A stretch of 57,499 nucleotides of DNA from a virus (taxonomy: Duplodnaviria > Heunggongvirae > Uroviricota > Caudoviricetes), in the IMG/VR virus record IMGVR_UViG_2541047758_000011; one strand, given 5' to 3'. How positions within the stretch are numbered: position 1 is the stretch's first letter; each line of letters starts with the position of its first letter. A program made the translations under genes and the position numbers. This document shows, in pieces, positions 1-57,499 of the stretch. The notes beneath the pieces are model-generated. The model searched no databases. It was not told the origin of the DNA and worked only from the letters and a program-made list of their open reading frames with translations.

Positions 1-285
1 TCACCGTTAACGCCATACGATAAATGGGATGGTGAGAAATGGGTGACAGACACTGAGGCACAACACAGTGCCGCAGTAGACGCGGCAGAAGCACAGCGCC
101 AGTCACTGATTGATGCAACAATGGCTTCCATTAGTCTGATTCAGTTGAAATTACAGGCCGGACGGAAACTGACTCAGGCAGAAACAACCCGACTTAACGC
201 CGTGCTGGATTACATTGACGCGGTGACGGCAACAGATACCAGCACCGCGCCGGATGTCATCTGGCCTGAACTGTCGGAGGCGTAG
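1..285 (+). CDS. Tail fiber assembly protein, C-terminal part (5' end outside window)
   Basis: Frame 1 reads SPLTPYDKWDGEKWVTDTEAQ... open from base 1; Tfa-like C-terminus ...TSTAPDVIWPELSEA. Confidence 0.7.
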   Translation, partial: SPLTPYDKWDGEKWVTDTEAQHSAAVDAAEAQRQSLIDATMASISLIQLKLQAGRKLTQAETTRLNAVLDYIDAVTATDTSTAPDVIWPELSEA

Positions 286-685
286 GCCATTCAATATCGG
301 GTGCTGTTGACGTATCAACACGCATCAGCAGCACACGGTATTTCTTCCATTGGGTGAGAGTTGTAGCTTCTTCATCAGTTGCGATATCAGCATCAACAGC
401 ATCCTGACGCCAGGATATTTCACTGTCAGCTTTTTCCCGTAATTGGGATTTTTTAACTTCAGCAATAGCTATTAATTCCTTTTTGGTCGGCTGAGGAATA
501 TCTATCAGTGCTGGTTTTCCATTCAGTGTTCCAATCTGTTTTCCTGGTGGAATATCCATAAATAACTTTTTATGTTCTTCCTCACAGACTATTACACCAT
601 CATCAGGCCACAGACCTGATGCCTCAAATTTTTCTTTCTCCGATATGGGGAAAAAGCCATTTGCTTTAGCGCTCCATACGTACAT
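257..685 (-). CDS. Tail fiber assembly protein (Tfa-like, 142 aa)
   Basis: ORF with Tfa-like C-terminus ...RVLLMRVDTSTAPDIEWPTPP; 3' end converges on and overlaps the + strand tfa. Confidence 0.75.
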   Translation of the reverse strand: MYVWSAKANGFFPISEKEKFEASGLWPDDGVIVCEEEHKKLFMDIPPGKQIGTLNGKPALIDIPQPTKKELIAIAEVKKSQLREKADSEISWRQDAVDADIATDEEATTLTQWKKYRVLLMRVDTSTAPDIEWPTPPTVQAR

Positions 686-686
686 A

Positions 687-1337
687 TCAATACCCCACCG
701 CTATAATGTCCACATTAAATCCTCCGGGACCTGCCTGCCAGATGCTGGCCCCTGTTAATGATTTTGTTTGATGAACAACCGCCACATTTGCTGGCGATTG
801 TGTTTCAGTTGTTACAGTACCGATATCATTCCAGTTAATTGAGATGGAATAGTTCGTTGTTGTAAACGACCGGGGGAAAGTTATGTGTCTTACATTGGTG
901 CCAATAGGAAATCCAAGATAAACACGCTGAATTATCATTCCTCCAGGTAACATAACCCAGTTAGCACCTTCTCCCAAACCAAGGTTTTCGAGAGCCGTTT
1001 GCACAGTGCCATCCGATTTGATATCGCCAAACGGATTCTTGCGGCTCAGGTATTCAACAGCAAACCCCGATCCCAGCAATTCAACAAAACCGGGCAGATC
1101 ACCATTATCAAGCACATCCCGTTGCGTTTTATCACTTACAAACTGGGCCAGAGCTGCAGCAATAAAGCTGGCCTGCCGAATAACCTTATTGACTTGCGCA
1201 CTGGATGCTTTCCCTGCTGTAAATCCGGATATAAGCGCAGGCAACGCTTCCCATTCCTCCTGCGACATAACATTGGCATTTCGATCAGTTGCAAACGCTT
1301 TAAAGTCATTTTTCGCCATCAGAGTAATACTCCCCAT
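687..1337 (-). CDS. Tail fiber C-terminal receptor-binding cassette (216 aa, too short for a full fiber)
   Basis: ORF immediately upstream of tfa on same strand; Gly/Thr-rich fibre-tip-like sequence; abuts deletion junction. Confidence 0.55.
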
Positions 1338-1427
1338 GCCCCTACATCAAAACCACTGATGAATTCGTTATCCATATCAAAACCAAAAAATTTAGAGCCT
1401 TCCGATGGAGTTTCCACCGAAGGTGTT

Positions 1428-1742
1428 TCAATGCCCCCCGCCCATACCCCGGCGGCTTTTACTGTTAGATACCGCCAATACCCGTTTCATCGCGGCACTC
1501 TGGCGACACTCCTTAAAAATCAGGTTCGTGCTCATCTTTCCTTCCCGTTCTTCCCTGGTAGCAAACCGGTAATACACCGTTCGCCAGACCTTACCTTCGA
1601 TAACCAGAAGACCTGCCCGTGCCATTTTAGCCGCGGCCTGATTTATGCTGGTTACTGTTGCGCCTGTTAGCGCGGCAACGTCCGGCGCACAGAAGCTATT
1701 ATGCGTCCCCAGGTAATGAATAATTGCCTCTTTGCCCGTCAT
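1428..1742 (-). CDS. ren: Ren protein (lambda ren-like)
   Basis: MTGKEAIIHYLGTHNSFCAPDVAALTGATVTSINQAAAKMARAG... matches lambda Ren from memory; lies directly after P. Confidence 0.8.
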   Translation of the reverse strand: MTGKEAIIHYLGTHNSFCAPDVAALTGATVTSINQAAAKMARAGLLVIEGKVWRTVYYRFATREEREGKMSTNLIFKECRQSAAMKRVLAVSNSKSRRGMGGGH

Positions 1743-2440
1743 ACACTTGCTCCTTTCAGTCCGAACTTAGCTTTGATTTCTGCGATCTTCGCCAGAGCCT
1801 GTGCACGATTTAGAGGTCTACCGCCCATGACAGGAAGTTGTTTTACTGGTTCAGGGATCGCCTCACCACGGTTAATTCTCGCAGTCATATGGACAAGCTC
1901 ATCTGCGGCCTTACGGCGTAATTCCGCATCAGTAAGCGCATTGGCCCGCATGTTCTGATACAGGTTGGTAACCAGCCAGTAGTGCGCGTTTGATTTCCAC
2001 GGATAAGACTCCGCATCCGGATACAGGCCTCGCTTCCGGCAATACTCGTAAACCATATCAACCAGCTCGCTGGCGTTTGGCAGCCCGGCGGTAACGGATG
2101 CTTCTTCCCGGCACCAGGCAACAAACTGCCCGGGTGATGGCAGGAATGGTCGATTCTGCCGACGGGCTACGCGCATTCCAGCGTTAACCTGTTCCATCGT
2201 GGTGATCCCATTTTCCCGGAAAGCCAGAACCCACTGGCGGCGGATTTCGTTCAGTTCATTCTGGTCACGGTTAGCCAGGCTCGCCGGGAAAGTTGCCAGT
2301 AACTGGCTGAACACACCATTGATGATCTGCGCTACCTGTTGTACCTGCGGCTTTTCGTCGTACTGTTCCGGCATGTTGTTGGCGATCCGGCGCATCTGCT
2401 CACGGTCAAAGTTAACCATCTGTGCGGCGATGTTTTTCAT
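1739..2440 (-). CDS. P: Replication protein P (DnaB helicase loader)
   Basis: 233 aa, MKNIAAQMVNFDREQMRRIANNMPEQYDEK... recalled as lambda P; overlaps O stop. Confidence 0.93.
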   Translation of the reverse strand: MKNIAAQMVNFDREQMRRIANNMPEQYDEKPQVQQVAQIINGVFSQLLATFPASLANRDQNELNEIRRQWVLAFRENGITTMEQVNAGMRVARRQNRPFLPSPGQFVAWCREEASVTAGLPNASELVDMVYEYCRKRGLYPDAESYPWKSNAHYWLVTNLYQNMRANALTDAELRRKAADELVHMTARINRGEAIPEPVKQLPVMGGRPLNRAQALAKIAEIKAKFGLKGASV

Positions 2441-3336
2441 AAATCCACCCCGTAAATCCAGTCAGTGTTTGTCAGGTCGAGTTTTGGTTTGCTGGCTGTC
2501 ACGCCTGCCTGTTGCTTGTTACGGTTGATTTCGAGCTGGGTCCACTTGTCGCGGAGTTTGGCCGGACTCAGCACGTTACCGGACCAGAAGTTGTCCTGGC
2601 AGGCCCAGCGGAAAAGCACACACATATCGCGGTGGTTACGTCCGTCACGTTCACGCATCAGGCGGATATCGTTAGCCCACCCAGCAAAATTCGGTTTTCT
2701 GGCTGATGGCGCGATGGTCTTCACCATGTCAAACATCCACTCTGCGGCGGTCAGGTCTTCTGCTGTTCCCCACTTGCTGCCGCTCTGAATTGCAGCATCC
2801 GGTTTAACCACAGAAAGATCGTTTTCTGGCTGGTCAGAGGATTCGCCAGAATTCTCGGACGAATAATCTTTTCTTTTTTCTTTTGTAATAGTGTCTTTTG
2901 TGTCTCCCTGTTTTGAGGGATAGCAATCCCCCAATTTGAGGGATGTTTTATCCCTCGTTTTAGGGGATTTTCCCTCGTTTTGAGGGATACACCATTCTGA
3001 GATGTTTTTATTTGGTCCAAACATGCCGCCTTGCTGCTTGATAATATTCATTCTGACGAGTTCTAACTTGGCTTCATTGCACCGTTTGACAGGTAACTTT
3101 GTAATCTCGCTAAGTTGAGAATCGGTGATTCTGTCCATTGGTTTATTCCACCCATAGGTTTTACGCAGAATGGCAAGCAGCACTTTAAACTGTCGCTTGG
3201 TCAGATCTGCGCCCGAATAAGCCTCAAGCAGCATATTTGATAGTCTGGCGTAACCATCATCGAGATCTGCCACATTACGCTCCTGTCCGGCAAAGTTACC
3301 TCTGCCGAAGTTGAGTATTTTTGCTGTATTTGTCAT
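2437..3336 (-). CDS. O: Replication initiator protein O
   Basis: 299 aa, MTNTAKILNFGRGNFAGQERNVADLDDGYARLSNMLLEAYSG... recalled as lambda O; contains ori iterons. Confidence 0.93.
   Translation of the reverse strand: MTNTAKILNFGRGNFAGQERNVADLDDGYARLSNMLLEAYSGADLTKRQFKVLLAILRKTYGWNKPMDRITDSQLSEITKLPVKRCNEAKLELVRMNIIKQQGGMFGPNKNISEWCIPQNEGKSPKTRDKTSLKLGDCYPSKQGDTKDTITKEKRKDYSSENSGESSDQPENDLSVVKPDAAIQSGSKWGTAEDLTAAEWMFDMVKTIAPSARKPNFAGWANDIRLMRERDGRNHRDMCVLFRWACQDNFWSGNVLSPAKLRDKWTQLEINRNKQQAGVTASKPKLDLTNTDWIYGVDL
2860..2990. repeat. ori-lambda-type iterons (four TCCCTC...GAGGGA-like repeats) plus AT-rich tract inside O
   Basis: Seen directly: tccctgttttgaggga, tcccccaatttgaggga, tccctcgttttagggga, tccctcgttttgaggga next to an A/T-rich stretch. 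Confidence 0.85.
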
Positions 3337-3368
3337 AATGACTCCTGTTGATAGATCCAGTAATGACC

Positions 3369-3662
3369 TCAGAACTCCATCTGGATTTGTTCAGAACGCT
3401 CGGTTGCCGCCGGGCGTTTTTTATTGGTGAGAATCGCAGCAACTTGTCGCGCCAATCGAACCATGTCGTCGTCAACGACCCCCCATTCAAGAACAGCAAG
3501 CAGCATTGAGAACTTTGGAATCCAGTCTCTCTTCCACCTGCTGATCTGCGACTTATCAACTCCCACAGCTTCCGCTGTCTTCTCAGTTCCAAGCATTGCG
3601 ATTTTGTTAAGCAACGCACTCTCGATTCGTAGAGCCTCGTTGCGTTTGTTTGCACGAACCAT
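3369..3662 (-). CDS. cII: Transcriptional activator CII
   Basis: MVRANKRNEALRIESALLNKIAMLGTEKTAEAVGVDKSQISRWKRDWIPKF... recalled as lambda CII (97 aa). Confidence 0.9.
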   Translation of the reverse strand: MVRANKRNEALRIESALLNKIAMLGTEKTAEAVGVDKSQISRWKRDWIPKFSMLLAVLEWGVVDDDMVRLARQVAAILTNKKRPAATERSEQIQMEF

Positions 3663-3781
3663 ATGTAAGTATTTCCTTAGATAACAATTGATTGAATGTA
3701 TGCAAATAAATGCATACACCATAGGTGTGGTTTAATTTGATGCCCTTTTTCAGGGCTGGAATGTGTAAGAGCGGGAATGTC

Positions 3782-3997
3782 TTAAGCGGCTTTGTGTTCC
3801 GGAGGGAACACGTCATCAAGACTGACTTTTGCGCCTAACTTGTTTAGGCATGCAACAAGAGCGCGGCATGTTTTAAGGTCTGGGAAGCGACGACCAGATT
3901 CCCAATGCCCAATAGCTCCCTGTGTGCATCCAACCGCCTTAGCAAGTGTTGTTTGAGAGATATTCAGTGACTCTCGATATTTTCGTAGGTTGCTCAT
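3782..3997 (-). CDS. cro: Cro-like HTH repressor (non-lambda immunity type)
   Basis: 71 aa HTH protein MSNLRKYRESLNISQTTLAKAVGCTQGAIGHWESGRR, divergent from cI. Confidence 0.7.
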   Translation of the reverse strand: MSNLRKYRESLNISQTTLAKAVGCTQGAIGHWESGRRFPDLKTCRALVACLNKLGAKVSLDDVFPPEHKAA

Positions 3998-4108
3998 ATG
4001 CCCTCCATAGTAACCATGAGACAATAATACGATATGTACTTTTGGAATGCAAACAAAAAATACATCTTGTGCATGGATGGTTTTAGTACAGAGCGTAATA
4101 ATAAGGAT

Positions 4109-4768
4109 ATGAAAATGAAATGGTATGAACTGGCTAGATCCAGAATGAAAGAGCTCGGCATAACTCAAGAGAAGTTGGCTGAAGAGCTTGGTATGACGCA
4201 GGGTGGAATTGGTCACTGGTTGCGCGGATCTCGTCATCCATCTCTTGACGAGATTGGTGTGGTGTTTAAATACCTTGGTATTGATAACGTCTCATTCAAC
4301 CACGACGGTACATTTTCACCTGTTGGCGAATACTCATCTGCCCCCGTTAAAAAACAATATGAGTACCCTGTTTTTTCTCATGTTCAGGCCGGGATGTTCT
4401 CGCCTGAGCTTAGAACCTTTACCAAAGGTGATGCGGAGAGATGGGTCAGCACAACCAAAAAAGCCAGTGATTGTGCGTTTTGGCTTGAAGTTGAAGGTAA
4501 TTCCATGACCGCACCAACAGGATCCAAGCCAAGCTTTCCTGACGGGATGTTAATTCTCGTTGACCCTGAGCAGGCTGTTGAGCCAGGTGATTTCTGCATA
4601 GCCAGACTTGGTGGTGACGAGTTTACCTTCAAGAAACTGATCAGGGATAGCGGTCAGGTGTTCCTACAACCACTAAACCCGCAATATCCAATGATCCCAT
4701 GCAATGATAGCTGTTCCGTTGTAGGGAAAGTTATCGCCAGCCAGTGGCCAGAAGAGACGTTTGGGTGA
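4109..4768 (+). CDS. cI: CI-like prophage repressor (HTH N-domain of different immunity, lambda-cI-like S24 C-domain)
   Basis: C-terminal domain matches lambda cI (..[40 protein letters not shown]..) with Ser/Lys dyad intact; N-terminal HTH differs; start chosen at ATG 4109 after AAGGA. Confidence 0.85.
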
Positions 4769-4793
4769 TAGGAATGGATGTTAAGGATTAAGA

Positions 4794-5840
4794 ATGTCAG
4801 CGATTGATCAACCTGCGCAATATGTTATCAAGTCAGAAGACGACTTTGTATCTTTTGTAACAGAAATGCTCGGAAGGAAGGATATCGACTCAAGCGACTT
4901 CACATTCCCTAACGTAGTTTTCAGTGGATGGCCAAAGATCAATATTAATGTAAAAGGCGATCCAAATAGATATAATTCTTCATTGACTGCGTCAATGCTT
5001 TTTGGTATGGCAGAGCTTACGCATGAAATACAAAAAGCATTTACGGTAGTCAGTCACAGCACTCATAATCGGCAGAAGCTAAAAGATGCAGAGAAAGGTT
5101 TGCTGGATATTGTCTACCGAATAAGCGAAGGCTCAAGCCAAGCGGATGGTGACTCAGATCCGATTGTAAACGGAGTGGTGACAGTGTTTACTCAAGCGAT
5201 AGGCAAAATGACAGGAAGGCAAGCACTATGCGCCGTCGCCGCTATCGTCTTAGCTGCCAGCACGGTAGGCTATAAGTGGATCAATGAGTACTACGAAACA
5301 CAGCGACATGACCAAGATTCTCAGGTGCAATTGGTGGAAAAAAGCACCAAAGCGGTAAACGAAGCACAAGACAATGTGCTCAAGTTGTTGATTAGCGGTC
5401 AAACAAACATTAGCAGAGAGGTTCTGGCTCACGGCGAGGATGGTAAAAGCAAGTTGCTTAAAAAGCTTGCTCAAGACTCGTCAGTTGAGAGGGTAACAAT
5501 TGGTCAGAGAGTGGTAAATAGAGAACAGTTGAATACCTTAAACCAAAGACAATCAATTGATCGAAAAAAGGAAACTAGAAGAGATAACTTTTATGTCACG
5601 GGCGTTCGTCGCTCGGGAGAAACAAATCAGGACATAAATATTGACGTCATAAGGGTTTCAAATGGTGAATCTTTCACCATAAAAACCTCAGCCGACATAA
5701 CATCTACTGATGAGCTTCTTGAGTTTTTGAATGCTGTAGCCAAAGAATCAACTGTTGAAATTTCATACCTAGAGGTTGTAGAAAATGGGCACATTTCAAC
5801 AGGGCAATTGATAAATATATTCCCCAGCGAACCAGAGTGA
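4794..5840 (+). CDS. Unknown 348-aa protein at the rexAB position; one hydrophobic segment and a charged C-terminal half
   Basis: Long ORF 25 bp after cI, same strand, followed by hairpin terminator; no similarity to RexA/RexB recognised; AT-rich by inspection. Confidence 0.7.
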   Translation: MSAIDQPAQYVIKSEDDFVSFVTEMLGRKDIDSSDFTFPNVVFSGWPKININVKGDPNRYNSSLTASMLFGMAELTHEIQKAFTVVSHSTHNRQKLKDAEKGLLDIVYRISEGSSQADGDSDPIVNGVVTVFTQAIGKMTGRQALCAVAAIVLAASTVGYKWINEYYETQRHDQDSQVQLVEKSTKAVNEAQDNVLKLLISGQTNISREVLAHGEDGKSKLLKKLAQDSSVERVTIGQRVVNREQLNTLNQRQSIDRKKETRRDNFYVTGVRRSGETNQDINIDVIRVSNGESFTIKTSADITSTDELLEFLNAVAKESTVEISYLEVVENGHISTGQLINIFPSEPE

Positions 5841-5851
5841 TGCACTCCAAA

Positions 5852-5879
5852 CCCGGCCTCAGCGCCGGGTTTTCTTTTT
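5852..5879 (+). terminator. Rho-independent terminator after the cI operon
   Basis: cccggcctcagcgccggg hairpin followed by ttttcttttt. Confidence 0.7.
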
Positions 5880-5944
5880 CCAAAATATAAACCCATTAAA
5901 TACAAAGCGTTATAAAAAACTAATTATATTTAGAACATTTTGTA

Positions 5945-5973
5945 TTGACTCGATAAAGTACAAATCGTACTAT
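5945..5973 (+). promoter_or_regulatory. pL-like promoter (TTGACT, 17 bp, TACTAT)
   Basis: -35 ttgact and -10 tactat with 17-bp spacer upstream of nutL/N. Confidence 0.55.
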
Positions 5974-6013
5974 TTAGCCATCAGCAGGACGCACTGACCA
6001 CCATTGAAGGTGA

Positions 6014-6044
6014 GGCTCTTAAAAATTTAGCCCTGAAGAAGGGC
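6014..6044 (+). promoter_or_regulatory. nutL site (boxA gctcttaaaaatt, boxB gccctgaagaagggc)
   Basis: boxB hairpin GCCCTGAAGAAGGGC recalled as lambda nutL boxB, preceded by boxA-like CGCTCTTAA. Confidence 0.85.
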
Positions 6045-6154
6045 AGCATTCAAAGCAGAAGGCTTTGAGTAGCGCGAAATGCAGCTGCAAGACAGCAACC
6101 GTGGAGATAAGCATCACGGCGCGTTACTCAAAGCTAACTGACAGGAGAATCCAG

Positions 6155-6487
6155 ATGGATGCACAAGCACGCCGCCGCGAACGTCGCGCAGAGAAACAGG
6201 CTCAATGGAAAGCAGCAAATCCCCTGTTGGTTGGGGTAAGCGCAAAACCAGTTAACCGCCCTATTCTCTCGCTGAATCGCAAACCGAAATCACGAGTAGA
6301 AAGCGCACTGAATCCGATAGACCTTACGGTGCTGGCTGAATACCACGAACAGATTGAAAGCAACCTGCAACGTATTGAGCGCAAGAATCAGCGCACATGG
6401 TACAGCAAGCCACGCTGTGAAATGGGTGTGACTTGCTCAGGCCGCCAGAAGCAACGCGGAAAATCAATTCCAGCTTATTACGATTGA
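6155..6487 (+). CDS. N: Antitermination protein N
   Basis: MDAQARRRERRAEKQAQWKAANPLLVGVSAKPVNRPILSLNRKPKSR... arginine-rich motif, lambda N-like. Confidence 0.9.
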   Translation: MDAQARRRERRAEKQAQWKAANPLLVGVSAKPVNRPILSLNRKPKSRVESALNPIDLTVLAEYHEQIESNLQRIERKNQRTWYSKPRCEMGVTCSGRQKQRGKSIPAYYD

Positions 6488-6495
6488 GGTGAGCC

Positions 6496-6633
6496 ATGCT
6501 CAAGAAAGTCAAACGCCGACTTTACAAAGAAGGTAGATATTCATGCCAGTTGCCAAAATGCGACACAACAAAATGGAGTGTCGATGATTGGTGTAACTGG
6601 ATAGATAGATACGGAACTTGGTGGGATAAATAA
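6496..6633 (+). CDS. Small Cys-rich hypothetical protein (45 aa)
   Basis: Short ORF MLKKVKRRLYKEGRYSCQLPKCDTTKWSVDDWCNWIDRYGTWWDK; below the 60-aa ORF track threshold. Confidence 0.3.
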   Translation: MLKKVKRRLYKEGRYSCQLPKCDTTKWSVDDWCNWIDRYGTWWDK

Positions 6634-6757
6634 CAGGTAACTTAAGCGTATTTACTTTCGCAGCAAACAACTTATTTGAGGTGATATATGGAAGAAGAAT
6701 TTGAAGAGTTCGAAGAGCATCCTCAGGATGTGATGGAACAATACCAGGACTATCCGT

Positions 6758-6937
6758 ATGACTACGACTATTGATAAAAATCAATGGTGTGGACAATTCA
6801 AGCGATGCAATGGATGCAAGCTGCAATCGGAATGCATGGTTAAGCCTGAAGAAATGTTTCCTGTAATGGAAGATGGGAAATATGTCGATAAATGGGCAAT
6901 ACGAACGACGGCAATGATTGCCAGAGAACTTGGTTAA
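6758..6937 (+). CDS. ral: Restriction alleviation protein Ral
   Basis: MTTTIDKNQWCGQFKRCNGCKLQSECMVKPEEMFPVMEDGKYVDKWAIRTTAMIARELG recalled as lambda Ral; below ORF track threshold, found by manual translation. Confidence 0.8.
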   Translation: MTTTIDKNQWCGQFKRCNGCKLQSECMVKPEEMFPVMEDGKYVDKWAIRTTAMIARELG

Positions 6938-7094
6938 CAGAACAACAAAGCTGCCTGATAGTGGCCTTTATTTTTGGCATAAATAACAGAATAAACACTG
7001 CACTGTGTATTCATTCCAACGAGTGAATACACGGAGCAATGTCGCTCGTAACTAAACAGGAGCCGACTTGTTCTGATTATTGGAAATCTTCTTC

Positions 7095-7120
7095 GCCCTC
7101 CAGTGTGAGGGCGATTTTTT
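7095..7120 (+). terminator. Rho-independent terminator (gccctccagtgtgagggc + T-run), preceded by a 9-bp perfect inverted repeat at 7005-7032
   Basis: Hairpin plus gatttttt; whole ~125-bp block is repeated at 49441-49562. Confidence 0.65.
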
Positions 7121-7140
7121 ATCTATGAGGATATGAATAG

Positions 7141-7509
7141 ATGTCAAACATCAAAAAATACATCATTGATTACGACTGGAAAGCATCAATAGAAATTGAA
7201 ATCGACCATGACGTAATGACAGAGGAAAAACTTCACCAGATTAATAATTTCTGGTCAGACTCTGAATACCGACTCAATAAACACGGCTCTGTATTAAATG
7301 CTGTATTAATCATGCTGGCGCAACATGCTCTGCTTATAGCAATTTCAAGCGACTTAAATGCATATGGTGTTGTGTGTGAGTTCGACTGGAATGATGGAAA
7401 TGGTCAGGAAGGATGGCCTCCAATGGATGGTAGCGAAGGAATAAGAATTACCGATATCGATACATCAGGAATATTTGATTCAGATGATATGACTATCAAA
7501 GCCGCCTGA
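7141..7509 (+). CDS. ea10: Ea10-like early protein (122 aa)
   Basis: Sits between ral and cIII as lambda ea10 does and has the same length (122 aa). Confidence 0.7.
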   Translation: MSNIKKYIIDYDWKASIEIEIDHDVMTEEKLHQINNFWSDSEYRLNKHGSVLNAVLIMLAQHALLIAISSDLNAYGVVCEFDWNDGNGQEGWPPMDGSEGIRITDIDTSGIFDSDDMTIKAA

Positions 7510-7581
7510 GCGCGGCGTTACCGCATACCAATAACGCTTCACTCGAGGCGTTTTTCGTTATGTATAAATAAGGAGCACACC

Positions 7582-7746
7582 ATGCAATATGCCATTGCAG
7601 GGTGGCCTGTTGCTGGCTGCCCTTCCGAATCTTTACTTGAACGAATCACCCGTAAATTACGTGACGGATGGAAACGCCTTATCGACATACTTAATCAGCC
7701 AGGAGTCCCAAAAAATGGATCAAACACTTATGGCTATCCAGACTAA
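7582..7746 (+). CDS. cIII: CIII protein (FtsH inhibitor)
   Basis: [54 protein letters not shown] recalled as lambda cIII. Confidence 0.9.
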   Translation: MQYAIAGWPVAGCPSESLLERITRKLRDGWKRLIDILNQPGVPKNGSNTYGYPD

Positions 7747-7858
7747 ATTCACTATCGCCACTTTTATTGGCGATGAAAAGATGTTTCGTGAGGCCGTCGA
7801 CGCTTATAAAAAATGGATATTAATACTGAAACTGAGATCAAGCAAAAGCATTCACTAA
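7715..7858 (+). CDS. kil: Kil protein (FtsZ inhibitor)
   Basis: [47 protein letters not shown] recalled as lambda Kil; overlaps cIII 3' end. Confidence 0.85.
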
Positions 7859-8229
7859 CCCCCTTTCCTGTTTTCCTAATCAGCCCGGCATTTCGCGGGC
7901 GATATTTTCACAGCTATTTCAGGAGTTCAGCCATGAACGCTTATTACATTCAGGATCGTCTTGAGGCTCAGAGCTGGACGCGTCACTACCAGCAGATCGC
8001 CCGTGAAGAGAAAGAGGCAGAACTGGCAGACGACATGGAAAAAGGCCTGCCCCAGCACCTGTTTGAATCGCTATGCATCGATCATTTGCAACGCCACGGG
8101 GTCAGCAAAAAAGCCATTACCCGTGCGTTCGATGACGATGTTGAGTTTCAGGAGCGCATGGCAGAACACATCCGGTACATGGTTGAAACCATTGCTCACC
8201 ACCAGGTTGATATTGATTCAGAGGTATAA
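7813..8229 (+). CDS. gam: Gam (RecBCD inhibitor)
   Basis: 138 aa [55 protein letters not shown]... lambda Gam. Confidence 0.93.
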
Positions 8230-8234
8230 AACGG

Positions 8235-9020
8235 ATGAGTACAGCACTCGCAACGCTGGCTGGGAAGCTGGCTGAACGTGTCGGCATGGATTCTGTCGAC
8301 CCACAGGAACTGATCACCACTCTTCGCCAGACGGCATTTAAAGGTGATGCCAGCGATGCGCAGTTCATCGCATTGTTGATCGTCGCCAACCAGTACGGCC
8401 TTAATCCGTGGACGAAAGAAATTTACGCCTTCCCTGACAAGCAGAACGGCATCGTTCCGGTGGTGGGCGTTGATGGCTGGTCCCGCATCATCAATGAAAA
8501 CCAGCAGTTTGATGGCATGGACTTTGAGCAGGACAATGAATCCTGCACATGCCGGATTTACCGCAAAGACCGCAATCATCCGATCTGCGTTACCGAGTGG
8601 ATGGATGAATGCCGCCGCGAACCATTCAAAACCCGCGAAGGCAGAGAAATCACGGGGCCGTGGCAGTCGCATCCCAAACGGATGTTACGGCATAAAGCCA
8701 TGATTCAGTGTGCCCGTCTCGCCTTCGGATTTGCTGGTATCTATGACAAGGATGAAGCCGAGCGCATTGTCGAAAATACCGCATACACTGCAGAACGTCA
8801 GCCGGAACGCGACATCACTCCGGTTAACGATGAAACCATGCAGGAGATTAACACTCTGCTGATTGCCCTGGATAAAACATGGGATGACGACTTATTGCCG
8901 CTCTGTTCCCAGATATTTCGCCGCGACATTCGCGCATCGTCAGAACTGACACAGGCCGAAGCAGTGAAAGCTCTTGGATTCCTGAAACAGAAAGCCACTG
9001 AGCAGAAGGTGGCAGCATGA
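8235..9020 (+). CDS. bet: Bet (Red-beta ssDNA annealing protein)
   Basis: 261 aa [59 protein letters not shown]... lambda Bet. Confidence 0.95.
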
Positions 9021-9697
9021 CACCGGACATTATACTGCAGCGTACCGGGATCGACGTGAGAGCTGTCGAACAGGGGGATGATGCATGGCACAAATTACGG
9101 CTCGGCGTCATCACCGCTTCAGAAGTTCACAACGTGATAGCAAAGCCCCGATCAGGAAAGAAGTGGCCTGACATGAAAATGTCCTACTTCCACACCCTGC
9201 TGGCTGAGGTTTGCACCGGTGTGGCTCCGGAAGTTAACGCTAAAGCGCTGGCCTGGGGAAAACAGTACGAGAACGACGCCAGAACCCTGTTTGAGTTCAC
9301 TTCCGGCGTAAATGTTATTGAATCCCCGATCATCTATCGCGACGAAAGTATGCGCACCGCCTGCTCTCCCGATGGTTTATGCAGTGACGGCAATGGCCTT
9401 GAGCTGAAATGCCCGTTTACCTCCCGGGATTTCATGAAGTTCCGGCTCGGTGGTTTCGAGGCCATAAAGTCGGCTTACATGGCCCAGGTGCAGTACAGCA
9501 TGTGGGTGACGCGAAAAGATGCCTGGTACTTTGCCAACTATGACCCGCGTATGAAGCGTGAAGGCCTGCATTATGTCGTGGTTGAGCGGGATGAAAAGTA
9601 CATGGCGAGTTTTGACGAGATGGTGCCGGAGTTCATCGAAAAAATGGACGAGGCACTGGCTGAAATTGGTTTTGCATTTGGGGAGCAATGGCGATGA
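9017..9697 (+). CDS. exo: Lambda exonuclease (Red-alpha)
   Basis: 226 aa [65 protein letters not shown]... lambda Exo. Confidence 0.95.
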
Positions 9698-9855
9698 AGC
9701 ATCCTCACGATAATATCCGGGTAGGCACGATCACTTTCGTCTACTCCGTTACAAAGCGAGGCTGGGTATTTCCCGGCCTTTCTGTTATCCGAAATCCCCT
9801 GAAAGCACAGCGGCTGGCTGAGGAGATAAATAATAAACGGGGGCTGTATGACTGA
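9694..9855 (+). CDS. Small hypothetical protein (53 aa) overlapping exo stop
   Basis: ATG at 9694; [31 protein letters not shown]...; not in ORF track. Confidence 0.35.
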
Positions 9856-10405
9856 TTTCACCGGAAGCAATACTCCTGCCGAACATCGCGACAGCTGGCG
9901 CACACCACCAGAGATTTTTGCTGCGCTTAATGCAGAGTTCGTTTTTCAACTTGATGCTGCCGCCAGCGAAAAAAACCGACTATGTCGGCTTTTTATCTCA
10001 CAGGAGCAGAACACATTAACCACTTCATGGCCTGAAGCAATGGGATATGCCTCTGGTTATGTCTGGTTGAATCCACCATACAGCAATATTTCCCCTTTTG
10101 TGAAAAAGGCAGCCACTGAAAACAAATTCAGTAGTGTGGGATGTGTAATGTTATTGCCTGCTGACACATCTGTCGGATGGTTTCATGAAGCGATACAAAC
10201 CGCCAGTGAGGTCAGATTCATCACGGCAGGACGACTGGCATTTATTAACCCACTCACTGAGAAACCCGTCAGTGGAAATAATAAAGGCTCGATGCTCATT
10301 ATCTGGCACCCATACCCCCGTACACACTGCCACTTTACGACCGTTGATCGTGGAGAGTTGATGGCGTTCGGCTCAAGGATTCTTGCCCGTCGGGAGGCTG
10401 CATGA
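9848..10405 (+). CDS. Phage N6-adenine DNA methyltransferase (Dam-like, NPPY motif)
   Basis: 185 aa with ...YVWLNPPYSNISPF... motif IV typical of N6-adenine MTases; no adjacent restriction endonuclease seen. Confidence 0.75.
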   Translation: MTDFTGSNTPAEHRDSWRTPPEIFAALNAEFVFQLDAAASEKNRLCRLFISQEQNTLTTSWPEAMGYASGYVWLNPPYSNISPFVKKAATENKFSSVGCVMLLPADTSVGWFHEAIQTASEVRFITAGRLAFINPLTEKPVSGNNKGSMLIIWHPYPRTHCHFTTVDRGELMAFGSRILARREAA

Positions 10406-10481
10406 CAACCACGGAATGCATTTTTCTGGCAGCGGGCTTCATATTCTGTGTGCTTATGCTTGCCGACATGGGACTTGTTCA

Positions 10482-10697
10482 ATGACACCTCAGCAGGAAA
10501 ACGCCCTTCGCAGCATTGCCCGTCAGGCTAATTCTGAAATCAAAAAAGCCAGACAGCAGTTTCCGGATAAAAACGTCGATGACATTTGCCGTAGCGTACT
10601 AAAGAAGCACCGCGAAACGGTAACGCTGATGGGATTCACACCGACTCATTTAAGCCTGGCGATCGGCATGTTAAACGGCGTCTTTAAGGAACGGTGA
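10482..10697 (+). CDS. Hypothetical protein (71 aa)
   Basis: ORF from ATG 10482 (MTPQQENALRSIARQANSEIKKARQQ...). Confidence 0.45.
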   Translation: MTPQQENALRSIARQANSEIKKARQQFPDKNVDDICRSVLKKHRETVTLMGFTPTHLSLAIGMLNGVFKER

Positions 10698-10795
10698 ACA
10701 TGAAAAGCAAAATCATCAGGGAGCTACAGGCTCCTTTTTTATTGTTCGCATTCATCCTCAAGCGTATTAACCAACAATTCAGGGATTAATGGAAG

Positions 10796-11014
10796 ATGGC
10801 AGACATCATTGATTCAGCATCAGAAATCGAAGAATTACAGCGCAATACAGCAATAAAAATGCGTCGTCTGAACCACCAGGCTATATCTGCCACTCATTGT
10901 TGTAAGTGTGGCGATCCCATAGATGAACGAAGACGCCTGGCCGTTCAGGGTTGTCGGACTTGTGCAAGTTGCCAGGAGGAGATCGAACTTAAGAACAAAC
11001 AATGGGGATTGTGA
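10796..11014 (+). CDS. TraR/DksA-family C4 zinc-finger protein
   Basis: 72 aa with CxxC...CxxC (HCCKCGDPIDERRRLAVQGCRTCASCQ) typical of DksA/TraR fold. Confidence 0.7.
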   Translation: MADIIDSASEIEELQRNTAIKMRRLNHQAISATHCCKCGDPIDERRRLAVQGCRTCASCQEEIELKNKQWGL

Positions 11015-11061
11015 TGGCCTCAAAGCAGCAAATTTCAACATCGTCCAACTGAGGTGTAAAA

Positions 11062-11340
11062 ATGTTCAGAATCATTTTTCCTAACACCTGGTACGTCGAC
11101 CACCACGGCACTCCCTGCAAAATCCTGCGTTCTACCCACAACAAAGTTCACTACATCCGAAAAGGCAGAACATGTATCGCCAGCATGTTCCGCTTTAATC
11201 ATGACTTTGAACCTGTGAATAAAGCTGATGCAGATCGGATAGCAGAAGAGATCGAAACGGCAGAACACATTAAGAAGTTACGTGACATGCGTTCAAAAAG
11301 CAGAGGTAACCATGGAATCATACAGCCTCACACTCGATGA
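11062..11340 (+). CDS. Hypothetical protein (92 aa)
   Basis: ORF upstream of xis; no recognised motif. Confidence 0.4.
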   Translation: MFRIIFPNTWYVDHHGTPCKILRSTHNKVHYIRKGRTCIASMFRFNHDFEPVNKADADRIAEEIETAEHIKKLRDMRSKSRGNHGIIQPHTR

Positions 11341-11662
11341 GGCCTGTCAGTTTCTTAAGATATCCAGACCAACCGCCACCAACTGGATACGAACAGGCCG
11401 CCTACAGGCAACACGCAAAGACCCCACTAAACCAAAATCTCCTTACCTCACAACGCGACAAGCCTGCATTGCGGCGCTTCAGTCTCCGCTGCATACTATC
11501 AAGGTGAGCGCGGGTGATGGCATAACAGAGGAAAGAAAATGTCACTCTTCCGCAGAAGTGAAATATGGTACGCCAGTTTCACATTGCCGAACGGTAAAAG
11601 ATTTAAACAGTCTCTTGGAACAAAGGACAAAAGGCAGGCGACAGAGCTCCATGACAAGCTAA
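11312..11662 (+). CDS. xis: Excisionase-like protein (Xis), overlapping int start by 124 nt
   Basis: [45 protein letters not shown]... HTH directly upstream of int; ORF stays open into int. Confidence 0.55.
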
Positions 11663-12702
11663 AGGCTGAAGCATGGCGGGTCAGCAAACTTGGTGAAATA
11701 CCTGATATGACGTTCGAGGAGGCGTGTATCAGGTGGCTCGAAGAGAAAGCACATAAAAAATCACTGGACGATGACAAAAGCCGGATCGGATTCTGGCTTC
11801 AACATTTCGCAGGAATGCAACTAAGAGACATTACTGAATCAAAAATTTATTCAGCAATGCAGAAAATGACGAACCGGCGTCATGAGGAAAACTGGAAACT
11901 CAGGGCAGAAGCATGCAGAAAAAAAGGGAAACCTGTTCCAGAATACACGCCAAAACCAGCGTCCGTTGCAACGAAGGCTACGCATCTTTCATTTATAAAG
12001 GCCCTACTAAGAGCCGCAGAGCGTGAATGGAAAATGCTGGATAAGGCACCAATTATTAAAGTGCCTCAACCAAAGAATAAACGGATCCGCTGGCTGGAGC
12101 CCCATGAAGCACAAAGGCTGATTGATGAATGTCCGGAGCCATTAAAGTCTGTTGTTGAATTTGCACTGGCAACAGGTTTAAGACGCTCGAACATCATCAA
12201 CCTTGAATGGCAACAAATAGATATGCAGCGCCGGGTGGCATGGATAAACCCGGAAGAGAGTAAATCAAACCGCGCAATCGGCGTTGCGCTGAATGATACT
12301 GCATGTCGCGTTTTGAAAAAACAAATCGGGAATCATCACCGTTGGGTATTTGTGTACAAGGAAAGCTGTACCAAACCAGACGGAACGAAAGCGCCAACAG
12401 TAAGGAAGATGCGGTATGACGCAAACACAGCCTGGAAAGCGGCGCTGAGACGAGCTGGTATTGATGATTTCAGATTTCACGACTTGAGACACACCTGGGC
12501 AAGTTGGCTGGTTCAAGCCGGAGTCCCGTTGTCAGTGTTACAGGAAATGGGTGGCTGGGAGTCTATCGAAATGGTTCGTCGATATGCTCACCTCGCGCCT
12601 AATCACCTTACCGAACACGCACGGCAAATAGACTCGATTCTGAACCCATCGGTCCCAAATTTGTCCCAGTCAAAAAATAAGGAAGGTACTAATGATGTGT
12701 AA
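11539..12702 (+). CDS. int: Tyrosine integrase (prophage A)
   Basis: 387 aa with C-terminal catalytic region ...[42 protein letters not shown]; stop 14 bp before tRNA 3' fragment. Confidence 0.9.
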
Positions 12703-12762
12703 CTTATTGATTTAAATGGTGCCGATAATAGGAGTCGAACCTACGACCTTCGCATTACGAAT
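12699..12762. repeat. 64-bp att core direct repeat (copy 1), identical to 56038-56101; includes 46-nt 3' fragment of tRNA-Thr (12717-12762)
   Basis: gtaacttattgatttaaatggtgccgataataggagtcgaacctacgaccttcgcattacgaat is present at both positions by direct comparison. Confidence 0.9.
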
Positions 12763-13091
12763 CTGTAGAACCAATCATAACTATCTGTTTTAGCAAGCAT
12801 TAACCGCATTCACCAAGCAATAGTTGATGGCACAAACAGAAAGTTGATGCATGATGTTGTCATGTGTATGTCACAAATACGGCACAACGATCTTCAAACA
12901 TGTAGCCACCCAGCATAGAAGAGCACAAATCCTTGCAATCCAGTGCAAAGCTTTGTGTACCTTAGTTTTGTCTCATAGGTAATTCTGCTTTAACTGCGAT
13001 GCAGGAATCTGTCACCAGACGCACGTCTCGTTGTTTTATGGTTTTCCGTTCATGATTAATATGTTAGCTTGTCAAAGTTTGTGTTTAAGAT

Positions 13092-13763
13092 ATGGTGATT
13101 GATGCAATGTTAAGCGTTCAGATGACTCCACAAGCAAAAGTTAGCTTCGAGGAGCAATGTTTTTTTCATGCTTCATGTCTTGTTGTTGCCCCAATAAATG
13201 TTGGAGCATTCTCCTACTTTGGCGCTAATTGTATGCTCGGCGGCTTTACGATGGGTAGATTTTGTTCAGTTGCTCCAGGAGTAAAAATTGGCCTTGGCGA
13301 GCATGAAACTGGGTATTTTTCTACGCATCCTTTTTTCTTTGGATCAAAAAATGGTTTTAAAATCCCTGATGGTATAGGAATGCAGCGCGACCTCTCTCAA
13401 CAGAAGCATGGTATACCAAGAATTGGTCATGACGTATGGATAGGTGCAAATGCGGTTATCAGGCGAGGTATAACTATTGGTACTGGCGCTGTTATTGCTG
13501 CTGGCGCTATTGTCACCAAAAATGTCGAGCCATATTCAATCGTAGGTGGCGTTTCTGCAAAACACCTAGGGTACAGATTTGATGAATCAATCATCAAAGA
13601 GTTACTGGATAGCCAATGGTGGGAATATGATTTAAGCTCATTTATTGGGATTGATACAAGGACACCGACGACTTTTTTAGAGCAGTTTAATGCTGTAAAA
13701 GATAAAAAGAAGGCATCTTATAAGAGATTTACAATTCTTCCATCCGGTGAAATTGTTGAATAG
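13092..13763 (+). CDS. Hexapeptide-repeat (left-handed beta-helix) acetyltransferase, xenobiotic/CatB-Vat-like
   Basis: 223 aa with XAT-like blocks: [25 protein letters not shown] and [43 protein letters not shown]; AT-rich gene between attL and tailspike. Confidence 0.75.
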
Positions 13764-13782
13764 CGCATCCCTGCGCTATATT

Positions 13783-16149
13783 TTAAATAAACATAAGAAT
13801 AAACATCAGAAGTTCTTCGTATCTGATGCCATACTGATAGCCAGCAGGTTTAATAATAACCTGCCTTCCTGTGTAATATTCCTCGTCGTACCACTCTCCT
13901 GTTTCATTGTTTTTAACACTCCTAATCAATACCTCTGGAGCATAAATATCATCCCATTCATCATAACACCAGAACGCATAGTTATTAGGGTCAAGACCGT
14001 ATTTTCTGAGAATATTACCTACAGTTTGTGCACCAACGCCGAAATGAATCCGAGCGCCATCACTCTTGATCTTTACTGCATCTTTAAATTTAAACCTCCA
14101 GATATTTTCCTTTATTTCAAGCGCAGCAAGACGCTCTGATTCTGTTGTTTTCTCGTCAGCCTTAATACGCAATTTAAGCTCTTCATTCGACGTGTTGATA
14201 CTGCCAGTACCAGCGTATACCTGTGACCATCGAAATGCTGATGTTCCGTTTGAGTTAACATTATCAACAGTTGGTTTTATAAGGCCAGAAAAATGAGTTT
14301 CAGGTGTATTAATATATGTATATGCACCTGCTGTACTACGAGTCCTTAACTCAAAGCTGTCTATATCAACACCAGTCCTACGAATTATAAGGAAGTTATT
14401 TCCTGCGGAACCAGTATCGGTTTGAGTGCTAACAGACAATCCGTTTCGTGTATCAATACGTATATTCTTCCCGTTCTCCAGCGAAGCAGAATTATGTAGA
14501 TACAGCGAGTTGTCAGTGTAGAGATTGTGTTTACCTACATTGCTAAATGTATAAGTATTGCTTGTGTTATCACTGTTCCTATGGAATTGCTGAAGAGTGT
14601 AGGCAGAAGATGCTCCGTATCCATCACAATGGAAATTTCTGCACAGCTGCAAATCGAATAACAATACGGTGTCAGCATTAATGCTCACATTATTAAAGCA
14701 TGTTGCAAAGTTGGCACCATACTGTGAATTGGAATCGCCAATCTGTGCGCACACATCAAGCAAACCAAAAGTTACATTGGTAAAGTTATTTGCATCACCG
14801 GCGTCAAGAACAATCCCTTTCTTAGTCCCTGAATACCCTCTGGCAGTGCCGATCTCAACTCCCTGGAATGAACACACGCGAGCACGACTAAGCTTAAGAC
14901 CAACCCATTCCAGACCATGATCGTAACCTTTTGCTGCGCGGTGAATAAACATACCATTCATGATGAGAAGGAATCTGTTATCCAGCCGTACTGGTTCAAG
15001 TTGGGCATTAATACCAACATTTGTGCATATACATTCACCATAAGCATAACGATTCGTTTCAAATATACGATCATCAGCGTCGTAAATGCCTCGTAATGCC
15101 TTGGCGGCATCAATATTAAGCAATGTAAAATATGTCTTCTGCTTAATTTCAAAAAAATTTGCAACATTATGCGTTGTGATATCACTCACACGCATTGATA
15201 AAATCCCCTCTTCTGGAGCGGTGCGAATGAATCCATCAAGGAACTGTTCATTATAACTTTTGGCTATCTGATAACATCCAACAGCATCAATGCGTTCGAT
15301 TGTGAATTGCCAACTATCACCGCAGTTAAAATTCCATTTCCAGCCGTATTTCTGTGCAAATTCATCATATTCAACATTTGCAGTCTCAGAACAGAAAGAT
15401 AAAAATCTAAATGTTGGTTTTGGCCTTAGATGGTTAAGCCCGGCACCTCTTGGGGTATATATGGCATTATCTCCATTCCCACCTTTTGTTTTAACTGTAA
15501 GGTGACTTAAACCAAATTCAATATCATATTTTGTTGGTGCAGCGAAAACAAAGCCGTCTTTTGGTGATGTGGTATTGTCAAACACAATAACCGTTTCACC
15601 CTGCCCATCACCGTACATATTTACTGGTGGTATATTAACGGGGCCAGTCAAACTATATGTTCCAGTTGGCACATATAGTTTTCCACCCTCTCCAATAGCA
15701 TTTGCTGCTGCAATAAATGCCACCGTATCATCGTTAACACCGTCACCTTTCGCCCCATAATGCTGTGGCGTAATTAACAGCATACGGTCAGAAAAAATCT
15801 CTGTCCTAAGTTGATCAGGATCGTATTTTAATACATTTGGAAAATAAAACTGCTGAGTGCCATATGCATCATATACAGCCATAGAATGGCCTTTCACAGT
15901 TACGAATTTGGCAATCTGCCCGTTATATACAGGATACCCGCCAGCGTTAATGATGATTGGCTGTGCAACAGGAACGTGAGAACCATCCTCATTCTCTACA
16001 TAAACCTGAATCTGGTTTTCAGGATTTACCGGGTCAGTGTCAATTTTACCGATATAAATTTTGCCATTGGCTACGGCTTTAAAAGAACGCGCCATAGTGA
16101 AGAGTTGCGAAGGCATACTCACTACAACATTGGCTGTAATGTCTGTCAT
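13783..16149 (-). CDS. Tailspike protein (P22 gp9-type N-terminal head-binding domain, divergent beta-helix domain, C-terminal chaperone-like region)
   Basis: N-terminus [46 protein letters not shown] matches P22 tailspike head-binding domain; [14 protein letters not shown] pectate-lyase-like motif; rest unlike P22. Confidence 0.85.
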
Positions 16150-16281
16150 TTAATTTGCTCCAGATACAATGAATCGCCGCAGCATGGCTACGGTTGGCAT
16201 TTGTTACATACCGAAACGGTACGATTGTTGATTTGTACAGTGGGTTTTACGATGCCATTCCACCCATTTGGTGAGGCATTG

Positions 16282-16539
16282 ATGATGTACAGCAAATACG
16301 ATGAGGCGCAGTTCCACTTGAGGCTTACACACGAGTTGCACGCTAAGATTAAGCAGCGTGCAAAAATGAATAACAGGTCTATCAATTCCGAAATTGTGGC
16401 TACGATGGAAGAATCACTCTCCAAACCATCACCTGTAAGCGGGTATCGTGATGAAGAAGAGAGGCTGGCCTCATTAATCTCGGAACGAGTAAAAGAAGTT
16501 GTGGCTGATATCCTTAGAAAAGAAAAAACCCGCGATTAA
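16282..16539 (+). CDS. mnt: Mnt-like ribbon-helix-helix repressor
   Basis: ...RSINSEIVATMEESLSKPSPVSGYRDEEERLA resembles P22 Mnt (..SKPSPVTGYR..); start chosen at ATG 16282 inside a longer track ORF. Confidence 0.7.
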   Translation: MMYSKYDEAQFHLRLTHELHAKIKQRAKMNNRSINSEIVATMEESLSKPSPVSGYRDEEERLASLISERVKEVVADILRKEKTRD

Positions 16540-16548
16540 GCGGGTTTA
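16522..16548. terminator. Bidirectional hairpin terminator (aacccgcgattaagcgggtt)
   Basis: Stem-loop flanked by A-run on one side and T-rich on the other, between convergent genes. Confidence 0.55.
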
Positions 16549-16553
16549 GTTGG

Positions 16554-16775
16554 TTAGTTATCAAAAAGTCCGTACGTTTCTTCTTCTTCAGGTGTAAGGG
16601 GAAGAATCTCTACTCTATCTATAGATACCTTTTCAATGTACCCATGAGGTCTACTTAAAATTAAAGCTCTCTCATGCCACAGAACTCCAAGAATGTGATA
16701 CCTTCCAGCATCGCCTTTTACCCTGGCTCTTCCTTTGATTCTTGGCGGCATAATGCCATATTTTTTCTTTGCCAT
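16554..16775 (-). CDS. Hypothetical small basic protein (73 aa)
   Basis: ORF MAKKKYGIMPPRIKGRARVKGDAGRYHILGVLWHER...; no recognised family. Confidence 0.45.
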   Translation of the reverse strand: MAKKKYGIMPPRIKGRARVKGDAGRYHILGVLWHERALILSRPHGYIEKVSIDRVEILPLTPEEEETYGLFDN

Positions 16776-16995
16776 TATGCAACATTACTCCCATGAATCA
16801 GGTGTTGTAGTGCTTTAACACCTTCCGCATTGTAGCGGAATGCTTCCACCTGTTTGCTGGAATGCGCAGATTTATCCAGGAAGAACTTCCCGTACTGCTC
16901 AGTTTTGAGGTTGTTTGCGTTAGCAATGCGACCAATCTTGTTGGCCGTTACTCCAAGCTGCTCTGCAACCTCCCCTGCTGAGTAGTAATGCTCTT
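16775..16995 (-). pseudogene. C-terminal gene fragment truncated by IS911 (possible regulatory/antirepressor remnant)
   Basis: Reading frame runs out of IS911 left end; only ~73 codons are non-IS sequence. Confidence 0.4.
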
Positions 16996-17067
16996 TGAAG
17001 TGGTTTACTGAATTTGGCCACCTGAACAGAGGTGATATGCTCACCTCAGAACAACACAGGTGCCATA

Positions 17068-18215
<1,148 letters not shown>

Positions 18216-18245
18216 CTCGGTGGCCAGTTTTTGTTGACCACTTCA

Positions 18246-18756
18246 ATTCTATTGCCGGAAGAGGTATTGCATTAAAACCAACGAGCGGGTTGATTATACT
18301 TGCTGCCGCTGTCTGCTTTGCCTCAGGCGCAAGATTTGGCATCAGATCGAACAGATTGGTAACAGCTTCAACCGTCATTTTCAATGTTCGCGCTTGACGA
18401 TACTCAACAAGTCCACTCGCTGATTTACCGCTTTTAATGTGCGCTTCTTGCATACTTTCAAGTTGGTCTACCAGTGAGCGGCGAACGGCTTTTGACTCGC
18501 GAGCGGCAACTCGCAATGCTTGCTTGATTGACATCTCAATGATAACCATCGAAGTTTTGTTCGCTTTTTGCACTACACTTTTTGTGTAGTGCTCTCCATC
18601 CAATTCATCTTCAATTTTCTCGATGAATTTGTTATTACGAACCTCCGGCTCACCGCACTGTCTACGAGCCTGATTTACCATCTCAAGCAGGCGCTGGCTG
18701 TCAATGGTTTTATCCGTGACAACGGATCCGATGTTTGCTACATTCTTAAAAGTCAT
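18246..18756 (-). pseudogene. N-terminal fragment of Rha/antirepressor-like regulatory gene interrupted by IS911
   Basis: ORF MTFKNVANIGSVVTDKTIDSQRLLEMVNQARRQCGEPEVRNNKFIEKI... runs into IS911 right end; family call is tentative. Confidence 0.4.
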
Positions 18757-18843
18757 TAGGCATTCCTTATGTGGTAGTAAGGGTGTGACATAGGCCGCCA
18801 GCAGCACACTGGCGGTTTTCTTTTGCGCTGTCCTGTGCACCAA

Positions 18844-19482
18844 TCAATGAATCCATTCCTCGCCGCTAAGTTTTGCCAGCATTGGCTGAGCGTTCTTTAC
18901 GACAAAATTGTTGGTATCAAGATTCTTCATTTCACGAAGAAGTGATTTCTTGGTTTCTTCTGACATATAGCGAGTCTCATATGCAATATCGTATATTCTT
19001 CCTGAAAGCTCAGAACCAATTTGCTTCATTCCTGGGTAGATGTGTTTGCACATTTGTTGACTCTTCTCCATCCACAATTGTAAGTAGCAGAGATTAACCA
19101 GTTCTTCGTCAGTAAACTGTTTTGCAATCGGTGAGCATTCTGCCTGCCGATCCAAAATATCCAGCACCCAGCGGCGGAACTCTTTGGCCTTGGGCGTAGA
19201 AGCAAACATCGCCACCAAGTGAGCGCCTCGGAGCGAGTAAACTCTGACCGATTTGTTACGTAAGCTATTGTTTATTCCGTTGACCTTCATATTGAGGGTC
19301 AATGACATTGAGTCGGAAAATTCGTCAGCATTACGGGCATAAATTTGGCTGATGGCATCAGTTTTTTTATAGCCGAGAGCCTTAGCTAGTTCGGTGGAGG
19401 TGAACCAGATAGACCCGCCCTCTGTTACAGGGTTAAAAGTGAATCCTTGGAAGTTATAATCTGATTTTGCTACAATATTCAT
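18844..19482 (-). CDS. ant: Antirepressor (Bro-N domain) Ant-like
   Basis: MNIVAKSDYNFQGFTFNPVTEGGSIWFTSTELAKALGYKKTDAISQ... Bro-N/antirepressor-like N-domain, downstream of arc. Confidence 0.7.
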   Translation of the reverse strand: MNIVAKSDYNFQGFTFNPVTEGGSIWFTSTELAKALGYKKTDAISQIYARNADEFSDSMSLTLNMKVNGINNSLRNKSVRVYSLRGAHLVAMFASTPKAKEFRRWVLDILDRQAECSPIAKQFTDEELVNLCYLQLWMEKSQQMCKHIYPGMKQIGSELSGRIYDIAYETRYMSEETKKSLLREMKNLDTNNFVVKNAQPMLAKLSGEEWIH

Positions 19483-19555
19483 GTTAGTTTCCTTGCATAC
19501 GGTTACTGACATAGAGGCCCGGTTTGTGTTCGCGCACTGCCGGGCTTCACTATTT

Positions 19556-19729
19556 TTATTGGATGACAACATCGCCCTTTGCCTCAAGTTTCATCAATAA
19601 CTCCATTCGATAAGCTATCTCTGCCTGAATTGACCTATGGCATCTTTTTGCTGATTCGCGGATATGTGAATCAACCTTTTCTGTAAAACGAACCTGACGC
19701 GGCTTGATGGAAGATATCTTTTCAGTCAT
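19556..19729 (-). CDS. arc: Arc-like ribbon-helix-helix repressor (57 aa)
   Basis: Manual translation MTEKISSIKPRQVRFTEKVDSHIRESAKRCHRSIQAEIAYRMELLMKLEAKGD resembles P22 Arc; below ORF track threshold. Confidence 0.65.
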   Translation of the reverse strand: MTEKISSIKPRQVRFTEKVDSHIRESAKRCHRSIQAEIAYRMELLMKLEAKGDVVIQ

Positions 19730-19828
19730 TATGCACTCCTGTTTTTGAAAAACTCATAATCTCACTTTTTGCAGTTTGATTATTCACTCACACTCAGTAT
19801 GAGTCAATGAATTTTTTATGGTGAACTA

Positions 19829-20470
19829 ATGAATTTTGACGATCAATTCCCATCAAGAGTATCTCTGGCAAGACAGTCCAGGGGTATGACGCAGGCGCAG
19901 TTGTCAAAATTAGCTGGTGTTGTTCAACGTCAAATAGCTGCATACGAGGGTGGTGAGGCTAAACCACGGCTTCGTGTATTGCAGGCATTAGCCAACGCAT
20001 TAGGTACTACGGCTGAGTGGTTAGCTCTAGGTGAAGGTCAGGGTCCAGGAACAAAAAACGTCATGCCTGACGTTCTGGTAAAGCAAATACCAATTCTCAA
20101 ACTAGATGAAGTTATGCATTACCTAAACACAGGTGAACATTCATCGTCTAGATTTCATCCGGCAATATACAATGTTGGTGACTCTGCATTTGCATTGACT
20201 ATTGAAGGTGAAGCTATGACTACAAGTTCAGGTATTAGCTTTCCCAGAGGATCGGTTGTCACGTTCAGCCCTCTAGTAAAAGCTAAAAGCAAAGATTATG
20301 TAATAGCATCATTGGATAAAGAGCAAATATTGAGCTTCAAACAGGTTTACATTGGTGAAATAGAGACAAACCTAGTATCCCTAAACCCAATGTATCCTAA
20401 TATTCTTGTTAGAAATGAAGATGTTAGTATTTTGGCAACCGCAGTTTACCTTGAAATCCCGTTGCTTTGA
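19829..20470 (+). CDS. XRE-HTH / LexA-cI-like S24 domain protein with nucleophile Ser replaced by Ala (predicted non-cleavable)
   Basis: N-terminal HTH (MTQAQLSKLAGVVQRQIAAYEGGEAKP); C-domain aligns with lambda cI CTD but has EGEAM where cI has EGNSM; Lys of dyad retained (SFKQV); AT-rich. Confidence 0.75.
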   Translation: MNFDDQFPSRVSLARQSRGMTQAQLSKLAGVVQRQIAAYEGGEAKPRLRVLQALANALGTTAEWLALGEGQGPGTKNVMPDVLVKQIPILKLDEVMHYLNTGEHSSSRFHPAIYNVGDSAFALTIEGEAMTTSSGISFPRGSVVTFSPLVKAKSKDYVIASLDKEQILSFKQVYIGEIETNLVSLNPMYPNILVRNEDVSILATAVYLEIPLL

Positions 20471-20530
20471 TATCCTTTAGGAAGCGACACATTATCATCT
20501 GGTATCCTGCTCAAAACTAAGGAGGTTGGT

Positions 20531-20860
20531 GTGCTTGAATGGTTTCTGTTGGCTGCATTGGTCGTTTCTGGTTTGGTGTATGAGTATCGAATGCACTCTC
20601 TAACAAAAAAAATAGGAATTCTAGAAAACGAATATTGTGCTCTCAAATCCTCACTGGAACGTGAGCAAGGGGACTTAAAAATCTCTCTGTCTAGCATTGA
20701 GCGTTCTATAGAGAGCTTAGAGGATAAGGTTGATCGTATAAAGAATGAGGATATTCATGATATTAAGGACGACATATCCTTCTTAAAATCTTGGTTGAAA
20801 AATGTTGGGAAAATTGCCACATCAACACGAGATAAGCTCAATCCATCCATGGATGACTAA
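20531..20860 (+). CDS. Small membrane-anchored coiled-coil protein (109 aa)
   Basis: N-terminal hydrophobic helix MLEWFLLAALVVSGLVY then heptad-like charged repeats; 60 bp downstream of previous gene on same strand. Confidence 0.6.
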   Translation: MLEWFLLAALVVSGLVYEYRMHSLTKKIGILENEYCALKSSLEREQGDLKISLSSIERSIESLEDKVDRIKNEDIHDIKDDISFLKSWLKNVGKIATSTRDKLNPSMDD

Positions 20861-22981
20861 TTACTCCTGTGCCATTCCGCTTAGCGATGCCACAATTCCA
20901 GCTCTTGCTAAACGCTGGAACTCTTCGTTTCCTAGTGCCTCGCGTATTGCTTTTACGGCGGCCTTATTTGCCATAAATCTGCGTTCCGCCGCCGCTAATG
21001 CACCATCACTTGCCCCAACCTTAACTGCCTTTGTTGCCTCTTGAACAGCCTTTTCAATAGCGTAACGACCGCTTCTAGTTGCGGATAATTTCGCTATCGC
21101 TCCTTTTGCCATTGCATCAATTGCCCCACCTGCAGCGCCACCCGCTATTGCTCCAATAACGCCTCCTCCAGAGAACCCTGCGATAGTGCCAGTAGTTCTA
21201 AAAGCGCCAGACAATGCGCTCTCTAAAACTGGATGAAGGCCATTCTCAAGAGTGCTAATGGCTGGCATAGATCGCCCTGTCTGTTCAACATATCGAAGTG
21301 GCTTTGTTGCTGCTCGTGCAAGTTCTCCGTATGAACTTGTAATCCTGCCAAGTTCTGGAGAATATCGACTAATTGCCTTCACGTTTTGTGGGGTAAGAAT
21401 AGTCGCGATATGCTTAATTCCAGCCTCTTCAGACTTACCTCCGCGTACCCCTTGCGACATTGCATCTTGTAATATTGATGCAATTGCTGGCGCGCGTTCC
21501 GACTCAGGTAGGGCGCTTATTATTTTATGGAACTGACCTGTTCCACTTTTTGCTGAACCCTGTAACGCCTTAGATCCATTAGTTACCAACTGATCAGTTG
21601 CAAGGTCTCTACCAAACGCTGCTTCAGCCTGTTCTTGTGCTGTAAATCTTGCCTTTGACAGATCATTAGCTTTTTGCCAGTCATCAAGAAAACCGCCATT
21701 TTGAGCCATTATGCGCATATCTTCCGTTGCTGCATCACGAAGCTCAGCCATGCGCCTTGCCGTATTTGCCTCACCAGACCTTATATACTTCTGCTCTGCG
21801 TCAGCAAGTTTACTTCGCCATGCCTTCATGGCATCAAACGTGATTCCTTTTTTACCAGTTTTAGCATAAGCAGATGCGAATTGTTTCATCTCAGGAGTTA
21901 GCGGCATGCCAGCCAAAATATCACCCTGAATTGTAGCGTTCAGGTTTGACATTCTGGCCTTTGCGTCAGGCATCGTGGAGCGGACGCTATCCCATGCGGC
22001 CTTTTCTGAATTTTTCATTTTATCAATACTTGCCAAAACCCTTTGTTTTATGGCTGCACTTTTTTCTGATGCAGTTCCTGCTTCAGCCCCAAACTCATCC
22101 AATGCTGAGTTAAATTTCGACTCTATTTCACTGAATGCTTTGGTGTGTGCATCCTGTGTAATTCCGGGCTTTGACGCCAGAATCCCCTCCGCCTGAGCAA
22201 GACCACGACTACCTGATCTCATGCCAGGAGTTAATGCGTTGATATCTATTCCAGCAGTATCTGCTGCTTTTGCTATTTCGTCTGACACATTAGCTGACTG
22301 TCTGGCAATAATCTCTCTTCCTGTACCAGACTTTGCCATTTTCGAAACATCAGCAGCGGAATTTATTGCCCCGCCACCAAGAACTTGAGGTGATTTAGAG
22401 GTTAAGATCCTTCCAGCCCCAGAAAGTATCCCCTGAGCACCAATATTGATACCACCGTTAATGGCAGCATTTTGTGCAAAATCACCCTCCTGATTTGCAG
22501 CATCAGCAAGAGAACCTGCAATCATGTTTCCTGCGGAACCGATGTCTCCTGCGAGCTTTGCTGGCGCTCCAGCAACTTTTGCCGCTGTGCCAATTGGCAG
22601 GAGATACCCACCAATTGTTTCACCGGCTTGCGCCCAAGGGTCTGTCGGTCGATCGACAGGGCGATAAACATCATCCAAAACCTTGGGGCCACCAAGCCCC
22701 TGGCTGATTGCATTAATCAGACTTGCGCCACCCTGCAATACGTCAAATGGTATGTTTACCAGACCACGACCAGCCTGTTCTGCAATTTGCCCTGCACTTT
22801 GACCACCAGTGAGCCAGTCAGTGGCTTTTCCTACCAGAGATTGTTCTTCTGGTTGCAATTGGTTTTGAGTGGATTGATCACCAGAAGACAGCATCTGAGC
22901 AATGCGACGTGCTCCCTCAGTATCGCCGGCAGCATCAGCATTCCTTAACGCCATCATCAACTGTTCGCGACTATAGGCCAT
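20861..22981 (-). CDS. DNA ejection/injection protein (P22 gp16-like)
   Basis: 706-aa Ala/Gly-rich protein in gp7-gp20-gp16 order, last of three ejection-protein genes. Confidence 0.75.
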
Positions 22982-24255
22982 TACTGCCCTCCGAGATATT
23001 TATTAATCAGGTCATCATCAGAAAGCTGCTGTTGAGACGGTTGTATGTCCTTCCCGTATTTCTGTTGCAGACGTTTCTGAGCCATCTCAGTGGTTTTTAT
23101 GATTGTTTTGATAGCTGCTCTGGCTGATTTTTCAGACTGATTTGGGGACAAACTACCAATAGCATCCATTACCTTTTGCCCCTCGGCATTACTTAAAGCC
23201 CCCATCCCTTTCATCTGCTGAATGCCAGATAAGAATCCCTGAGATTTCAGTGTGTCAACCAGAGTTTCTGTATCAGCAGCCTCTGTTCCTGGAATGAATC
23301 TACTCGATAGTGGGTTTAGGTTTGTTCCGAAATATCCCGTGAATCCTGGGCTATTAAGAACTTTTGTAGCCGTCTCTATCGTTCTGGAAAGATTATCCAT
23401 TCCAGAGTTGTACGCATCAGCCTTATCTCGCTTTGCCTGCTCCATAGCTTGCTGATTCTGCAATCTCTTGTCCTGCAATTCAGCAAGTTTTAAGGCATTA
23501 GTTTCATTTGCGATGAGTCTGTCGTATTTCTTGTCCTCTAATTCCATCCGACGAAGATTGACATTTTGTTGCGCAATATTGTTGCTTGCCCACCCTCTGG
23601 CATTTGTCATGTCATTATTACGGATTGTTTCGTTAATTCTTTGCTGATCCTGCTGGCGACCAACCATCTTGTCCTGTAAATCCCAATACTTTTCATGGCC
23701 TAATGCAAACTGACCATATTGTCCGATAAGTTGTGATGTTGCTTGTGGGTCTTTTTGATACATGCTGAGGAGTTGTTGTGGGTCTACCCCCTGATTAGAC
23801 AATCTGGTTGCATTGTTTCCAATCCACTTGCTAAATGCATCACCCCCCATCATGGAGGCAATTTGACCGCCTGCCGCTAGATTGCCAATTTCATCACGCT
23901 GGTCTTCGTCTGCCCACTTCATACCAGACTGAATCTTCTCTAATTGACCAGGATATTTGGTCATCAGATCTCGAACCTGCTGTCGATCACCTGACTGGAT
24001 GGCTGCCGCATATTCTTTTTGGAATGCAGCATCCGCTTCCTGTTGCTTTGCGGCTTTATATGTTTGAGCGACACTACCAAGTCCCTGCAACGCCTGAAGA
24101 CCGATGTTATTGCGACCTGAACGCTCCATTTCGTTGTTCTGGCGAATATAGGCCAACGCCTCACTTACATCACTTGCCTTTGGCGCATTTGAGTTTTGCC
24201 CACCGATACCGGCAAGAAAACCGCCTGAGTTGATTCCTTGTTGCCAAGTAGCCAT
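22981..24255 (-). CDS. DNA ejection protein (P22 gp20-like)
   Basis: 424-aa Gln-rich protein between gp7-like and gp16-like genes. Confidence 0.75.
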
Positions 24256-24264
24256 ATTCCCACC

Positions 24265-24939
24265 TTAAAACAATGATCCAAGACCACCGATAATGCCGCC
24301 ACCAATAGCGCCAACAGCCGTACCTATTCCTGGCACCACAGAGCCAATCATCGCCCCTGATGCCGCACCGCTCATGGCACCTCCCAAGGCTGATTGCAGT
24401 CCTGATGGTCGGTTAGCATTAGCCGCAGATGCTGCTGCCTGCTGTTGATACAATTGGCTGACGTTGTTAGCGTAGTTCTGCCCGGCGTTTGCCTGACCTG
24501 TAAGAGCACCAAGGCCAATGTTTGCCAGATTGTTGTAGTTGTTCATCTGACCTGACAGCCAGTTTTGACCGAGTGTAGGTGCGATTGCTGCTAACTGGTT
24601 TCCTGTTGCTGTAGAGCCTAATCCACCCGTTGCCTCTGCTGCTGCCAGACTCTGATAGCGTGCCTGCCCTGCAAGGTCTTTATACTGCTGAGAGTTGTAA
24701 TACTGGTTAAGCGCCTGACCTTGCCCCTGAAGAGAGGAAAGATTCTGCAACTGTGATACGTACTGCTGAGCGAGTGGCGTGAACGGTGCAAGGTTTTGCA
24801 TGTTCGTCTGCCACATTTCACGCTGCAGTTCGATGCCCTTTTCAGTTGCGCGTGCCTGGGCTTTAGAGCCGCCATCACTGCCACCTTTGCAGTAAACAGC
24901 TTTGCTGAGGTGCTTATTGGCAATCTGGAAAATTAACAT
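24265..24939 (-). CDS. DNA ejection protein (P22 gp7-like)
   Basis: 224-aa protein with Gly-rich C-terminus, position after gp14-like gene. Confidence 0.7.
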   Translation of the reverse strand: MLIFQIANKHLSKAVYCKGGSDGGSKAQARATEKGIELQREMWQTNMQNLAPFTPLAQQYVSQLQNLSSLQGQGQALNQYYNSQQYKDLAGQARYQSLAAAEATGGLGSTATGNQLAAIAPTLGQNWLSGQMNNYNNLANIGLGALTGQANAGQNYANNVSQLYQQQAAASAANANRPSGLQSALGGAMSGAASGAMIGSVVPGIGTAVGAIGGGIIGGLGSLF

Positions 24940-25393
24940 TCTTTAGCTCCTCGTATTTTGAGCGCGGTAACTGATAAATCGTGATGCCTACAGGCTTTCC
25001 ATTGCTGGTATAAGCATCATCAAGGTGACCAACACGGGTAGCGCCAAGCAAACGGATAATTGACCGTCCGTATTTGGTGGTGTCAGGAACCATGGTGATG
25101 CTGTTAAGGAATGGTGAGTTTTCGAGAAGCCATTTGCAGAATAATCGATGCCCTTGCAGTGCATATTCACCACGGAATCCGGGGTCGTACACCGCATGGC
25201 ATTCCACAACGCTATGCCAGAAGTTACGCACTTCATGAACGCCAGCCAGCACTAATCCTTCGTAGATGCCGAGGTATACCGCATCAGGCTTGATGTAGTA
25301 TTTATCTCCACTGTCTACGATATTTCCCGTGTTTTCTGGGTTGTTGAGGAATTCTGCAAGCTTCACCGGGTTATCGATGAGTTTTATGTGCAT
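24914..25393 (-). CDS. Head assembly/DNA stabilization protein (P22 gp14-like)
   Basis: 159 aa; position between tail needle and ejection proteins. Confidence 0.6.
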   Translation of the reverse strand: MHIKLIDNPVKLAEFLNNPENTGNIVDSGDKYYIKPDAVYLGIYEGLVLAGVHEVRNFWHSVVECHAVYDPGFRGEYALQGHRLFCKWLLENSPFLNSITMVPDTTKYGRSIIRLLGATRVGHLDDAYTSNGKPVGITIYQLPRSKYEELKNVNFPDCQ

Positions 25394-26094
25394 TAGTTGA
25401 TTAATCCATGTGCTCGTAAGGCGTCTTCCAGTGCTTTGATGCGCTGCCGCGCCTGCTGCAAACCTGTAGCGAGAGCTGCGACTTCGGATTGTGTGTACGT
25501 AGTGCCGACCGTGTATGACTGGTTAGCGTTGAATGAGCCAAGAAGTGGCGTACCTGTGGCTGCAGTCCATCCGGTCTGCCTTGCTCCAACGACCTGAATT
25601 CCATCAACTGAATATGATGTTTTTACATCCAGCGGTGACTCAAGAGACTGCAATTCGGTTACGGTTTTCGATACGTAATCACTCTTAATGCCAGAGACAT
25701 CGTTTTCTACGTCATCCAGTCTTTTGTCAACAGTGACCAGATGCGCCTGAATATCGATAACCTCATCCAGCAAGTAATCAACATCGCTACGCAGTACGAC
25801 TATCTTCCCTTCGGCGGTTGTTAACCTGACCTCAAGGAGATTTATCGCTTTTGTGTTTGCGGTGATTCTTGCGTCGTGATCAGCCAGTTCGACATCCTGT
25901 TCATCGTTTTTTACCTGGGCATCGTAAGCGCCCTGACCGGCCTGATTTGCCTTCCCGGCAATTGCACCGACATCAGCTCCCTGATTTATGACATACAGCA
26001 GGTAAGACTGGCTGAATATATTGCGTGGCAAAATTGAAGCATCAAGGCGCGTAGCCTGAACCACAACAGGATCATTCAGTGATGAATCAACCAT
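25393..26094 (-). CDS. Tail needle protein (P22 gp26)
   Basis: 233 aa; N-terminus ..[69 protein letters not shown] and C-terminus ..[11 protein letters not shown] match P22 gp26. Confidence 0.9.
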
Positions 26095-26588
26095 TACTCA
26101 ATCCTCTGCCTTGCAAACTCTCCAAAATTTTCTGCTCTTGCCATCATTGATGCTGAGATAGCTTCGTCCAGGTCATCGAAGCATCCAACGTGAACCTGTT
26201 TTTTATTTTTCTTGAAAGAAACAGTCCACTTGCAGAGATTTTTGTGCCAACAGACACCAGGATATCCTGACTTATTATTTCTTTGAATATTCCTGTTCAT
26301 CCCATTCTGGGATCTATTTGCCAATCTTAAATTTGAAAATCTGTTATCCGTTCTGTCTCCGTTAATATGATCTATTAAGCAATTTGCAGGTTTTCCTGTC
26401 ATATAAAACCAAGCAAGCCTATGCGCTAAGTATCTCTTACCACAGACCATTATCCTTAAATAACCAGTGCACATGGTTCCCGCTTCATCACCAACGGTGA
26501 CGCTCGCTGTATTTGATATTTTTCGGGTAAAAACCCCGGTTTCTGGGTCATATGATAAATGACGCTTCAACTCTTCATGTGAAATCAT
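26094..26588 (-). CDS. HNH homing endonuclease (HNH_3 + AP2-like DNA-binding domain)
   Basis: ..[26 protein letters not shown].. HNH motif plus ..[35 protein letters not shown].. AP2-like; inserted precisely between gp10 stop and gp26 start. Confidence 0.8.
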
Positions 26589-26590
26589 TA

Positions 26591-28018
26591 TTACTCCAGC
26601 CTAATAGAGCAGCCTGAGAGAGTGACTGGTGACTTCGTAATAACGCGCAATTTGAAGCCGACATTTTTCCTGATGCGCCCGACTCGCTTCCACAAAACAC
26701 GTTTGTCGTAAACGAACGGTTCATTCTGTTCAATCATCTGCTCACGTCCGTAATTTATGCCGTCAGTGGTTGCAGAGAGGAACAGGCGGTCGGCGTACTG
26801 AGCTACGCCAGTGGATGATTCCACCTCCAGATCGAAGCATCTGGCGTTATCCGCTTTGAACAACGGAGTAAACAACAGGTGTTCCTGTTGCTTGTCGTAC
26901 TGGCTGCTGATGTCGAATTGCAATTTCCCGGTCACGGACTCCAGTTTATCGCCGCACGTTATCTGATTTCCTTCGAAAATGAAGTCGATAGCGCGGTACA
27001 CATCGTCATACAGGCCTGTTTTCAGCACACACCATTGCGGACCATTGGCGCTTGAAGATGCGTCGTACACGAGAACATGGCGCGGAAGGTGGATAATCAG
27101 CAACTCATGAGCATCAAATCGCAGAGACTCCATCACGCCATCAGCCAGTTCATCAGCAGTGTAGGAGCGTAGTATTTTCTCAATGCTCGCGCTGGCGATT
27201 GGTGATACCTGACCGGAGCCGATGATATACACAGACGGCGCACCCGTTGCCGGATTGCTGATGAAAGCATAAGAATCAGCGAATGGTGTTTTGCAGTAAG
27301 TCCCGGCAATACCTTTCTGCACCATCAGCGATGGCTGTGCGACATACAACGCGGCACCAACGGTGGTTGCCCCAGTCAGGGAAAAATATTCAATCGTCGA
27401 TGAACCAAAGCAGACGATGAAGTCTCGCCATGTTCCGATACCGATGATGCCGTCCGGCTGAGACTCGGCACGATATTGTGCGCTGTAACGGTCAGGATGC
27501 GATTCGTCTTCAAGGTCAGTGATAAACCATGAATCAGTTCCGTCTTTTGACCACGCATAACGCCCACGTAAGCGCGTAATGTCGCGGACCGAGCCTAACT
27601 CATACTGAGTGAATCCGCTATCAGTAGGCCAGTTTGAGACTGTTTTAACTGTGCCATCATAGCGATACTCGACCAGTTGACCATTAACGCCTACAGCCTG
27701 TGATGTTCGACCATGCGCCATTGATACGCGACCACTTCCGGCGACGTCACCGACTTCGCTTTCGCCTTTGTAGAGCTTCCCACCACACACGCGATAAACA
27801 GCACTCTGCGCCATGTTGTACTCGACGCCTCGAGATACACCGTTCACATCAGAGCGTTTGACAATGCCCGGGAATGAGCGAAGATATCCCGATGAATTCA
27901 ACACCTCCTTGGGCGTAGCTAAAAGATTGACTGGAAGTTGGTCTATATAATCAGCATTAACCGCACTTTTCCCTAATCCCTTCATTAGTGGTAGTTGTTG
28001 TATTGCCATTGGAATCAA
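26591..28018 (-). CDS. Tail hub protein (P22 gp10)
   Basis: 475 aa, long identity runs with P22 gp10 (..AVYRVCGGKLYKGESEVGDVAGSGRVSMAHGRTSQAVGVNGQLVEYRYDGTVKTVSNWP..); start may be downstream of 28018. Confidence 0.88.
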   Translation of the reverse strand: MIPMAIQQLPLMKGLGKSAVNADYIDQLPVNLLATPKEVLNSSGYLRSFPGIVKRSDVNGVSRGVEYNMAQSAVYRVCGGKLYKGESEVGDVAGSGRVSMAHGRTSQAVGVNGQLVEYRYDGTVKTVSNWPTDSGFTQYELGSVRDITRLRGRYAWSKDGTDSWFITDLEDESHPDRYSAQYRAESQPDGIIGIGTWRDFIVCFGSSTIEYFSLTGATTVGAALYVAQPSLMVQKGIAGTYCKTPFADSYAFISNPATGAPSVYIIGSGQVSPIASASIEKILRSYTADELADGVMESLRFDAHELLIIHLPRHVLVYDASSSANGPQWCVLKTGLYDDVYRAIDFIFEGNQITCGDKLESVTGKLQFDISSQYDKQQEHLLFTPLFKADNARCFDLEVESSTGVAQYADRLFLSATTDGINYGREQMIEQNEPFVYDKRVLWKRVGRIRKNVGFKLRVITKSPVTLSGCSIRLE

Positions 28019-28541
28019 CCTTTATATGAACCCAGTTAGCATCACGCTTTAGCCTACTTGCCCAGGTCTTAGATATCCCGTACTTAGCCGCAATTACTGA
28101 CAAGCTTTCTTTTGATGACTTGATTGCAAGAACATCGTCATCACTCAACTTGTGTTTTGGGTGCTTGGTTCCGAAAAACTTGATTGGTTTCTTTAATCCT
28201 GTGGCGTATGCATGTTTGATGTTTTCGCTTTGAGTGCACCACTCAAGATTATTGACGTTATTATTGAGTGGATTGCCATCAATATGATTTACCTGAGGCT
28301 TGTTTTCAGGATTTGGCAGGAATGTCATTGCAACGATTCGATGGGCAAAAGTCCATTTTGCTCCGATATTATAAAGCACCCTTCCCTGATTTATTTTAGG
28401 CTTTAACCAGCGCCCCTTTCTGAGTTGCGTGCTGCCATGCGCAGCCTTAACAACACGTGAGTGAGAATACACCCTGCCATCTTCTGTTACGGCATAAACA
28501 CCTTCAAATCCAGGTATATCTTTAGCATTCTCAGAAAGCAT
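27957..28541 (-). CDS. HNH homing endonuclease (NUMOD4-like N-term + HNH_3)
   Basis: ..IPGFEGVYAVTEDGRVYS.. and ..VNHIDGNPLNNNVNNLEWCTQSEN..; sits between gp10 N-terminal remnant and restored gp10 start, overlapping gp10 5' end. Confidence 0.8.
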   Translation of the reverse strand: MLSENAKDIPGFEGVYAVTEDGRVYSHSRVVKAAHGSTQLRKGRWLKPKINQGRVLYNIGAKWTFAHRIVAMTFLPNPENKPQVNHIDGNPLNNNVNNLEWCTQSENIKHAYATGLKKPIKFFGTKHPKHKLSDDDVLAIKSSKESLSVIAAKYGISKTWASRLKRDANWVHIKVDSNGNTTTTTNEGIREKCG

Positions 28542-28577
28542 ATCTACTCCTTAAAGTTTCGATTTTTCATGTACTTA

Positions 28578-28682
28578 TTATATCAAAATTGCCAACATAT
28601 TCACTGGCAGATAGTCGATATAGTCAGCGTTTCGGAAGTCTTTGCCGACACCTTTCATAAGCGGAAGTTGCTGAATCGGCAT
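28578..28682 (-). pseudogene. Displaced original 5' end of gp10 (34 codons, MPIQQLPLMKGVGKDFRNADYIDYLPVNMLA..) upstream of HNH gene
   Basis: Manual translation matches the P22 gp10 N-terminus more closely than the N-terminus of the full-length gp10 ORF; ends in a stop after 34 codons. Confidence 0.6.
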
Positions 28683-28691
28683 TTATTCACC

Positions 28692-29153
28692 TCACGTACT
28701 CGGATCATCTTTCTCGATGTAAAACCGATTCCACGTAAACGCGCTTTTGTTACCACTACCGCGAGGCATGTCATTTCGCCGCTCAAGTGGTGGTATTTTG
28801 GTTAAAGCGATACAGATTGTCTGATATGCACTGTCAGCAGCGGTAAGGAGAGCGTCTGACGGCTGAATGACGTTATCCATGCACACTTGCACAGCGAGTT
28901 TCAAAGCGACGCCATCATTTGCCCATGCAGGGATACCTGAATCATCGTCCGGTAACGGCATCATGCCGTTTTCTGTATCAGCAAACTGATACCCAAGCTC
29001 GATACCTTTAGCCTGCCATGCTGCCATCATGTCTTCGAGGTCATTAATGGCATCTTCAATTGCCTGAGGGTCAGCATCTGTCAACGTGGCATTGGAATAC
29101 AGCCCGGCTTTTCGTAAAGCCTTTAGAACGAGATCACCCTTCGTTTTCGCCAT
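28692..29153 (-). CDS. Head completion/tail accessory protein (P22 gp4-like)
   Basis: 153-aa ORF between coat and gp10 region. Confidence 0.75.
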   Translation of the reverse strand: MAKTKGDLVLKALRKAGLYSNATLTDADPQAIEDAINDLEDMMAAWQAKGIELGYQFADTENGMMPLPDDDSGIPAWANDGVALKLAVQVCMDNVIQPSDALLTAADSAYQTICIALTKIPPLERRNDMPRGSGNKSAFTWNRFYIEKDDPST

Positions 29154-29322
29154 CTTCTTCCGCCTTAGCCACTTTATGCTTCGTTGCGGTTTCTTCAGGA
29201 GTTTTTACCCAGCCTTTTTTCAGGTGAGATTTAACTTCTTCGTCATCAACAATGATGTAATCGACAGCAAACTGACCACAGGTGATCATGTTGCCCGGCT
29301 TATAGAGCATTGTTCGTGCCAT
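29134..29322 (-). CDS. Hypothetical small protein (62 aa)
   Basis: ORF between coat and gp4; start chosen at internal Met (MARTMLYKPG..). Confidence 0.4.
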   Translation of the reverse strand: MARTMLYKPGNMITCGQFAVDYIIVDDEEVKSHLKKGWVKTPEETATKHKVAKAEEDGENEG

Positions 29323-29363
29323 TGTCTTCTCCCAATAAAAATGGGGCCGAAGCCCCACCAAAA

Positions 29364-30617
29364 TTACTGCCCGGCAATAACGATGCCCGTATATTCAGGA
29401 ACAAGTACAGAGCAACCGTACAGAGTGGTGAAACGCGCAGTGGTTACGCCTTTGATGTGGTCGAAGGCGTAAGACATGATCAGCGTAGCGCCCTGCTCGG
29501 TGGTTGCTGTCATTACCTGTGGACCCTGACCAGTTGGGAACGCCAGCTTGCCGTACATCAGTTCAACAGAACCATCAGCCCAGAACAGGTTAGCCGGTGC
29601 GGCATTCTTGTTGAGAATGGTGATTGCTGCTGATGCTGCCGGTTTGGCATCGACGTTTGCATATGGACGACTCGCAACATCAGTATTTTCAACAGGGAGA
29701 ATCTTTGGAGAAATTGTTACGGTAGTTCCGCTAACAGCCAGAACACGGAATACCTGCGGTTGCCCGGTGGTATCTTTTGTGATCTGGTGTACGGAATTCA
29801 CACCGGCAATGGTGAACGCATCACCAACCTGCAAGCCAGATGCAGATACCGTAATAGTCCCCTGTCGGTTATCAACTGGCATACCATTTGAATCTTTCGC
29901 TTCAACCTTGTGTTCAGGTTGGCCTGATACTGTCAAGGATTCAGTGCTTCCTTTCGGTAATCGACCAGAAATATCGGTCTTGTAGCTATCAAAGGAAGCA
30001 ACCGGAGGGATCTGCGCTTTTTCGTATGCTGTCAGGGTTGCGCCCTGAGCGTAGGCACGGTGACCAAGCTCGCCAGCAAGGTCTTTGTAGTTGAAGGGGT
30101 TCCAGAAAGAGCGACGGTTGATACCCTGAGGTACACCAATCGCCGTCATGGTGGCATCAATACCTGCCGCACAGTTCCACAAATCACGGCCCTGTGTACC
30201 TGTGGTTGAGTCAGACATTGTGATCACGTTAGTAGCACGCTGCGTAACCATGGAAATCAGGTCAGAGTCAATCTGTGCAGCAAGGCGCATACCTGCGGCG
30301 CGACCAGCTTCAGTTTTATGTTCAGGGTCACGCATTTCACGCGCATCCAGAGTGTACAGAATGTTTTTCGGCTCCTTGAACACAGAAGGAACAAGGCGCT
30401 GAACCAGTGCTGTTGGCGTTTTGCCGCTGAGGTCTAGGCCTTCCTCAATGTTCATGTGGTAATGCTGCGGACGATACAGAACATCACCTGCTCGCTGCAT
30501 TGCTGTATCACCGGGACGGAATTTTTTAGCGTTACGGGAAACTACGCAGGCGGCCTCAAAGCCTTCAACGTAGTTTTCGAACATGATTTCAAGGTCTTTT
30601 GCTAATTGGTTAGCCAT
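29364..30617 (-). CDS. Major coat protein (P22 gp5-like)
   Basis: 417 aa, weak similarity to P22 coat protein; position between scaffold and gp4. Confidence 0.8.
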   Translation of the reverse strand: MANQLAKDLEIMFENYVEGFEAACVVSRNAKKFRPGDTAMQRAGDVLYRPQHYHMNIEEGLDLSGKTPTALVQRLVPSVFKEPKNILYTLDAREMRDPEHKTEAGRAAGMRLAAQIDSDLISMVTQRATNVITMSDSTTGTQGRDLWNCAAGIDATMTAIGVPQGINRRSFWNPFNYKDLAGELGHRAYAQGATLTAYEKAQIPPVASFDSYKTDISGRLPKGSTESLTVSGQPEHKVEAKDSNGMPVDNRQGTITVSASGLQVGDAFTIAGVNSVHQITKDTTGQPQVFRVLAVSGTTVTISPKILPVENTDVASRPYANVDAKPAASAAITILNKNAAPANLFWADGSVELMYGKLAFPTGQGPQVMTATTEQGATLIMSYAFDHIKGVTTARFTTLYGCSVLVPEYTGIVIAGQ

Positions 30618-30635
30618 GCTTAATGCTCCGATAGG

Positions 30636-31529
30636 TTATTTTTTTGCCTTTTTAGCGGCGAAATACGGCGTCCAGTCACCAGTTTCCAGCGCCTTGGCTT
30701 TCAATTTGTCGAGGTTGTTGATTACTGCGCCGTTGCTCCCCTTAACTGTCGGGGTTGTGGCTGCCGTGGTTTTTGCTTTTGGCATGATTCTGGCCTTCGA
30801 TTCGATACGTTCCAGCAGACGACCAATTGCTACGGGGTTGGTAGCTTCTGCCAGTTGCTTGCGCAGTTCAGCGTTGCGACCGAGCGCCAGAACAACGATT
30901 TCCGGCTTCTCTGACTCAAACAGGATCGCGTTTTGTGTCTCGATGGGGATTTCCTCGAGTACGGCCTGTTCAGCTTCCTGATAGCCAGGAACCTTGAGAG
31001 CCTTAACACGTTGCTGATATTTGGATAATCGCTCTTGATAGGCAGCCTGAAGCTCCTGCTCCTTCTGCTTGCGAGCCATCTCCTGTTGCTGGTACTTGCC
31101 GTTATCCTCTGCCCACTTAGCCATGCGTTGCTGGTAGATTTCTTCATCGAAACCGATGTCCTCATCATCCAGTTTTGGCATTCGCGGTGGTTGAGTGATT
31201 ACCGGCTGCTGCTCGACGGGTTTCTGGGACTGACGCATCAGCTCTTTCAGCTCACGGTCTTTCTCTTTAATCGTCTTGCGCAGGTGTTTTACCAGTCCAT
31301 GCTCTGCGCCATCTTCGCTGGTTGGCGAATCCAGCTTTTCGTCACCAAAGTAGAATTCCTGTTCTGATTCGTCGTCATCAGTTTCAGTAGCTTCCTCTGC
31401 ATCATTTCCGGAGGACTCACTGCCATCTTCTGTTTCGACTTCTTCAGCCAGTTCGACATCATCAGGAATCTGCTCTGATGTATCGGTTTCGATTTCAACT
31501 TCTGGTGTGTTTTCTGCCATCTGGTCCAT
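30636..31529 (-). CDS. Scaffolding protein
   Basis: Acidic N-terminus, coiled-coil centre, basic C-terminus; position between portal and coat. Confidence 0.7.
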   Translation of the reverse strand: MDQMAENTPEVEIETDTSEQIPDDVELAEEVETEDGSESSGNDAEEATETDDDESEQEFYFGDEKLDSPTSEDGAEHGLVKHLRKTIKEKDRELKELMRQSQKPVEQQPVITQPPRMPKLDDEDIGFDEEIYQQRMAKWAEDNGKYQQQEMARKQKEQELQAAYQERLSKYQQRVKALKVPGYQEAEQAVLEEIPIETQNAILFESEKPEIVVLALGRNAELRKQLAEATNPVAIGRLLERIESKARIMPKAKTTAATTPTVKGSNGAVINNLDKLKAKALETGDWTPYFAAKKAKK

Positions 31530-31619
31530 TTGTTACCCCTGTTTACTCGATGTTCAGCCCATCGGAAGGCAATAGGGTGCCAGGCCTCATAAAGACAGCC
31601 ATTGCACGTTATGGGTTAA

Positions 31620-33818
31620 TTACTGCTGTGGTTGTTGCTGAGTTGATTTTTGCAGGATGCTGTTGATGTCCATGCGCTGCGCATGGCCCTGCGCCTGACT
31701 TTTCAGGACAAGCTCTGCATCAGCACGGGCATTGTCTCCTTGCTGTTGCTGGAACTGTCCGAGCAGTTTCAGAGCCTCGCGGATATCAGATTTCTGCTGG
31801 CTATCGGCAGATGCGAGGATTTTCACAACATTTGCCGCAGCAACCTGAGCATCAGTCTGTGCCTGGAATGCTTTAACCTGAATGGCTGCCTGTTCGTTCT
31901 GCGCTTTCTGCAATTCAGCCTGACCAGCAAGAAGCTGACCTTGCGCAGCAACCATAGCCGGATCTGGCTGACTGGCCTGTTGTTGTTTCGCCTGCTCAAC
32001 CATCTGCTGTTCTTCTGGTGTTCTCGGCTTGATAACACCAGACAGAAGCAACTGATTGCGGTTGTATTCTTTAAGGTCGCCCATCCCCTCTCCGTCCATA
32101 TTGTCGAGAATCATCGACGATACAAGGTCGTGCTTCGGCGTTCCTGGTGGGATAAGTGCCAGCATGGAAAGTAACGACTTAACCGTTGCATCACGGCGAG
32201 TAGCGAACGACTGACCAACATCGACAGTCACTTCATAGTTACCCTGCGAAAGGTCGTTAAGCGCGATAACCTGCCCTGTCTGACGGTCAACCACTTCACC
32301 AGTCATCAGCGCCACGTCATCGCTGCCGTCCTCATTAACGATACGCATCGGCGTATCGCTGCCATAGACTTCACGCGCCATAGAAAGCCACACAACGCCA
32401 GCGCGACGCATGGATTTAGCCATGTTGTCCATGTAGATATAAGACTGCGTATCCATCCGGTTAAAGATGCTATCAACGGTATCGGTGGCGACGTTGCTCG
32501 GCATGTTCTCAAGCTGCGACGCACCTGTAATTTGCTGAATAGCCGTTCCGGTGTACTGCAATAGCCCGGCAAGAGCTGGAGGCATTTGTGTCGGAGGCGT
32601 ATAACTGCTGACCTGAGCCTGCGCAGTAATATCTCCGTTTTTGTTTTTCAGACTGACCATCGGCAGGAACGCCGGGCGCTTTTTGTTGCGCTCCGCCCAA
32701 TGAGTGGCGAGAGGACCAGGAATCATGTCAACATCAACTACAGGAATGCCATCACCGCCAGCCTGAGTAGCGTTATCTGCAATCATGGAAACCATCAGGT
32801 TCTCAAGACGCTGTGCATCCATCGCTTTTGCTGCGTGACCTTCGATTCGCTCCTGATTATCAACAAATGATCGACGCCCATATACCGGGATGAGAGGAAT
32901 ATGTTCGCCCGGAATACGCTTCGGTTCTTCCAGCCATTCAGCGCCAGACAGAAGACCGCAATAAACTCGGCGCTTCTTCACCGTTCGCTCGCCAATCATT
33001 TCGAATGCACCATCGGTCAGCTCGTCGACAATATCTTTGATTTGCTCTTCATCATAAATTGCCGTTTCTCCGCTAACAGGGTTGCGCCACGCCGTGAGCT
33101 TCACCTTCTCTATGCGAACTTCGTAGTAGCGTCCAACATAGATGGCATCGGGCGTTGACCAGTCATACTGAGTACCAGTGTCATCACGAGAAAGGCTTGC
33201 CGCGATGGAATCAGGGTATTCAGCCTCGAACGCTTTAGGCGTCATGGAGAACATTTCCATAGCCCACATAGCATCAGAGCGGTCATATTGCTTGCTGTCC
33301 TGATCGAAGAAAACGCATGTCGCTGGGTCGTAAACAGGAAGAAGGCTGATGCGGCGCTGCTCGTTACTCGGATCCATTTCATCTTCGTAATCGGCACACA
33401 TGCGGAAACAACCGAATCCGCCCGTTACAGCATCATCAAATGCGTTATCACACGCTTCGCCACCGGATGTTTCCTGATAGTCAGCGCGGAATTTGCCGTT
33501 CATCTTTTCGGCTAACGCTTCCGATGCCTTGTCATCCTTCGGCCTGAATTTAACGCTGATGCGATTCTGTCGATACTCGCCAATGATGCGATCACATTCA
33601 CGGGCAATCTTATTTAGTTCAAAGCGCGGGTAATGCTCAAACCTGCCTTCATCAAATGAGTAACCAGCGTTTGTGCTGCCTTCCCACTGTGCGCCGGATA
33701 CCCGGACGAAACGTTGAGCCTCAATAATCTGCTCACGCATATCCTGCGTTGCTGACCAGGCATTATCAAAGTTGCACAGCACCTTGCGATGCCAGTCAGT
33801 CATCTTTTTTTCTGCCAT
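31620..33818 (-). CDS. Portal protein (P22 gp1-like)
   Basis: 732 aa with portal-like segments (..GEHIPLIPVYG.., ..PEEQQMVEQAKQQQASQPDPAMVAAQGQLLAGQAELQKAQN..) as in P22 portal. Confidence 0.9.
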   Translation of the reverse strand: MAEKKMTDWHRKVLCNFDNAWSATQDMREQIIEAQRFVRVSGAQWEGSTNAGYSFDEGRFEHYPRFELNKIARECDRIIGEYRQNRISVKFRPKDDKASEALAEKMNGKFRADYQETSGGEACDNAFDDAVTGGFGCFRMCADYEDEMDPSNEQRRISLLPVYDPATCVFFDQDSKQYDRSDAMWAMEMFSMTPKAFEAEYPDSIAASLSRDDTGTQYDWSTPDAIYVGRYYEVRIEKVKLTAWRNPVSGETAIYDEEQIKDIVDELTDGAFEMIGERTVKKRRVYCGLLSGAEWLEEPKRIPGEHIPLIPVYGRRSFVDNQERIEGHAAKAMDAQRLENLMVSMIADNATQAGGDGIPVVDVDMIPGPLATHWAERNKKRPAFLPMVSLKNKNGDITAQAQVSSYTPPTQMPPALAGLLQYTGTAIQQITGASQLENMPSNVATDTVDSIFNRMDTQSYIYMDNMAKSMRRAGVVWLSMAREVYGSDTPMRIVNEDGSDDVALMTGEVVDRQTGQVIALNDLSQGNYEVTVDVGQSFATRRDATVKSLLSMLALIPPGTPKHDLVSSMILDNMDGEGMGDLKEYNRNQLLLSGVIKPRTPEEQQMVEQAKQQQASQPDPAMVAAQGQLLAGQAELQKAQNEQAAIQVKAFQAQTDAQVAAANVVKILASADSQQKSDIREALKLLGQFQQQQGDNARADAELVLKSQAQGHAQRMDINSILQKSTQQQPQQ

Positions 33819-33819
33819 A

Positions 33820-35235
33820 TCAACCTACACCACAAGGAATTGAGTAACTGGAATAGTCGGGTTGCGCAGCCGACTCCGGGCAATGCATACACATCATCAG
33901 CGCATCAGCCAGGTTAGGAGATGGAATACCGAGCTTCTGCTTCATTTCGACCTTAGTCATAAGCTCCAGCTTCCCGTTGTTATTGAATTTGCGCTGAATC
34001 TGCGTCAGTTCTGCAAACAGCTTCTCCAGCATCTTCTCGCCTATCGCTTCTTTGTCGAAACTCAGCATGTCGTCGGGGTCTGCATACTCACCGTGAACAA
34101 CCGCCCGATATGTCAGATACAGCCTGTCAGCCAGCGCGTAATAGAATTGCGCTCGCTTATTGCGGAATACATCGCCAATAGTGCGAACGTTGTCGCCCTG
34201 TACGACTTCATCAGCCCATGCTCCGGCCTGATAAGGCGCATCTTCATCGAATGGCGATTCGCTGCCCTTGAACATCGTGGCGGTGATTTTCTTACCGGAG
34301 AATGCTTCCGTTGTCTGTCTGCGTAGCCCGGCACCAACACCATCACCATCCCACAGGTAATGGTCAGCACCGTCTTCAATCGCCAGCGAAGTAGCCCAGT
34401 CAGCCCCCTCGTTGATATCCATCAGCAGACCTTCGGCAATGCGCTTAACTACCGAACCGTGGCGCGATGCATAACCTTTAGCATCCGGTCCTGTATCTGA
34501 TGGGTCATGTGCAGAGACAACCGCGCCCTTCGCTTTCCATCCGAGTTTCTTGTGCGCATCGGTTGCGGCTTCAAGCCATTCTCGCTTGATGATTGCCATA
34601 TCACTTGCGCTCACTGGCTCACCAAGCCAGATGTGACGATACAGTGTCGGGTTTCTGCGTTTACACTCTTCCATCTCCAGACGGAGAACTTCAGGAAAGT
34701 GCGGGTTGTCGGTGTAGTTCACCGTCAGCAGACAAATATCATCGGGAGGGTTTACTACGAATCGCTGATAGGTATCGTCGAGGATGTTTTTCGGGTTGAA
34801 GCTCACCCATATTTCGGAAAATGGCTTGCGGATGGTTGGGATCAGGATATCCCATGATTCCTTCGTTACCGCTTCCGCTTCTTCCACCCAGCAGATATCA
34901 ATACCTTCGAGCGATTTAATCTTCGTCGGGTTGTTTTTGATGCCGTAGAACATGAATTCAGCATTCGTTCCGAGATGACGAATCATTGAACGCTGAATTT
35001 CAAACTCAGCTGAATACCCTTCACGCTCGATGGTATCTTCAAGCAGCCGGATTACCGAATCACTGATACTGTTTTGCAGTTCACGAGCACAGAGGATGCG
35101 CACCGGCTGCCGACGCGCCGCTTCAACAAGCAGCCTCGCAATTGCCCATGATTTACCGCTACCTCGACCGCCTTTGGCGACTTTGTAGCGATGCGCCTCA
35201 ATGAACGGTTCAAAGATAGGATTAATCGAGGTCAT
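33820..35235 (-). CDS. Terminase large subunit
   Basis: N-terminal Walker A (KGGRGSGKSW) ATPase plus nuclease domain; directly upstream of portal. Confidence 0.88.
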   Translation of the reverse strand: MTSINPIFEPFIEAHRYKVAKGGRGSGKSWAIARLLVEAARRQPVRILCARELQNSISDSVIRLLEDTIEREGYSAEFEIQRSMIRHLGTNAEFMFYGIKNNPTKIKSLEGIDICWVEEAEAVTKESWDILIPTIRKPFSEIWVSFNPKNILDDTYQRFVVNPPDDICLLTVNYTDNPHFPEVLRLEMEECKRRNPTLYRHIWLGEPVSASDMAIIKREWLEAATDAHKKLGWKAKGAVVSAHDPSDTGPDAKGYASRHGSVVKRIAEGLLMDINEGADWATSLAIEDGADHYLWDGDGVGAGLRRQTTEAFSGKKITATMFKGSESPFDEDAPYQAGAWADEVVQGDNVRTIGDVFRNKRAQFYYALADRLYLTYRAVVHGEYADPDDMLSFDKEAIGEKMLEKLFAELTQIQRKFNNNGKLELMTKVEMKQKLGIPSPNLADALMMCMHCPESAAQPDYSSYSIPCGVG

Positions 35236-35657
35236 TTTCCGAATAGAGTGCTCATCGGTGATGTTTCAATCTGGATTGCGCCGCCGTCTTTGCCGACAAG
35301 CTCATTAGTTACCTTGTCGCCATACTTACGTGGATTCATTCGGGCCAGCGCCCATTTGCGGGTATCAACGCGAAGTCTTGCCTTTGCCACCTCAGCAGCA
35401 TCTGGAATCGCATTGTCAGCAATTTCGAATATCTCTTCGAAAATAGAATCAGCTCGTGCCTCAGTTGCCTTCGCGTACTTGTCTCTAAATTCGTCATGCT
35501 CTGACAGCCAGCGAAATACAGTAGCCTTTGCTGGCATGCCGGGGCGCTTGCAAACCTTAACCAGACTTTCCCCGGAGGCAAGCAGCGCACAGATATCATC
35601 AGCCACCTCCGGCAGGTAATCCGAAGGGCGACCGACGTTCTTTTTCTCAGTCGCCAT
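35232..35657 (-). CDS. Terminase small subunit
   Basis: 141 aa with HTH (..PAKATVFRWLSEHDEFRDKYAKA..), 4-nt overlap with terL. Confidence 0.75.
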   Translation of the reverse strand: MATEKKNVGRPSDYLPEVADDICALLASGESLVKVCKRPGMPAKATVFRWLSEHDEFRDKYAKATEARADSIFEEIFEIADNAIPDAAEVAKARLRVDTRKWALARMNPRKYGDKVTNELVGKDGGAIQIETSPMSTLFGK

Positions 35658-35736
35658 ATTGATTATTTCCCTTCTGCTTGCTTATCCCATTCATCGCGGA
35701 ATTTGGATGGGTTGTCGAAACCTTGAGTTGCCATGT

Positions 35737-35979
35737 TTATGCTCCGGTAGTGAACAGGTCTAACGCTTCCTTCGATTTACGCACCGCTTCGATAGTGCGG
35801 GTCGTGATATCCGAATTAGCGCCGCCTGACTGGAAGTGAATTTTGAATAGCTCAAGCTTCAGCTCGTCAGTACCAATGAACTGAAATGCTTCCTCTGCTG
35901 CTGCGTTCTGGTTCATGACCAGTTTGTAAATCTCTAGCTGGAATTTCTGTTCTTCAGTCATGGGAATAATCTCTGCCAT
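35737..35979 (-). CDS. Hypothetical protein (80 aa)
   Basis: ORF upstream of terS. Confidence 0.45.
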   Translation of the reverse strand: MAEIIPMTEEQKFQLEIYKLVMNQNAAAEEAFQFIGTDELKLELFKIHFQSGGANSDITTRTIEAVRKSKEALDLFTTGA

Positions 35980-36337
35980 TGTTGGCTCCGTTTATCCGTT
36001 AAAAGGGATATCAGTTAAGTTATCCCGTGCAGGGTATAAGCCATTGTCGAGACCACTCATTGAATGGCCTCTGCAATAACCGATGTCTTTCCATCAGTCC
36101 GCCACCACAAAGAATCTTTTTTTGCCATAAGGCAGGAGGTTTATCTTTCAGTGGCTGCCAGTGTTATTTCCCCACTTACTGGCTTGGGTTGTTTCGCTGT
36201 ACTGCCGTAACTGGTTGCCCAGAATAAATTCCGGTTTCATTATCAAGCCCACCCGTAGATAGGCTTTGTAATGGATAGCCGTTGCTCAGTTCTCGTAATG
36301 CTTTGATTTTTCCGATAACGCAGTTTTGCGTTTGCCA

Positions 36338-36859
36338 TCAGCACGCGATATCGAGAGTCAACTGCAGTTGCTCGCGCCAGTACTCAACATTTGCTTCAAT
36401 AACCGGCTTATCCCATCGCCAGCGAGCCATCTCTCTTGCCCCATTGCTGGCTTTTGATTTCCGGTCATCGCGAATGCGACATGCTTGCTCATATTTCTGC
36501 TGCTCAGTCAGTTCACCGCGAAGCAGACTATCAATGTGCAGGTCGCACCACACAGCAAAACGAGCATCACACCAACGGGCAAATGCAACTGAAAGTTTTG
36601 GATGTAGCCACGTACCACCACCCCTATCCTTTCGTGCCTTGCTGGTTTTTACATACCTCGATTGTGAGGGATGTAAAATTTGAGATTCTTTCCCGGTCAA
36701 CGCTTCGTCTAAAGCACGAACGTATTCAAGCGTTTCTGCCAAACGCATCCAGTTATCAATGCGTTTCCCAAATCTCTCAGCAACACCTGTGACGTTGATC
36801 CAACCATCAGTGTTGAAACTGACAATTTCACCTTTGTAATTAAGTGGCACGATATTCAT
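36338..36859 (-). CDS. KilA-N domain protein
   Basis: N-terminal ..VPLNYKGEIVSFNTDGWINVTGVAERFGKRIDNWMR.. and ..WLHPKLSVAFARWCDARFAVW.. resemble the KilA-N fold. Confidence 0.6.
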   Translation of the reverse strand: MNIVPLNYKGEIVSFNTDGWINVTGVAERFGKRIDNWMRLAETLEYVRALDEALTGKESQILHPSQSRYVKTSKARKDRGGGTWLHPKLSVAFARWCDARFAVWCDLHIDSLLRGELTEQQKYEQACRIRDDRKSKASNGAREMARWRWDKPVIEANVEYWREQLQLTLDIAC

Positions 36860-37004
36860 AACGTTTACCTACCATTTGAAATGAACCTTTGCCGCATAGG
36901 AAACCAGCCCACCGAGGCTCGCCAGCACTAACTGGTATCCTCAAAGGCCCATTCCAAAGGGGCAGGTTCGGTGTAAAAAACATGCGTTGCGGTACGCATT
37001 TATT

Positions 37005-37030
37005 GCAAAAAAGCCCCACATCGCGGGGCT
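37005..37030 (-). terminator. Rho-independent terminator after Rz (gagccccgcgatgtggggc + T6 on minus strand)
   Basis: Hairpin followed by tttttt on the coding strand of Rz. Confidence 0.7.
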
Positions 37031-37062
37031 CATTAAATGGACTTTGTGATTTGCAAAAAAAA

Positions 37063-37500
37063 TTATTTCAGGCATTGCGTCCTGATGTACTCCTGCAGGT
37101 AGTTAACCTGCGCGGTTATCTTGTCGATTCCACTTCTGAGACGGTAATAATTGAGTTCAGCATCTGCTGTAAGTCTTGGGCTTTCTCCATCGCCCATGCT
37201 GCTGGCTCCGGTCGTTGACTTTGCACAGGTGGCAGCGACTTGCAGGCGCTTACGACCAGCAGAAACATCATCACGGAGACTTTCGATAGTCGCGTTAGCA
37301 TCAGCAAGCTCCTTTGTATATCTGGCGTCGAGTTCTGCTACGTCACGTTGACGCTTCTGCATGTCAGCGATGATGGATGTGGCTTTATCGCGCTGCTCCT
37401 TGTAGGCGATGGCGTTATCACGGTAATGATTAACAGCCCATAACAGGCAGACGATGATGCAGATAATCAGAGCGGAGATAATCGCGGTGACTCTGCTCAT
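37063..37500 (-). CDS. Rz: Rz i-spanin
   Basis: N-terminal TM ([18 protein letters not shown]) then coiled coil; downstream of R. Confidence 0.85.
37116..37307 (-). CDS. Rz1: Rz1 o-spanin lipoprotein, embedded in Rz in another frame
   Basis: Lipobox-like ..LLVVSACKS.. and Pro-rich mature part; fully inside Rz. Confidence 0.6.
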
Positions 37501-37973
37501 ACCTCAATCTCTCTGACCGTTCCGCCTGCTTCTTTGAATTTTGAAATCAGACTGTCAGCCTTATGCTCGAACTGACCATAACCAGCCCCGGGCAACGAAG
37601 CCCAGATATTGCTGCAACGGTCGATTGCCTGACGGATATCACCGCGATCAATCATCGGCAAAGCGCCACGCTCTTTAATCTGTTGCAATGCCACAGCGTC
37701 CTGGCTTTTCGGAGAGAAGTCTTTCAGGCCAAGCTGCTTACGGTATGCATCCCACCAACGTGAAAGAAGCTGGTAACGTCCGGCGGCTGTTGATTTGAGT
37801 TTGGGGTTTAGCGTGACAAGTTTGCGAGGGTGATCGGAGTAATCAGTGAATAGCTCTCCGCCAACAATGACGTCATAACCATGATTTCTGGTTTTCTGAC
37901 GTCCGTTATCAGTTCCCTCTGACCACGCCAGCATATCGAGGAACGCCTTACGTTGATTATTGATTTCCACCAT
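37497..37973 (-). CDS. R: Endolysin R (lytic transglycosylase)
   Basis: 158 aa [51 protein letters not shown]... lambda R. Confidence 0.95.
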
Positions 37974-38280
37974 CTTCTACTCCGGCTTTTTTAGCAGCGA
38001 AGCGTTTGATAAGCGAACCAATCGAGTCAGTACCGATGTAGCCGATGAACACGCTCGTTATATAAGCGAGATTGCTACTTAGTCCGGCGAAGTCGAGAAG
38101 GTCACGAATGAACCAGGCGATAATGGCGCACATCGTTGCGTCGATTACTGTTTTTGTAAACGCACCGCCATTATATCTGCCGCGAAGGTACGCCATTGCA
38201 AACGCAAGGATTGCCCCGATGCCTTGTTCCTTTGCCGCGAGAATGGCGGCTAACAGGTCATGTTTTTCTGGCATCTTCAT
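37957..38280 (-). CDS. S: Holin S
   Basis: 107 aa [39 protein letters not shown]... lambda S107/S105 dual start. Confidence 0.95.
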
Positions 38281-38522
38281 GTCTTACCCCCAATAAGGGG
38301 ATTTGCTCTATTTAATTAGGAATAAGGTCGATTACTGATAGAACAAATCCAGGCTACTGTGTTTAGTAATCAGATTTGTTCGTGACCGATATGCACGGGC
38401 AAAACGGCATGAGGTTGTTAGCGCAACCCCTTGCCACCCGCTTTCACGAAGATCATGTGTAGAAGGCCGCAGCGTAACTATCACTGATGAATTCAGAATA
38501 GCCAGTGGCTACGGCTCAGTTA

Positions 38523-38598
38523 TGGTGCTGGTTAACGGACTTGAACCGCTACCCATTCGCTTACAAGACGACTGCTCTACCATTAGAGCTAAACCAGC
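38523..38598 (-). tRNA. Phage tRNA-like gene, anticodon read as UGU (Thr); one mismatch in anticodon stem
   Basis: Manual fold: 7-bp acceptor stem (GCTGGTT/AACCAGC), D-arm GCTC/GAGC, T-loop TTCAAGT, discriminator A + CCA; anticodon loop CTTGTAA. Confidence 0.5.
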
Positions 38599-38603
38599 AT
38601 GTT

Positions 38604-38678
38604 TGGCGGGACAGCGTGGACTCGAACCACGATAAGAAGGTTAACAGCCTTCCGTAATGACCTTTATACGACTGACCC
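38604..38678 (-). tRNA. Phage tRNA-like gene, anticodon read as GUU (Asn); atypical D-arm
   Basis: Manual fold: T-arm CGTGG-TTCGAGT-CCACG, anticodon stem GAAGG/CCTTC with loop CTGTTAA, 3' ...GCCA; acceptor 6/7 pairs, D-stem 3/4. Confidence 0.45.
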
Positions 38679-38682
38679 AAAT

Positions 38683-38730
38683 AAAAAATCCCGAAACCGT
38701 TATGCAGGCTCTAACTATTACCTGCGAACT
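38683..38730 (-). terminator. tR' terminator of the late 6S transcript
   Basis: atcccgaaac...gtttcgggat + T6 (minus strand), recalled as lambda tR'. Confidence 0.85.
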
Positions 38731-38839
38731 GTTTCGGGATTGCATTTTACAGACCTCTCAGCCTGCGATGGTTGGAGTTCCAGACGATGCGTCGAAGTGA
38801 CCAACTAGGCGGAATCGGTAGTAAGCGCCGCCTCTTTTT

Positions 38840-38915
38840 ATCTCACTACCACAACGAGCGAATTAACCCATTGTTGGGTCAAATTTACCCAACTTTATTC
38901 AAAAAGTCAATATCA
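38840..38915 (-). promoter_or_regulatory. Late promoter pR' with qut region
   Basis: Minus-strand TTGACT -35 and downstream sequence resembling lambda pR'/qut between Q and tR'. Confidence 0.7.
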
Positions 38916-38952
38916 TGCCGTTAATATGTTGCCATCCGTGGCAATCATGCTG

Positions 38953-39576
38953 CTAACGTGTGACCGCGTTCAAAATGTTGTCTGCGATTGACTCTTCCTT
39001 GTGGCATTGAACCACCAGAGCGTCATACAGCGGCTTAACAGTGCGTGACCAGGTGGGTTGAGTAAGATTTGGGATTAGCATCGTTACAGCGCGATATGCG
39101 GCGCTTGCTGGTATTCTTGAATAGCCGACACCTTTGCATCTTCCGCATTCTTTCTCGACAACTCTCCCCCACTGCTCTGTTTTTGCTATATCAACCGCAC
39201 GGCCTGTACCGTGGCAATCTCTGCACCTTGCTCCCGGCGTCGCGGCACTACGGCAATAATCCGCATAAGCGAATGTTGCGAGCACTTGCAGTACCTTTGC
39301 CTTAGTATTTCCTTCAAGCTTTGCCACGCCACGGTATTTCCCCGATACCTTGTGTGCAAATTGCATCAGATAGTTGATAGCCTTTTGTTTGTCATTCTGG
39401 CTGAGTTCGTGCTTACCACAGAATGCAGCCATTCCGAATCCGGCTTGTGATTGCGCCATCCCCATAGCAGCCATCACATCAGTACCGGAAAGAGAGTCAG
39501 AAGCCGTAGCCCGTGGTGAGTCGCTCATCATCGGGCTTTTTGGCGAATGAAATTTAGCTACACTTTCGAGTCTCAT
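38953..39576 (-). CDS. Q: Late antiterminator Q
   Basis: 207 aa MRLESVAKFHSPKSPMMSDSPRATASDSLSGTDVMAAMGMAQSQAGFGMAAFCGKHEL... lambda Q. Confidence 0.95.
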   Translation of the reverse strand: MRLESVAKFHSPKSPMMSDSPRATASDSLSGTDVMAAMGMAQSQAGFGMAAFCGKHELSQNDKQKAINYLMQFAHKVSGKYRGVAKLEGNTKAKVLQVLATFAYADYCRSAATPGARCRDCHGTGRAVDIAKTEQWGRVVEKECGRCKGVGYSRIPASAAYRAVTMLIPNLTQPTWSRTVKPLYDALVVQCHKEESIADNILNAVTR

Positions 39577-39761
39577 GGTCTACCCCTCTTGCCCTGTTTG
39601 ACCATCAGGACGCCGTTAACTATTACGTGACGCTCGCCTTTGCTGTCTCGGTTGTACTTGAGCACTGTTCCTCTTGCGCAGGAAAGCATCCTCGCCACTT
39701 CGGTCTGATTTCCTCGTGTCTGGATAAGCAGTTCTGGTATCGTTTGAATTGTGGCGTTCAT
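39573..39761 (-). CDS. ninH: NinH-like protein
   Basis: ..GNQTEVARMLSCARGTVLKYNRDSKGERHVIVNGVLMV.. resembles lambda NinH; directly upstream of Q. Confidence 0.75.
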   Translation of the reverse strand: MNATIQTIPELLIQTRGNQTEVARMLSCARGTVLKYNRDSKGERHVIVNGVLMVKQGKRGRP

Positions 39762-40120
39762 ACGCTCTCCAGTTCGGTGATTTTTATTCCAAGCCGTCCG
39801 CCTGGTACTTTCACACCACGAATTACGCGAATATCATCGAATTGCTCGTCGTCTTCCGCAAATCCGGCGTGGATAAGGGAGTCGAGTAAACCTTTCAGGA
39901 TGTTGTCGAGGTCGCGGCGGCGGGAGTCTGGAACGTCTGCGATGACTTTGATGCGGAGTCGTGATTTGGTGAAAATGTCTAACTTAAGTTGGCGGATGAT
40001 TTGCTGAACGTCTTTTCGGTATTTCTGGCCTTTATCGCTGATGTAGTATTGGCTTCCCCGTCTTCGCCAGTAGGTATTCACCGACGGCGGGTATGGAAGC
40101 ACAAACTGATATTCGTTCAT
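39758..40120 (-). CDS. rusA: Holliday junction resolvase RusA
   Basis: 120 aa with ..DVPDSRRRDLDNILKGLLDSLIHAGF.. RusA signature. Confidence 0.85.
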   Translation of the reverse strand: MNEYQFVLPYPPSVNTYWRRRGSQYYISDKGQKYRKDVQQIIRQLKLDIFTKSRLRIKVIADVPDSRRRDLDNILKGLLDSLIHAGFAEDDEQFDDIRVIRGVKVPGGRLGIKITELESV

Positions 40121-40407
40121 GACTTAATCTTCCCCTCCTTCAGCAGTATCGCCTGCGTCCTGATCACGCCTTCGAGGTGGTAAAGTCTGGCGTCTTTGTT
40201 GTCGAGATTATGGGTGCGTCGGTCGATTTCATCGTGACACGCGCTACAAGCCCATGCGCCGATCAGGTCGTCAGGCTTCATTCCAGTTCCGCAAATTCCA
40301 GCCATCCGGTAATGTGCCAGAACTGTAGTTTCAGGATTGCCATTGCATACGCCGTAAATACGTACCTGGCATTCTCTGCCGCGCGCTTCTTTGCGTAGGT
40401 TAGCCAT
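40117..40407 (-). CDS. DUF1364/YbcO-like putative nuclease
   Basis: ..ARGRECQVRIYGVCNGNPETTVLAHYRMAGICGTGMKPDDLIGAWACSACHDEIDRRTH.. resembles DLP12 YbcO. Confidence 0.7.
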   Translation of the reverse strand: MANLRKEARGRECQVRIYGVCNGNPETTVLAHYRMAGICGTGMKPDDLIGAWACSACHDEIDRRTHNLDNKDARLYHLEGVIRTQAILLKEGKIKS

Positions 40408-40676
40408 TATGGTTCACTCCAGTAATTCTCAATTGCAACAGCCATTCTCTGCATCCACTCAGCCAGCTTTAACGCGGCTTCTCTTTCAGAACCACATTTA
40501 GGGAAATCCTTCATTTCCATGCTGGCCTTATATGTTCTGAATGCCAGGTCTCCGGTAATAACCAACTCCTGATCAAGCACCGAGCGTTTATTCCGGTGTT
40601 GAACGTAATAGACAGATTCAGTCCGCATTTCTTCTCTGTCTTTTTTGAAGGAAATAAGCTCAGAGAAATCACTCAT
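40407..40676 (-). CDS. Hypothetical nin-region protein (89 aa)
   Basis: ORF between NinF and YbcO-like gene. Confidence 0.45.
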   Translation of the reverse strand: MSDFSELISFKKDREEMRTESVYYVQHRNKRSVLDQELVITGDLAFRTYKASMEMKDFPKCGSEREAALKLAEWMQRMAVAIENYWSEP

Positions 40677-40839
40677 CGTCTTCTTCCTCGTACATTGAGC
40701 TATTCGGATCGCTCATCAGTTCTGCGCAGCAGTGCTCACACACGTGAACTTCCAGCACATGCAGCTTCTGACCGCAGTTAGCGCACGTTAAAGCTCGCTC
40801 GACACTTCCTTGTTCGTAACTTCGATTTGGGTCAATCAC
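40669..40839 (-). CDS. ninF: NinF-like protein (GTG start)
   Basis: Manual translation [56 protein letters not shown] resembles lambda NinF; below ORF track threshold. Confidence 0.65.
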
Positions 40840-41018
40840 CTTGTTTTCCTCGCACGTTCTCTAAGCCACCGGATATCCCACAGGTGAGCCGTGTAATTGA
40901 AGGTTTTTACGTCAGATTCTTTTGGGATTGGCTTGCGTTTATTTCTGGAGCGTTTCGTTGGAAGGTATTTGCAGTTTTCGCAGATGATGTCGGTGAAACT
41001 TCGTCGCTGTCGTCTCAT
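40836..41018 (-). CDS. ninE: NinE-like protein
   Basis: [52 protein letters not shown]... lambda NinE. Confidence 0.8.
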
Positions 41019-41461
41019 GCCGCCCTCCCTTTTCGTTGTGACCATTCATACTCTCGCCGGGAGTCATCACTCCACCGCACGTTGCGCTCTGAGCCGAACC
41101 AAAACATGATTTCGATAAGCTCAGTCATGCTGGCCTTTCGCATTTTGCTGGTACGCACGCCAAGCATGACAACGCCACCGTCGATACCAGGAACACTTCG
41201 TTGCTCCAGTTTTTTGGTCTTAAGCCACAGGGCAGTGAACAGGTCTTTCCAGTCTTCCGGTGCAAGCCGTTGACCATGCCATAGCACCTGACGCGAAACA
41301 TCGTTCAGCATCGGCCACATACGGTCATTCTGCGCTTTGCTGCGTTTGGGTTCTTTAAGGTGGACTTCGTGGGGTGACTTGTCGTCGATGGGAAGTGAGA
41401 GTATTGCGTCTATGGCGTTATTTCTGATTGCTTCGTTGCGAAGCATGTATATTTGCTTCAT
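41015..41461 (-). CDS. ninB: NinB/Orf-family recombination protein
   Basis: ..[36 protein letters not shown].. resembles lambda NinB. Confidence 0.8.
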
Positions 41462-41762
41462 CGAAATTCTTCTCTTTAATTCCAGCGGCTCTGATAGCTT
41501 TCATCACTGCAATTACCGTTTTGTCCTTCCCATCCTCATGCCCCATCGCATAAGCACCTTCTTCACCATCTTTCCAAAAGTCGTCATTCGATTCTGGCCA
41601 GTCGATATCCAGTTCAATAGCTGCTCGCGATGCCTGCCATGCCTCCCATGCAATCTCGACCTTGATGTGCATAATCTTCATCACGTCACTTGAAACGTGA
41701 TATTTGTTTTTAAACCATTCTTCAAACTGCTTTCTTGATTCGTCCATATTCCTCTCCATCAC
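41418..41762 (-). CDS. Hypothetical protein (114 aa)
   Basis: ORF upstream of ninB. Confidence 0.45.
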   Translation of the reverse strand: MMERNMDESRKQFEEWFKNKYHVSSDVMKIMHIKVEIAWEAWQASRAAIELDIDWPESNDDFWKDGEEGAYAMGHEDGKDKTVIAVMKAIRAAGIKEKNFDEANIHASQRSNQK

Positions 41763-42025
41763 CGCTTGAACCAGGTGAAATTAGTAAACTGTGACATGCT
41801 TATGCCCATCAGACGCTTAAGCACCCTGTCTCGCGGGCTTCTCTTTGGCTTAGGCCTGCGATTGTATCGCTCTATAATCGGAAGTCTTGAGGCTTTCCAG
41901 TAGCGATAATGCCGTGCGCCTGACTCTTCCAGGTCTGCATTAATCAATTGAGCCAATGTACTCATCATTCCTCTCCAACAGCGTGCTGGGTTGTTAGTTA
42001 AGTGGCGTAAACGTGTAATCTTCAT
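41759..42025 (-). CDS. Hypothetical protein (88 aa)
   Basis: ORF. Confidence 0.4.
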   Translation of the reverse strand: MKITRLRHLTNNPARCWRGMMSTLAQLINADLEESGARHYRYWKASRLPIIERYNRRPKPKRSPRDRVLKRLMGISMSQFTNFTWFKR

Positions 42026-42032
42026 CGTTACC

Positions 42033-42239
42033 TCAACTCACAAAACGCCACGCCATTTTTGCTACAGCGACAGGCGCAACACCGATAATCACCCACATGA
42101 GAATGCTACCGAAAAGCACACCCACCATGTCTTTACCTTCGCCTACCAACCGGACAAAACTGCTGGCAACCACAATGAACGTCGCCACCATCCACATAGC
42201 ACCGAGAATCCTCAATGCAGAAAAAATCAACTCAACCAC
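42033..42239 (-). CDS. Small two-helix membrane protein (68 aa)
   Basis: Two hydrophobic segments (..ILGAMWMVATFIVVASSF.. and ..VLFGSILMWVIIGVAPVAVA..). Confidence 0.4.
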   Translation of the reverse strand: MVELIFSALRILGAMWMVATFIVVASSFVRLVGEGKDMVGVLFGSILMWVIIGVAPVAVAKMAWRFVS

Positions 42240-42315
42240 GATTTACCCTCCCCCAAATAAAAAGGCCTGCGATTACCAGCAGGCCTGTTATTAGCTCAGT
42301 GATGTAGATGGTCAT

Positions 42316-43409
42316 TTAATACTCCGTCACGTTTTCCTGTCGCCACGCCTCGTCATATTCCGATTTCGGCATATTGGCGATGTAGCTATATGGCGATCCT
42401 GATTCAAGTTGCAGGAACTGGTGCGATTGCTCGTCAAGGAACAACGGGACACCACCTTCCCAACCTTCGCCGTTACGTTGTTTTTCAAGCATCAAAACAG
42501 ATGCCGGAGATGCCAGTAGCTGTTCGTCCTTCTCTGACATCTTTTCACCACTCTGAACTCTCTGTAACGCTCTCTCGCGAGCCTTGTTACGCCAGATGAT
42601 GAAAAGGTTGTCTGTCAGGTCTGTTATCGCTCCAGAGCCTTTTACGTCCATTTTCCCGGTTGGTTTTTCTTCGCTGTCTCCTTTTCGCGAGTGAGTAACG
42701 AGAATGACGTGGGAGTTTGTTTTGTTTTTGAAGTCGCAAATCGAGTCAACAAACGCCTTCTGCCCGTTATAGTCATCGTCGCCTATGCCACATTTCATCA
42801 GGCTGTCGATGATGAATAACTGGATCCCGTATCGGCGGCGAGCGTAGTCGAATATTTCGATCAGCCTGTCGGCTTTCGCCGTTCCGGTCAGGCCAAACAC
42901 CCAAAGTCTTTCGTCATAAAATTTAAATGCAGAGTCAATTTCCAGCACTGGCGGAATCTTGCAGCACGTCGCCTGACGGGTAAGGCGCTTAAGGAGAATA
43001 CCAGGCTTCAGCTCAAGTGACGCGATGCACGTCTTCACACCCTGCCGCATTGCCTCAAGTGCCATATGCCCGACAACCTCCGTTTTTCCGTGACCGTTCA
43101 CACCATTGACCAGCGTCAACTCTGCCTCACGGAACTGGAATTTATCTGCCAGAGATTCCCACGGTGGATTAAACAGATACTGCTGCTTGCCGTAGAAAGC
43201 GTTGATAGTGTCCTGGTAAAACTCTCGCGCGCTGTAGAGTTCTTCAGGATCGAAGTAGGATGCCGTGCCGATGTACTGCCAGATTTCATCCTCGGTAACA
43301 CCGTTCATCAGGCATTCGTTGATGTCTTTGTACGGCAGAGTAACAAGACGGCAACGATGTTCACCGAGTCGGCTTGCGATTTCCCTTGCGGCTTCACGAC
43401 CAACATCAT
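42316..43409 (-). pseudogene. C-terminal (DnaB-like helicase) part of primase-helicase gene, separated from its 5' part by IS911
   Basis: ..LVNGVNGHGKTEVVGHMALEAMRQGVKTCIASLE.. Walker A and ..LFIIDSLMKCG.. RecA-fold motifs; the track ORF start at 43308 lies just outside the IS. Confidence 0.7.
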
Positions 43410-44659
<1,250 letters not shown>

Positions 44660-45449
44660 CATCAACATCCATCGAGATGAATATTTCCTCAAACCTGTCG
44701 AGGTTGTGATACTCAAACTCAATCCACTGTTGCTTAGCGCCTTTCCCGCCACCAAACGGCACGGATAACGCCGAGATGCCGTATTGCGCATAGCTCATAC
44801 AATCAATTTCGCCTTCGCAAAGCACAACCGCCCTCACGCCAGCGTCCAGAGCCTGCCATCCGAACAGACAAGGTTCGCAATCACCTTCTGCCATAATGAC
44901 TTTCTTCCCGTCCGGGCGCTCAGTGCTGATTCGCTTGACCTGCAACAACTCACCATCGCGTTTGTACGGAAGCACCAGAGCATCCAGTTCTCGCTCTCCA
45001 TTCCACACCTTGCCGCTGACAACCTCGTAGCGCTTTACGACTTCTGGCGATATGCCACGCGATTGCAGGTACTCAAGATGGGATTCTGTTCTGGTAACGT
45101 AGCGGGCGATTTTCTTGCGATCAGGTCTGGAGAATTTCTTCTCACGTTTGGCATCGAAATGGTGATCGTCATCCTTGATACCGAGAAATGCTTTCGCTTC
45201 CTGCATAGCCTGATGCAGGTTAATTCCACGACATGCCATCCACAAATCAAGCATGTCACCGCCGTCTCCCTCAGCGAAATCAGCCCATTTTTTCTTGCCG
45301 CTAAGGTTGACCTTAAGGCTGTTTCCCTTGTCACCGTTGACGTTACCGGCAACCCACTCATGCCCCTCTTTCTTGCCATTTGGCAACAGGTGCGGAGCCA
45401 CCCTGTCAACCTGCGCCCAAAGCAGGTCGCTAAGTTCACTTGGCGTCAT
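44660..45449 (-). pseudogene. N-terminal (primase, Toprim) part of primase-helicase gene interrupted by IS911
   Basis: ..VVLCEGEIDCMSYAQYGISALSVPFGGG.. Toprim motif; reading frame runs into the IS. Confidence 0.7.
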
Positions 45450-45556
45450 GATTCCCTCAGATTGAGATTTTTAAACCAGAAATCGACAAACGAAATACTT
45501 AACCAGCCGTGGTTATAACCAGCGACCAGTAGCGATTTGATTTTTGATTTCATGGT

Positions 45557-46417
45557 TCACCTGTCGAAAAACACGTAGCCAGTTTTCGATACGGTGATTG
45601 CGGATGATGGTTTGGATTGTGGTTGAATGGTTTCTGGCTTCTCGTCGTTCCAGCGCTGACCGTTCAGGTAGCTCGATGGTAATAACCTGTCGAATCCGAA
45701 CTGCTTACCATTCCTGCATGCGATGTCTTCTGCCAGCATCGTGGCAAACTCTCTTGCCGTACCCCTGGTAGTTTTACGCCATTCCCTGAACTGTGTTCTG
45801 AATGCCGAAGCTGCGTTTTTCTTCCCGGCTTTCCGCATGCCTGCACACCAGAATATTTCCTCGAATGCCTTGTCGGTTTCTTCGTGACGCTCATGTGATT
45901 TTTCACACTCCGTCCGAACACTTTCGGACATAGTGTTTTTATTATTTCTTTTTTCTTTTGTAATAGTTTCTTTTGTGTGTCCCTGTTTTGGTGACAGCGC
46001 TGTCACCGTTTTGGTGACACTTTTTGTCACCAATGCAGTGACATTATCACCAGAGTAGTGACACCCTTCGATTTGCCATTCCTCGATGTTCTTGTTAGGA
46101 CCGATTTGCTGGCCTTCGCGAAGGATAACCTTCATCGCGATAAGCTCATTCTTGGCCTTGTTTACCTTCTGTCTTGGCAGCCTGGTAATTTGAGCTAACT
46201 GACTATCAGAGATGCGATCCATCTTTTTACCGTAGCCGTATGTTTTACGGCATATGGCGTGGGCAACCTTGCTCTGATTTTTCGTTAAATCTGCGCCGAT
46301 AAGCTCTTCATACAGGGCATTTGCAAGACGGGTATAACCATCTTCAACTTCTGCCACACGACGCTCCACAGGCCGTTGTGAAGGCCTTAAATGTGTTACG
46401 GTTGCAAGATTACTCAT
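45557..46417 (-). CDS. Replication initiator, O-like N-terminal domain
   Basis: ..[57 protein letters not shown].. parallels lambda O N-domain; contains iterons. Confidence 0.8.
45985..46066. repeat. Origin iterons (GGTGACA/TGTCACC repeats, about six copies) inside the O-like gene
   Basis: ggtgacagcgctgtcaccgttttggtgacactttttgtcaccaatgcagtgacattatcaccagagtagtgacacc. Confidence 0.75.
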
Positions 46418-46556
46418 GACCTTTCTCCTTCTGCATCAGCTTCACTTTTTCCAACTCAGCCCGGAATCGACCAGGCTGCTTGAAGCTGGACAGGAAGCGA
46501 TCACGTAGTATGTGTTTGTGAATTTTGTCCTGGTAAGGACTGAGTTGTTTTGTCAT
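46410..46556 (-). CDS. Small hypothetical protein (48 aa) between cII-like and O-like genes
   Basis: Manual [51 protein letters not shown]. Confidence 0.3.
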
Positions 46557-46588
46557 AATGACTCCTGTGGATTGATCCAGTAATTCCC

Positions 46589-46885
46589 TCAGAATTGCAT
46601 ATCAATTTGCTTAAAATCCTCGGTGGCGGCCGGGGATTTTTTCTTTGTGATTTCATCAAGCGCATACTTAAAAGCCCTGCTAATCGGACTGATGTCTGAT
46701 GCCATTCCGAAAGCACACAAGACCGAAGCAATAAATCTCCAGTCCGTTCTGCTTATCTTCGATTCATGACAGCCAATCATCTTTGCCAGACCGCGCTGGG
46801 TAAGCGTGGACAGGTTGATGAGTAAATCAGTTTCAGCGCGATCAATTTCTCGCTGTGTTGGCTTGCTGTAGCTTGCTTGTGCCAT
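46589..46885 (-). CDS. CII-like transcriptional activator
   Basis: 98 aa ending ..[18 protein letters not shown], parallel to lambda CII C-terminus; downstream of cro. Confidence 0.75.
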
Positions 46886-47000
46886 TTGTTAATTTTCCTA
46901 TATTGATATTGAGTTATAGCGGCACACCCAATGGATTTGCCGCTGATGTTTGCTCACCCGGTTAGAGGTGAAAGGCCAGAACTGTTAAAGAGCAATTTGC

Positions 47001-47186
47001 TTATGCCGCTTGGCGGTAAGCACTTTCTTGATACTTCAGGGCGCCAGCTGTAACGATTTCCAATCGATAGGCGTCTTTCTCTGGGATAACTTCTTTCCAC
47101 TGAGAGACTGCTGCATCGCTAATGCCTAGTGCTTTAGCAACAGCACGCTGGGTTCCGAAGTGGTCAATAACATCTTTTTTGTACAT
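47001..47186 (-). CDS. cro: Cro (P22-type)
   Basis: MYKKDVIDHFGTQRAVAKALGISDAAVSQWKEVIPEKDAYRLEIVTAGALKYQESAYRQAA recalled as P22 Cro. Confidence 0.9.
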   Translation of the reverse strand: MYKKDVIDHFGTQRAVAKALGISDAAVSQWKEVIPEKDAYRLEIVTAGALKYQESAYRQAA

Positions 47187-47195
47187 AGACTCGCT

Positions 47196-47266
47196 CCGAA
47201 ATTAAAGAACACTTAAATTATCCACCAAAGGAATCTTAAGTCAAGTTTATTTAAGATGTCTTAACT
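47196..47266. promoter_or_regulatory. OR operator region with P22-type operator palindromes (pR/pRM)
   Basis: Three AnTnAAG...CTTnAnT-like sites (aattaaagaacacttaaatt, aatcttaagtcaagttta, atttaagatgtcttaact) between cro and c2. Confidence 0.7.
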
Positions 47267-47917
47267 ATGAATACACAACTGATGGGTGAGCGTATTCGCG
47301 CTCGCAGAAAAGAACTCAAGATTAGGCAGGCTTCCCTTGGCAAGATGGTTGGCGTGTCTAATGTTGCTATTTCCCAATGGGAGCGATCTGAAACTGAGCC
47401 CAATGGCGAAAACCTATTGGCCTTAGCCAAGGCTTTGCAGTGCTCCCCTGATTACCTGTTGAAAGGAGAGGATAGTCTTTCAAACATTGCCTATCACAGC
47501 AGGCATGATCCAAGAGGTTCGTATCCTCTAATTAGTTGGGTAAGCGCAGGATGTTGGATGGAAGCTGTAGAGCCATATCATAGGCGTGCAATAGATAACT
47601 GGTACGACACAACGGTAGATTGTTCTGAAGACTCTTTTTGGCTCGACGTTAAAGGCGACTCAATGACTGCCCCGGCAGGACTGAGTATTCCTGAGGGGAT
47701 GATTATTCTCGTCGACCCAGAAGTCGAACCACGTAATGGAAAGCTGGTAGTCGCCAAACTTGAAGGAGAAAACGAGGCGACATTCAAAAAGTTAGTTATT
47801 GATGCCGGTAGAAAATTCCTGAAACCACTCAATCCACAATACCCAATGATTGAAATCAATGGGAACTGTAAAATCATTGGCGTTGTCGTTGATGCCAAGC
47901 TAGCAAACCTTCCTTAA
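47267..47917 (+). CDS. c2: C2 repressor (P22-type, S24 autopeptidase)
   Basis: 216 aa MNTQLMGERIRARRKELKIRQASLGKMVGVSNVAISQWERSETEPNGENLLAL... with GDSM Ser and Lys dyad. Confidence 0.92.
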   Translation: MNTQLMGERIRARRKELKIRQASLGKMVGVSNVAISQWERSETEPNGENLLALAKALQCSPDYLLKGEDSLSNIAYHSRHDPRGSYPLISWVSAGCWMEAVEPYHRRAIDNWYDTTVDCSEDSFWLDVKGDSMTAPAGLSIPEGMIILVDPEVEPRNGKLVVAKLEGENEATFKKLVIDAGRKFLKPLNPQYPMIEINGNCKIIGVVVDAKLANLP

Positions 47918-47938
47918 GGGGCTTTCGCCCCTTTTTTA
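47917..47938 (+). terminator. Rho-independent terminator after c2
   Basis: aaggggctttcgcccctt + T-run. Confidence 0.7.
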
Positions 47939-47989
47939 TTTCCCGTTAAAAATCAAAGACAAACTAAATTCACGTCCATAAAATTAAGT

Positions 47990-48045
47990 TTTCTTCAAAA
48001 ATGCACTTGACCAATAAATTAAGAAGTCTTAAATTTAAGCCATCA
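47990..48045 (+). promoter_or_regulatory. pL/OL region (TTGACC -35, operator-like ttaagaagtcttaaatt)
   Basis: cacttgaccaataaattaagaagtcttaaatttaag upstream of nut-like hairpin. Confidence 0.55.
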
Positions 48046-48084
48046 GCAGGACGCTGGAAGCCAAACGGAACAGATTGGCAGGCT

Positions 48085-48125
48085 CTTTAACATCGACGGA
48101 CTCTCAACCTAACCGTTGAGACCAG
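48085..48125 (+). promoter_or_regulatory. nutL-like site (boxA-like ctctttaa, boxB-like hairpin ctcaacctaaccgttgag)
   Basis: Short hairpin preceded by boxA-like motif upstream of N-like gene. Confidence 0.45.
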
Positions 48126-48231
48126 AACTTGAGTGGTTTTGGGGATGGCGCGAATTGCAGCTGCAAGACAGCGATCGAGAAGATAAGCACCTCGACGCGT
48201 CATGCGCCAAAGCCACTTAAAGGAGACCATC

Positions 48232-48537
48232 ATGGTAACCATTGTCTGGAAAGAATCCAAAGGTACGGCAAAAAGCCGCTACAAAGCTCGCAGAGCAGAA
48301 CTTATTGCCGAGCGACGCAGTAATGAAGCACTGGCGCGAAAAATTGCGCTAAAGCTCTCTGGTTGCGTCAGAGCAGACAAAGCAGCATCACTAGGAAGCC
48401 TTTGCTGCAAGAAGAAAGAAGAAGTCGTTCGAAAAAATAGAAGTATTTATTACAAAGATTCAAACCCATTAGGAAACAAAATACATGCAGTCCAAAAAAT
48501 AAAATTGTACAGTAAACTACCGTACGGTGCTTATTGA
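48232..48537 (+). CDS. N-like antitermination protein with arginine-rich motif (P22 gp24 analogue)
   Basis: N-terminal ..KSRYKARRAELIAERR.. ARM; first gene after pL/nut; start chosen at ATG 48232 after AAGGAG. Confidence 0.55.
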   Translation: MVTIVWKESKGTAKSRYKARRAELIAERRSNEALARKIALKLSGCVRADKAASLGSLCCKKKEEVVRKNRSIYYKDSNPLGNKIHAVQKIKLYSKLPYGAY

Positions 48538-48878
48538 GTATGCTTATGGTGAAAAAGACTATTTATGTTAATCCTGACCGCGGACAAAACAGAAAAGTAT
48601 CTGATAGAGGTCTTACATCTCGAGACAGGAGGAGAATAGCGAGATGGGAAAAAAGGATAGCATATGCATTAAAAAACGGTGTAACACCTGGATTTAATGC
48701 TATAGATGACGGTCCTGAATATAAGATTAATGAAGAACCAATGGACAAAGTTGACAAAGCATTAGCAACACCATTTCCTCGCGATGTCGAAAAAATTGAA
48801 GATGAAAAATATGAGGATGTAATGCACAGAGTTGTTAATCACGCTCACCAACGAAATCCAAATAAAAAATGGTCATAG
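48534..48878 (+). CDS. Hypothetical early protein (114 aa)
   Basis: ORF overlapping N-like stop; followed by terminator. Confidence 0.5.
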   Translation: MSMLMVKKTIYVNPDRGQNRKVSDRGLTSRDRRRIARWEKRIAYALKNGVTPGFNAIDDGPEYKINEEPMDKVDKALATPFPRDVEKIEDEKYEDVMHRVVNHAHQRNPNKKWS

Positions 48879-48899
48879 CCCACTTCGGTGGGTTTTTTA
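48878..48899 (+). terminator. Rho-independent terminator (cccacttcggtggg + T7)
   Basis: Seen directly. Confidence 0.75.
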
Positions 48900-48930
48900 T
48901 TGTCTGAACAAACCTAATTTACTACCGCAA

Positions 48931-49007
48931 GCCACGCAGTGAAATGGGTGTGACTTGTGTTGGTCGCCAGAAGCAACGCGGAAAATCAATTCCAGCTTAT
49001 TACGATT
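48931..49007 (+). pseudogene. Remnant of a lambda-type N gene 3' end (homologous to 6411-6487 of prophage A)
   Basis: ...MGVTCVGRQKQRGKSIPAYYD* with no N-terminal part; flanking DNA also matches prophage A. Confidence 0.6.
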
Positions 49008-49102
49008 GAGGTGAGCCATGCTCAAGAAAGTCAAACGCCGACTTTACAACAAGGCTGCCTGACGGTGGCATTTATTTTTGGCATAAACAACATGGGGTAA
49101 AA

Positions 49103-49429
49103 ATGAAAGTTTTAATGGTTTATGAAAATGTTCCAGAGTCGACTGAAATCTATATTTTTGATGCCAATGAAGATGAAGTTAACGATTTGAAATTGTCTCA
49201 CGGCAATTACACAAATGCTAATTGTGATGAAAGTATCGAAAAAGCACTATCACGTGTTCTTGTCAGAATTAGTGATCCAGAACATTGTGATGATGATTGG
49301 CTTTCTTATTGTGGAGCGGTAAAAACTGATGCAGGAAAATGGAGTAAAAGTAAAGTTGATAACTCAACTCCAATCATTATGAAAGATAGCGATATTGAAA
49401 TGGTAATAATAACCGGAATGATTATGTAG
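49103..49429 (+). CDS. Hypothetical protein (108 aa)
   Basis: ORF in AT-rich segment. Confidence 0.45.
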   Translation: MKVLMVYENVPESTEIYIFDANEDEVNDLKLSHGNYTNANCDESIEKALSRVLVRISDPEHCDDDWLSYCGAVKTDAGKWSKSKVDNSTPIIMKDSDIEMVIITGMIM

Positions 49430-49534
49430 GCTGCGAATAAGCACTGTGTATTCATTCCAACGAGTGAATACACGGAGCAATGTCGCTCGTAACTAAACAG
49501 GAGCCGACTTGTTCTGATTATTGGAAATCTTCTT

Positions 49535-49562
49535 TGCCCTCCAGTGTGAGGGCAATTTTTTT
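49535..49562 (+). terminator. Rho-independent terminator (gccctccagtgtgagggc + T-run), second copy of the 7095-7120 element, preceded by the same 9-bp inverted repeat
   Basis: Near-identical to prophage A block 6996-7120. Confidence 0.65.
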
Positions 49563-49574
49563 GACGGAGGATAT

Positions 49575-49886
49575 ATGAAATTACGTGTCTGGCATATCCC
49601 GCAAGTACCTATGAAGCCGTTCATTGTAGAAGTGGCAAGTGTTGAAGAGGGTGTTCGCCTGATGGATGCACTGGCTGATTATGATGCCTTTCAGTATGAC
49701 AACAACATCAAGCCTGACTACTGCAATGCTAACGGCCTTGAGATGTGGGATGAGAGCCTTACTGATGAAGATTTATCAGAGATGGGGCTTACGGATCGCT
49801 GGGTAGATTGGTACAGCGAATGCCAATGTTACGACGACCCACGTAAATATATCGAAAGCCTGAAAGAAGAAACCTCAGCAGCCTGA
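49575..49886 (+). CDS. Hypothetical early protein (103 aa), ea10-position analogue
   Basis: ATG after GGAGG; MKLRVWHIPQVPMKPFIVEVASVEEGVRLMDALADYDAF... Confidence 0.55.
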   Translation: MKLRVWHIPQVPMKPFIVEVASVEEGVRLMDALADYDAFQYDNNIKPDYCNANGLEMWDESLTDEDLSEMGLTDRWVDWYSECQCYDDPRKYIESLKEETSAA

Positions 49887-49921
49887 GCGCGGATTTGACG
49901 CATACAAATTAAGGAGGATAT

Positions 49922-50890
49922 ATGAGTGAAGTAACAGATTTAGTTGTTATTGAAAAAGCAAATGCAATGACTGTATTTCAGTCTGCCGACCAGATTGAAG
50001 AAATTCTCCAAAAGGTTGAACGTGAAGTTATGTCCTTTGTGCCTGATATCACAACGGCAAAGGGCAGAAAGGAGATCGCTTCTCTGGCGTATAAAGTTGC
50101 GCAGACGAAAACATATCTCGATGGTCTTGGCAAAGACCTTGTTGCTGAACTGAAGGAAATTCCAAAGCTAATTGATGCCAACCGCAAGACAGTGCGTGAT
50201 CGACTTGATGAGCTGAAAGCCAAGGCACGCCAGCCTCTTACTGATTATGAGGATGAACAGGCACGGATTAAAGCCGAAGAAGAAGCTAAGGCAGCAGCTG
50301 AAGCTCTCGCAAAGCAAATTGAGTCTGACCATGAAATAGCGATTTTGATGGATCGCGAATTTGACCGCCAAAGAGAAGAGGCAAGACTCAAAGCGGAGCA
50401 GGAAAAGCGAGAGCATGAAGAACGCTTAAAAAGAGAAGCTGAAGAGAAAGCCAGAGCAGAAGCCGAAGCAAAGGCAAAAGCAGAAATTGAAGCAGCAGCA
50501 AGACGAGAAGCAGAGGCTAAGGCCGCAGCGGAACGTGCAGAGCGTGAACGCATTGAAGCCGAGCAACGAGCACAGCGCGAAGCAAAAGAGGCAGCAGAAC
50601 GAGCTGAAAAAGAAAAGCAGGCAGCAATTGAAGCAGAACGCAGAAAAGCACAGGAGGAGGCTGAGCGAATCCGTCGCGAGGCTGAAGCAAAAGAGCAAGC
50701 CAGAATCGCAGAAGAAAAAAGAATCAAGGACGAAGAAGAGCACAGAGCAAAGGATAAAGCTCACCGGAAAGAAGTAAATAACAAAATACTTGCTGACCTT
50801 ATCAAGGTTGGCGCATCAGAAGATGTTGCTAAAAATATCATAACAGCCATCGTAAAAGGCGAAGTATTCGCAACAAAAATAACCTACTAA
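49922..50890 (+). CDS. Hypothetical protein with long E/K/A/R-rich charged helical region (322 aa)
   Basis: Residues ~120-270 are almost entirely E, A, K, R (..EAEEKARAEAEAKAKAEIEAAARREAEAKAAAERAERERIEAEQRAQREAKEAAERAEKEK..). Confidence 0.6.
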   Translation: MSEVTDLVVIEKANAMTVFQSADQIEEILQKVEREVMSFVPDITTAKGRKEIASLAYKVAQTKTYLDGLGKDLVAELKEIPKLIDANRKTVRDRLDELKAKARQPLTDYEDEQARIKAEEEAKAAAEALAKQIESDHEIAILMDREFDRQREEARLKAEQEKREHEERLKREAEEKARAEAEAKAKAEIEAAARREAEAKAAAERAERERIEAEQRAQREAKEAAERAEKEKQAAIEAERRKAQEEAERIRREAEAKEQARIAEEKRIKDEEEHRAKDKAHRKEVNNKILADLIKVGASEDVAKNIITAIVKGEVFATKITY

Positions 50891-50914
50891 TAAAACCAAC
50901 ATAAGGAACCACCC

Positions 50915-51061
50915 ATGATTTACGCAATCGCGGGAGGCGCTCGCATGGGTGCCTTCCAATTAAATGAATCTTTACTTGAACGAATCACCCGTAAATTACG
51001 TGACGGATGGAAACGACTCATCGACGTACTTAATCAGCCAGGAGTTCCAAAAAATGGATAA
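50915..51061 (+). CDS. CIII-like protein (48 aa)
   Basis: [48 protein letters not shown], parallel to lambda cIII core. Confidence 0.7.
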   Translation: MIYAIAGGARMGAFQLNESLLERITRKLRDGWKRLIDVLNQPGVPKNG

Positions 51062-51167
51062 AACACTTATGGCTATTCAGACTAAATTCACTATCGCCAC
51101 TTTTATTGGCGATGAAAAGATGTTTCGTGAGGCCGTCGAAGCCTACAGAAAATGGAGGTCTAAATGA
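51054..51167 (+). CDS. Kil-like protein (37 aa)
   Basis: [37 protein letters not shown], parallel to lambda Kil N-terminus. Confidence 0.6.
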   Translation: MDKTLMAIQTKFTIATFIGDEKMFREAVEAYRKWRSK

Positions 51168-51352
51168 TTCCGGTAGAGCTGGCGAAAACTCCAGAGTTAA
51201 GTCGATTAAAAAGAGAATATCACATTGCTGAGGCTCGTTACTGGCGTAAAGCGGGAGATAAATCAAAGAAACAACTTTGTTTATGGCAAGCACAAAGAGA
51301 GCGCATGAATGAGCGCGAATTTCTTTCCTCCCCATCCGAATTACCATTCTGA
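51164..51352 (+). CDS. Hypothetical protein (62 aa)
   Basis: ORF. Confidence 0.4.
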   Translation: MIPVELAKTPELSRLKREYHIAEARYWRKAGDKSKKQLCLWQAQRERMNEREFLSSPSELPF

Positions 51353-51360
51353 GGTGAATT

Positions 51361-52068
51361 ATGGATTTGAATAAATTCGATGAGCCATTCAGCCCTGAAG
51401 ATATCGAATGGCGAATACAGCAAAGCGGTAAAACACGCGATGGCAAGGTGTGGGCTATGGTGCTGGCTTATGTCACGAACCGGGCAATCATGAAACGCCT
51501 GGACGATGTTTGCGGCAAAGCAGGATGGCGCAATGAATACCGCGATATTCCCAACAACGGCGGCGTTGAATGCGGCATATCAATAAAGATTGATTCCGAA
51601 TGGGTAACCAAATGGGATGCTGCTGAAAACACGCAGGTAGAAGCCGTCAAAGGTGGTCGTTCCGGTGCAATGAAGCGCGCTGCCGTTCAGTGGGGAATCG
51701 GTCGGTATCTGTATAACCTTGAGGAAGGTTTCGCACAAACATCTCTCGATAAAAAGCAGGGGTGGCACAGGGCAAAACTGAAGGATGGAACAGGATTTTA
51801 CTGGCTCCCTCCATCGCTTCCGGGATGGGCAATCCCAGCATCAGATAACAAACCATCACCAGAAAATATCAACCAGAAATCTCCATCGGTTGACTGCGAA
51901 CAAATCCTGAAAGACTTCAGCGATTATGCGTCAACAGAAACTGACAAGAAAAAACTCATCGAGCGTTATCAGCATGACTGGCAATTAATGGCTGGCAATG
52001 AGGATGCGCAGGCTAAATGCGTTCAGGTAATGAACATCAGAGTTAACGAACTAAAACAGGCGGCATAA
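51361..52068 (+). CDS. erf: Erf-like ssDNA annealing protein (divergent N-domain, P22 Erf-like C-terminus)
   Basis: C-terminal ..DFSDYASTETDKKKLIERYQHDWQLMAGNEDAQAKCVQVMNIRVNELKQAA matches P22 Erf C-terminus; N-part (..AAVQWGIGRYLY..) Rad52-like, differs from P22 Erf. Confidence 0.75.
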   Translation: MDLNKFDEPFSPEDIEWRIQQSGKTRDGKVWAMVLAYVTNRAIMKRLDDVCGKAGWRNEYRDIPNNGGVECGISIKIDSEWVTKWDAAENTQVEAVKGGRSGAMKRAAVQWGIGRYLYNLEEGFAQTSLDKKQGWHRAKLKDGTGFYWLPPSLPGWAIPASDNKPSPENINQKSPSVDCEQILKDFSDYASTETDKKKLIERYQHDWQLMAGNEDAQAKCVQVMNIRVNELKQAA

Positions 52069-52584
52069 ATGGCAAGCAGAGGCGTAAATAAGGTGATCAT
52101 TATTGGTCGCCTTGGGCATGATCCAGAAATCAGATATTCACCATCAGGAACGGCATTTGCAAACCTTACAGTTGCTACGTCAGAACAATGGCGTGATAAG
52201 CAAACTGGAGAGCAAAAGGAGCAGACGGAGTGGCACCGTGTGGTAATGAGCGGGAAACTGGCAGAAGTTGCCAGCGAATATCTGCGAAAAGGCTCTGAGG
52301 TTTATCTTGAAGGCAAATTGCGGACAAGAAAATGGCAGGATCAAAGCGGACAGGATCGGTTCACTACCGAAGTTATCGTGGGCGTTGGTGGAACCATGCA
52401 AATGCTTGGTGGCAAGCAAGGAAGCAATGAACAGTCTTCACCTCAGCGAAATAACGGCCAGCAACAAAGACAGCAATCTCAGCAGCAGGGGAATCACAGC
52501 GAACCACCTATGGATTTTGACGACGATATACCCTTTGCGCCAGTAACTCTCCCCTTCCCTCGTCACGCTATTCACGCAATTTAA
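52069..52584 (+). CDS. ssb: Single-stranded DNA-binding protein
   Basis: OB-fold N-domain (..[54 protein letters not shown]..), Gln/Gly-rich linker, acidic tail DFDDDIPF. Confidence 0.9.
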
Positions 52585-52597
52585 TCAGGAGAAAATC

Positions 52598-52891
52598 ATG
52601 CCAGCGCCTCTGTATGGTGCGGATGACGCGCGCCGCTGTTCCGGCAATTCCGTATCGGAGGTGCTGGATAAATTCAGAAAAAACTACGACCTGATAATGT
52701 CGCTACCGCAGGAAACGAAAGAGGAAAAGGAATTTCGCCATTGTATATGGCTTGCAGAGAAAGAAGAACGAGAGCGAATTTACCAGACATCAATCCGACC
52801 ATTCCGCAAAGCCACATATACCCACTTCCCTGAAATTGACCCGCGCCTGCGTAATTACCGCTCACGCTATGGCGCTATCAGTAATGACTGA
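52598..52891 (+). CDS. Hypothetical protein (97 aa)
   Basis: ORF. Confidence 0.45.
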
Positions 52892-52900
52892 GGAATTTAC

Positions 52901-53071
52901 CATGAGAGGACTTGCATACAATCCCGGCATTCTTCCGGCAGAAATGATTATTCGCCAACGCGTAAAGCCAATGCCATCGAGAGAGGAATTGCTTAAGAGA
53001 AATTCTTTTCCGTCAGTGAATCAAAACAAATATCTGAATGCGATGTGGCGGAGTGGGAGGACTAACAAATG
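52901..53071 (+). CDS. Hypothetical protein (56 aa)
   Basis: Manual [44 protein letters not shown]... Confidence 0.35.
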
Positions 53072-53845
53072 ACCACTATTACCAAAGAGCGACTGCTGAC
53101 AATCAAGCAGTGGCGCGAAACATACGGACCTGGTAGCAACGTTGTACTGCCAGCAGAAGAAGCGGAAGAACTGGCACGAATTGCACTGGCATCACTGGGA
53201 GCAGAACCAGTTGCTTATATTTTCAAACATCCGGCCGGGAAATTATTCTGGGCTTTAACGGATGAAAGCAATAAAGAGCAAGCGGACGTTATTCCTGTTT
53301 ATGCCGCCCCTCCAGTGCCAGTAGTACCTGAAGAAAAACCAATGCCTAACCCTCTTAAAATGTACGCGGTCGATGCTGTTGCCGCTATTGCAGAGGTGAG
53401 AGGCTGGAACGCCTGCCGCGCCGCCATGCTTCAGGCCGAACCTGTAAGTAATAGTGATGAGTTACCGCTGGACTATCTGCAAGGACACAAAGACGGCCTG
53501 GAGTGGGCTGCACAATTGGCAGAAGCCAATCATCCGCAAACAGGTGACTGGTTGTACGACGACCCAATCGATCTTGCCAGGGCGATTCGCAAAGGTCCTG
53601 ATATGCCTACTGTTCAGGCTGGCAACTATCCGGTAACTCCGGATGGTTGGATAAGCTGTAGTGAGCGAATGCCGGATACCAAAACAGCCGTTCTTGTTGC
53701 CGTGGAGTTTGACAGGAAAGGTGACTGGCGAATGAAATGGGCGACTTACATCCCGGGGCATCCTGACGCTAATGATGGGTGGATAATTCCTGGTGCGTCG
53801 TGGAAACCGTCACACTGGATGCCGCTACCAGAGCCTCCACTTTGA
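53069..53845 (+). CDS. DUF551-like C-terminal domain protein
   Basis: C-terminal ..[65 protein letters not shown].. resembles DUF551. Confidence 0.55.
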
Positions 53846-53941
53846 AAGCGAAGCTTATACATATCTTTTACATCAGCAATCTATTGTTAATCTCCAATCA
53901 ATGTTACGTTGTCATCTCTCTCATGCTTTGGAGGTAGTGAT

Positions 53942-54121
53942 ATGTCTTGTCCAAAATGCGGTTCTGGAAATATTGCAAAAGAAAAAACAATGCGTGGATG
54001 GTCTGATGATTATGTGTGCTGCGATTGCGGATACAACGACTCTAAAGACGCATTTGGAGAGCGTGGTAAAAACGAGTTTGTCAAAATTAATAAAGAACGC
54101 GAAGGCAACGAAAAAAGCTAA
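53942..54121 (+). CDS. Small zinc-ribbon protein (CxxC...CxxC)
   Basis: MSCPKCGSGNIAKEKTMRGWSDDYVCCDCGYNDSKDAF...; RBS GAGGT upstream. Confidence 0.45.
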   Translation: MSCPKCGSGNIAKEKTMRGWSDDYVCCDCGYNDSKDAFGERGKNEFVKINKEREGNEKS

Positions 54122-54186
54122 TTTATTTATTCATATATGAAAACAATGTAACCAATATTCGAATTGAAGAACTGAAAGAACACCAA

Positions 54187-54209
54187 GCCGCCTGATGGCG
54201 GTTTTTTTA
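54187..54209 (+). terminator. Rho-independent terminator (gccgcctgatggcgg + T7)
   Basis: Seen directly. Confidence 0.7.
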
Positions 54210-54222
54210 TTGGAGACAAGAA

Positions 54223-54567
54223 ATGTCAGATTTGGCTATGAAGGTTTTGAAATGGCAATCAACTGGCGATGTCGGCATCAGTAGCGCAACTCTTGCCTCA
54301 ATCGCATGTGGACTGAAAAAGAATATCTATGGTCATCACTTCGGCGCTCCCCATGACGTAGCAGACTTTCGGCGATGCGTTGCACTTGTTGAGCAGATTC
54401 CAGAAATCAGAGATTCATTCGACAAGGTTGCAAAGCGCGTTCCGGCATTCAAAGGAATCCTCAACGAATGGGATTCACTCGTTGCTCTGTTGAAGTCTGA
54501 AATGAAGATACACGGAAACAAAGCACCAGAGACTTACAGAAGAATCAGCGAGCTACGCAAGGACTAA
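54223..54567 (+). CDS. Hypothetical protein (114 aa)
   Basis: ORF upstream of xis. Confidence 0.5.
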   Translation: MSDLAMKVLKWQSTGDVGISSATLASIACGLKKNIYGHHFGAPHDVADFRRCVALVEQIPEIRDSFDKVAKRVPAFKGILNEWDSLVALLKSEMKIHGNKAPETYRRISELRKD

Positions 54568-54656
54568 CCACAGCCTCACACTCGATGAGGCCTGTTCATT
54601 TCTCAAGATATCCAGACCTACCGCAATAATACCAACTCAATAAATGGAGATTCCAA

Positions 54657-55004
54657 GTGGAAGAAGAAATCTTCACTCGTGAAGAGGCAGCATCGTATCT
54701 GAAGGTAGACAAAGGCACTATCACGCAGTGGATACGAAGTGGACGACTTCAGGCCGCAAAGATAAATCCAGATAAACCTAAAAGCCCATATCGCATTTGC
54801 AAGTCAGACTGCATTGCGGCGCTTAAGTCTGTAAGACACAATAGCGCGGTGAATGCGGTTGATGTGCAGGAGGTTAAAGCATGTCAATCAAACTACGCGG
54901 TGGCACGTGGCACTGTGATTTCGTCGCGCCAGATGGATCAAGAGTTAGACGCTCTCTTGAAACATCGGACAAAAGGCAAGCGCAAGAACTTCACGATCGT
55001 CTGA
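54657..55004 (+). CDS. xis: Excisionase-like protein (Xis), GTG start, overlapping int by 124 nt
   Basis: ..EEIFTREEAASYLKVDKGTITQWIRSGRLQAAKINPDKPKSPYRICKSDCIAAL.. same architecture as prophage A xis. Confidence 0.55.
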   Translation: MEEEIFTREEAASYLKVDKGTITQWIRSGRLQAAKINPDKPKSPYRICKSDCIAALKSVRHNSAVNAVDVQEVKACQSNYAVARGTVISSRQMDQELDALLKHRTKGKRKNFTIV

Positions 55005-56041
55005 AAGCAGAAGCGTGGAGAGTAAAAAATCTCGGGGAATCACCGAAAAAGCTATTCAAGGAAGCCTGCATACGGTGGCTTCGTGAGAAATCGGATAAGA
55101 AGTCCATTGATGATGACAAGAGCATTATATCGTTCTGGATGTTGCACTTCAGAGAAACCATTCTCTCAGACATAACAACAGAAAAAATAATGGAGGCGGT
55201 AGACGGGATGGAAAACCGCCGCCATCGCCTGAACTGGGAAATGAGCCGGGACAGGTGTTTGCGGCTTGGCAAGCCAGTGCCGGAGTATAAACCAAAGCTG
55301 GCAAGCAAAGGAACGAAGACGCGGCATCTGGCAATACTTCGCGCTATTCTCAATATGGCTGTTGAATGGGGATGGCTTGACAGGGCGCCCAAAATATCAA
55401 CACCACGCGTTAAGAATGGACGAATCAGATGGCTTACAGAGGAGGAATCGAAGCGCCTGTTTGCAGAAATTGCTCCTCATTTCTTCCCTGTGGTCATGTT
55501 TGCAATCACGACAGGCCTTCGCCGTTCCAACGTTACAGACCTTGAGTGGTCACAGGTCGATCTGGATAAGAAAATGGCATGGATGCACCCTGATGAAACA
55601 AAAGCTGGCAATGCGATCGGAGTTCCTCTTAACGAAACCGCATGCCAGATATTAAGAAAACAGCAGGGTCTCCATAAGAGATGGGTGTTTGTCCACACCA
55701 AACCTGCCTACCGAAGCGACGGAACAAAAACAGCAGCGGTAAGGAAGATGAGAACCGACAGCAACAAGGCATGGAAGGGAGCGTTAAAGCGGGCAGGCAT
55801 TAGCAACTTCCGCTTCCATGACCTGAGGCATACTTGGGCAAGCTGGCTGGTTCAGTCCGGTGTCTCTCTTCTTGCACTTAAAGAGATGGGAGGATGGGAA
55901 ACTCTAGAAATGGTTCAAAGATACGCCCACCTTTCAGCCGGGCATCTCACCGAGCACGCGAGCAAAATCGATGCGATTATAAGTCGCAATGGCACAAATA
56001 CGGCACAAGAGGAGAACGTGGTTTACTTAAATGCGAGGTAA
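54881..56041 (+). CDS. int: Tyrosine integrase (prophage B)
   Basis: 386 aa, C-terminal ..[42 protein letters not shown]; stop 14 bp before tRNA-Thr 3' end. Confidence 0.9.
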   Translation: MSIKLRGGTWHCDFVAPDGSRVRRSLETSDKRQAQELHDRLKAEAWRVKNLGESPKKLFKEACIRWLREKSDKKSIDDDKSIISFWMLHFRETILSDITTEKIMEAVDGMENRRHRLNWEMSRDRCLRLGKPVPEYKPKLASKGTKTRHLAILRAILNMAVEWGWLDRAPKISTPRVKNGRIRWLTEEESKRLFAEIAPHFFPVVMFAITTGLRRSNVTDLEWSQVDLDKKMAWMHPDETKAGNAIGVPLNETACQILRKQQGLHKRWVFVHTKPAYRSDGTKTAAVRKMRTDSNKAWKGALKRAGISNFRFHDLRHTWASWLVQSGVSLLALKEMGGWETLEMVQRYAHLSAGHLTEHASKIDAIISRNGTNTAQEENVVYLNAR

Positions 56042-56101
56042 CTTATTGATTTAAATGGTGCCGATAATAGGAGTCGAACCTACGACCTTCGCATTACGAA
56101 T
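56038..56101. repeat. 64-bp att core direct repeat (copy 2), spanning int stop, spacer and 3' 46 nt of tRNA-Thr
   Basis: Identical to 12699-12762 by direct comparison. Confidence 0.9.
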
Positions 56102-56131
56102 GCGCTGCTCTACCAACTGAGCTATATCGGC
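56056..56131 (-). tRNA. thrW: tRNA-Thr (anticodon CGU)
   Basis: Reverse complement GCCGATATAGCTCAGTTGGTAGAGCAGCGCATTCGTAATGCGAAGGTCGTAGGTTCGACTCCTATTATCGGCACCA folds as canonical cloverleaf; matches E. coli thrW from memory. Confidence 0.9.
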
Positions 56132-56245
56132 CCTGAAAGGACATGTTCACGAACGTGAATCACGGTGGACAAGGTTAAAACTAACCGGGCGATGCGTCAA
56201 TGGCCTTGTGAATCAAATGGCTACTTTTGCATCACCCGGTTTTAT

Positions 56246-57499
56246 TTACGCACGAATGGTGTAATCACCAATGCCGATCCACTTGTAAGTGGTCAGTGCT
56301 TCCAGCCCCATTGGGCCACGCGCGTGGAGTTTTTGTGTGCTTACCGCCACTTCCGCACCCAGACCAAACTGGCCGCCGTCGGTAAAACGCGTAGAGGCGT
56401 TAACGTAAACAGCGGACGAATCCACTTCGTTAACAAAACGCTGGGCGTTGCGCATATCGCGGGTCAGGATCGCATCGGAGTGTTGTGTGCCGTGTTCACG
56501 AATATGGGCGATGGCATCGTCAAGATCGCTGACGATTTTGACGTTCAAATCTAATGACAGAAACTCATCGTCATACTCTTCGGCTTTAACAGCAACCACC
56601 TTCGCAGGGCCTGCCTGCAACTGCGCCAGTGCAGCTGCATCTGCGTGTAATGTCACGCCGCTTTCCGCCATTTGTTTGCTTAATGCGGGCAGGAAGCTAT
56701 CGGCGATGTTTTTATTCACCAGCAACGTTTCAACCGTATTACATGTGCTCGGACGCTGAGTTTTCGCGTTGACGATCACTTTTAATGCTTCAGCGATCTC
56801 TACACTTTCATCAACGTAAATATGGCATACGCCTATACCACCTGTGATCACCGGGATTGTCGACTGTTCACGGCACAGTTTATGCAAACCAGCGCCACCA
56901 CGCGGGATCAGCATGTCGATGTATTTATCCATACGCAGCATTTCACTGACCAGCGCACGGTCAGGATTATCAATCGCCTGCACGGCACCCGCCGGTAAGC
57001 CGCAGGATTTCAGGGCGTCCTGAATCACCGCCACCGTTGCAGCGTTAGTGCGACACGTTTCTTTGCCACCGCGCAGGATCACCGCATTACCGGTTTTCAG
57101 GCACAGCGAAGCGACATCAACCGTCACGTTCGGGCGCGCTTCATAAATCACGCCAATAACCCCCAGCGGTACGCGACGACGCTCAAGACGCAGGCCGCTG
57201 TCCAGTACGCTGCCATCGATTACCTGCCCCACCGGATCGGCGAGGTTACACACCTGGCGCACATCATCGGCAATGCCTTTCAGCCGTGCGGGCGTCAGTG
57301 CCAGACGGTCAAGCATCGCTTCGCCAAGGCCATTGGCACGCGCGTCAGCAACATCCTGGGCGTTAGCGTTGAGGATGATTTCGCTTTGTGCTTCCAGTTC
57401 ATCGGCGATTTTTTCCAGCACGCGATTTTTTTCGCGGCTGGAGAGTTGCGCTAATTTATACGAGGCTTGCTTCGCGGCAATGCCCATTTGTTCCAGCAT
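56246..57499 (-). CDS. proA: Gamma-glutamyl phosphate reductase
   Basis: 417 aa [58 protein letters not shown]... E. coli ProA; start codon is the last three bases of the window. Confidence 0.95.

Follow-up and report, generated by a model that had tools for sequence, protein, structure and literature searches.

The window that we analysed, a stretch of 57,499 nucleotides from a tailed virus (IMG/VR record IMGVR_UViG_2541047758_000011), most probably carries two independent mobile cassettes, each consisting of an HNH homing endonuclease gene that sits inside the essential head-completion gene gp10 together with a recoded substitute for one end of that gene, and neither depending on an intron or an intein; we put the probability of this reading at roughly 85%. 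One cassette (HNH2) interrupts the beginning of gp10 and the other (HNH1) its last codons.

Two endonuclease genes inside gp10

All genes of the gp4-gp10-gp26 region, including both HNH genes, lie on the minus strand. The upstream neighbour is the head-tail adaptor gene gp4 (28692..29153, minus strand), which matches Pfam P22_Tail-4 (8e-41) and is 99% identical to gp4 of CUS-3, while the downstream neighbour is the tail needle gene gp26 (25393..26094, minus strand), assigned by synteny with P22, CUS-3 and Sf6. In most of these P22-like genomes gp4 and gp10 overlap, an overlap that is absent in the background of the window. Open reading frames and Pfam matches confirmed the two HNH genes where the initial annotation had placed them, namely HNH1 at 26094..26588 and HNH2 at 27957..28541. 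HNH proteins of the HK97 gp74 type are encoded beside the terminase genes of cos-packaging phages, and we rejected a terminase-associated gene of this type: both HNH genes sit among gp4, gp10 and gp26, and the probable terminase ORF (33820-35235, assigned by its position beside the portal ORF) is about 6-8 kb from them.

Alignments with empty alleles (CUS-3, 683R2 and P22) and with an occupied one (UPF_BP1) defined the exact insertion sites and the duplication. Relative to the empty alleles, the HNH2 insert measures 673 nt (27918..28590, minus strand), of which only about 90 nt lie outside the HNH2 ORF. Its junction falls inside codon 31 (GC/A...GC/T), where the shared GC makes the exact point ambiguous. 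On the gp4 side, the native 5' end of gp10 is left as a remnant of 34 codons (28578..28682, minus strand): codons 1-31 are native (28590-28682), and the tail that follows (ILI-stop) consists of three codons and a stop out of the inserted DNA. That this ORF encodes the authentic gp10 N-terminus, as had been proposed, was borne out, since codons 1-31 are identical to the start of CUS-3 gp10 at 31/31 amino acids and 90/93 nucleotides and the ORF matches positions 1-28 of Pfam Phage_stabilise (7e-11). The remnant still has its native Shine-Dalgarno (SD) sequence (GAGGTG) and ATG, and it appears as a pseudogene in the PGAP annotation of strain MS 115-1; recognising it for what it is has value for annotation, since it is easily taken for a broken gene.

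On the other side of HNH2 lies a substitute gp10 5' end that comprises codons 1-40 (27890..28009, minus strand). Its codons 1-31 duplicate the remnant, its codons 32-40 displace native sequence, and the native gene resumes at codon 41. The initial annotation was right in describing a full-length gp10 that begins with a similar, recoded N-terminus and overlaps the 3' end of the endonuclease gene: the ATG at 28009 is located 53 nt inside HNH2, and residues 174-194 of HNH2 are an alternative-frame read of the substitute 5' end. In keeping with this boundary, HNH2 homologues of less than 61% identity align with residues 1-173 only. The start of gp10 is likely this ATG rather than the TTG at 28018 that was chosen by the ORF finder, because related cassettes do not conserve the TTG and because the ATG is PGAP's choice as well. 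The RefSeq record of UPF_BP1 gives a wrong start for gp10. The functional gp10 (26591..28009, minus strand; 472 aa) is a composite in which a native body joins a 5' end from the HNH2 cassette to last codons borne by HNH1; the long ORF covers 469/469 positions of Phage_stabilise and belongs to phrog_578 (head closure Hc3).

The substitute and native 5' ends share 66% nucleotide identity, with a longest identical run of 11 nt, compared with 97% between the remnant and the empty alleles, and their codons differ by 21 synonymous and 8 nonsynonymous changes. An apparent excess of synonymous divergence between the two ends (pS 0.96) was dropped as an argument, as differences at 21 of 30 comparable codons correspond to unrelated codon choice. 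When 27 gp10 alleles with HNH2 were compared with 29 alleles that lack it, 44 of the 44 associated sites were found within nucleotides 1-120 of gp10 and none beyond. The GC content at third codon positions is 0.35 in the substitute and 0.40 in HNH2, versus 0.60 in the native 5' end and 0.54-0.60 in gp10. Since the associated sites end so abruptly and the composition resembles that of the endonuclease gene, the recoded N-terminus appears to be an integral and sharply bounded part of the mobile cassette. Among cassette variants, the substitute end has pS values of 0.5-0.8 and pN values of 0.07-0.27, and an SD-like element stands ahead of its ATG in every variant; with pS far above pN and such an element before each ATG, these sequences indicate that the substitute end is translated and under purifying selection.

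The HNH1 cassette sits at the opposite end of the gene. The initial annotation had placed HNH1 between the gp10 stop and the gp26 start, and in terms of coordinates this is correct: 2 nt separate the stop codon of gp10 (26591-26593) from the HNH1 ATG, and in the sequence TAATG the stop of HNH1 runs into the start codon of gp26. Relative to the empty alleles, however, the insertion is actually inside the last codons of gp10, whose 3' end has been recoded. An 18-nt replacement (26591..26608, minus strand), in which TCTATTAGGCTGGAGTAA replaces CAGATAAGGATCGAGTAA, now finishes gp10, and the native 3' end, CAG AGG ATT GAG TAA (26094..26108, minus strand; aligned to CAGATAAGGATCGAGTAATG of the empty alleles), now provides the last codons and the stop of HNH1, with the TAATG coupling to gp26 retained. 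The duplication thus consists of the 18 recoded nt and a native remnant of 12-15 nt. The recoded end is identical in 12/12 HNH1-bearing loci while polymorphisms upstream of it vary, the same 12 loci share an invariant left edge (TCTATTAGGCTGGAGTAATAATG), and the 6 HNH1-associated sites all fall within the last ~20 nt of gp10. Such cassette-borne gene ends result in a clustering of gp10 amino-acid differences at both extreme ends of the protein: compared to the Sf6 gene 8 protein (PDB 7SG7), there are 8 differences in the first 40 residues, 3 in the last 6 and about 6 in the 425 in between.

Endonuclease motifs, leader and the question of splicing

HNH2 (minus strand, 194 aa) is predicted to be a free-standing homing endonuclease with NUMOD4 (1e-8) and HNH_3 (2e-10) Pfam matches. 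Its residues 7-116 align with I-HmuI (PDB 1U3E; E 1e-8), while its C-terminal region does not. The equivalents of I-HmuI H75, N87 and N96 are kept and the position of D74, the residue directly before the catalytic His that we take to be a metal ligand, is occupied by Asn. An Asn before the catalytic His is the norm in the HNH2 family (113/121), and N85-H86, N98, N107 and H110 are conserved in 113-121 of its 121 members. Judged by this motif, HNH2 qualifies as an I-HmuI-like HNH homing endonuclease. HNH1 (minus strand, 164 aa), also free-standing, matches 46/46 positions of the HNH_3 model (4e-16, 58.7 bits) and phrog_99, an HNH endonuclease family (4e-70), and a D73-H74...N86...N95 motif can be read off its sequence, so that both proteins keep the HNH motif. 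An AP2 domain is assigned to HNH1 only tentatively, the Pfam match being weak (8e-5; 23.3 bits, where the gathering score is 33.3) and the similarity to the AP2 domain of PDB 3IGM (E 0.004) covering 22 residues only. In the database record of 683R2, HNH1 is labelled "endolysin".

The left end of the HNH2 cassette carries an extended -10-like motif, TGATATAAT (28577..28585, minus strand), which also provides in-frame stops that close the remnant. TGNTATAAT is found once in the 57.5-kb window, at this very place, and TGnTATAAT occurs at the same position in 5/5 diverged cassette variants. It is the conservation of this extended -10 that suggests a promoter for the endonuclease gene; a sigma-70 promoter scan did not return the site, and its -35 looks poor by eye. 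The ribosome binding site of HNH2 (AAGGAG, 28547..28552, minus strand) lies inside a conserved leader, AATCGAAAC-N4-5-GGAGTAGAYATG, that is common to all 5'-type cassettes and to the NUMOD4 endonuclease genes found at the gp10/gp26 junction.

That the HNH2 insert could instead be a self-splicing intron, a translational bypass element or an intein, with gp10 made by joining the remnant to codon 32, is attractive at first sight: joining 28590 to 27917 would restore a perfect native gp10, and HNH_3/NUMOD4 enzymes such as I-HmuI, which HNH2 matches in PDB 1U3E, are intron-encoded in SPO1-like phages. A covariance-model search of 25300-29300 against Rfam nonetheless found no intron family at E<=10, the single hit being a sub-threshold MicA match on the opposite strand; besides, little of the insert is left outside the ORF, and visual inspection shows no terminal U on the exon, contrary to what is expected at the 5' splice site of a group I intron. 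Splicing would also be redundant, given that the downstream copy has its own ATG, SD-like element and complete N-terminus, maintained by purifying selection. An intein is excluded by three in-frame stops between the remnant and HNH2 (TAA TAA ... TAA), and the frame in which HNH2 runs through the gp10 5' end is moreover not that of gp10. Altogether, we consider any form of splicing or bypass extremely improbable.

For the two free-standing homing cassettes, the following course of events may be proposed. In cells infected by more than one phage, or in a lysogen that is superinfected, the enzyme would nick or cut a gp10 that lacks the cassette, within the conserved native stretch that surrounds the insertion site. 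Repair would then copy the cassette from the carrier, with homology provided by the remnant and gp4 on the left and by gp10 past codon 40 on the right. In the gp10 of the window, the native 5' end is stopped after codon 31 and followed by TGnTATAAT, a ribosome binding site and the endonuclease gene, the 3' end of which is overlapped by a new SD-like element and ATG, from which 40 recoded codons lead into native codon 41. At the other end, 18 recoded nucleotides finish gp10 and HNH1 ends on the native last codons. Empty alleles are highly conserved in the native sequence near codon 31, from which the substitute copy departs at many positions. The carrier would be immune because its target is split and its functional copy recoded, and the low identity between remnant and substitute would hinder deletion of the cassette by recombination. 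Cleavage activity, cleavage site, promoter use and immunity are all deduced here.

Spread, origin and decay of the cassettes

Across many P22-like genomes, each cassette is polymorphic, being either present or absent at a fixed site. The HNH2 arrangement recurs in independent assemblies of 18 E. coli complete genomes, 27 IMG/VR contigs and Salmonella phage UPF_BP1, and the HNH1 arrangement in those of 13 E. coli genomes, 11 IMG/VR contigs and phage vB_EcoP-683R2, which makes them neither chance nor assembly artefacts. Among complete E. coli genomes that have a matching gp10, about 2% carry each cassette. The HNH2 site is empty in CUS-3, 683R2, P22 and about 29 other loci, and the HNH1 site in CUS-3, UPF_BP1 and P22. 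At 98% identity or more, HNH2 always has the same junctions, in combination with at least four gp4 types and several coat and gp26 types, while HNH1 is accompanied by at least four gp26 5' variants; the 99-100% identity of HNH1 and HNH2 across many backgrounds is indicative of recent spread. UPF_BP1 is particularly informative: between the coat gene and the junction it matches P22 at 100% identity, and its cassette is 98-100% identical to that of the window. To the right of the cassette, about 240 nt of gp10 resemble the window; the next 300 nt are pure P22, and what follows is patchy. This flank is a converted tract of the kind that co-conversion upon transfer leaves. The suggestion in the initial annotation that co-conversion had shaped the locus does not extend to the recoded N-terminus, which is a fixed part of the cassette, and the broader idea that homing endonucleases invaded gp10 is supported by the remnant, the HNH motifs and the negative intron search. 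Carriers are viable: UPF_BP1 was reported with lytic activity and 683R2 was deposited as a complete phage genome.

Could the 5' copy have arisen by local tandem duplication and divergence, with the HNH gene as a non-mobile passenger? Duplications do occur in prophages, and a donor with HNH2 between gp4 and gp10, without a remnant or with the substitute as its native N-terminus, was not found in our database scans. A tblastn search of 50,697 phage records with the first 50 amino acids gave UPF_BP1 at 100% and all others at 86% or less; the closest match to HNH2 among GTDB species representatives was 49% identical; most matches to TATAATAA-N9-10-AATCGAAAC in a metagenome scan were due to chance, and the only two true cassettes each had a remnant; and a large-database protein search with the first 60 amino acids gave only short native-type fragments of at most 85% identity. 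Nevertheless, the same cassette with the same junctions occurs in a genome whose left side is 100% P22 and in at least four other gp4 backgrounds, the synonymous divergence between the two copies is saturated while empty alleles match the remainder of gp10 at 93-97% identity, and the codon composition of the substitute is that of the endonuclease gene. We thus find a local origin very unlikely and favour arrival of the substitute with the mobile endonuclease gene. Loci L167-L172, whose endonucleases are 69-83% identical to HNH2, have the same layout of local remnant, TGnTATAAT, leader, endonuclease gene and own gp10 N-terminus, so that, by comparison of these loci, the remnant-endonuclease-substitute layout appears to be an old and maintained design.

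At least four lineages of homing endonuclease genes (HEGs) occupy the two ends of gp10 in P22-like prophages of E. coli, Salmonella and Providencia, and RefSeq already annotates an HNH gene and a remnant pseudogene; the earlier view that such genes are unusual cargo in a P22-like structural operon thus finds no support. Some copies elsewhere are decaying: truncated HNH2 proteins occur (P0005, P0007; lengths of 140 and 108 aa), the HNH2 gene is split in strain ES5, and an HNH1 copy is interrupted by IS2, so that the activity of the copies in the window is not guaranteed. According to HEG life-cycle theory, decay follows fixation, and both HNH genes of the window might accordingly be inactive relics that are kept since their deletion would damage gp10. 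This is quite unlikely, as both ORFs are full length with all conserved motif residues present, and as they are 99-100% identical to copies in many backgrounds.

It is also conceivable that the endonucleases mainly serve prophages as weapons that cut superinfecting P22-like phages with the native gp10 sequence, homing being a by-product and HNH2 being expressed in the lysogen from a constitutive promoter of its own. Consistent with this, TGnTATAAT is found upstream of HNH2 in all variants despite the late-operon position, the number of HEG lineages on one gene is suggestive of an arms race, and an intron endonuclease is reported to mediate the competition of phages that infect the same cell (PMC11620839). 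Both proteins match the PADLOC "HEase" model; it is a generic model, the only one that they match, and this reflects shared HNH homology only, while the putative promoter is without a good -35. Primary selection as a weapon seems rather unlikely to us; it would be compatible with homing and differs only in which effect is selected. As for a wider reading, in which gene-end replacement is a distinct and maintained HEG strategy, with a self-contained 5' module (promoter, endonuclease and substitute N-terminus with its own start) that has co-evolved across diverged P22-like phages, and possibly with prophage weaponry and an arms-race hotspot at the gp10 ends for which at least four endonuclease lineages compete, we hold it tentatively, at somewhat less than an even chance; if true, the 5'-type cassette may be a solution to the gp4/gp10 overlap problem.

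Relation to known homing systems

The gp10 cassettes suggest that a selfish endonuclease gene can occupy an essential virion gene without splicing, by means of a recoded spare gene end. They would provide a testable system, with P22, Sf6 and CUS-3 as empty recipients and UPF_BP1 or these prophages as donors, that bears on homing, on target immunity through recoding and on endonuclease-driven mosaicism of structural genes in phages whose assembly is well understood. In the literature searched at full text, HEGs within gp10 of P22-like phages were not described, although they may have been mentioned elsewhere, and neither was HEG-borne gene-end substitution in a phage.

Several known systems share part of this organisation. 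The T4-like free-standing HEGs SegF, SegG and MobE perform "intronless homing". Like them and the free-standing homing endonucleases of ICP1 (PMC10448857), the gp10 cassettes are stand-alone, free of introns and inteins, and near or in an essential gene; in these systems too, there is co-conversion of flanks, differences at the target presumably protect the carrier, and HEGs mark exchange boundaries. The T4-like and ICP1 genes, however, lie between genes, cut a neighbour and neither duplicate nor replace any part of the target gene, whereas the gp10 cassettes lie inside coding sequence. I-HmuI and I-HmuII come from Bacillus phages SPO1 and SP82, and I-HmuI is a nicking enzyme whose gene lies in a group I intron that interrupts a DNA polymerase gene. 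HNH2 resembles I-HmuI in its N-terminal DNA-binding region and HNH motif, but has no detected intron. HNH-AP2 endonucleases occur in phages and cyanobacteria, and HNH1 is like them in combining HNH_3 with an AP2-like C-terminal region, here below the gathering score. Genes split by HEGs include Aeh1 nrdA (mobE) and T4 39/60 (mobA), and nrdD of Felix O1-like phages is likewise split (PMC4837284). As in gp10, the HEG lies within a coding region without an intron and function is retained; in split genes, however, both fragments are expressed and cooperate, whereas in gp10 a full substitute makes the upstream fragment redundant and the protein is still a single polypeptide.

The closest described parallel is the mobile endonuclease ORF (mORF) of fungal mitochondria with a duplicated gene end, known from atp6 of Allomyces macrogynus (Paquin et al. 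1994) and from atp6, atp9, cox2 and nad3 of Glomus (PMC3630166). As in the gp10 cassettes, an endonuclease ORF comes with a foreign, diverged gene end that is expressed, the native end being left as an adjacent remnant, and the inserted copy is far more diverged (64-81% nucleotide identity) than the native end (PMC3630166). By the definition used in that study, both HNH2 and HNH1 make gp10 an mORF-type hybrid gene. The cassettes differ from mORFs in their temperate phage host and their HNH enzymes, and the HNH1 duplication is merely 12-18 nt long. HNH1 has the orientation of the mORFs, with an inserted C-terminus, an endonuclease in phase and the native C-terminus in succession. Whereas mORFs replace the C-termini of mitochondrial genes, HNH2 is their mirror image: it replaces an N-terminus, and must for that reason bring its own translation start and SD element and, apparently, a promoter as well.

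Two endonuclease genes in a P22-like late operon

The region is that of head completion in a late operon of P22-like (Lederbergvirus) type, read on the minus strand, where gp4 (28692-29153) is followed by a 34-codon ORF (28578-28682) matching positions 1-28 of Pfam Phage_stabilise, by HNH2 (27957-28541; Pfam NUMOD4 and HNH_3), by gp10 (ATG at 28009 to 26591; Phage_stabilise 469/469), by HNH1 (26094-26588; HNH_3, plus a sub-threshold AP2 match) and by gp26 (25393-26094). ORF and Pfam analyses thus confirmed the coordinates and the description of both HNH genes in the initial annotation; RefSeq already names the HNH gene and marks the 34-codon remnant as a pseudogene.

HNH2 could be aligned to the solved intron endonuclease I-HmuI (1U3E; E 1e-8) across the HNH motif, and its residues N85, H86, N98, N107 and H110 are kept in 113-121 of 121 sequences (HNH2 and 120 database relatives). 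Since an Asn in place of I-HmuI Asp74 is present across this alignment, it is the norm of the family. HNH1 displays D73-H74...N86...N95 and a full-length HNH_3 match, and both proteins match PHROG HNH-endonuclease families. Checked for missing catalytic residues, both were found to keep them; they are ordinary members of phage HNH homing-endonuclease families, with predicted activity.

Several other features of the prophage were observed. A 64-bp perfect direct repeat (12699-12762 and 56038-56101) overlaps the 3' part of tRNA-Thr(cgt) (56056-56131), and each copy adjoins an integrase-sized ORF (11539-12702 and 54881-56041), which suggests two prophages in tandem at tRNA-Thr(cgt): the P22-like one would take up ~12.7-56.1 kb, and a portion of a second, lambdoid element would lie at 1-12.7 kb. 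Inside the prophage, two 100% identical, inverted, IS-sized copies of 1252 bp (16996-18247 and 43408-44659), each containing a 272-aa and a 149-aa ORF, have the whole virion-assembly module between them, and the genes for tRNA-Thr(tgt) and tRNA-Asn(gtt) lie side by side (38523-38678) upstream of the late operon.

Each endonuclease gene brings a replacement gp10 end

We aligned the window with the insert-free phages CUS-3, vB_EcoP-683R2 and P22 and with the insert-bearing Salmonella phage UPF_BP1. Comparison of empty and occupied alleles placed the HNH2 insert, 673 nt long, within gp10 codon 31 (28590-27918). To its left, the native 31 codons are kept and read on into ATT TTG ATA TAA TAA; they are the same as in CUS-3 at 31/31 amino acids and 90/93 nt, so that the 34-codon ORF does encode the authentic gp10 N-terminus, as initially proposed. 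Along the insert lie a TGnTATAAT-type motif, TGATATAAT (28577-28585, minus strand), then a leader (AATCGAAAC...AAGGAG), the HNH2 ORF and a new gp10 ATG at 28009, 53 nt ahead of the HNH2 stop, from which a second copy of gp10 codons 1-31 is read. The divergence of this substitute end runs beyond the duplicated part up to codon 40, while gp10 is like the empty alleles from codon 41. Over codons 1-40, substitute and native sequences are 66% identical; 21 codons differ synonymously and 8 nonsynonymously, and no identical stretch exceeds 11 nt. GC3 is 0.35 in the substitute end and 0.40 in HNH2, versus 0.60 in the native 5' end and 0.54 in the gp10 body. The last 21 residues of HNH2 are no more than the substitute 5' end read in another frame, the one by which P22 gp4 crosses the native gp10 start, and the alignment of HNH2 with relatives of <61% identity is limited to residues 1-173.

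The native sequence at the insertion point (28590-28609, minus strand) is an inverted repeat, TGCCAGTG-AATA-TGTTGGCA. In the occupied allele, ATTTTG comes after this repeat, which was called as a terminator-like site; alternatively, the repeat may be where the endonuclease recognises its target.

At the other end of gp10, empty alleles finish with ...GGCTGC CAG ATA AGG ATC GAG TAATG(gp26), whereas HNH1-occupied alleles read ...GGCTGC TCT ATT AGG CTG GAG TAA TA ATG...(HNH1)...CAG AGG ATT GAG TAATG(gp26). This places the HNH1 insertion point within the last codons of gp10. HNH1 supplies a recoded 18-nt replacement for the gp10 3' end and itself ends on the native gp10 codons and stop, so that the stop-start overlap with gp26 is kept: it is the device of HNH2 in miniature, at the opposite end of gp10.

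In its first 24 codons (26023-26092), gp26 departs in many places from the type of CUS-3 and 683R2 (MADSNLNTPVIVQ...). This variant is present in 6/10 independent HNH1-bearing IMG/VR loci (L174, L176, L177, L182, L183 and the source contig of the window); it may have been converted as a flank or may be a gp26 allele in its own right.

Between 27 HNH2-bearing and 29 HNH2-free gp10 alleles, we counted the sites with an allele-frequency difference >0.8. All 44 HNH2-associated sites fell in gp10 nt 1-120 and 0 further on, and thus the right edge of the HNH2 cassette is sharp at codon 40, the point where identity sufficient for homologous recombination returns. The HNH1-associated sites numbered six, all within the last ~20 nt of gp10. 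Compared with the Sf6 gene 8 protein (PDB 7SG7), the window's gp10 has 8 differences among its first 40 residues and 3 among its last 6, but only about 6 among the middle 425. The substitute 5' end is therefore part of the element. Considering that UPF_BP1 is an isolated phage with reported lytic activity and that 683R2 was deposited as a complete phage genome, such hybrid gp10 genes appear to work.

Conservation, spread and decay of the cassettes

A large protein database contains HNH2 relatives with 83, 82, 72 and 69% identity, all of whose genes lie between gp4 and gp10 in P22-like phages less closely related to the window. Every one of these diverged relatives has the same layout: 26-34 codons of a local remnant come first, then TGnTATAAT, the leader seen with HNH2 and the endonuclease gene, inside the 3' end of which their own full gp10 N-terminus starts, with an SD-like element ahead. 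Among five substitute 5' ends, pS (0.5-0.8) far exceeds pN (0.07-0.27), indicating that they are translated and constrained. The layout is old and has been conserved. In P22 and most of the diverged relatives' genomes, gp4 runs 29-59 nt past the gp10 start, and the first part of the "remnant" is there still needed to complete gp4; an element entering downstream of this overlap with a new gp10 start would spare both genes. The remnant of the window has no evident role, since gp4 and gp10 do not overlap in its CUS-3-like background. No remnant-free donor was found among phage records, GTDB species representatives, metagenomes or the large protein database.

Closer copies of HNH2 (≥98% identity) were detected in 27 IMG/VR contigs, 18/5426 complete E. 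coli genomes and UPF_BP1, always with the same remnant and junctions, although the gp4 beside them is of at least 4 types and the coat and gp26 genes are of several. Copies of HNH1 are present in 11 IMG/VR contigs, 13 E. coli genomes and phage 683R2, next to at least 4 variants of the gp26 5' end; in 3 further E. coli genomes, the gene is disrupted by IS2. Since ~900 (HNH2) and ~600 (HNH1) E. coli genomes match the flanking gp10 sequence, each cassette occupies ~2% of available sites. No E. coli genome among the matches listed had both; one IMG/VR contig (L014), identical to the window, does.

In UPF_BP1, the clearest single case of mobility, the stretch from the coat gene to the junction, gp4 included, is 100% identical to that of P22. 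The cassette follows and is 98-100% identical to that of the window; after it, ~240 nt of gp10 resemble the window, the next 300 nt match P22 exactly and the remainder is patchy. This is the footprint that would be expected if the cassette had recently homed into a P22 genome and the flank on its right had been converted. With fixed junctions in many backgrounds, it bears out homing-endonuclease invasion, the core interpretation of the initial annotation, which had also called these genes unusual cargo for a P22-like structural operon; they are not, the element being far more widespread and also more organised than was assumed there. A local, non-mobile duplication conflicts with UPF_BP1 and with the range of backgrounds. 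As for an intron, Rfam gave no intron match even at E≤10, the insert is nearly all ORF, and splicing would make the substitute N-terminus redundant; an intein is excluded by stops and frame.

The copies of the window, though intact, could be inactive relics, given that decayed copies elsewhere show that the elements do degenerate. One HNH1 copy has IS2 inside (L204 1261-2887, E. coli strain 2779), and some E. coli genomes have an HNH2 gene that is truncated or split (strain ES5 (H49); proteins P0005 and P0007); this fits a cycle of invasion, then degeneration. Alternatively, the endonucleases may serve competition or defence: the TGnTATAAT motif, the only one in the 57.5-kb window, is kept although the HNH2 gene is already in the late operon, but this putative promoter was not called by a promoter scan.

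Related lineages and comparison with known mobile genes

Two further NUMOD4-HNH lineages, 55% and 43% identical to HNH2, were seen at the gp10/gp26 junction (L004 2524-3069; L033-L044 and L052-L056, about 2501-3040; L205 2501-3061, Salmonella; L208 2501-3043, Providencia). They have the AATCGAAAC...GGAGTAGATATG leader in common, and with each goes a recoded, AT-rich stretch of ~330 nt at the gp10 3' end (GFKFRVIAKGPVTLSGLSIRVT-stop replacing GFKLRVITKSPVTLSGCQIRIE-stop). Four IMG/VR contigs (L014, L026, L028 and L029) have an endonuclease gene at both gp10 ends. In Salmonella prophages (L206/L207 2501-3019), another related NUMOD4-HNH gene (P0036, 46% identical to HNH2) has the nin region on one side and the lysis genes on the other; it is very widespread (4431 indexed blocks of the collection). 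For gp10 of UPF_BP1 (L001, NC_047875; 2175-3593), the existing record gives an internal start, with the real ATG 108 nt upstream of it, and leaves the remnant unannotated, while HNH1 of vB_EcoP-683R2 (L003, 2432-2926) is wrongly called "endolysin".

No description of the gp10 cassettes was found in the openly accessible full-text literature. They differ from the free-standing endonuclease genes of T4-like phages, which are intergenic, and from genes that are split by an endonuclease gene into two working pieces. In fungal mitochondria, a "mobile ORF" encoding an endonuclease moves together with a foreign and diverged copy of the C-terminus of atp6, atp9, cox2 or nad3, while a remnant of the native C-terminus stays behind (PMC3630166, citing Paquin et al. 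1994). In architecture, the gp10 cassettes are the phage counterpart of these hybrid genes: HNH1 has the orientation of the fungal mobile ORFs, whereas HNH2 is their N-terminal mirror image, for which a new start codon and ribosome-binding site are additionally required.

Follow-up and report, generated by a model that had tools for sequence, protein, structure and literature searches.

The locus studied here raises the question of why a temperate phage should carry a tRNA-Asn gene and a tRNA-Thr gene in the leader of its late transcript, upstream of the holin gene. The window, that is, the whole stretch of 57,499 nucleotides that was analysed, contains three tRNA genes according to ARAGORN, all on the minus strand: tRNA-Thr(UGU) (38523–38598), tRNA-Asn(GUU) (38604–38678) and tRNA-Thr(CGU) (56056–56131). 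The first two are 76 and 75 nucleotides long, respectively, both with an encoded CCA end, and are separated by five nucleotides read from the sequence as AACAU (38599–38603, minus strand). Both are full-length matches to the Rfam model RF00005 in a search of the whole window, with 61.0 bits (E = 8.5e-11) for tRNA-Thr and 55.3 bits (E = 3e-09) for tRNA-Asn, about twice the gathering score of 29. An earlier reading of this DNA from its letters alone (the sequence-only reading) had proposed two late-strand tRNA genes of 75–76 nucleotides with UGU and GUU anticodons, and had called for scoring by ARAGORN and by covariance model; its coordinates, strand, lengths and anticodons all turn out to be exact. 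Two small ORFs that overlap the tRNAs (38505–38657 and 38599–38808, both on the plus strand) were rejected as genes; they are ORF-listing artefacts, and RefSeq annotates the tRNAs alone there.

For each of the two genes the cloverleaf is the minimum-energy fold, and most of the canonical details (a 7-bp acceptor stem, U8, A14, G18–G19, U33, a T-loop of the UUCRA type and a 3' CCA) are found in both. The small departures from canonical structure that had also been pointed out are present: tRNA-Asn has U4·U69 and U13·U22 mismatches and a variable loop of 4 nucleotides, while tRNA-Thr has a G27·A43 mismatch, a U31·G39 wobble pair and U14 instead of the near-universal A14. The exceptions formed by U4·U69 and U13·U22 in tRNA-Asn, and by a pyrimidine at position 14 and G27·A43 in tRNA-Thr, are kept across the whole family of related genes described below. 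The window tRNA-Asn is the commonest allele of this family, identical in 83 of the collected copies. The window tRNA-Thr differs from the copies in cassettes of the phage 21/Sf6 type in being a rare U14/U31 allele, of which there are three copies in total, including this one, the majority allele being C14/C31. E. coli AsnRS recognizes the GUU anticodon and G73, and E. coli ThrRS recognizes G1–C72, C2–G71, G35 and U36. The first set (anticodon G34-U35-U36, discriminator G73) is read in the phage tRNA-Asn sequence and the second is present in the window tRNA-Thr and in the family majority, and the phage tRNAs would be expected to be charged by the host AsnRS and ThrRS.

The order of the elements on the late (minus) strand is Q, PR', tR', tRNA-Asn, AACAU, tRNA-Thr, a 242-nucleotide spacer and the holin gene S. 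The Q gene (38953–39576, minus strand, from the ORF list) encodes a lambda-type late antiterminator of 207 amino acids and lies in a block (window 39577–38681) that is 96.5% identical to lambda 43885–44781, which contains the annotated Q. Inside the same lambda-homologous block, a promoter scan finds the late promoter PR' (TTGACT-17 nt-TAAATT, 38882–38910, minus strand). The lambda-type terminator tR' (38681–38741, minus strand) is made of a hairpin (38741–38687; −26.9 kcal/mol, z = −5.8) and a U-tract (38686–38681), whose run UUUUUUAUUU abuts G1 of tRNA-Asn, in agreement with the proposed position of the genes directly downstream of tR' on the late strand. From the CCA end of tRNA-Thr onward the DNA is again homologous to lambda: window 38525–37900 is 97.4% identical to lambda 44942–45566, and on the minus strand the non-coding spacer (38281–38522) is followed by S (37957–38280), an ORF of the lambda S107/S105 type that is homologous to the annotated lambda S and is the first gene of the lysis cassette. 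Between the two homologous blocks, 155 bp of the window (38526–38680) substitute for 160 bp of unrelated lambda DNA (44782–44941). The tRNA genes had been described as inserted relative to lambda; what the alignment shows is the exchange of one cassette for another at a mosaic joint rather than a pure insertion. The idea that the 160 bp of lambda are a decayed tRNA pair was rejected, their alignments being no better than those of shuffled sequences (205 of 500 shuffles reach the observed score in global alignment and 52 of 500 in local alignment). In lambda 43800–45600, ARAGORN finds no tRNA and Rfam gives no match at E ≤ 1.

The tRNA-Asn/Thr pair belongs to a 43.3-kb P22-like prophage, which carries on the minus strand the genes for terminase, portal, scaffold, coat, ejection proteins and tailspike, with Q and S of the lambda type. 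This prophage is bracketed by a 64-nucleotide exact direct repeat (12699–12762 and 56038–56101) that holds the 3' part of thrW (56056–56131). We rejected the possibility that the pair consists of att-site remnants, both genes being full length and 17.4 kb away from the nearest att repeat. The arm of a second, lambda-like prophage is present at 1–12762, with a cIII thermoregulator at 7569–7627.

The sequence-only reading did not recognize the pair as a known cassette. It is a previously described accessory element of lambdoid phages, P22-like ones included, that belong to E. coli, Shigella and Salmonella, already annotated in Sf6, SfI, BTP1, Kapi1 and HK446-like phages. A 401-bp segment that encloses the pair has matches in 110 phage records, either over its full length, lambda-type tR' included (HK446, mEp506, phiv205-1 and Kapi1), or starting at the tRNAs (Sf6, BTP1, SPN9CC, SEN22, vB_SosS_Oslo and many others). 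The GenBank record of Sf6 gives tR', followed by tRNA-Asn and tRNA-Thr, each "similar to phage 21", and the cassette has been under discussion since phage 21. Matches to the tRNA-pair region are also found in 999 of 5426 complete E. coli genomes, with a 100% match in strain EC01307, and each listed best match carries RefSeq annotations for both tRNAs. The cassettes of phage 21, Sf6, SfI, ST64T, BTP1, Kapi1, HK446 and mEp506 have the same genes in the same order, the same 5-nucleotide spacer and the same site, directly after tR' and ahead of the holin gene, and the DNA identity between the described cassettes and that of the window is 95.5–97.5% (95.5% for Sf6). What differs is the upstream module, with Q/PR'/tR' of the lambda type in the window, HK446, mEp506 and Kapi1, and of the phage 21 type in Sf6 and most P22-like phages. 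[quoted passage not shown] Our literature searches found no experimental study of the Asn/Thr cassette.

Conservation of the pair was studied in 120 viral contigs, collected with a search pattern that placed no constraint on the Thr anticodon stem or on the tRNA-Asn, to which were added 80 contigs obtained via the holin protein and 17 loci from species-representative genomes. The scan of the latter used an 18-mer from the Asn D-arm, and 7 of the 17 loci are real and carry the tRNA-Asn, the chance matches being mostly outside Enterobacteriaceae. The Asn-then-Thr arrangement is found in 110 of the 120 viral loci, and the spacer between the two genes is AACAT in 56 copies and AATAT in 53. Nucleotide diversity, computed over 91 distinct sequences, amounts to 0.0074 for tRNA-Asn and 0.003 for tRNA-Thr, whereas it climbs from 0.04 to 0.23 along the spacer between tRNA-Thr and the holin gene; it is thus about 10- to 20-fold lower in the tRNAs. 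Several changes are compensatory, at pairs 6–67 (A-U to G-C), 7–66 (G-C to A-U) and 28–42 (A-U to C-G) of tRNA-Asn and at pairs 3–70, 4–69 and 6–67 of tRNA-Thr, and the covariation score is above those of all 500 shuffles and all slid-register controls, in what are small sets of closely related sequences (24 Asn and 11 Thr variants). The mismatches themselves do not vary: U4·U69 and U13·U22 are present in all 24 Asn variants and G27·A43 in all 11 Thr variants. This invariance makes them family traits rather than signs of decay, and these shared non-canonical positions may be functionally meaningful. We conclude that both are probably functional tRNA genes. They are not a constant part of the late region, as the cassette is present in only 18 of 80 contigs that encode a 100% identical holin and is absent from the other 62. 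The cassette thus does not follow the late genes to which it is linked, and it behaves as a dispensable accessory.

How would these tRNAs be expressed? PR' is the sole promoter-like site found by the promoter scan in the region 38200–39000; as there is no separate site for the tRNAs, they are expected to come from PR' transcripts that pass tR'. In lambda, PR' is not known to be repressed in lysogens. The U-tract runs directly into G1 of tRNA-Asn in at least three unrelated types of tR', those of phage 21 and lambda and a third one. RNA-seq of BTP1 lysogen cultures gave more than 100 TPM for both homologous tRNA genes, and the BTP1 late operon starts directly after them (PMC7067206). This signal could result from read-through of the terminator combined with tRNA stability, or from frequent spontaneous induction of BTP1. 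The sequence-only reading had proposed expression only in Q-antiterminated late transcripts: the route from PR' through tR' is upheld, but strictly late expression of the pair is doubtful because of the level reached in BTP1 lysogens. Q antitermination must nevertheless strongly raise the amounts of the tRNAs.

The reading that we favour, with a probability of about 0.5, is that this known cassette provides functional Asn(GUU) and Thr(UGU) tRNAs that raise decoder supply during virion protein synthesis, and that it is beneficial but dispensable. With no promoter of their own, the tRNAs would be reached by polymerases from PR' only past tR', presumably with high efficiency when these are modified by Q and otherwise weakly, through read-through. 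Both tRNAs would be excised from the leader of the late transcript by RNase P and 3'-processing enzymes of the host, and after charging, the added molecules would boost the supply of two decoders at the time of heavy virion protein production, with a benefit that is probably clearest for tRNA-Thr(UGU). A point against this reading is that the conserved oddities (pyrimidine 14 in tRNA-Thr, U4·U69 in tRNA-Asn) could reduce translational efficiency.

Codon usage supports the favoured reading more for one tRNA than for the other. Host tRNA-Asn is abundant and encoded by four gene copies; tRNA-Thr(UGU) of K-12 is encoded by a single-copy gene and is the only known reader of ACA. The sequence-only reading had suggested that codon usage in the late genes be compared with host tRNA supply. 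A comparison of the 18 late genes of the window prophage (5967 codons) with 31 K-12 genes (12612 codons) shows a strong enrichment for ACA (17.4 versus 4.9 per 1000 codons) and a slight one for Asn codons (48.8 versus 38.5 per 1000). When 40 tRNA species are ranked, demand is increased 3.55-fold for Thr-UGU (5th by fold, 3rd by absolute excess) and 1.27-fold for Asn-GUU (14th by fold, 5th by absolute excess). Codon supply thus explains tRNA-Thr reasonably well and tRNA-Asn poorly, and the proposal that the pair supplies tRNAs for late-gene codon use holds for the former (ACA, 3.5-fold) and hardly for the latter. Demand is increased by a higher factor for Arg-UCU (9.6-fold), Arg-CCU (9.1-fold), Ile-CAU (5.2-fold) and Gly-UCC (3.6-fold), none of which is carried by the phage, and AGA, AGG, AUA and GGA accordingly outrank both ACA and the Asn codons in enrichment with no matching phage tRNA. 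Among phages devoid of the cassette, lambda uses less ACA and fewer Asn codons in its late genes (10.1 and 36.1 per 1000), as expected if the cassette answers codon demand, but P22 makes a demand comparable to that of the window prophage (13.1 and 53.4 per 1000). The presence of the cassette in only part of the contigs that share an identical holin also argues against codon supply.

A different function, which we regard as possible but tentative, is counter-defence. The pair would consist of stem variants without U39 that duplicate two of the three tRNAs cleaved by AriB, the nuclease of PARIS, and would act as spares or decoys against AriB or related stem-cutting nucleases, the slot between tR' and the holin gene being a site where structured RNAs are swapped. 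Whether as spares that maintain the decoding of ACA and AAY codons after the host copies are cut, or as competitive decoys, the phage tRNAs would play the part of the tRNA-Lys, tRNA-Thr and tRNA-Asn of T5, and this more specific proposal is equally tentative. The main targets of AriB are three tRNA species, Lys-UUU, Thr-UGU and Asn-GUU (Belukhina et al., 2025; PMC12409363), and the cassette contains exactly two of them. Cleavage occurs between positions 40 and 41, in U36-A-A-U39-C40|A41, and in tRNA-Lys it is abolished by the U39 to A mutation, strongly reduced by A41 to C and impaired by U16 to C (PMC12409363). Both phage tRNAs are devoid of the U39 that AriB requires. Positions 36–41 of tRNA-Thr(UGU) read UAAUCA in the host thrU, UAAGCG in the cassette, UAAGCA in T5 and UAAUGA in T4; those of tRNA-Asn(GUU) read UAAUCC in the host asnT, UAACCU in the cassette and UAAGUU in T5, T4 having no such tRNA. 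The cassette thus has G39-C40-G41 in tRNA-Thr and C39-C40-U41 in tRNA-Asn where the hosts have U39-C40-A41 (thrU) and U39-C40-C41 (asnT), and in both phage tRNAs A16 replaces the U16 of thrU and asnT. G39 is common to the cassette tRNA-Thr and to that of T5, which is a member of a rescuing set: the T5 variants of the three tRNAs jointly rescue cells and phages (PMC12409363). Lambda, which lacks the cassette, is restricted by PARIS (PMC9122126). Counter-defence would account for the otherwise puzzling tRNA-Asn and for a pattern of presence and absence that is typical of accessory counter-defence genes. It also fits with the other tRNAs encountered in the same slot, mostly ANN decoders (Arg-UCU, Ser-GCU, Ile-GAU and CAU species), a class also targeted by HepS, which attacks Thr-GGU first, then Thr-UGU, Thr-CGU, Ile-GAU and Ser-GCU (PMC13043305).

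Several observations weigh against counter-defence. The prime target of AriB, tRNA-Lys(UUU), is absent from all of the approximately 200 loci examined, and the T5 tRNA-Lys was needed for rescue in every reported case (PMC12409363). Every tRNA of non-host origin would vary in the anticodon stem, and little weight can for this reason be given to the substitutions at positions 39 and 41. In their anticodon loops the phage tRNAs do not differ from those of the host, so that loop cutters (HepS, nucleases of the PrrC or colicin type) are not obviously evaded, and ANN decoders are also readers of rare codons, which makes this argument overlap with codon supply. No paper linking the cassette to PARIS or any other defence system was found in our literature searches. 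In the window itself, comparison of ten accessory ORFs with Pfam revealed no PARIS or other tRNA-targeting system.

The two virulent phages with which the cassette can be compared differ from it in several respects. The anti-PARIS tRNAs of T5 include the same Thr and Asn anticodons, and U39 is lost in both sets, with G39 shared by the two tRNA-Thr. However, the tRNA sequences are unrelated (about 60–65% identity), T5 has a tRNA-Lys which the window cassette lacks, and T5 carries about 24 tRNA genes, compared with two genes in the late leader of a temperate phage, for which resistance to AriB is a prediction from sequence. T4 escapes PARIS when provided with the T5 tRNA-Lys alone (PMC12409363). 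Like the window prophage it encodes a tRNA-Thr(UGU), and its need for tRNA-Lys alone would fit with an adequate tRNA-Thr of its own, but this tRNA keeps U39 (UAAUGA) and A14 and is part of a cluster of eight tRNAs.

The slot itself suggests a third explanation, which concerns RNA processing. In a few relatives it contains rarer tRNA arrays, Asn-Phe-Thr-Arg(UCU), Ser(GCU)-Thr-Arg(UCU)-CAU species or Ile(GAU)-Thr. The arrays in which Arg(UCU) and CAU species adjoin a tRNA-Thr of the cassette type recall the ileZ-argN-argO cluster, which in lambdoid phages that encode Shiga toxin lies after Q/PR' and before stx (reportedly Plunkett, 1999; Schmidt, 1997, as cited in PMC3636060). This cluster fills the same late-leader slot, beyond Q and the late terminator, and the role proposed for it, late-gene decoding, is also the same, but its tRNA species are different and match AGA, AGG and AUA, the rarest codons of E. 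coli, a far better fit to codon compensation than tRNA-Asn here. In relatives that have no tRNA, two other elements are found. The first forms a long hairpin (GCACAACAGGTAAGAGCA...TGCTCTT..CGTTGTG), in which the inserts vary. The second has a co-varying closing helix (GUGGUG/CGCCAC versus GUGCUG/CAGCAC), and one version shows a perfect T-arm and an acceptor-like 3' strand, with a below-threshold score of 20 bits for the tRNA-like domain of tmRNA in Rfam. A hammerhead-like motif (CUGACGAG...CGAAAC) in a 428-nucleotide variant of the slot, at locus L216, was considered as a ribozyme, which is not supported, with no Rfam match at E ≤ 0.1. The elements of the tRNA-less slots lend slight support to the idea that the slot favours structured RNAs, possibly processed by RNase P.

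The tRNAs might accordingly act as punctuation, their cleavage detaching the PR' leader and the tR' hairpin from the late mRNA of about 25 kb and leaving a 5' end that would set the stability or translation of the lysis-gene mRNA. We consider this improbable. The constant position of G1 of tRNA-Asn at the U-tract, whatever the type of tR' upstream, is in its favour, as is the replacement of the tRNAs in tRNA-less relatives by other structured cassettes, including the mimic of a T-arm plus acceptor. But anticodons, synthetase identity elements and an encoded CCA are not needed in a processing signal, yet they are kept, and 30 of the 80 contigs with an identical holin lack the downstream anchor sequence that delimits the slot. 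P22 also speaks against punctuation, with about 300 nucleotides between tR' and the holin gene 13 and no tRNA there that is annotated or detected by ARAGORN; its 5' spacer resembles the commonest of these 30 anchor-less contigs.

Least probable of all is the view that the tRNAs are non-functional hitch-hikers carried with the Q-to-lysis module, either decaying pseudogenes or leftovers of recombination with host tRNA genes, for although they have non-canonical features (pyrimidine 14, G27·A43, U4·U69 and U13·U22), are dispensable (missing from P22 and lambda as well as from the 62 contigs with the same holin) and in one E. albertii contig form a chimera of the phage tRNA-Thr with the host thrU, this view is opposed by their low diversity relative to the flanking spacer, by compensatory double substitutions in their stems, by the invariance of the supposed defects across diverged lineages, by Rfam scores roughly double the threshold, by the maintenance of the cassette beside at least three unrelated Q/tR' modules and by the strong representation of the BTP1 copies in RNA-seq.

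In conclusion, the pair itself adds nothing new, and its value lies in the lead that it gives on function. Roughly a fifth of the complete E. coli genomes have a match to this region. We favour an increased supply of two decoders during virion protein synthesis. The counter-defence reading, if true, would explain why a tRNA-Asn abundant in the host is duplicated in the phage, why the cassette turns over among identical late regions and why lambda is sensitive to PARIS. PARIS is a widespread defence borne by prophages and satellites, and the work published in 2025 shows that Thr-UGU and Asn-GUU are among its targets; counter-defence would then mean that temperate phages use small tRNA cassettes to withstand such systems rather than to match codon usage.

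In relatives without tRNA genes (loci L147, L153, L155, L161, L194 and L216), the slot between the late terminator tR' and the holin gene is filled by modular structured cassettes that lie about 120-430 nt upstream of holin. One cassette type forms a long hairpin whose inserts vary; another has a closing helix that co-varies (GUGGUG/CGCCAC versus GUGCUG/CAGCAC). Lambda itself carries one version of the slot cassette (160 bp, lambda positions 44782-44941; fold z = -2.2). The variant found at positions 2200-2258 of both L153 and L194 has a perfect T-arm (GCCGGTTCGATTCCGGC) and an acceptor-like 3' strand, and in Rfam it aligns weakly with the tRNA-like domain of tmRNA, scoring 20.2 bits (E about 2e-4), short of the gathering score of 47; it could be a tRNA-like mini-helix. 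The 428-nt variant of L216 (1834-2261) contains a candidate hammerhead-like core motif (CUGACGAG...CGAAAC), and no Rfam ribozyme family matched this variant at E <= 0.1.

Rare enlarged tRNA arrays occupy the same slot in L010, L021, L040, L062, L086 and L095, either as Asn-Phe(GAA)-Thr-Arg(UCU) or as Ser(GCU)-Thr-Arg(UCU) followed by a CAU species. Among the 120 viral contigs scanned, further loci carry Ile(GAU)-Thr or CAU-Thr, and every array partner except Phe decodes ANN codons. In L138 (about 5473-5706), a contig of Escherichia albertii NBRC 107761, the gene after the phage tRNA-Asn is a chimera, with the phage tRNA-Thr as its 5' part and thrU, the host tRNA-Thr(UGU) gene, as its 3' part; a host-type tRNA-Gly(UCC) comes directly after it. 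ARAGORN made no call for the chimera, which arose either by recombination of the prophage tRNA with the host thrU operon or as an artefact of assembly.

RNA-seq of phage Kapi1 revealed an antisense signal across the tRNAs, and a similar signal was reported for BTP1 in the interval from the tRNAs to holin (PMC12922286). The matching region of the window is 38281-38700 on the + strand, antisense to the late genes; a consensus promoter scan of the + strand of 38200-39000 detected no promoter-like site.

The P22-like prophage (43.3 kb) is flanked on both sides by an exact 64-nt direct repeat (12699-12762 and 56038-56101) that includes the 3' part of thrW, the tRNA-Thr(CGU) gene (56056-56131, - strand). 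The thrW site is also occupied by a second, lambda-like prophage arm (1-12762), in tandem with the P22-like prophage. This neighbouring arm has its own integrase, which ends at 12702, and at 7569-7627 (+ strand) it matches the lambda cIII thermoregulator RNA perfectly (RF01804, 88.5 bits).

The immI-like region (15886-20470) encodes an Arc-like repressor, a Bro-N/P22 antirepressor, an S24-peptidase repressor and an IS3-family transposase with an rve domain (17397-18215, + strand), an arrangement reminiscent of the annotated IS911 insertion of Sf6. Adjoining the prophage end, just past the tailspike gene, lies a hexapeptide-repeat acetyltransferase gene (13092-13763, + strand), whose product, by analogy with Sf6 oac, may be an O-antigen acetylase that acts in serotype conversion.

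Follow-up and report, generated by a model that had tools for sequence, protein, structure and literature searches.

Near-identical islands in two tandem lambdoid prophages as probable ordinary mosaicism, with an N gene split by a nun cassette

Lambdoid phages are known as mosaics in which islands of >90% identity lie in a background of ~50%, at module boundaries and with synteny kept, and in which both Red-type and Erf-type annealases occur; about a third to a half of the mosaics show at least one shoulder (Martinsohn, Radman & Petit 2008, PMC2327257; De Paepe et al. 2014, PMC3945230). Several of the elements that are shuffled in this way have been described individually. The N genes of phage 21 and N7 are uninterrupted. 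In HK022 and HK75, the nun cassette follows putL with no N gene, and the 36 N-like codons upstream of nun are headless (HK022 nun: Oberto et al. 1989, cited in PMC6256539; structure 6ALG, PMC5386594). In lambda, the small RNA LPR1/PreS comes from the interval of ea10 and ral, and its 3' end is the terminator tL2a; according to its description (10.1101/2024.10.31.621285), PreS is ~88 nt long (transcript species of ~88/68 nt), is bound by Hfq and activates dnaN, and its deletion lowers phage yield.

We analysed a window of 57,499 nt (the whole stretch of IMG/VR record IMGVR_UViG_2541047758_000011) that holds two prophages, A and B. Islands shared by A and B were defined by BLASTN of window positions 1-12762 against 12763-57499, plus ungapped displays; the coordinates and boundaries, the identity values, the assignment of genes and the frequencies among phages given below are observed. 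All features below are on the plus strand, apart from the att repeat, which was given no strand. Four blocks had been proposed in a sequence-only reading of this DNA, and all are real, with coordinates right to within about 10-25 bp: island 1 (A 6401-6527 = B 48923-49049; 127 bp, 94.5%, E 3e-51), island 2 (A 7000-7120 = B 49441-49561; 121 bp, 98.3%, E 3e-56), island 3 (A 7627-7817 = B 50966-51156; 191 bp, 94.8%, E 8e-82) and island 4 (A 11322-11376 = B 54570-54624; 56 columns, 92.9%, E 3e-16). On alignment the blocks proved neither much shorter nor far less similar than they had appeared by eye (92.9-98.3%, E 3e-16 to 8e-82), and their similarity is far above chance. The longest perfect A-B runs are 85, 94, 62 and 64 bp. 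The comparison also returned matches that the earlier reading had not listed: a linker (6942-6988 = 49046-49092; 89% over 47 bp), which abuts island 1 in B, and stretches inside the O-type replication genes (2870-2915 = 45945-45990, 95.7%), at 3325-3430 = 46546-46650 (80%), in the N leader (6072-6124 = 48148-48200, 85%) and at the 3' end of int (12469-12525 = 55808-55864, 79%).

The island edges are abrupt because identity in the flanks equals the background: the 100-bp flanks of every island have an identity of 0.46-0.54 against a background of 0.49 +/- 0.03, and no flank exceeds the 95th percentile of the background by more than 0.01. The four reported islands are thus delimited blocks of >90% identity with flanks at background, and A and B share with the published mosaics the conserved synteny, the position of islands at module boundaries and the pairing of a Red-type with an Erf-type annealase. 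They differ in their edges, as the intermediate-identity shoulder that is the signature of homeologous recombination is absent from all five A-B islands tested, and most A-B islands (47-191 bp) fall under the 200-bp cut-off of Martinsohn, Radman & Petit 2008 (PMC2327257). Shoulder-free edges are compatible with illegitimate joints or with repeated rounds of exchange.

We consider it very probable that the islands are ordinary lambdoid mosaic anatomy, that A and B drew their pieces independently from a common phage pool, and that no exchange between A and B is recorded in them; such mosaicism is already known. On this reading, conserved elements of the early-left operon would be fixed anchors with exchangeable, variable cargo cassettes between them, and a few stubs of dead genes would remain where swaps cut into a gene. 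Two of the islands (the preS block and cIII-kil) are live, selected elements in both prophages; the other two, B's N 3' stub and its xis stub, are true remnants of earlier joints. The earlier proposal that the islands record exchange of modules therefore holds for their position at module boundaries and for the two stubs, but not for exchange between A and B, since the islands are widespread and, for three of the four, B's copy has a closer relative elsewhere. The main value of the analysis is this correction: short identical islands in co-resident prophages are not to be taken as a sign of mutual exchange. Every island here is a population-wide lambdoid element, and two of the four are working genes.

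Of the two relics, the one in the N region of B is the more elaborate. The region opens with a phage-21-type segment that comprises pL, nutL and the 5' part of N (48000-48427; 98.6% to phage 21, OL657228, locus L004 1151-1578), in which nutL boxA (48082-48089) and boxB (48102-48121) have exactly the sequences annotated in phage 21. It leads into an HK022-type nun cassette (48420-48895; 97.1% to HK022/O276). A chimeric N antiterminator gene of 101 aa (48232-48537) spans the joint: residues 1-65 are of phage 21 type, and the C-terminal 36 aa come from the nun cassette. The product matches PHROG 271 ('anti-termination protein N-like', E 4.6e-31, residues 1-99), and its C-terminal 42 aa are 66-77% identical to the C-termini of annotated N and gene-24 proteins (ES18, BTP1, L, ST64T); its Pfam N_peptide score lies under the cutoff (18.4 vs 27.9 bits). 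With predicted ARM, central and C-terminal RNAP-binding regions in one ORF and the cognate nutL upstream, the gene is a full-length N.

The nun CDS (48540-48878) follows the 3' end of the N-like ORF within the cassette. It is preceded by promoter hexamers (-35 ATGCAG, 48485-48490; -10 TACAGT, 48508-48513) identical to those annotated in O276, and a terminator-like hairpin with a T-run lies at 48877-48900. The product has 107 of 109 residues as in PDB 6ALG chain N (E 8e-71), matches PHROG 5632 (E 8.5e-71) and is full-length, with an N-terminal ARM matching peptide 1HJI_B and a C-terminal KKW (...NPNKKWS). Since nun has its own predicted promoter, it could be expressed from the prophage. The nun coding sequence, promoter hexamers and terminator of HK022 are 97% identical to those in B. 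The arrangement is different: B, mEpX1 and mEp235 fuse the 36 codons, headless in HK022/HK75, in frame to a phage-21-type N, and carry a second N 3' end after nun.

This second 3' end is what the sequence-only reading had noticed as a headless fragment of N. The cassette is 479 bp long and sits in a phage-21/N7-type N gene, between codons 65/66 and 67/68. The match to phage 21 N stops at L004 1578 and resumes at 1585, so that phage 21 has only 6 nt that B lacks, and the match to N7 N has the same breakpoints (stopping at 294 and resuming at 301). Beyond the cassette, B is again phage-21-like (48907-48972); no clear donor was found for the right junction at 48896-48908. The remnant (48907-49012) begins where similarity to uninterrupted N genes sets in again, at 48907, and reads in frame from 48917 as IYYRKPRSEMGVTCVGRQKQRGKSIPAYYD*. 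It retains only about 31 C-terminal N codons, with no in-frame ATG, GTG or TTG and a TGA just upstream, and it is headless because the HK022-type nun cassette sits in B's N gene, a point that the earlier reading missed. That reading was right that the fragment lacks a start and wrong to call it lambda-type: it is of phage-21/N7 type (97.2% to the N7 N 3' end) with an Sf6/N7-type tail. B thus departs from phage 21 and N7, whose boxA, boxB and N codons 1-65 (phage 21) and N 3' end (N7) it otherwise shares, in that the nun cassette splits its N gene, which closes with an ES18/L-type C-terminal domain.

The N reading frame would have entered the cassette and picked up a homologous replacement C-terminal domain, so that N stayed full length while the original N 3' end was displaced and left without a start downstream of nun. 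As to direction and mechanism, the comparison is consistent with an insertion into N, or with loss of the cassette from the phage 21/N7 lineages by recombination between two N 3' copies. This layout shows how an essential regulator could take up an exclusion gene and still survive, as the cassette carries its own copy of the part of N that it displaces. The same N-nun-stub architecture is found in mEpX1, mEp235, Kapi1, PDP110P1, PA28 and Stx1a phages; mEpX1 is 100% identical to B over 48400-48930, and the whole module of B is 98.8% identical to mEpX1. Among 5,426 complete E. coli genomes, none matched 48000-49700 over its full length, the best covering 92%.

In A, island 1 consists of the live N 3' end (A's N ends at 6487) and 40 bp downstream. 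It opens a patch (6412-6662) that is not of lambda type, unlike the rest of the N-ral region: lambda homology ends at 6411 and is back at 6663, so that A's own N is also a mosaic that switches from lambda to phage-21/N7 type at 6411. Next to island 1 in B, the linker at 49046-49092 corresponds to lambda 34057-34103 (ral 3' end and downstream) and holds a terminator-like hairpin (49054-49069) with a T-run. Between the linker and preS, B carries a cargo ORF of 108 aa (49103-49429), absent from A, that matches PHROG 4658 (function unknown, E 2.4e-38). Searches of Pfam and PADLOC gave no match for this ORF or for those at 4794-5840 and 49922-50890.

The second relic, island 4, had been described as the 5' end of an A-type xis. 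The type is correct, but the fragment in B (54570-54624) is internal, without the start or the rest of the gene. A's live P22-type xis has its ATG at about 11312 and its CDS ends at 11662, which places island 4 (11322-11376) at roughly codons 4-22. The piece in B has 18 codons and then a stop, and lies between an ORF at 54223-54567 and B's own xis (54657-55004; SfX/mEp043-type, Pfam HTH_17 E 1.4e-8); it would have been left where an SfX-type xis-int module was joined. It is carried by 116 phage records, among them mEp213 (99.5%), HK022, 434 and HK97, with a common right edge.

The remaining two islands are functional in their own right. Island 2, earlier read as an inverted-repeat-plus-terminator block and hence as a scar, is instead the known sRNA gene preS/LPR1 with its terminator. 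B's block (49441-49561) is 99.2% identical to lambda 33925-34045 and comprises a hairpin, HP1 (49446-49473), directly 5' of the PreS body, the body from about 49474 (a 5' end set from the published length of ~88 nt) and tL2a (stem 49534-49555, then TTTTTTT), which is annotated at this site in O276. The second copy, in A (7000-7120; 98-99% to lambda 33925-34045), lies at the same locus as in lambda, between ral (6758-6937) and ea10 (7141-7509), whose ORFs match Pfam Ral and DUF2528. The lysogen thus carries two copies of a replication-boosting sRNA gene, and preS is presumably expressed in this strain. Like lambda PreS, the block ends in a GC-rich stem and a 3' U-tract; unlike it, B's copy is flanked by the ORF of unknown function and a gp17-type superinfection-exclusion gene, not by ral and ea10. 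The block folds with z = -5.2. A scan of 47900-51500 with Rfam 15 (4227 families) gave no match at E <= 1, PreS included.

The conserved block also runs 5' of the ~88-nt RNA and includes HP1, a hairpin that goes unmentioned in the accessible text of 10.1101/2024.10.31.621285. HP1 occurs with at least five different stem sequences, all of which pair. The MAFFT alignment A2 places the stem variants out of register, for which reason RNAalifold did not recover HP1 from it; the evidence for HP1 is from single-sequence folds. In Salmonella P22-like phages, a diverged 'S-type' PreS body ends in a different terminator, has an insertion of 13 nt and carries compensatory changes in an internal helix. 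We tentatively entertain, as somewhat short of probable, the idea that the conserved block around preS is larger and older than the published sRNA. If so, the PreS family would exceed the >=92%-identity set that has been reported, and its further members would differ in their single-stranded regions and perhaps in their host targets. HP1 could be a structure-only element that defines the PreS 5' end, or that protects the upstream mRNA after PreS-releasing cleavage. A palindromic protein-binding site is less likely than an RNA hairpin, given a G.U wobble in the stem on the pL-sense strand, and one HP1 type spans phages with different immunity regions and N types, which also disfavours a protein site.

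Two other candidates in the block were rejected. A small ORF (MSLVTKQEPTCSDYWK..., 49480-49578) is not coding, since its ATG is ATA in Salmonella-phage variants and the frame is lost. A nut-like site, suggested by a boxA-like core (CGCTCGTAA vs CGCTCTTAA) with a hairpin after it, was dropped because the block is common to phages of different N specificity; it also lies within the region assigned to PreS.

CIII is an inhibitor of FtsH, and Kil of FtsZ. Island 3 covers the core and 3' part of cIII (CDS 50915-51061) and most of kil (CDS 51054-51167) in B, where it spans 50966-51156, and cIII (7582-7746) and the start of kil in A (7627-7817). It had been recognised as cIII/kil coding sequence, which stands, but the genes are intact in both prophages and do not form a scar. 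In B, both match their Pfam families full-length (Lambda_CIII, E 1.9e-24, 85.9 bits, cutoff 25.7; Lambda_Kil, E 8.4e-22, 76.8 bits, cutoff 27.6) and form an overlapping pair at the same position as in lambda. B differs from lambda in the N-terminus of CIII, the island starting inside the gene, and in a downstream recombination module that is Erf-type, not Red-type.

The strongest rival to independent assembly from the phage pool is that the islands are dedicated linkers in the sense of Susskind and Botstein, conserved mainly as homology for module exchange and not for functions of their own. The preS block fits this description in several respects: it is found at >=95% identity in 325 phage records, has ~25 different left and ~21 different right contexts among 119 sampled instances with recurrent sharp boundaries, and has a bimodal identity distribution (>=95%, or a partial match of 80-90%); module edges likewise recur at the same base in many phages. 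The two best-conserved islands, however, have functions of their own (PreS sRNA; CIII and Kil), and the PreS helices carry compensatory substitutions (covariation), which argues for selection on the RNA. The other two islands are gene fragments that are far rarer at full length: 99 phage records carry island 1, and only 10 cover at least 80% of it. We regard the linker explanation as improbable.

Recent exchange in situ, by which recombination or gene conversion between the co-resident prophages made or homogenised the islands, we judge very improbable, even though the prophages are adjacent and equally oriented, their islands hold perfect runs of 62-94 bp, and A has bet and exo and B an Erf-type annealase. 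The identities are 92.9-98.3% and not 100%. For the three of the four islands that were compared in this way (the N stub, preS and cIII-kil), A and B alleles are not each other's closest relatives, and B's copies match unrelated phages more closely or identically: the N stub is 97.2% identical to N7, the preS block is 100% identical to Huey/mEp234, and cIII-kil, carried by 266 phage records, is 100% identical to CurroJimenez_Bas106. The sole perfect A-B stretch in island 1, of 85 bp, is equally perfect in N7 and Sf6, so that no A-B-specific signal was found there. A's N 3' patch (6401-6698) is nearer to mEpX1 (97.7%) than to B, and the N-nun-stub module of B also has its near-identical counterpart in mEpX1, as given above. 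An ancient exchange between A and B followed by divergence is unnecessary as an explanation. Artefact or chance, that is, assembly collapse or chimerism of two similar prophages (tandem similar prophages being a known assembly hazard) or random matches, is next to inconceivable given E-values of 3e-16 to 8e-82 for 12.7 kb compared with 44.7 kb, SNPs between the A and B islands, and the recurrence of the arrangements in independent finished phage genomes (A: phi458, 99.1%; B: mEpX1, mEp235, mEp043).

Whatever their origin, the islands offer homology for further exchange, as had been proposed. A and B are in tandem at thrW, collinear and equally oriented; a 64-bp att repeat (12699-12762 = 56038-56101, 100%) that copies part of the thrW 3' end lies between the prophages, and its copy at 56038-56101 adjoins the intact tRNA-Thr(CGT) (56056-56131). 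All A-B matches are plus/plus, so that the islands are direct repeats, 42.4-43.3 kb apart. Perfect direct runs of 62-94 bp are adequate substrates for Red, Erf or RecA by the published record, in which lambda Red was able to recombine a prophage region that averaged 88% identity and had a longest perfect run of 49 bp, and also sequences diverged by 12-22% (PMC3945230, PMC2327257). Homologous recombination at any island would remove one genome-length of DNA, with one hybrid prophage as the outcome, and the repeats, 42-43 kb apart, could in this way collapse the tandem pair.

The two neighbours also differ in what they carry at the N-Nun level: prophage B has nun, and prophage A has exact lambda nut sites. 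Nun expressed from prophage B may arrest transcription at A's nutL and nutR, and if it does, one prophage of the tandem would block the lytic growth of its neighbour.

The window carries a tandem pair of lambdoid prophages, both pointing the same way, at the thrW tRNA gene: prophage A (1-12762, running on leftward) and prophage B (12763-56037). By BLASTN, a 64-bp perfect repeat (12699-12762 = 56038-56101) spans the 3' part of tRNA-Thr(CGT), which is intact at 56056-56131 on the minus strand, and an integrase gene lies ahead of each repeat copy (A, 11539-12702; B, 54881-56041). The two integrases share 55% identity; both, one SfI-like and the other SfX/mEp043-like, use the thrW attachment site, hence the tandem arrangement. 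Prophage A has phage phi458 as its nearest relative (99.1%) and a lambda-like early region; the early-left region of B is made of pieces known from mEp043, mEpX1, mEp235, N7 and HK75. B also encodes its own tRNA-Thr(TGT) and tRNA-Asn(GTT) (38523-38678, minus strand).

Sequence shared by A and B was located by BLASTN of 1-12762 against the remainder of the window. The four islands listed by an earlier, sequence-only reading were recovered at almost exactly its coordinates: the N 3' end (island 1; 6401-6527 = 48923-49049; 127 bp, 94.5%), the preS/tL2a block (island 2; 7000-7120 = 49441-49561; 121 bp, 98.3%), cIII-kil (island 3; 7627-7817 = 50966-51156; 191 bp, 94.8%) and a xis fragment (island 4; 11322-11376 = 54570-54624; 92.9%), with E-values of 3e-16 to 8e-82. 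Ungapped displays showed abrupt island edges, and global alignment of the 100-bp flanks gave identities of 0.46-0.54. Random A/B pairs gave 0.49 +/- 0.03, so the flanks are at background level and show no shoulders of intermediate similarity. Five extra islands were absent from that reading, among them one of 47 bp (6942-6988 = 49046-49092) that directly adjoins island 1 in B. Another, of 46 bp (95.7%; 2870-2915 = 45945-45990), lies within the O-type replication initiator genes of A and B and is probably the origin region, judged by its position relative to lambda. All islands are in direct orientation at a spacing of 42.4-43.3 kb, and the longest perfect runs between A and B are 85, 94, 62 and 64 bp.

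The N stub of prophage B has a cause that the sequence-only reading missed, an HK022-type nun cassette in a phage-21-type N gene. B 48000-48427 (pL, nutL and N codons 1-65) is 98.6% identical to phage 21; 48420-48895, which starts just past putL and holds the annotated nun promoter, nun and a terminator, is 97.1% identical to HK022; and at 48907-48972 the match is to phage 21 again. Homology to the phage 21 locus is left at 1578 and resumed at 1585; in phage N7, whose N gene is uninterrupted, the same breakpoints fall at 294 and 301, and the downstream part of B matches N7 at 97.2% up to 49049. The product of nun (48540-48878; PHROG 5632, E 8.5e-71) has 107/109 residues of the PDB 6ALG chain, and the annotated promoter hexamers are intact. 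The N frame of B runs 36 codons into the cassette (...EEVVRKNRSIYYKDSNPLGNKIHAVQKIKLYSKLPYGAY), and by tblastn this peptide is homologous (66-77%) to the C-termini of the N or gene-24 proteins of ES18, BTP1, L and ST64T. N of B is therefore a full-length chimera, with a phage-21 ARM and central region and an ES18/L-type C-terminal domain. HK022 and HK75 have the same 36 codons, headless, immediately after putL.

The fragment beyond the cassette, in which homology begins at 48907 and the stop codon lies at 49010-49012, lacks a start codon, follows closely on an in-frame TGA, and would be the original C-terminal coding end of N, displaced by the cassette. It had been described as headless, which it is, and as lambda-type, which it is not: N ends in ...GRQKIKGKSIPLI in lambda and in ...GRQKQRGKSIPAYYD in both A and the B fragment. 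Island 1 in A comprises the final 29 codons of N (end 6487) plus 40 bp and belongs to a mosaic, in which lambda homology ends at 6411 and restarts at 6663. The patch is not lambda-type, and thus neither is the B fragment, since A 6401-6698 is 97.7% identical to mEpX1 and the first part of the patch also matches Sf6, N7 and phi458. Across A 6129-6662, N is accordingly lambda-type up to 6411 and Sf6/N7/mEpX1-type thereafter; the 252-bp patch replaces ~720 bp of lambda downstream of N (35103-34382), a segment that presumably carries sieB. A third combination is seen in mEp043, whose N has a lambda 5' part and a phage-21 3' end. Given these several combinations, the N 3' end is a recurrent crossover zone.

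The architecture of B is shared by mEpX1 (100% over 48400-48930), mEp235, Kapi1, PDP110P1, PA28 and a set of Stx1a phages. Only 30 phage records are nun-positive, the others being HK022, HK75 and the laboratory hybrid O276. In PA28 (locus L006, 1891-2028) and its Stx1a relatives, identity across the nun region is just 91.6%, and the CDS annotated as 'Nun-like' is 45 aa long; nun may be in decay in these phages, with the order of N, cassette and stub kept. The left joint lies within the sole ~34 bp alignable between the N-like end of the cassette and phage 21 N, an 8-bp overlap (AGAAGTCG) followed by ~73% identity; at the right joint, no clear homology is seen. The cassette may have been inserted into N, or it may have been lost in other lineages by recombination between its two flanking N 3' copies.

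Island 4 is likewise a true relic in B, as had been proposed. In A it covers codons ~4-22 of a P22-type xis that is live. The corresponding 55 bp of B read as 18 residues of this A-type xis without a start codon and with a stop soon after, and lie between an ORF (54223-54567) and the xis of B itself, which is SfX/mEp043-type (54657-55004). The stub and the end of the upstream ORF are common to mEp213 (99.5%), HK022, 434 and HK97, and the right edge of the stub coincides in those phages (~54622-54624). If their int-xis modules differ, as we assume, the stub is an old scar at a site of int-xis module exchange.

Island 2, taken by the sequence-only reading for an inverted repeat and terminator marking a scar, is the preS gene. 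In B it is 99.2% identical to lambda 33925-34045, nearly the entire ral-ea10 intergenic region, and phage O276 has tL2a annotated as the terminator at this position. A 2024 preprint places the lambda RNA LPR1/PreS between ea10 and ral with its 3' end at tL2a, and describes an Hfq-dependent sRNA of ~88 nt, processed to ~68 nt, that activates translation of host dnaN, represses alaS and is conserved in >2,500 genomes; when it is deleted, phage yield falls two- to four-fold (10.1101/2024.10.31.621285). Counting 88 nt back from the U-tract would put the PreS 5' end at B ~49474 and A ~7033. The block occurs at ≥95% identity in 325 phage records; another 60, for the most part Salmonella P22-like phages, match it partially at 80-90%, and the phage collection has none between 90% and 95%. 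Among 119 instances from IMG/VR and the fetched loci, taken via the invariant core GAGCAATRTCGCTCGTAAC, there were ~25 upstream and ~21 downstream contexts; preS is a fixed anchor with exchangeable cargo on either side. Its neighbours are ral and ea10 in A, and in B a 108-aa ORF of unknown function and a P22 gp17-type superinfection-exclusion gene. The latter (49578-49886; Pfam GP17, E 4e-55) lies downstream of preS, as does a 322-aa, Glu/Lys/Ala-rich ORF at 49922-50890 (PHROG 1376, function unknown), probably a coiled-coil protein.

The block RNA folds well, with z = -5.2. Its internal helix AACAGG/CUUGUU is 99.5% paired over 33 distinct sequences, 11 of which have an A-U to G-C double change, and was independently recovered by RNAalifold. 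Just 5' of the inferred PreS start, a hairpin (HP1; 49446-49473 in B, 7005-7032 in A) has at least 5 different, unrelated stem sequences, every one of which folds (9-14 bp), and its types combine freely with an 'E-type' or 'S-type' PreS body. HP1 variants were seen at loci L002, L008, L009, L113, L127 and others, and IS903 is inserted in the 5' arm in HK022/O276. The diverged 'S-type' body (L007, L008, L009, L123 and L127; Salmonella P22-like phages and IMG/VR contigs) differs in its terminator stem, has compensatory changes in the helix and carries a 13-nt insertion folding into one more small hairpin. Its identity is lower than the ≥92% applied in the conservation survey of the PreS preprint (10.1101/2024.10.31.621285). 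A small ORF in the block was rejected as coding (ATG to ATA, ORF not conserved), and Rfam 15 held no family matching the block. The sequence-variable, structure-conserved HP1 and the diverged Salmonella-phage PreS variants are worth a specialist's glance.

Island 3 takes in most of kil and, from cIII, the conserved core and the 3' end. It is coding as had been noted, and consists of working genes instead of a scar: both ORFs are intact in A and in B (Pfam Lambda_CIII, E 1.9e-24; Lambda_Kil, E 8.4e-22). It was found in 266 phage records, of which 152, the largest group, lie at 90-95% identity; the A-B pair, at 94.8%, belongs to that band.

Nothing points to exchange between A and B, because only att is identical between them, none of the islands is, and the B alleles of three of the four islands are closer elsewhere: the N stub to N7 (97.2%), preS to Huey and mEp234 (100%), and cIII-kil to CurroJimenez_Bas106 (100%). 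The whole module at B 48040-49049 is 98.8% identical to mEpX1, the N patch of A is nearer to mEpX1 than to B, and the 85-bp perfect A-B stretch is equally perfect in N7 and Sf6. Of the proposal that the islands are recombination scars, the module boundaries and two relics stand; the other two islands are genes. Everything found is of known kinds (lambdoid mosaicism, PreS/tL2a, Nun, N, CIII, Kil and Xis). The suggestion that the islands offer homology for future exchange is reasonable by analogy: lambda Red recombined a prophage region of 88% mean identity with a longest perfect run of 49 bp, and recombination has been shown between sequences 12-22% diverged (PMC3945230; PMC2327257). As the islands are direct repeats in collinear genomes, a crossover at any of them would remove 42-43 kb, and a single hybrid prophage would remain.

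The boxB sequences of A are exactly those of lambda (nutL 6030-6044, plus strand; nutR 3742-3756, minus strand) and its N ARM is lambda-type; the N ARM and nutL of B are phage-21 type. Nun of B is therefore predicted to arrest early transcription of A and not of B itself, an antagonism worth a specialist's glance. Directly downstream of the cI-type repressor gene of A (4034-4768), a 348-aa ORF (4794-5840, plus strand) without a match in Pfam or PADLOC occupies the position of rexAB in lambda; it may serve in exclusion or defence.
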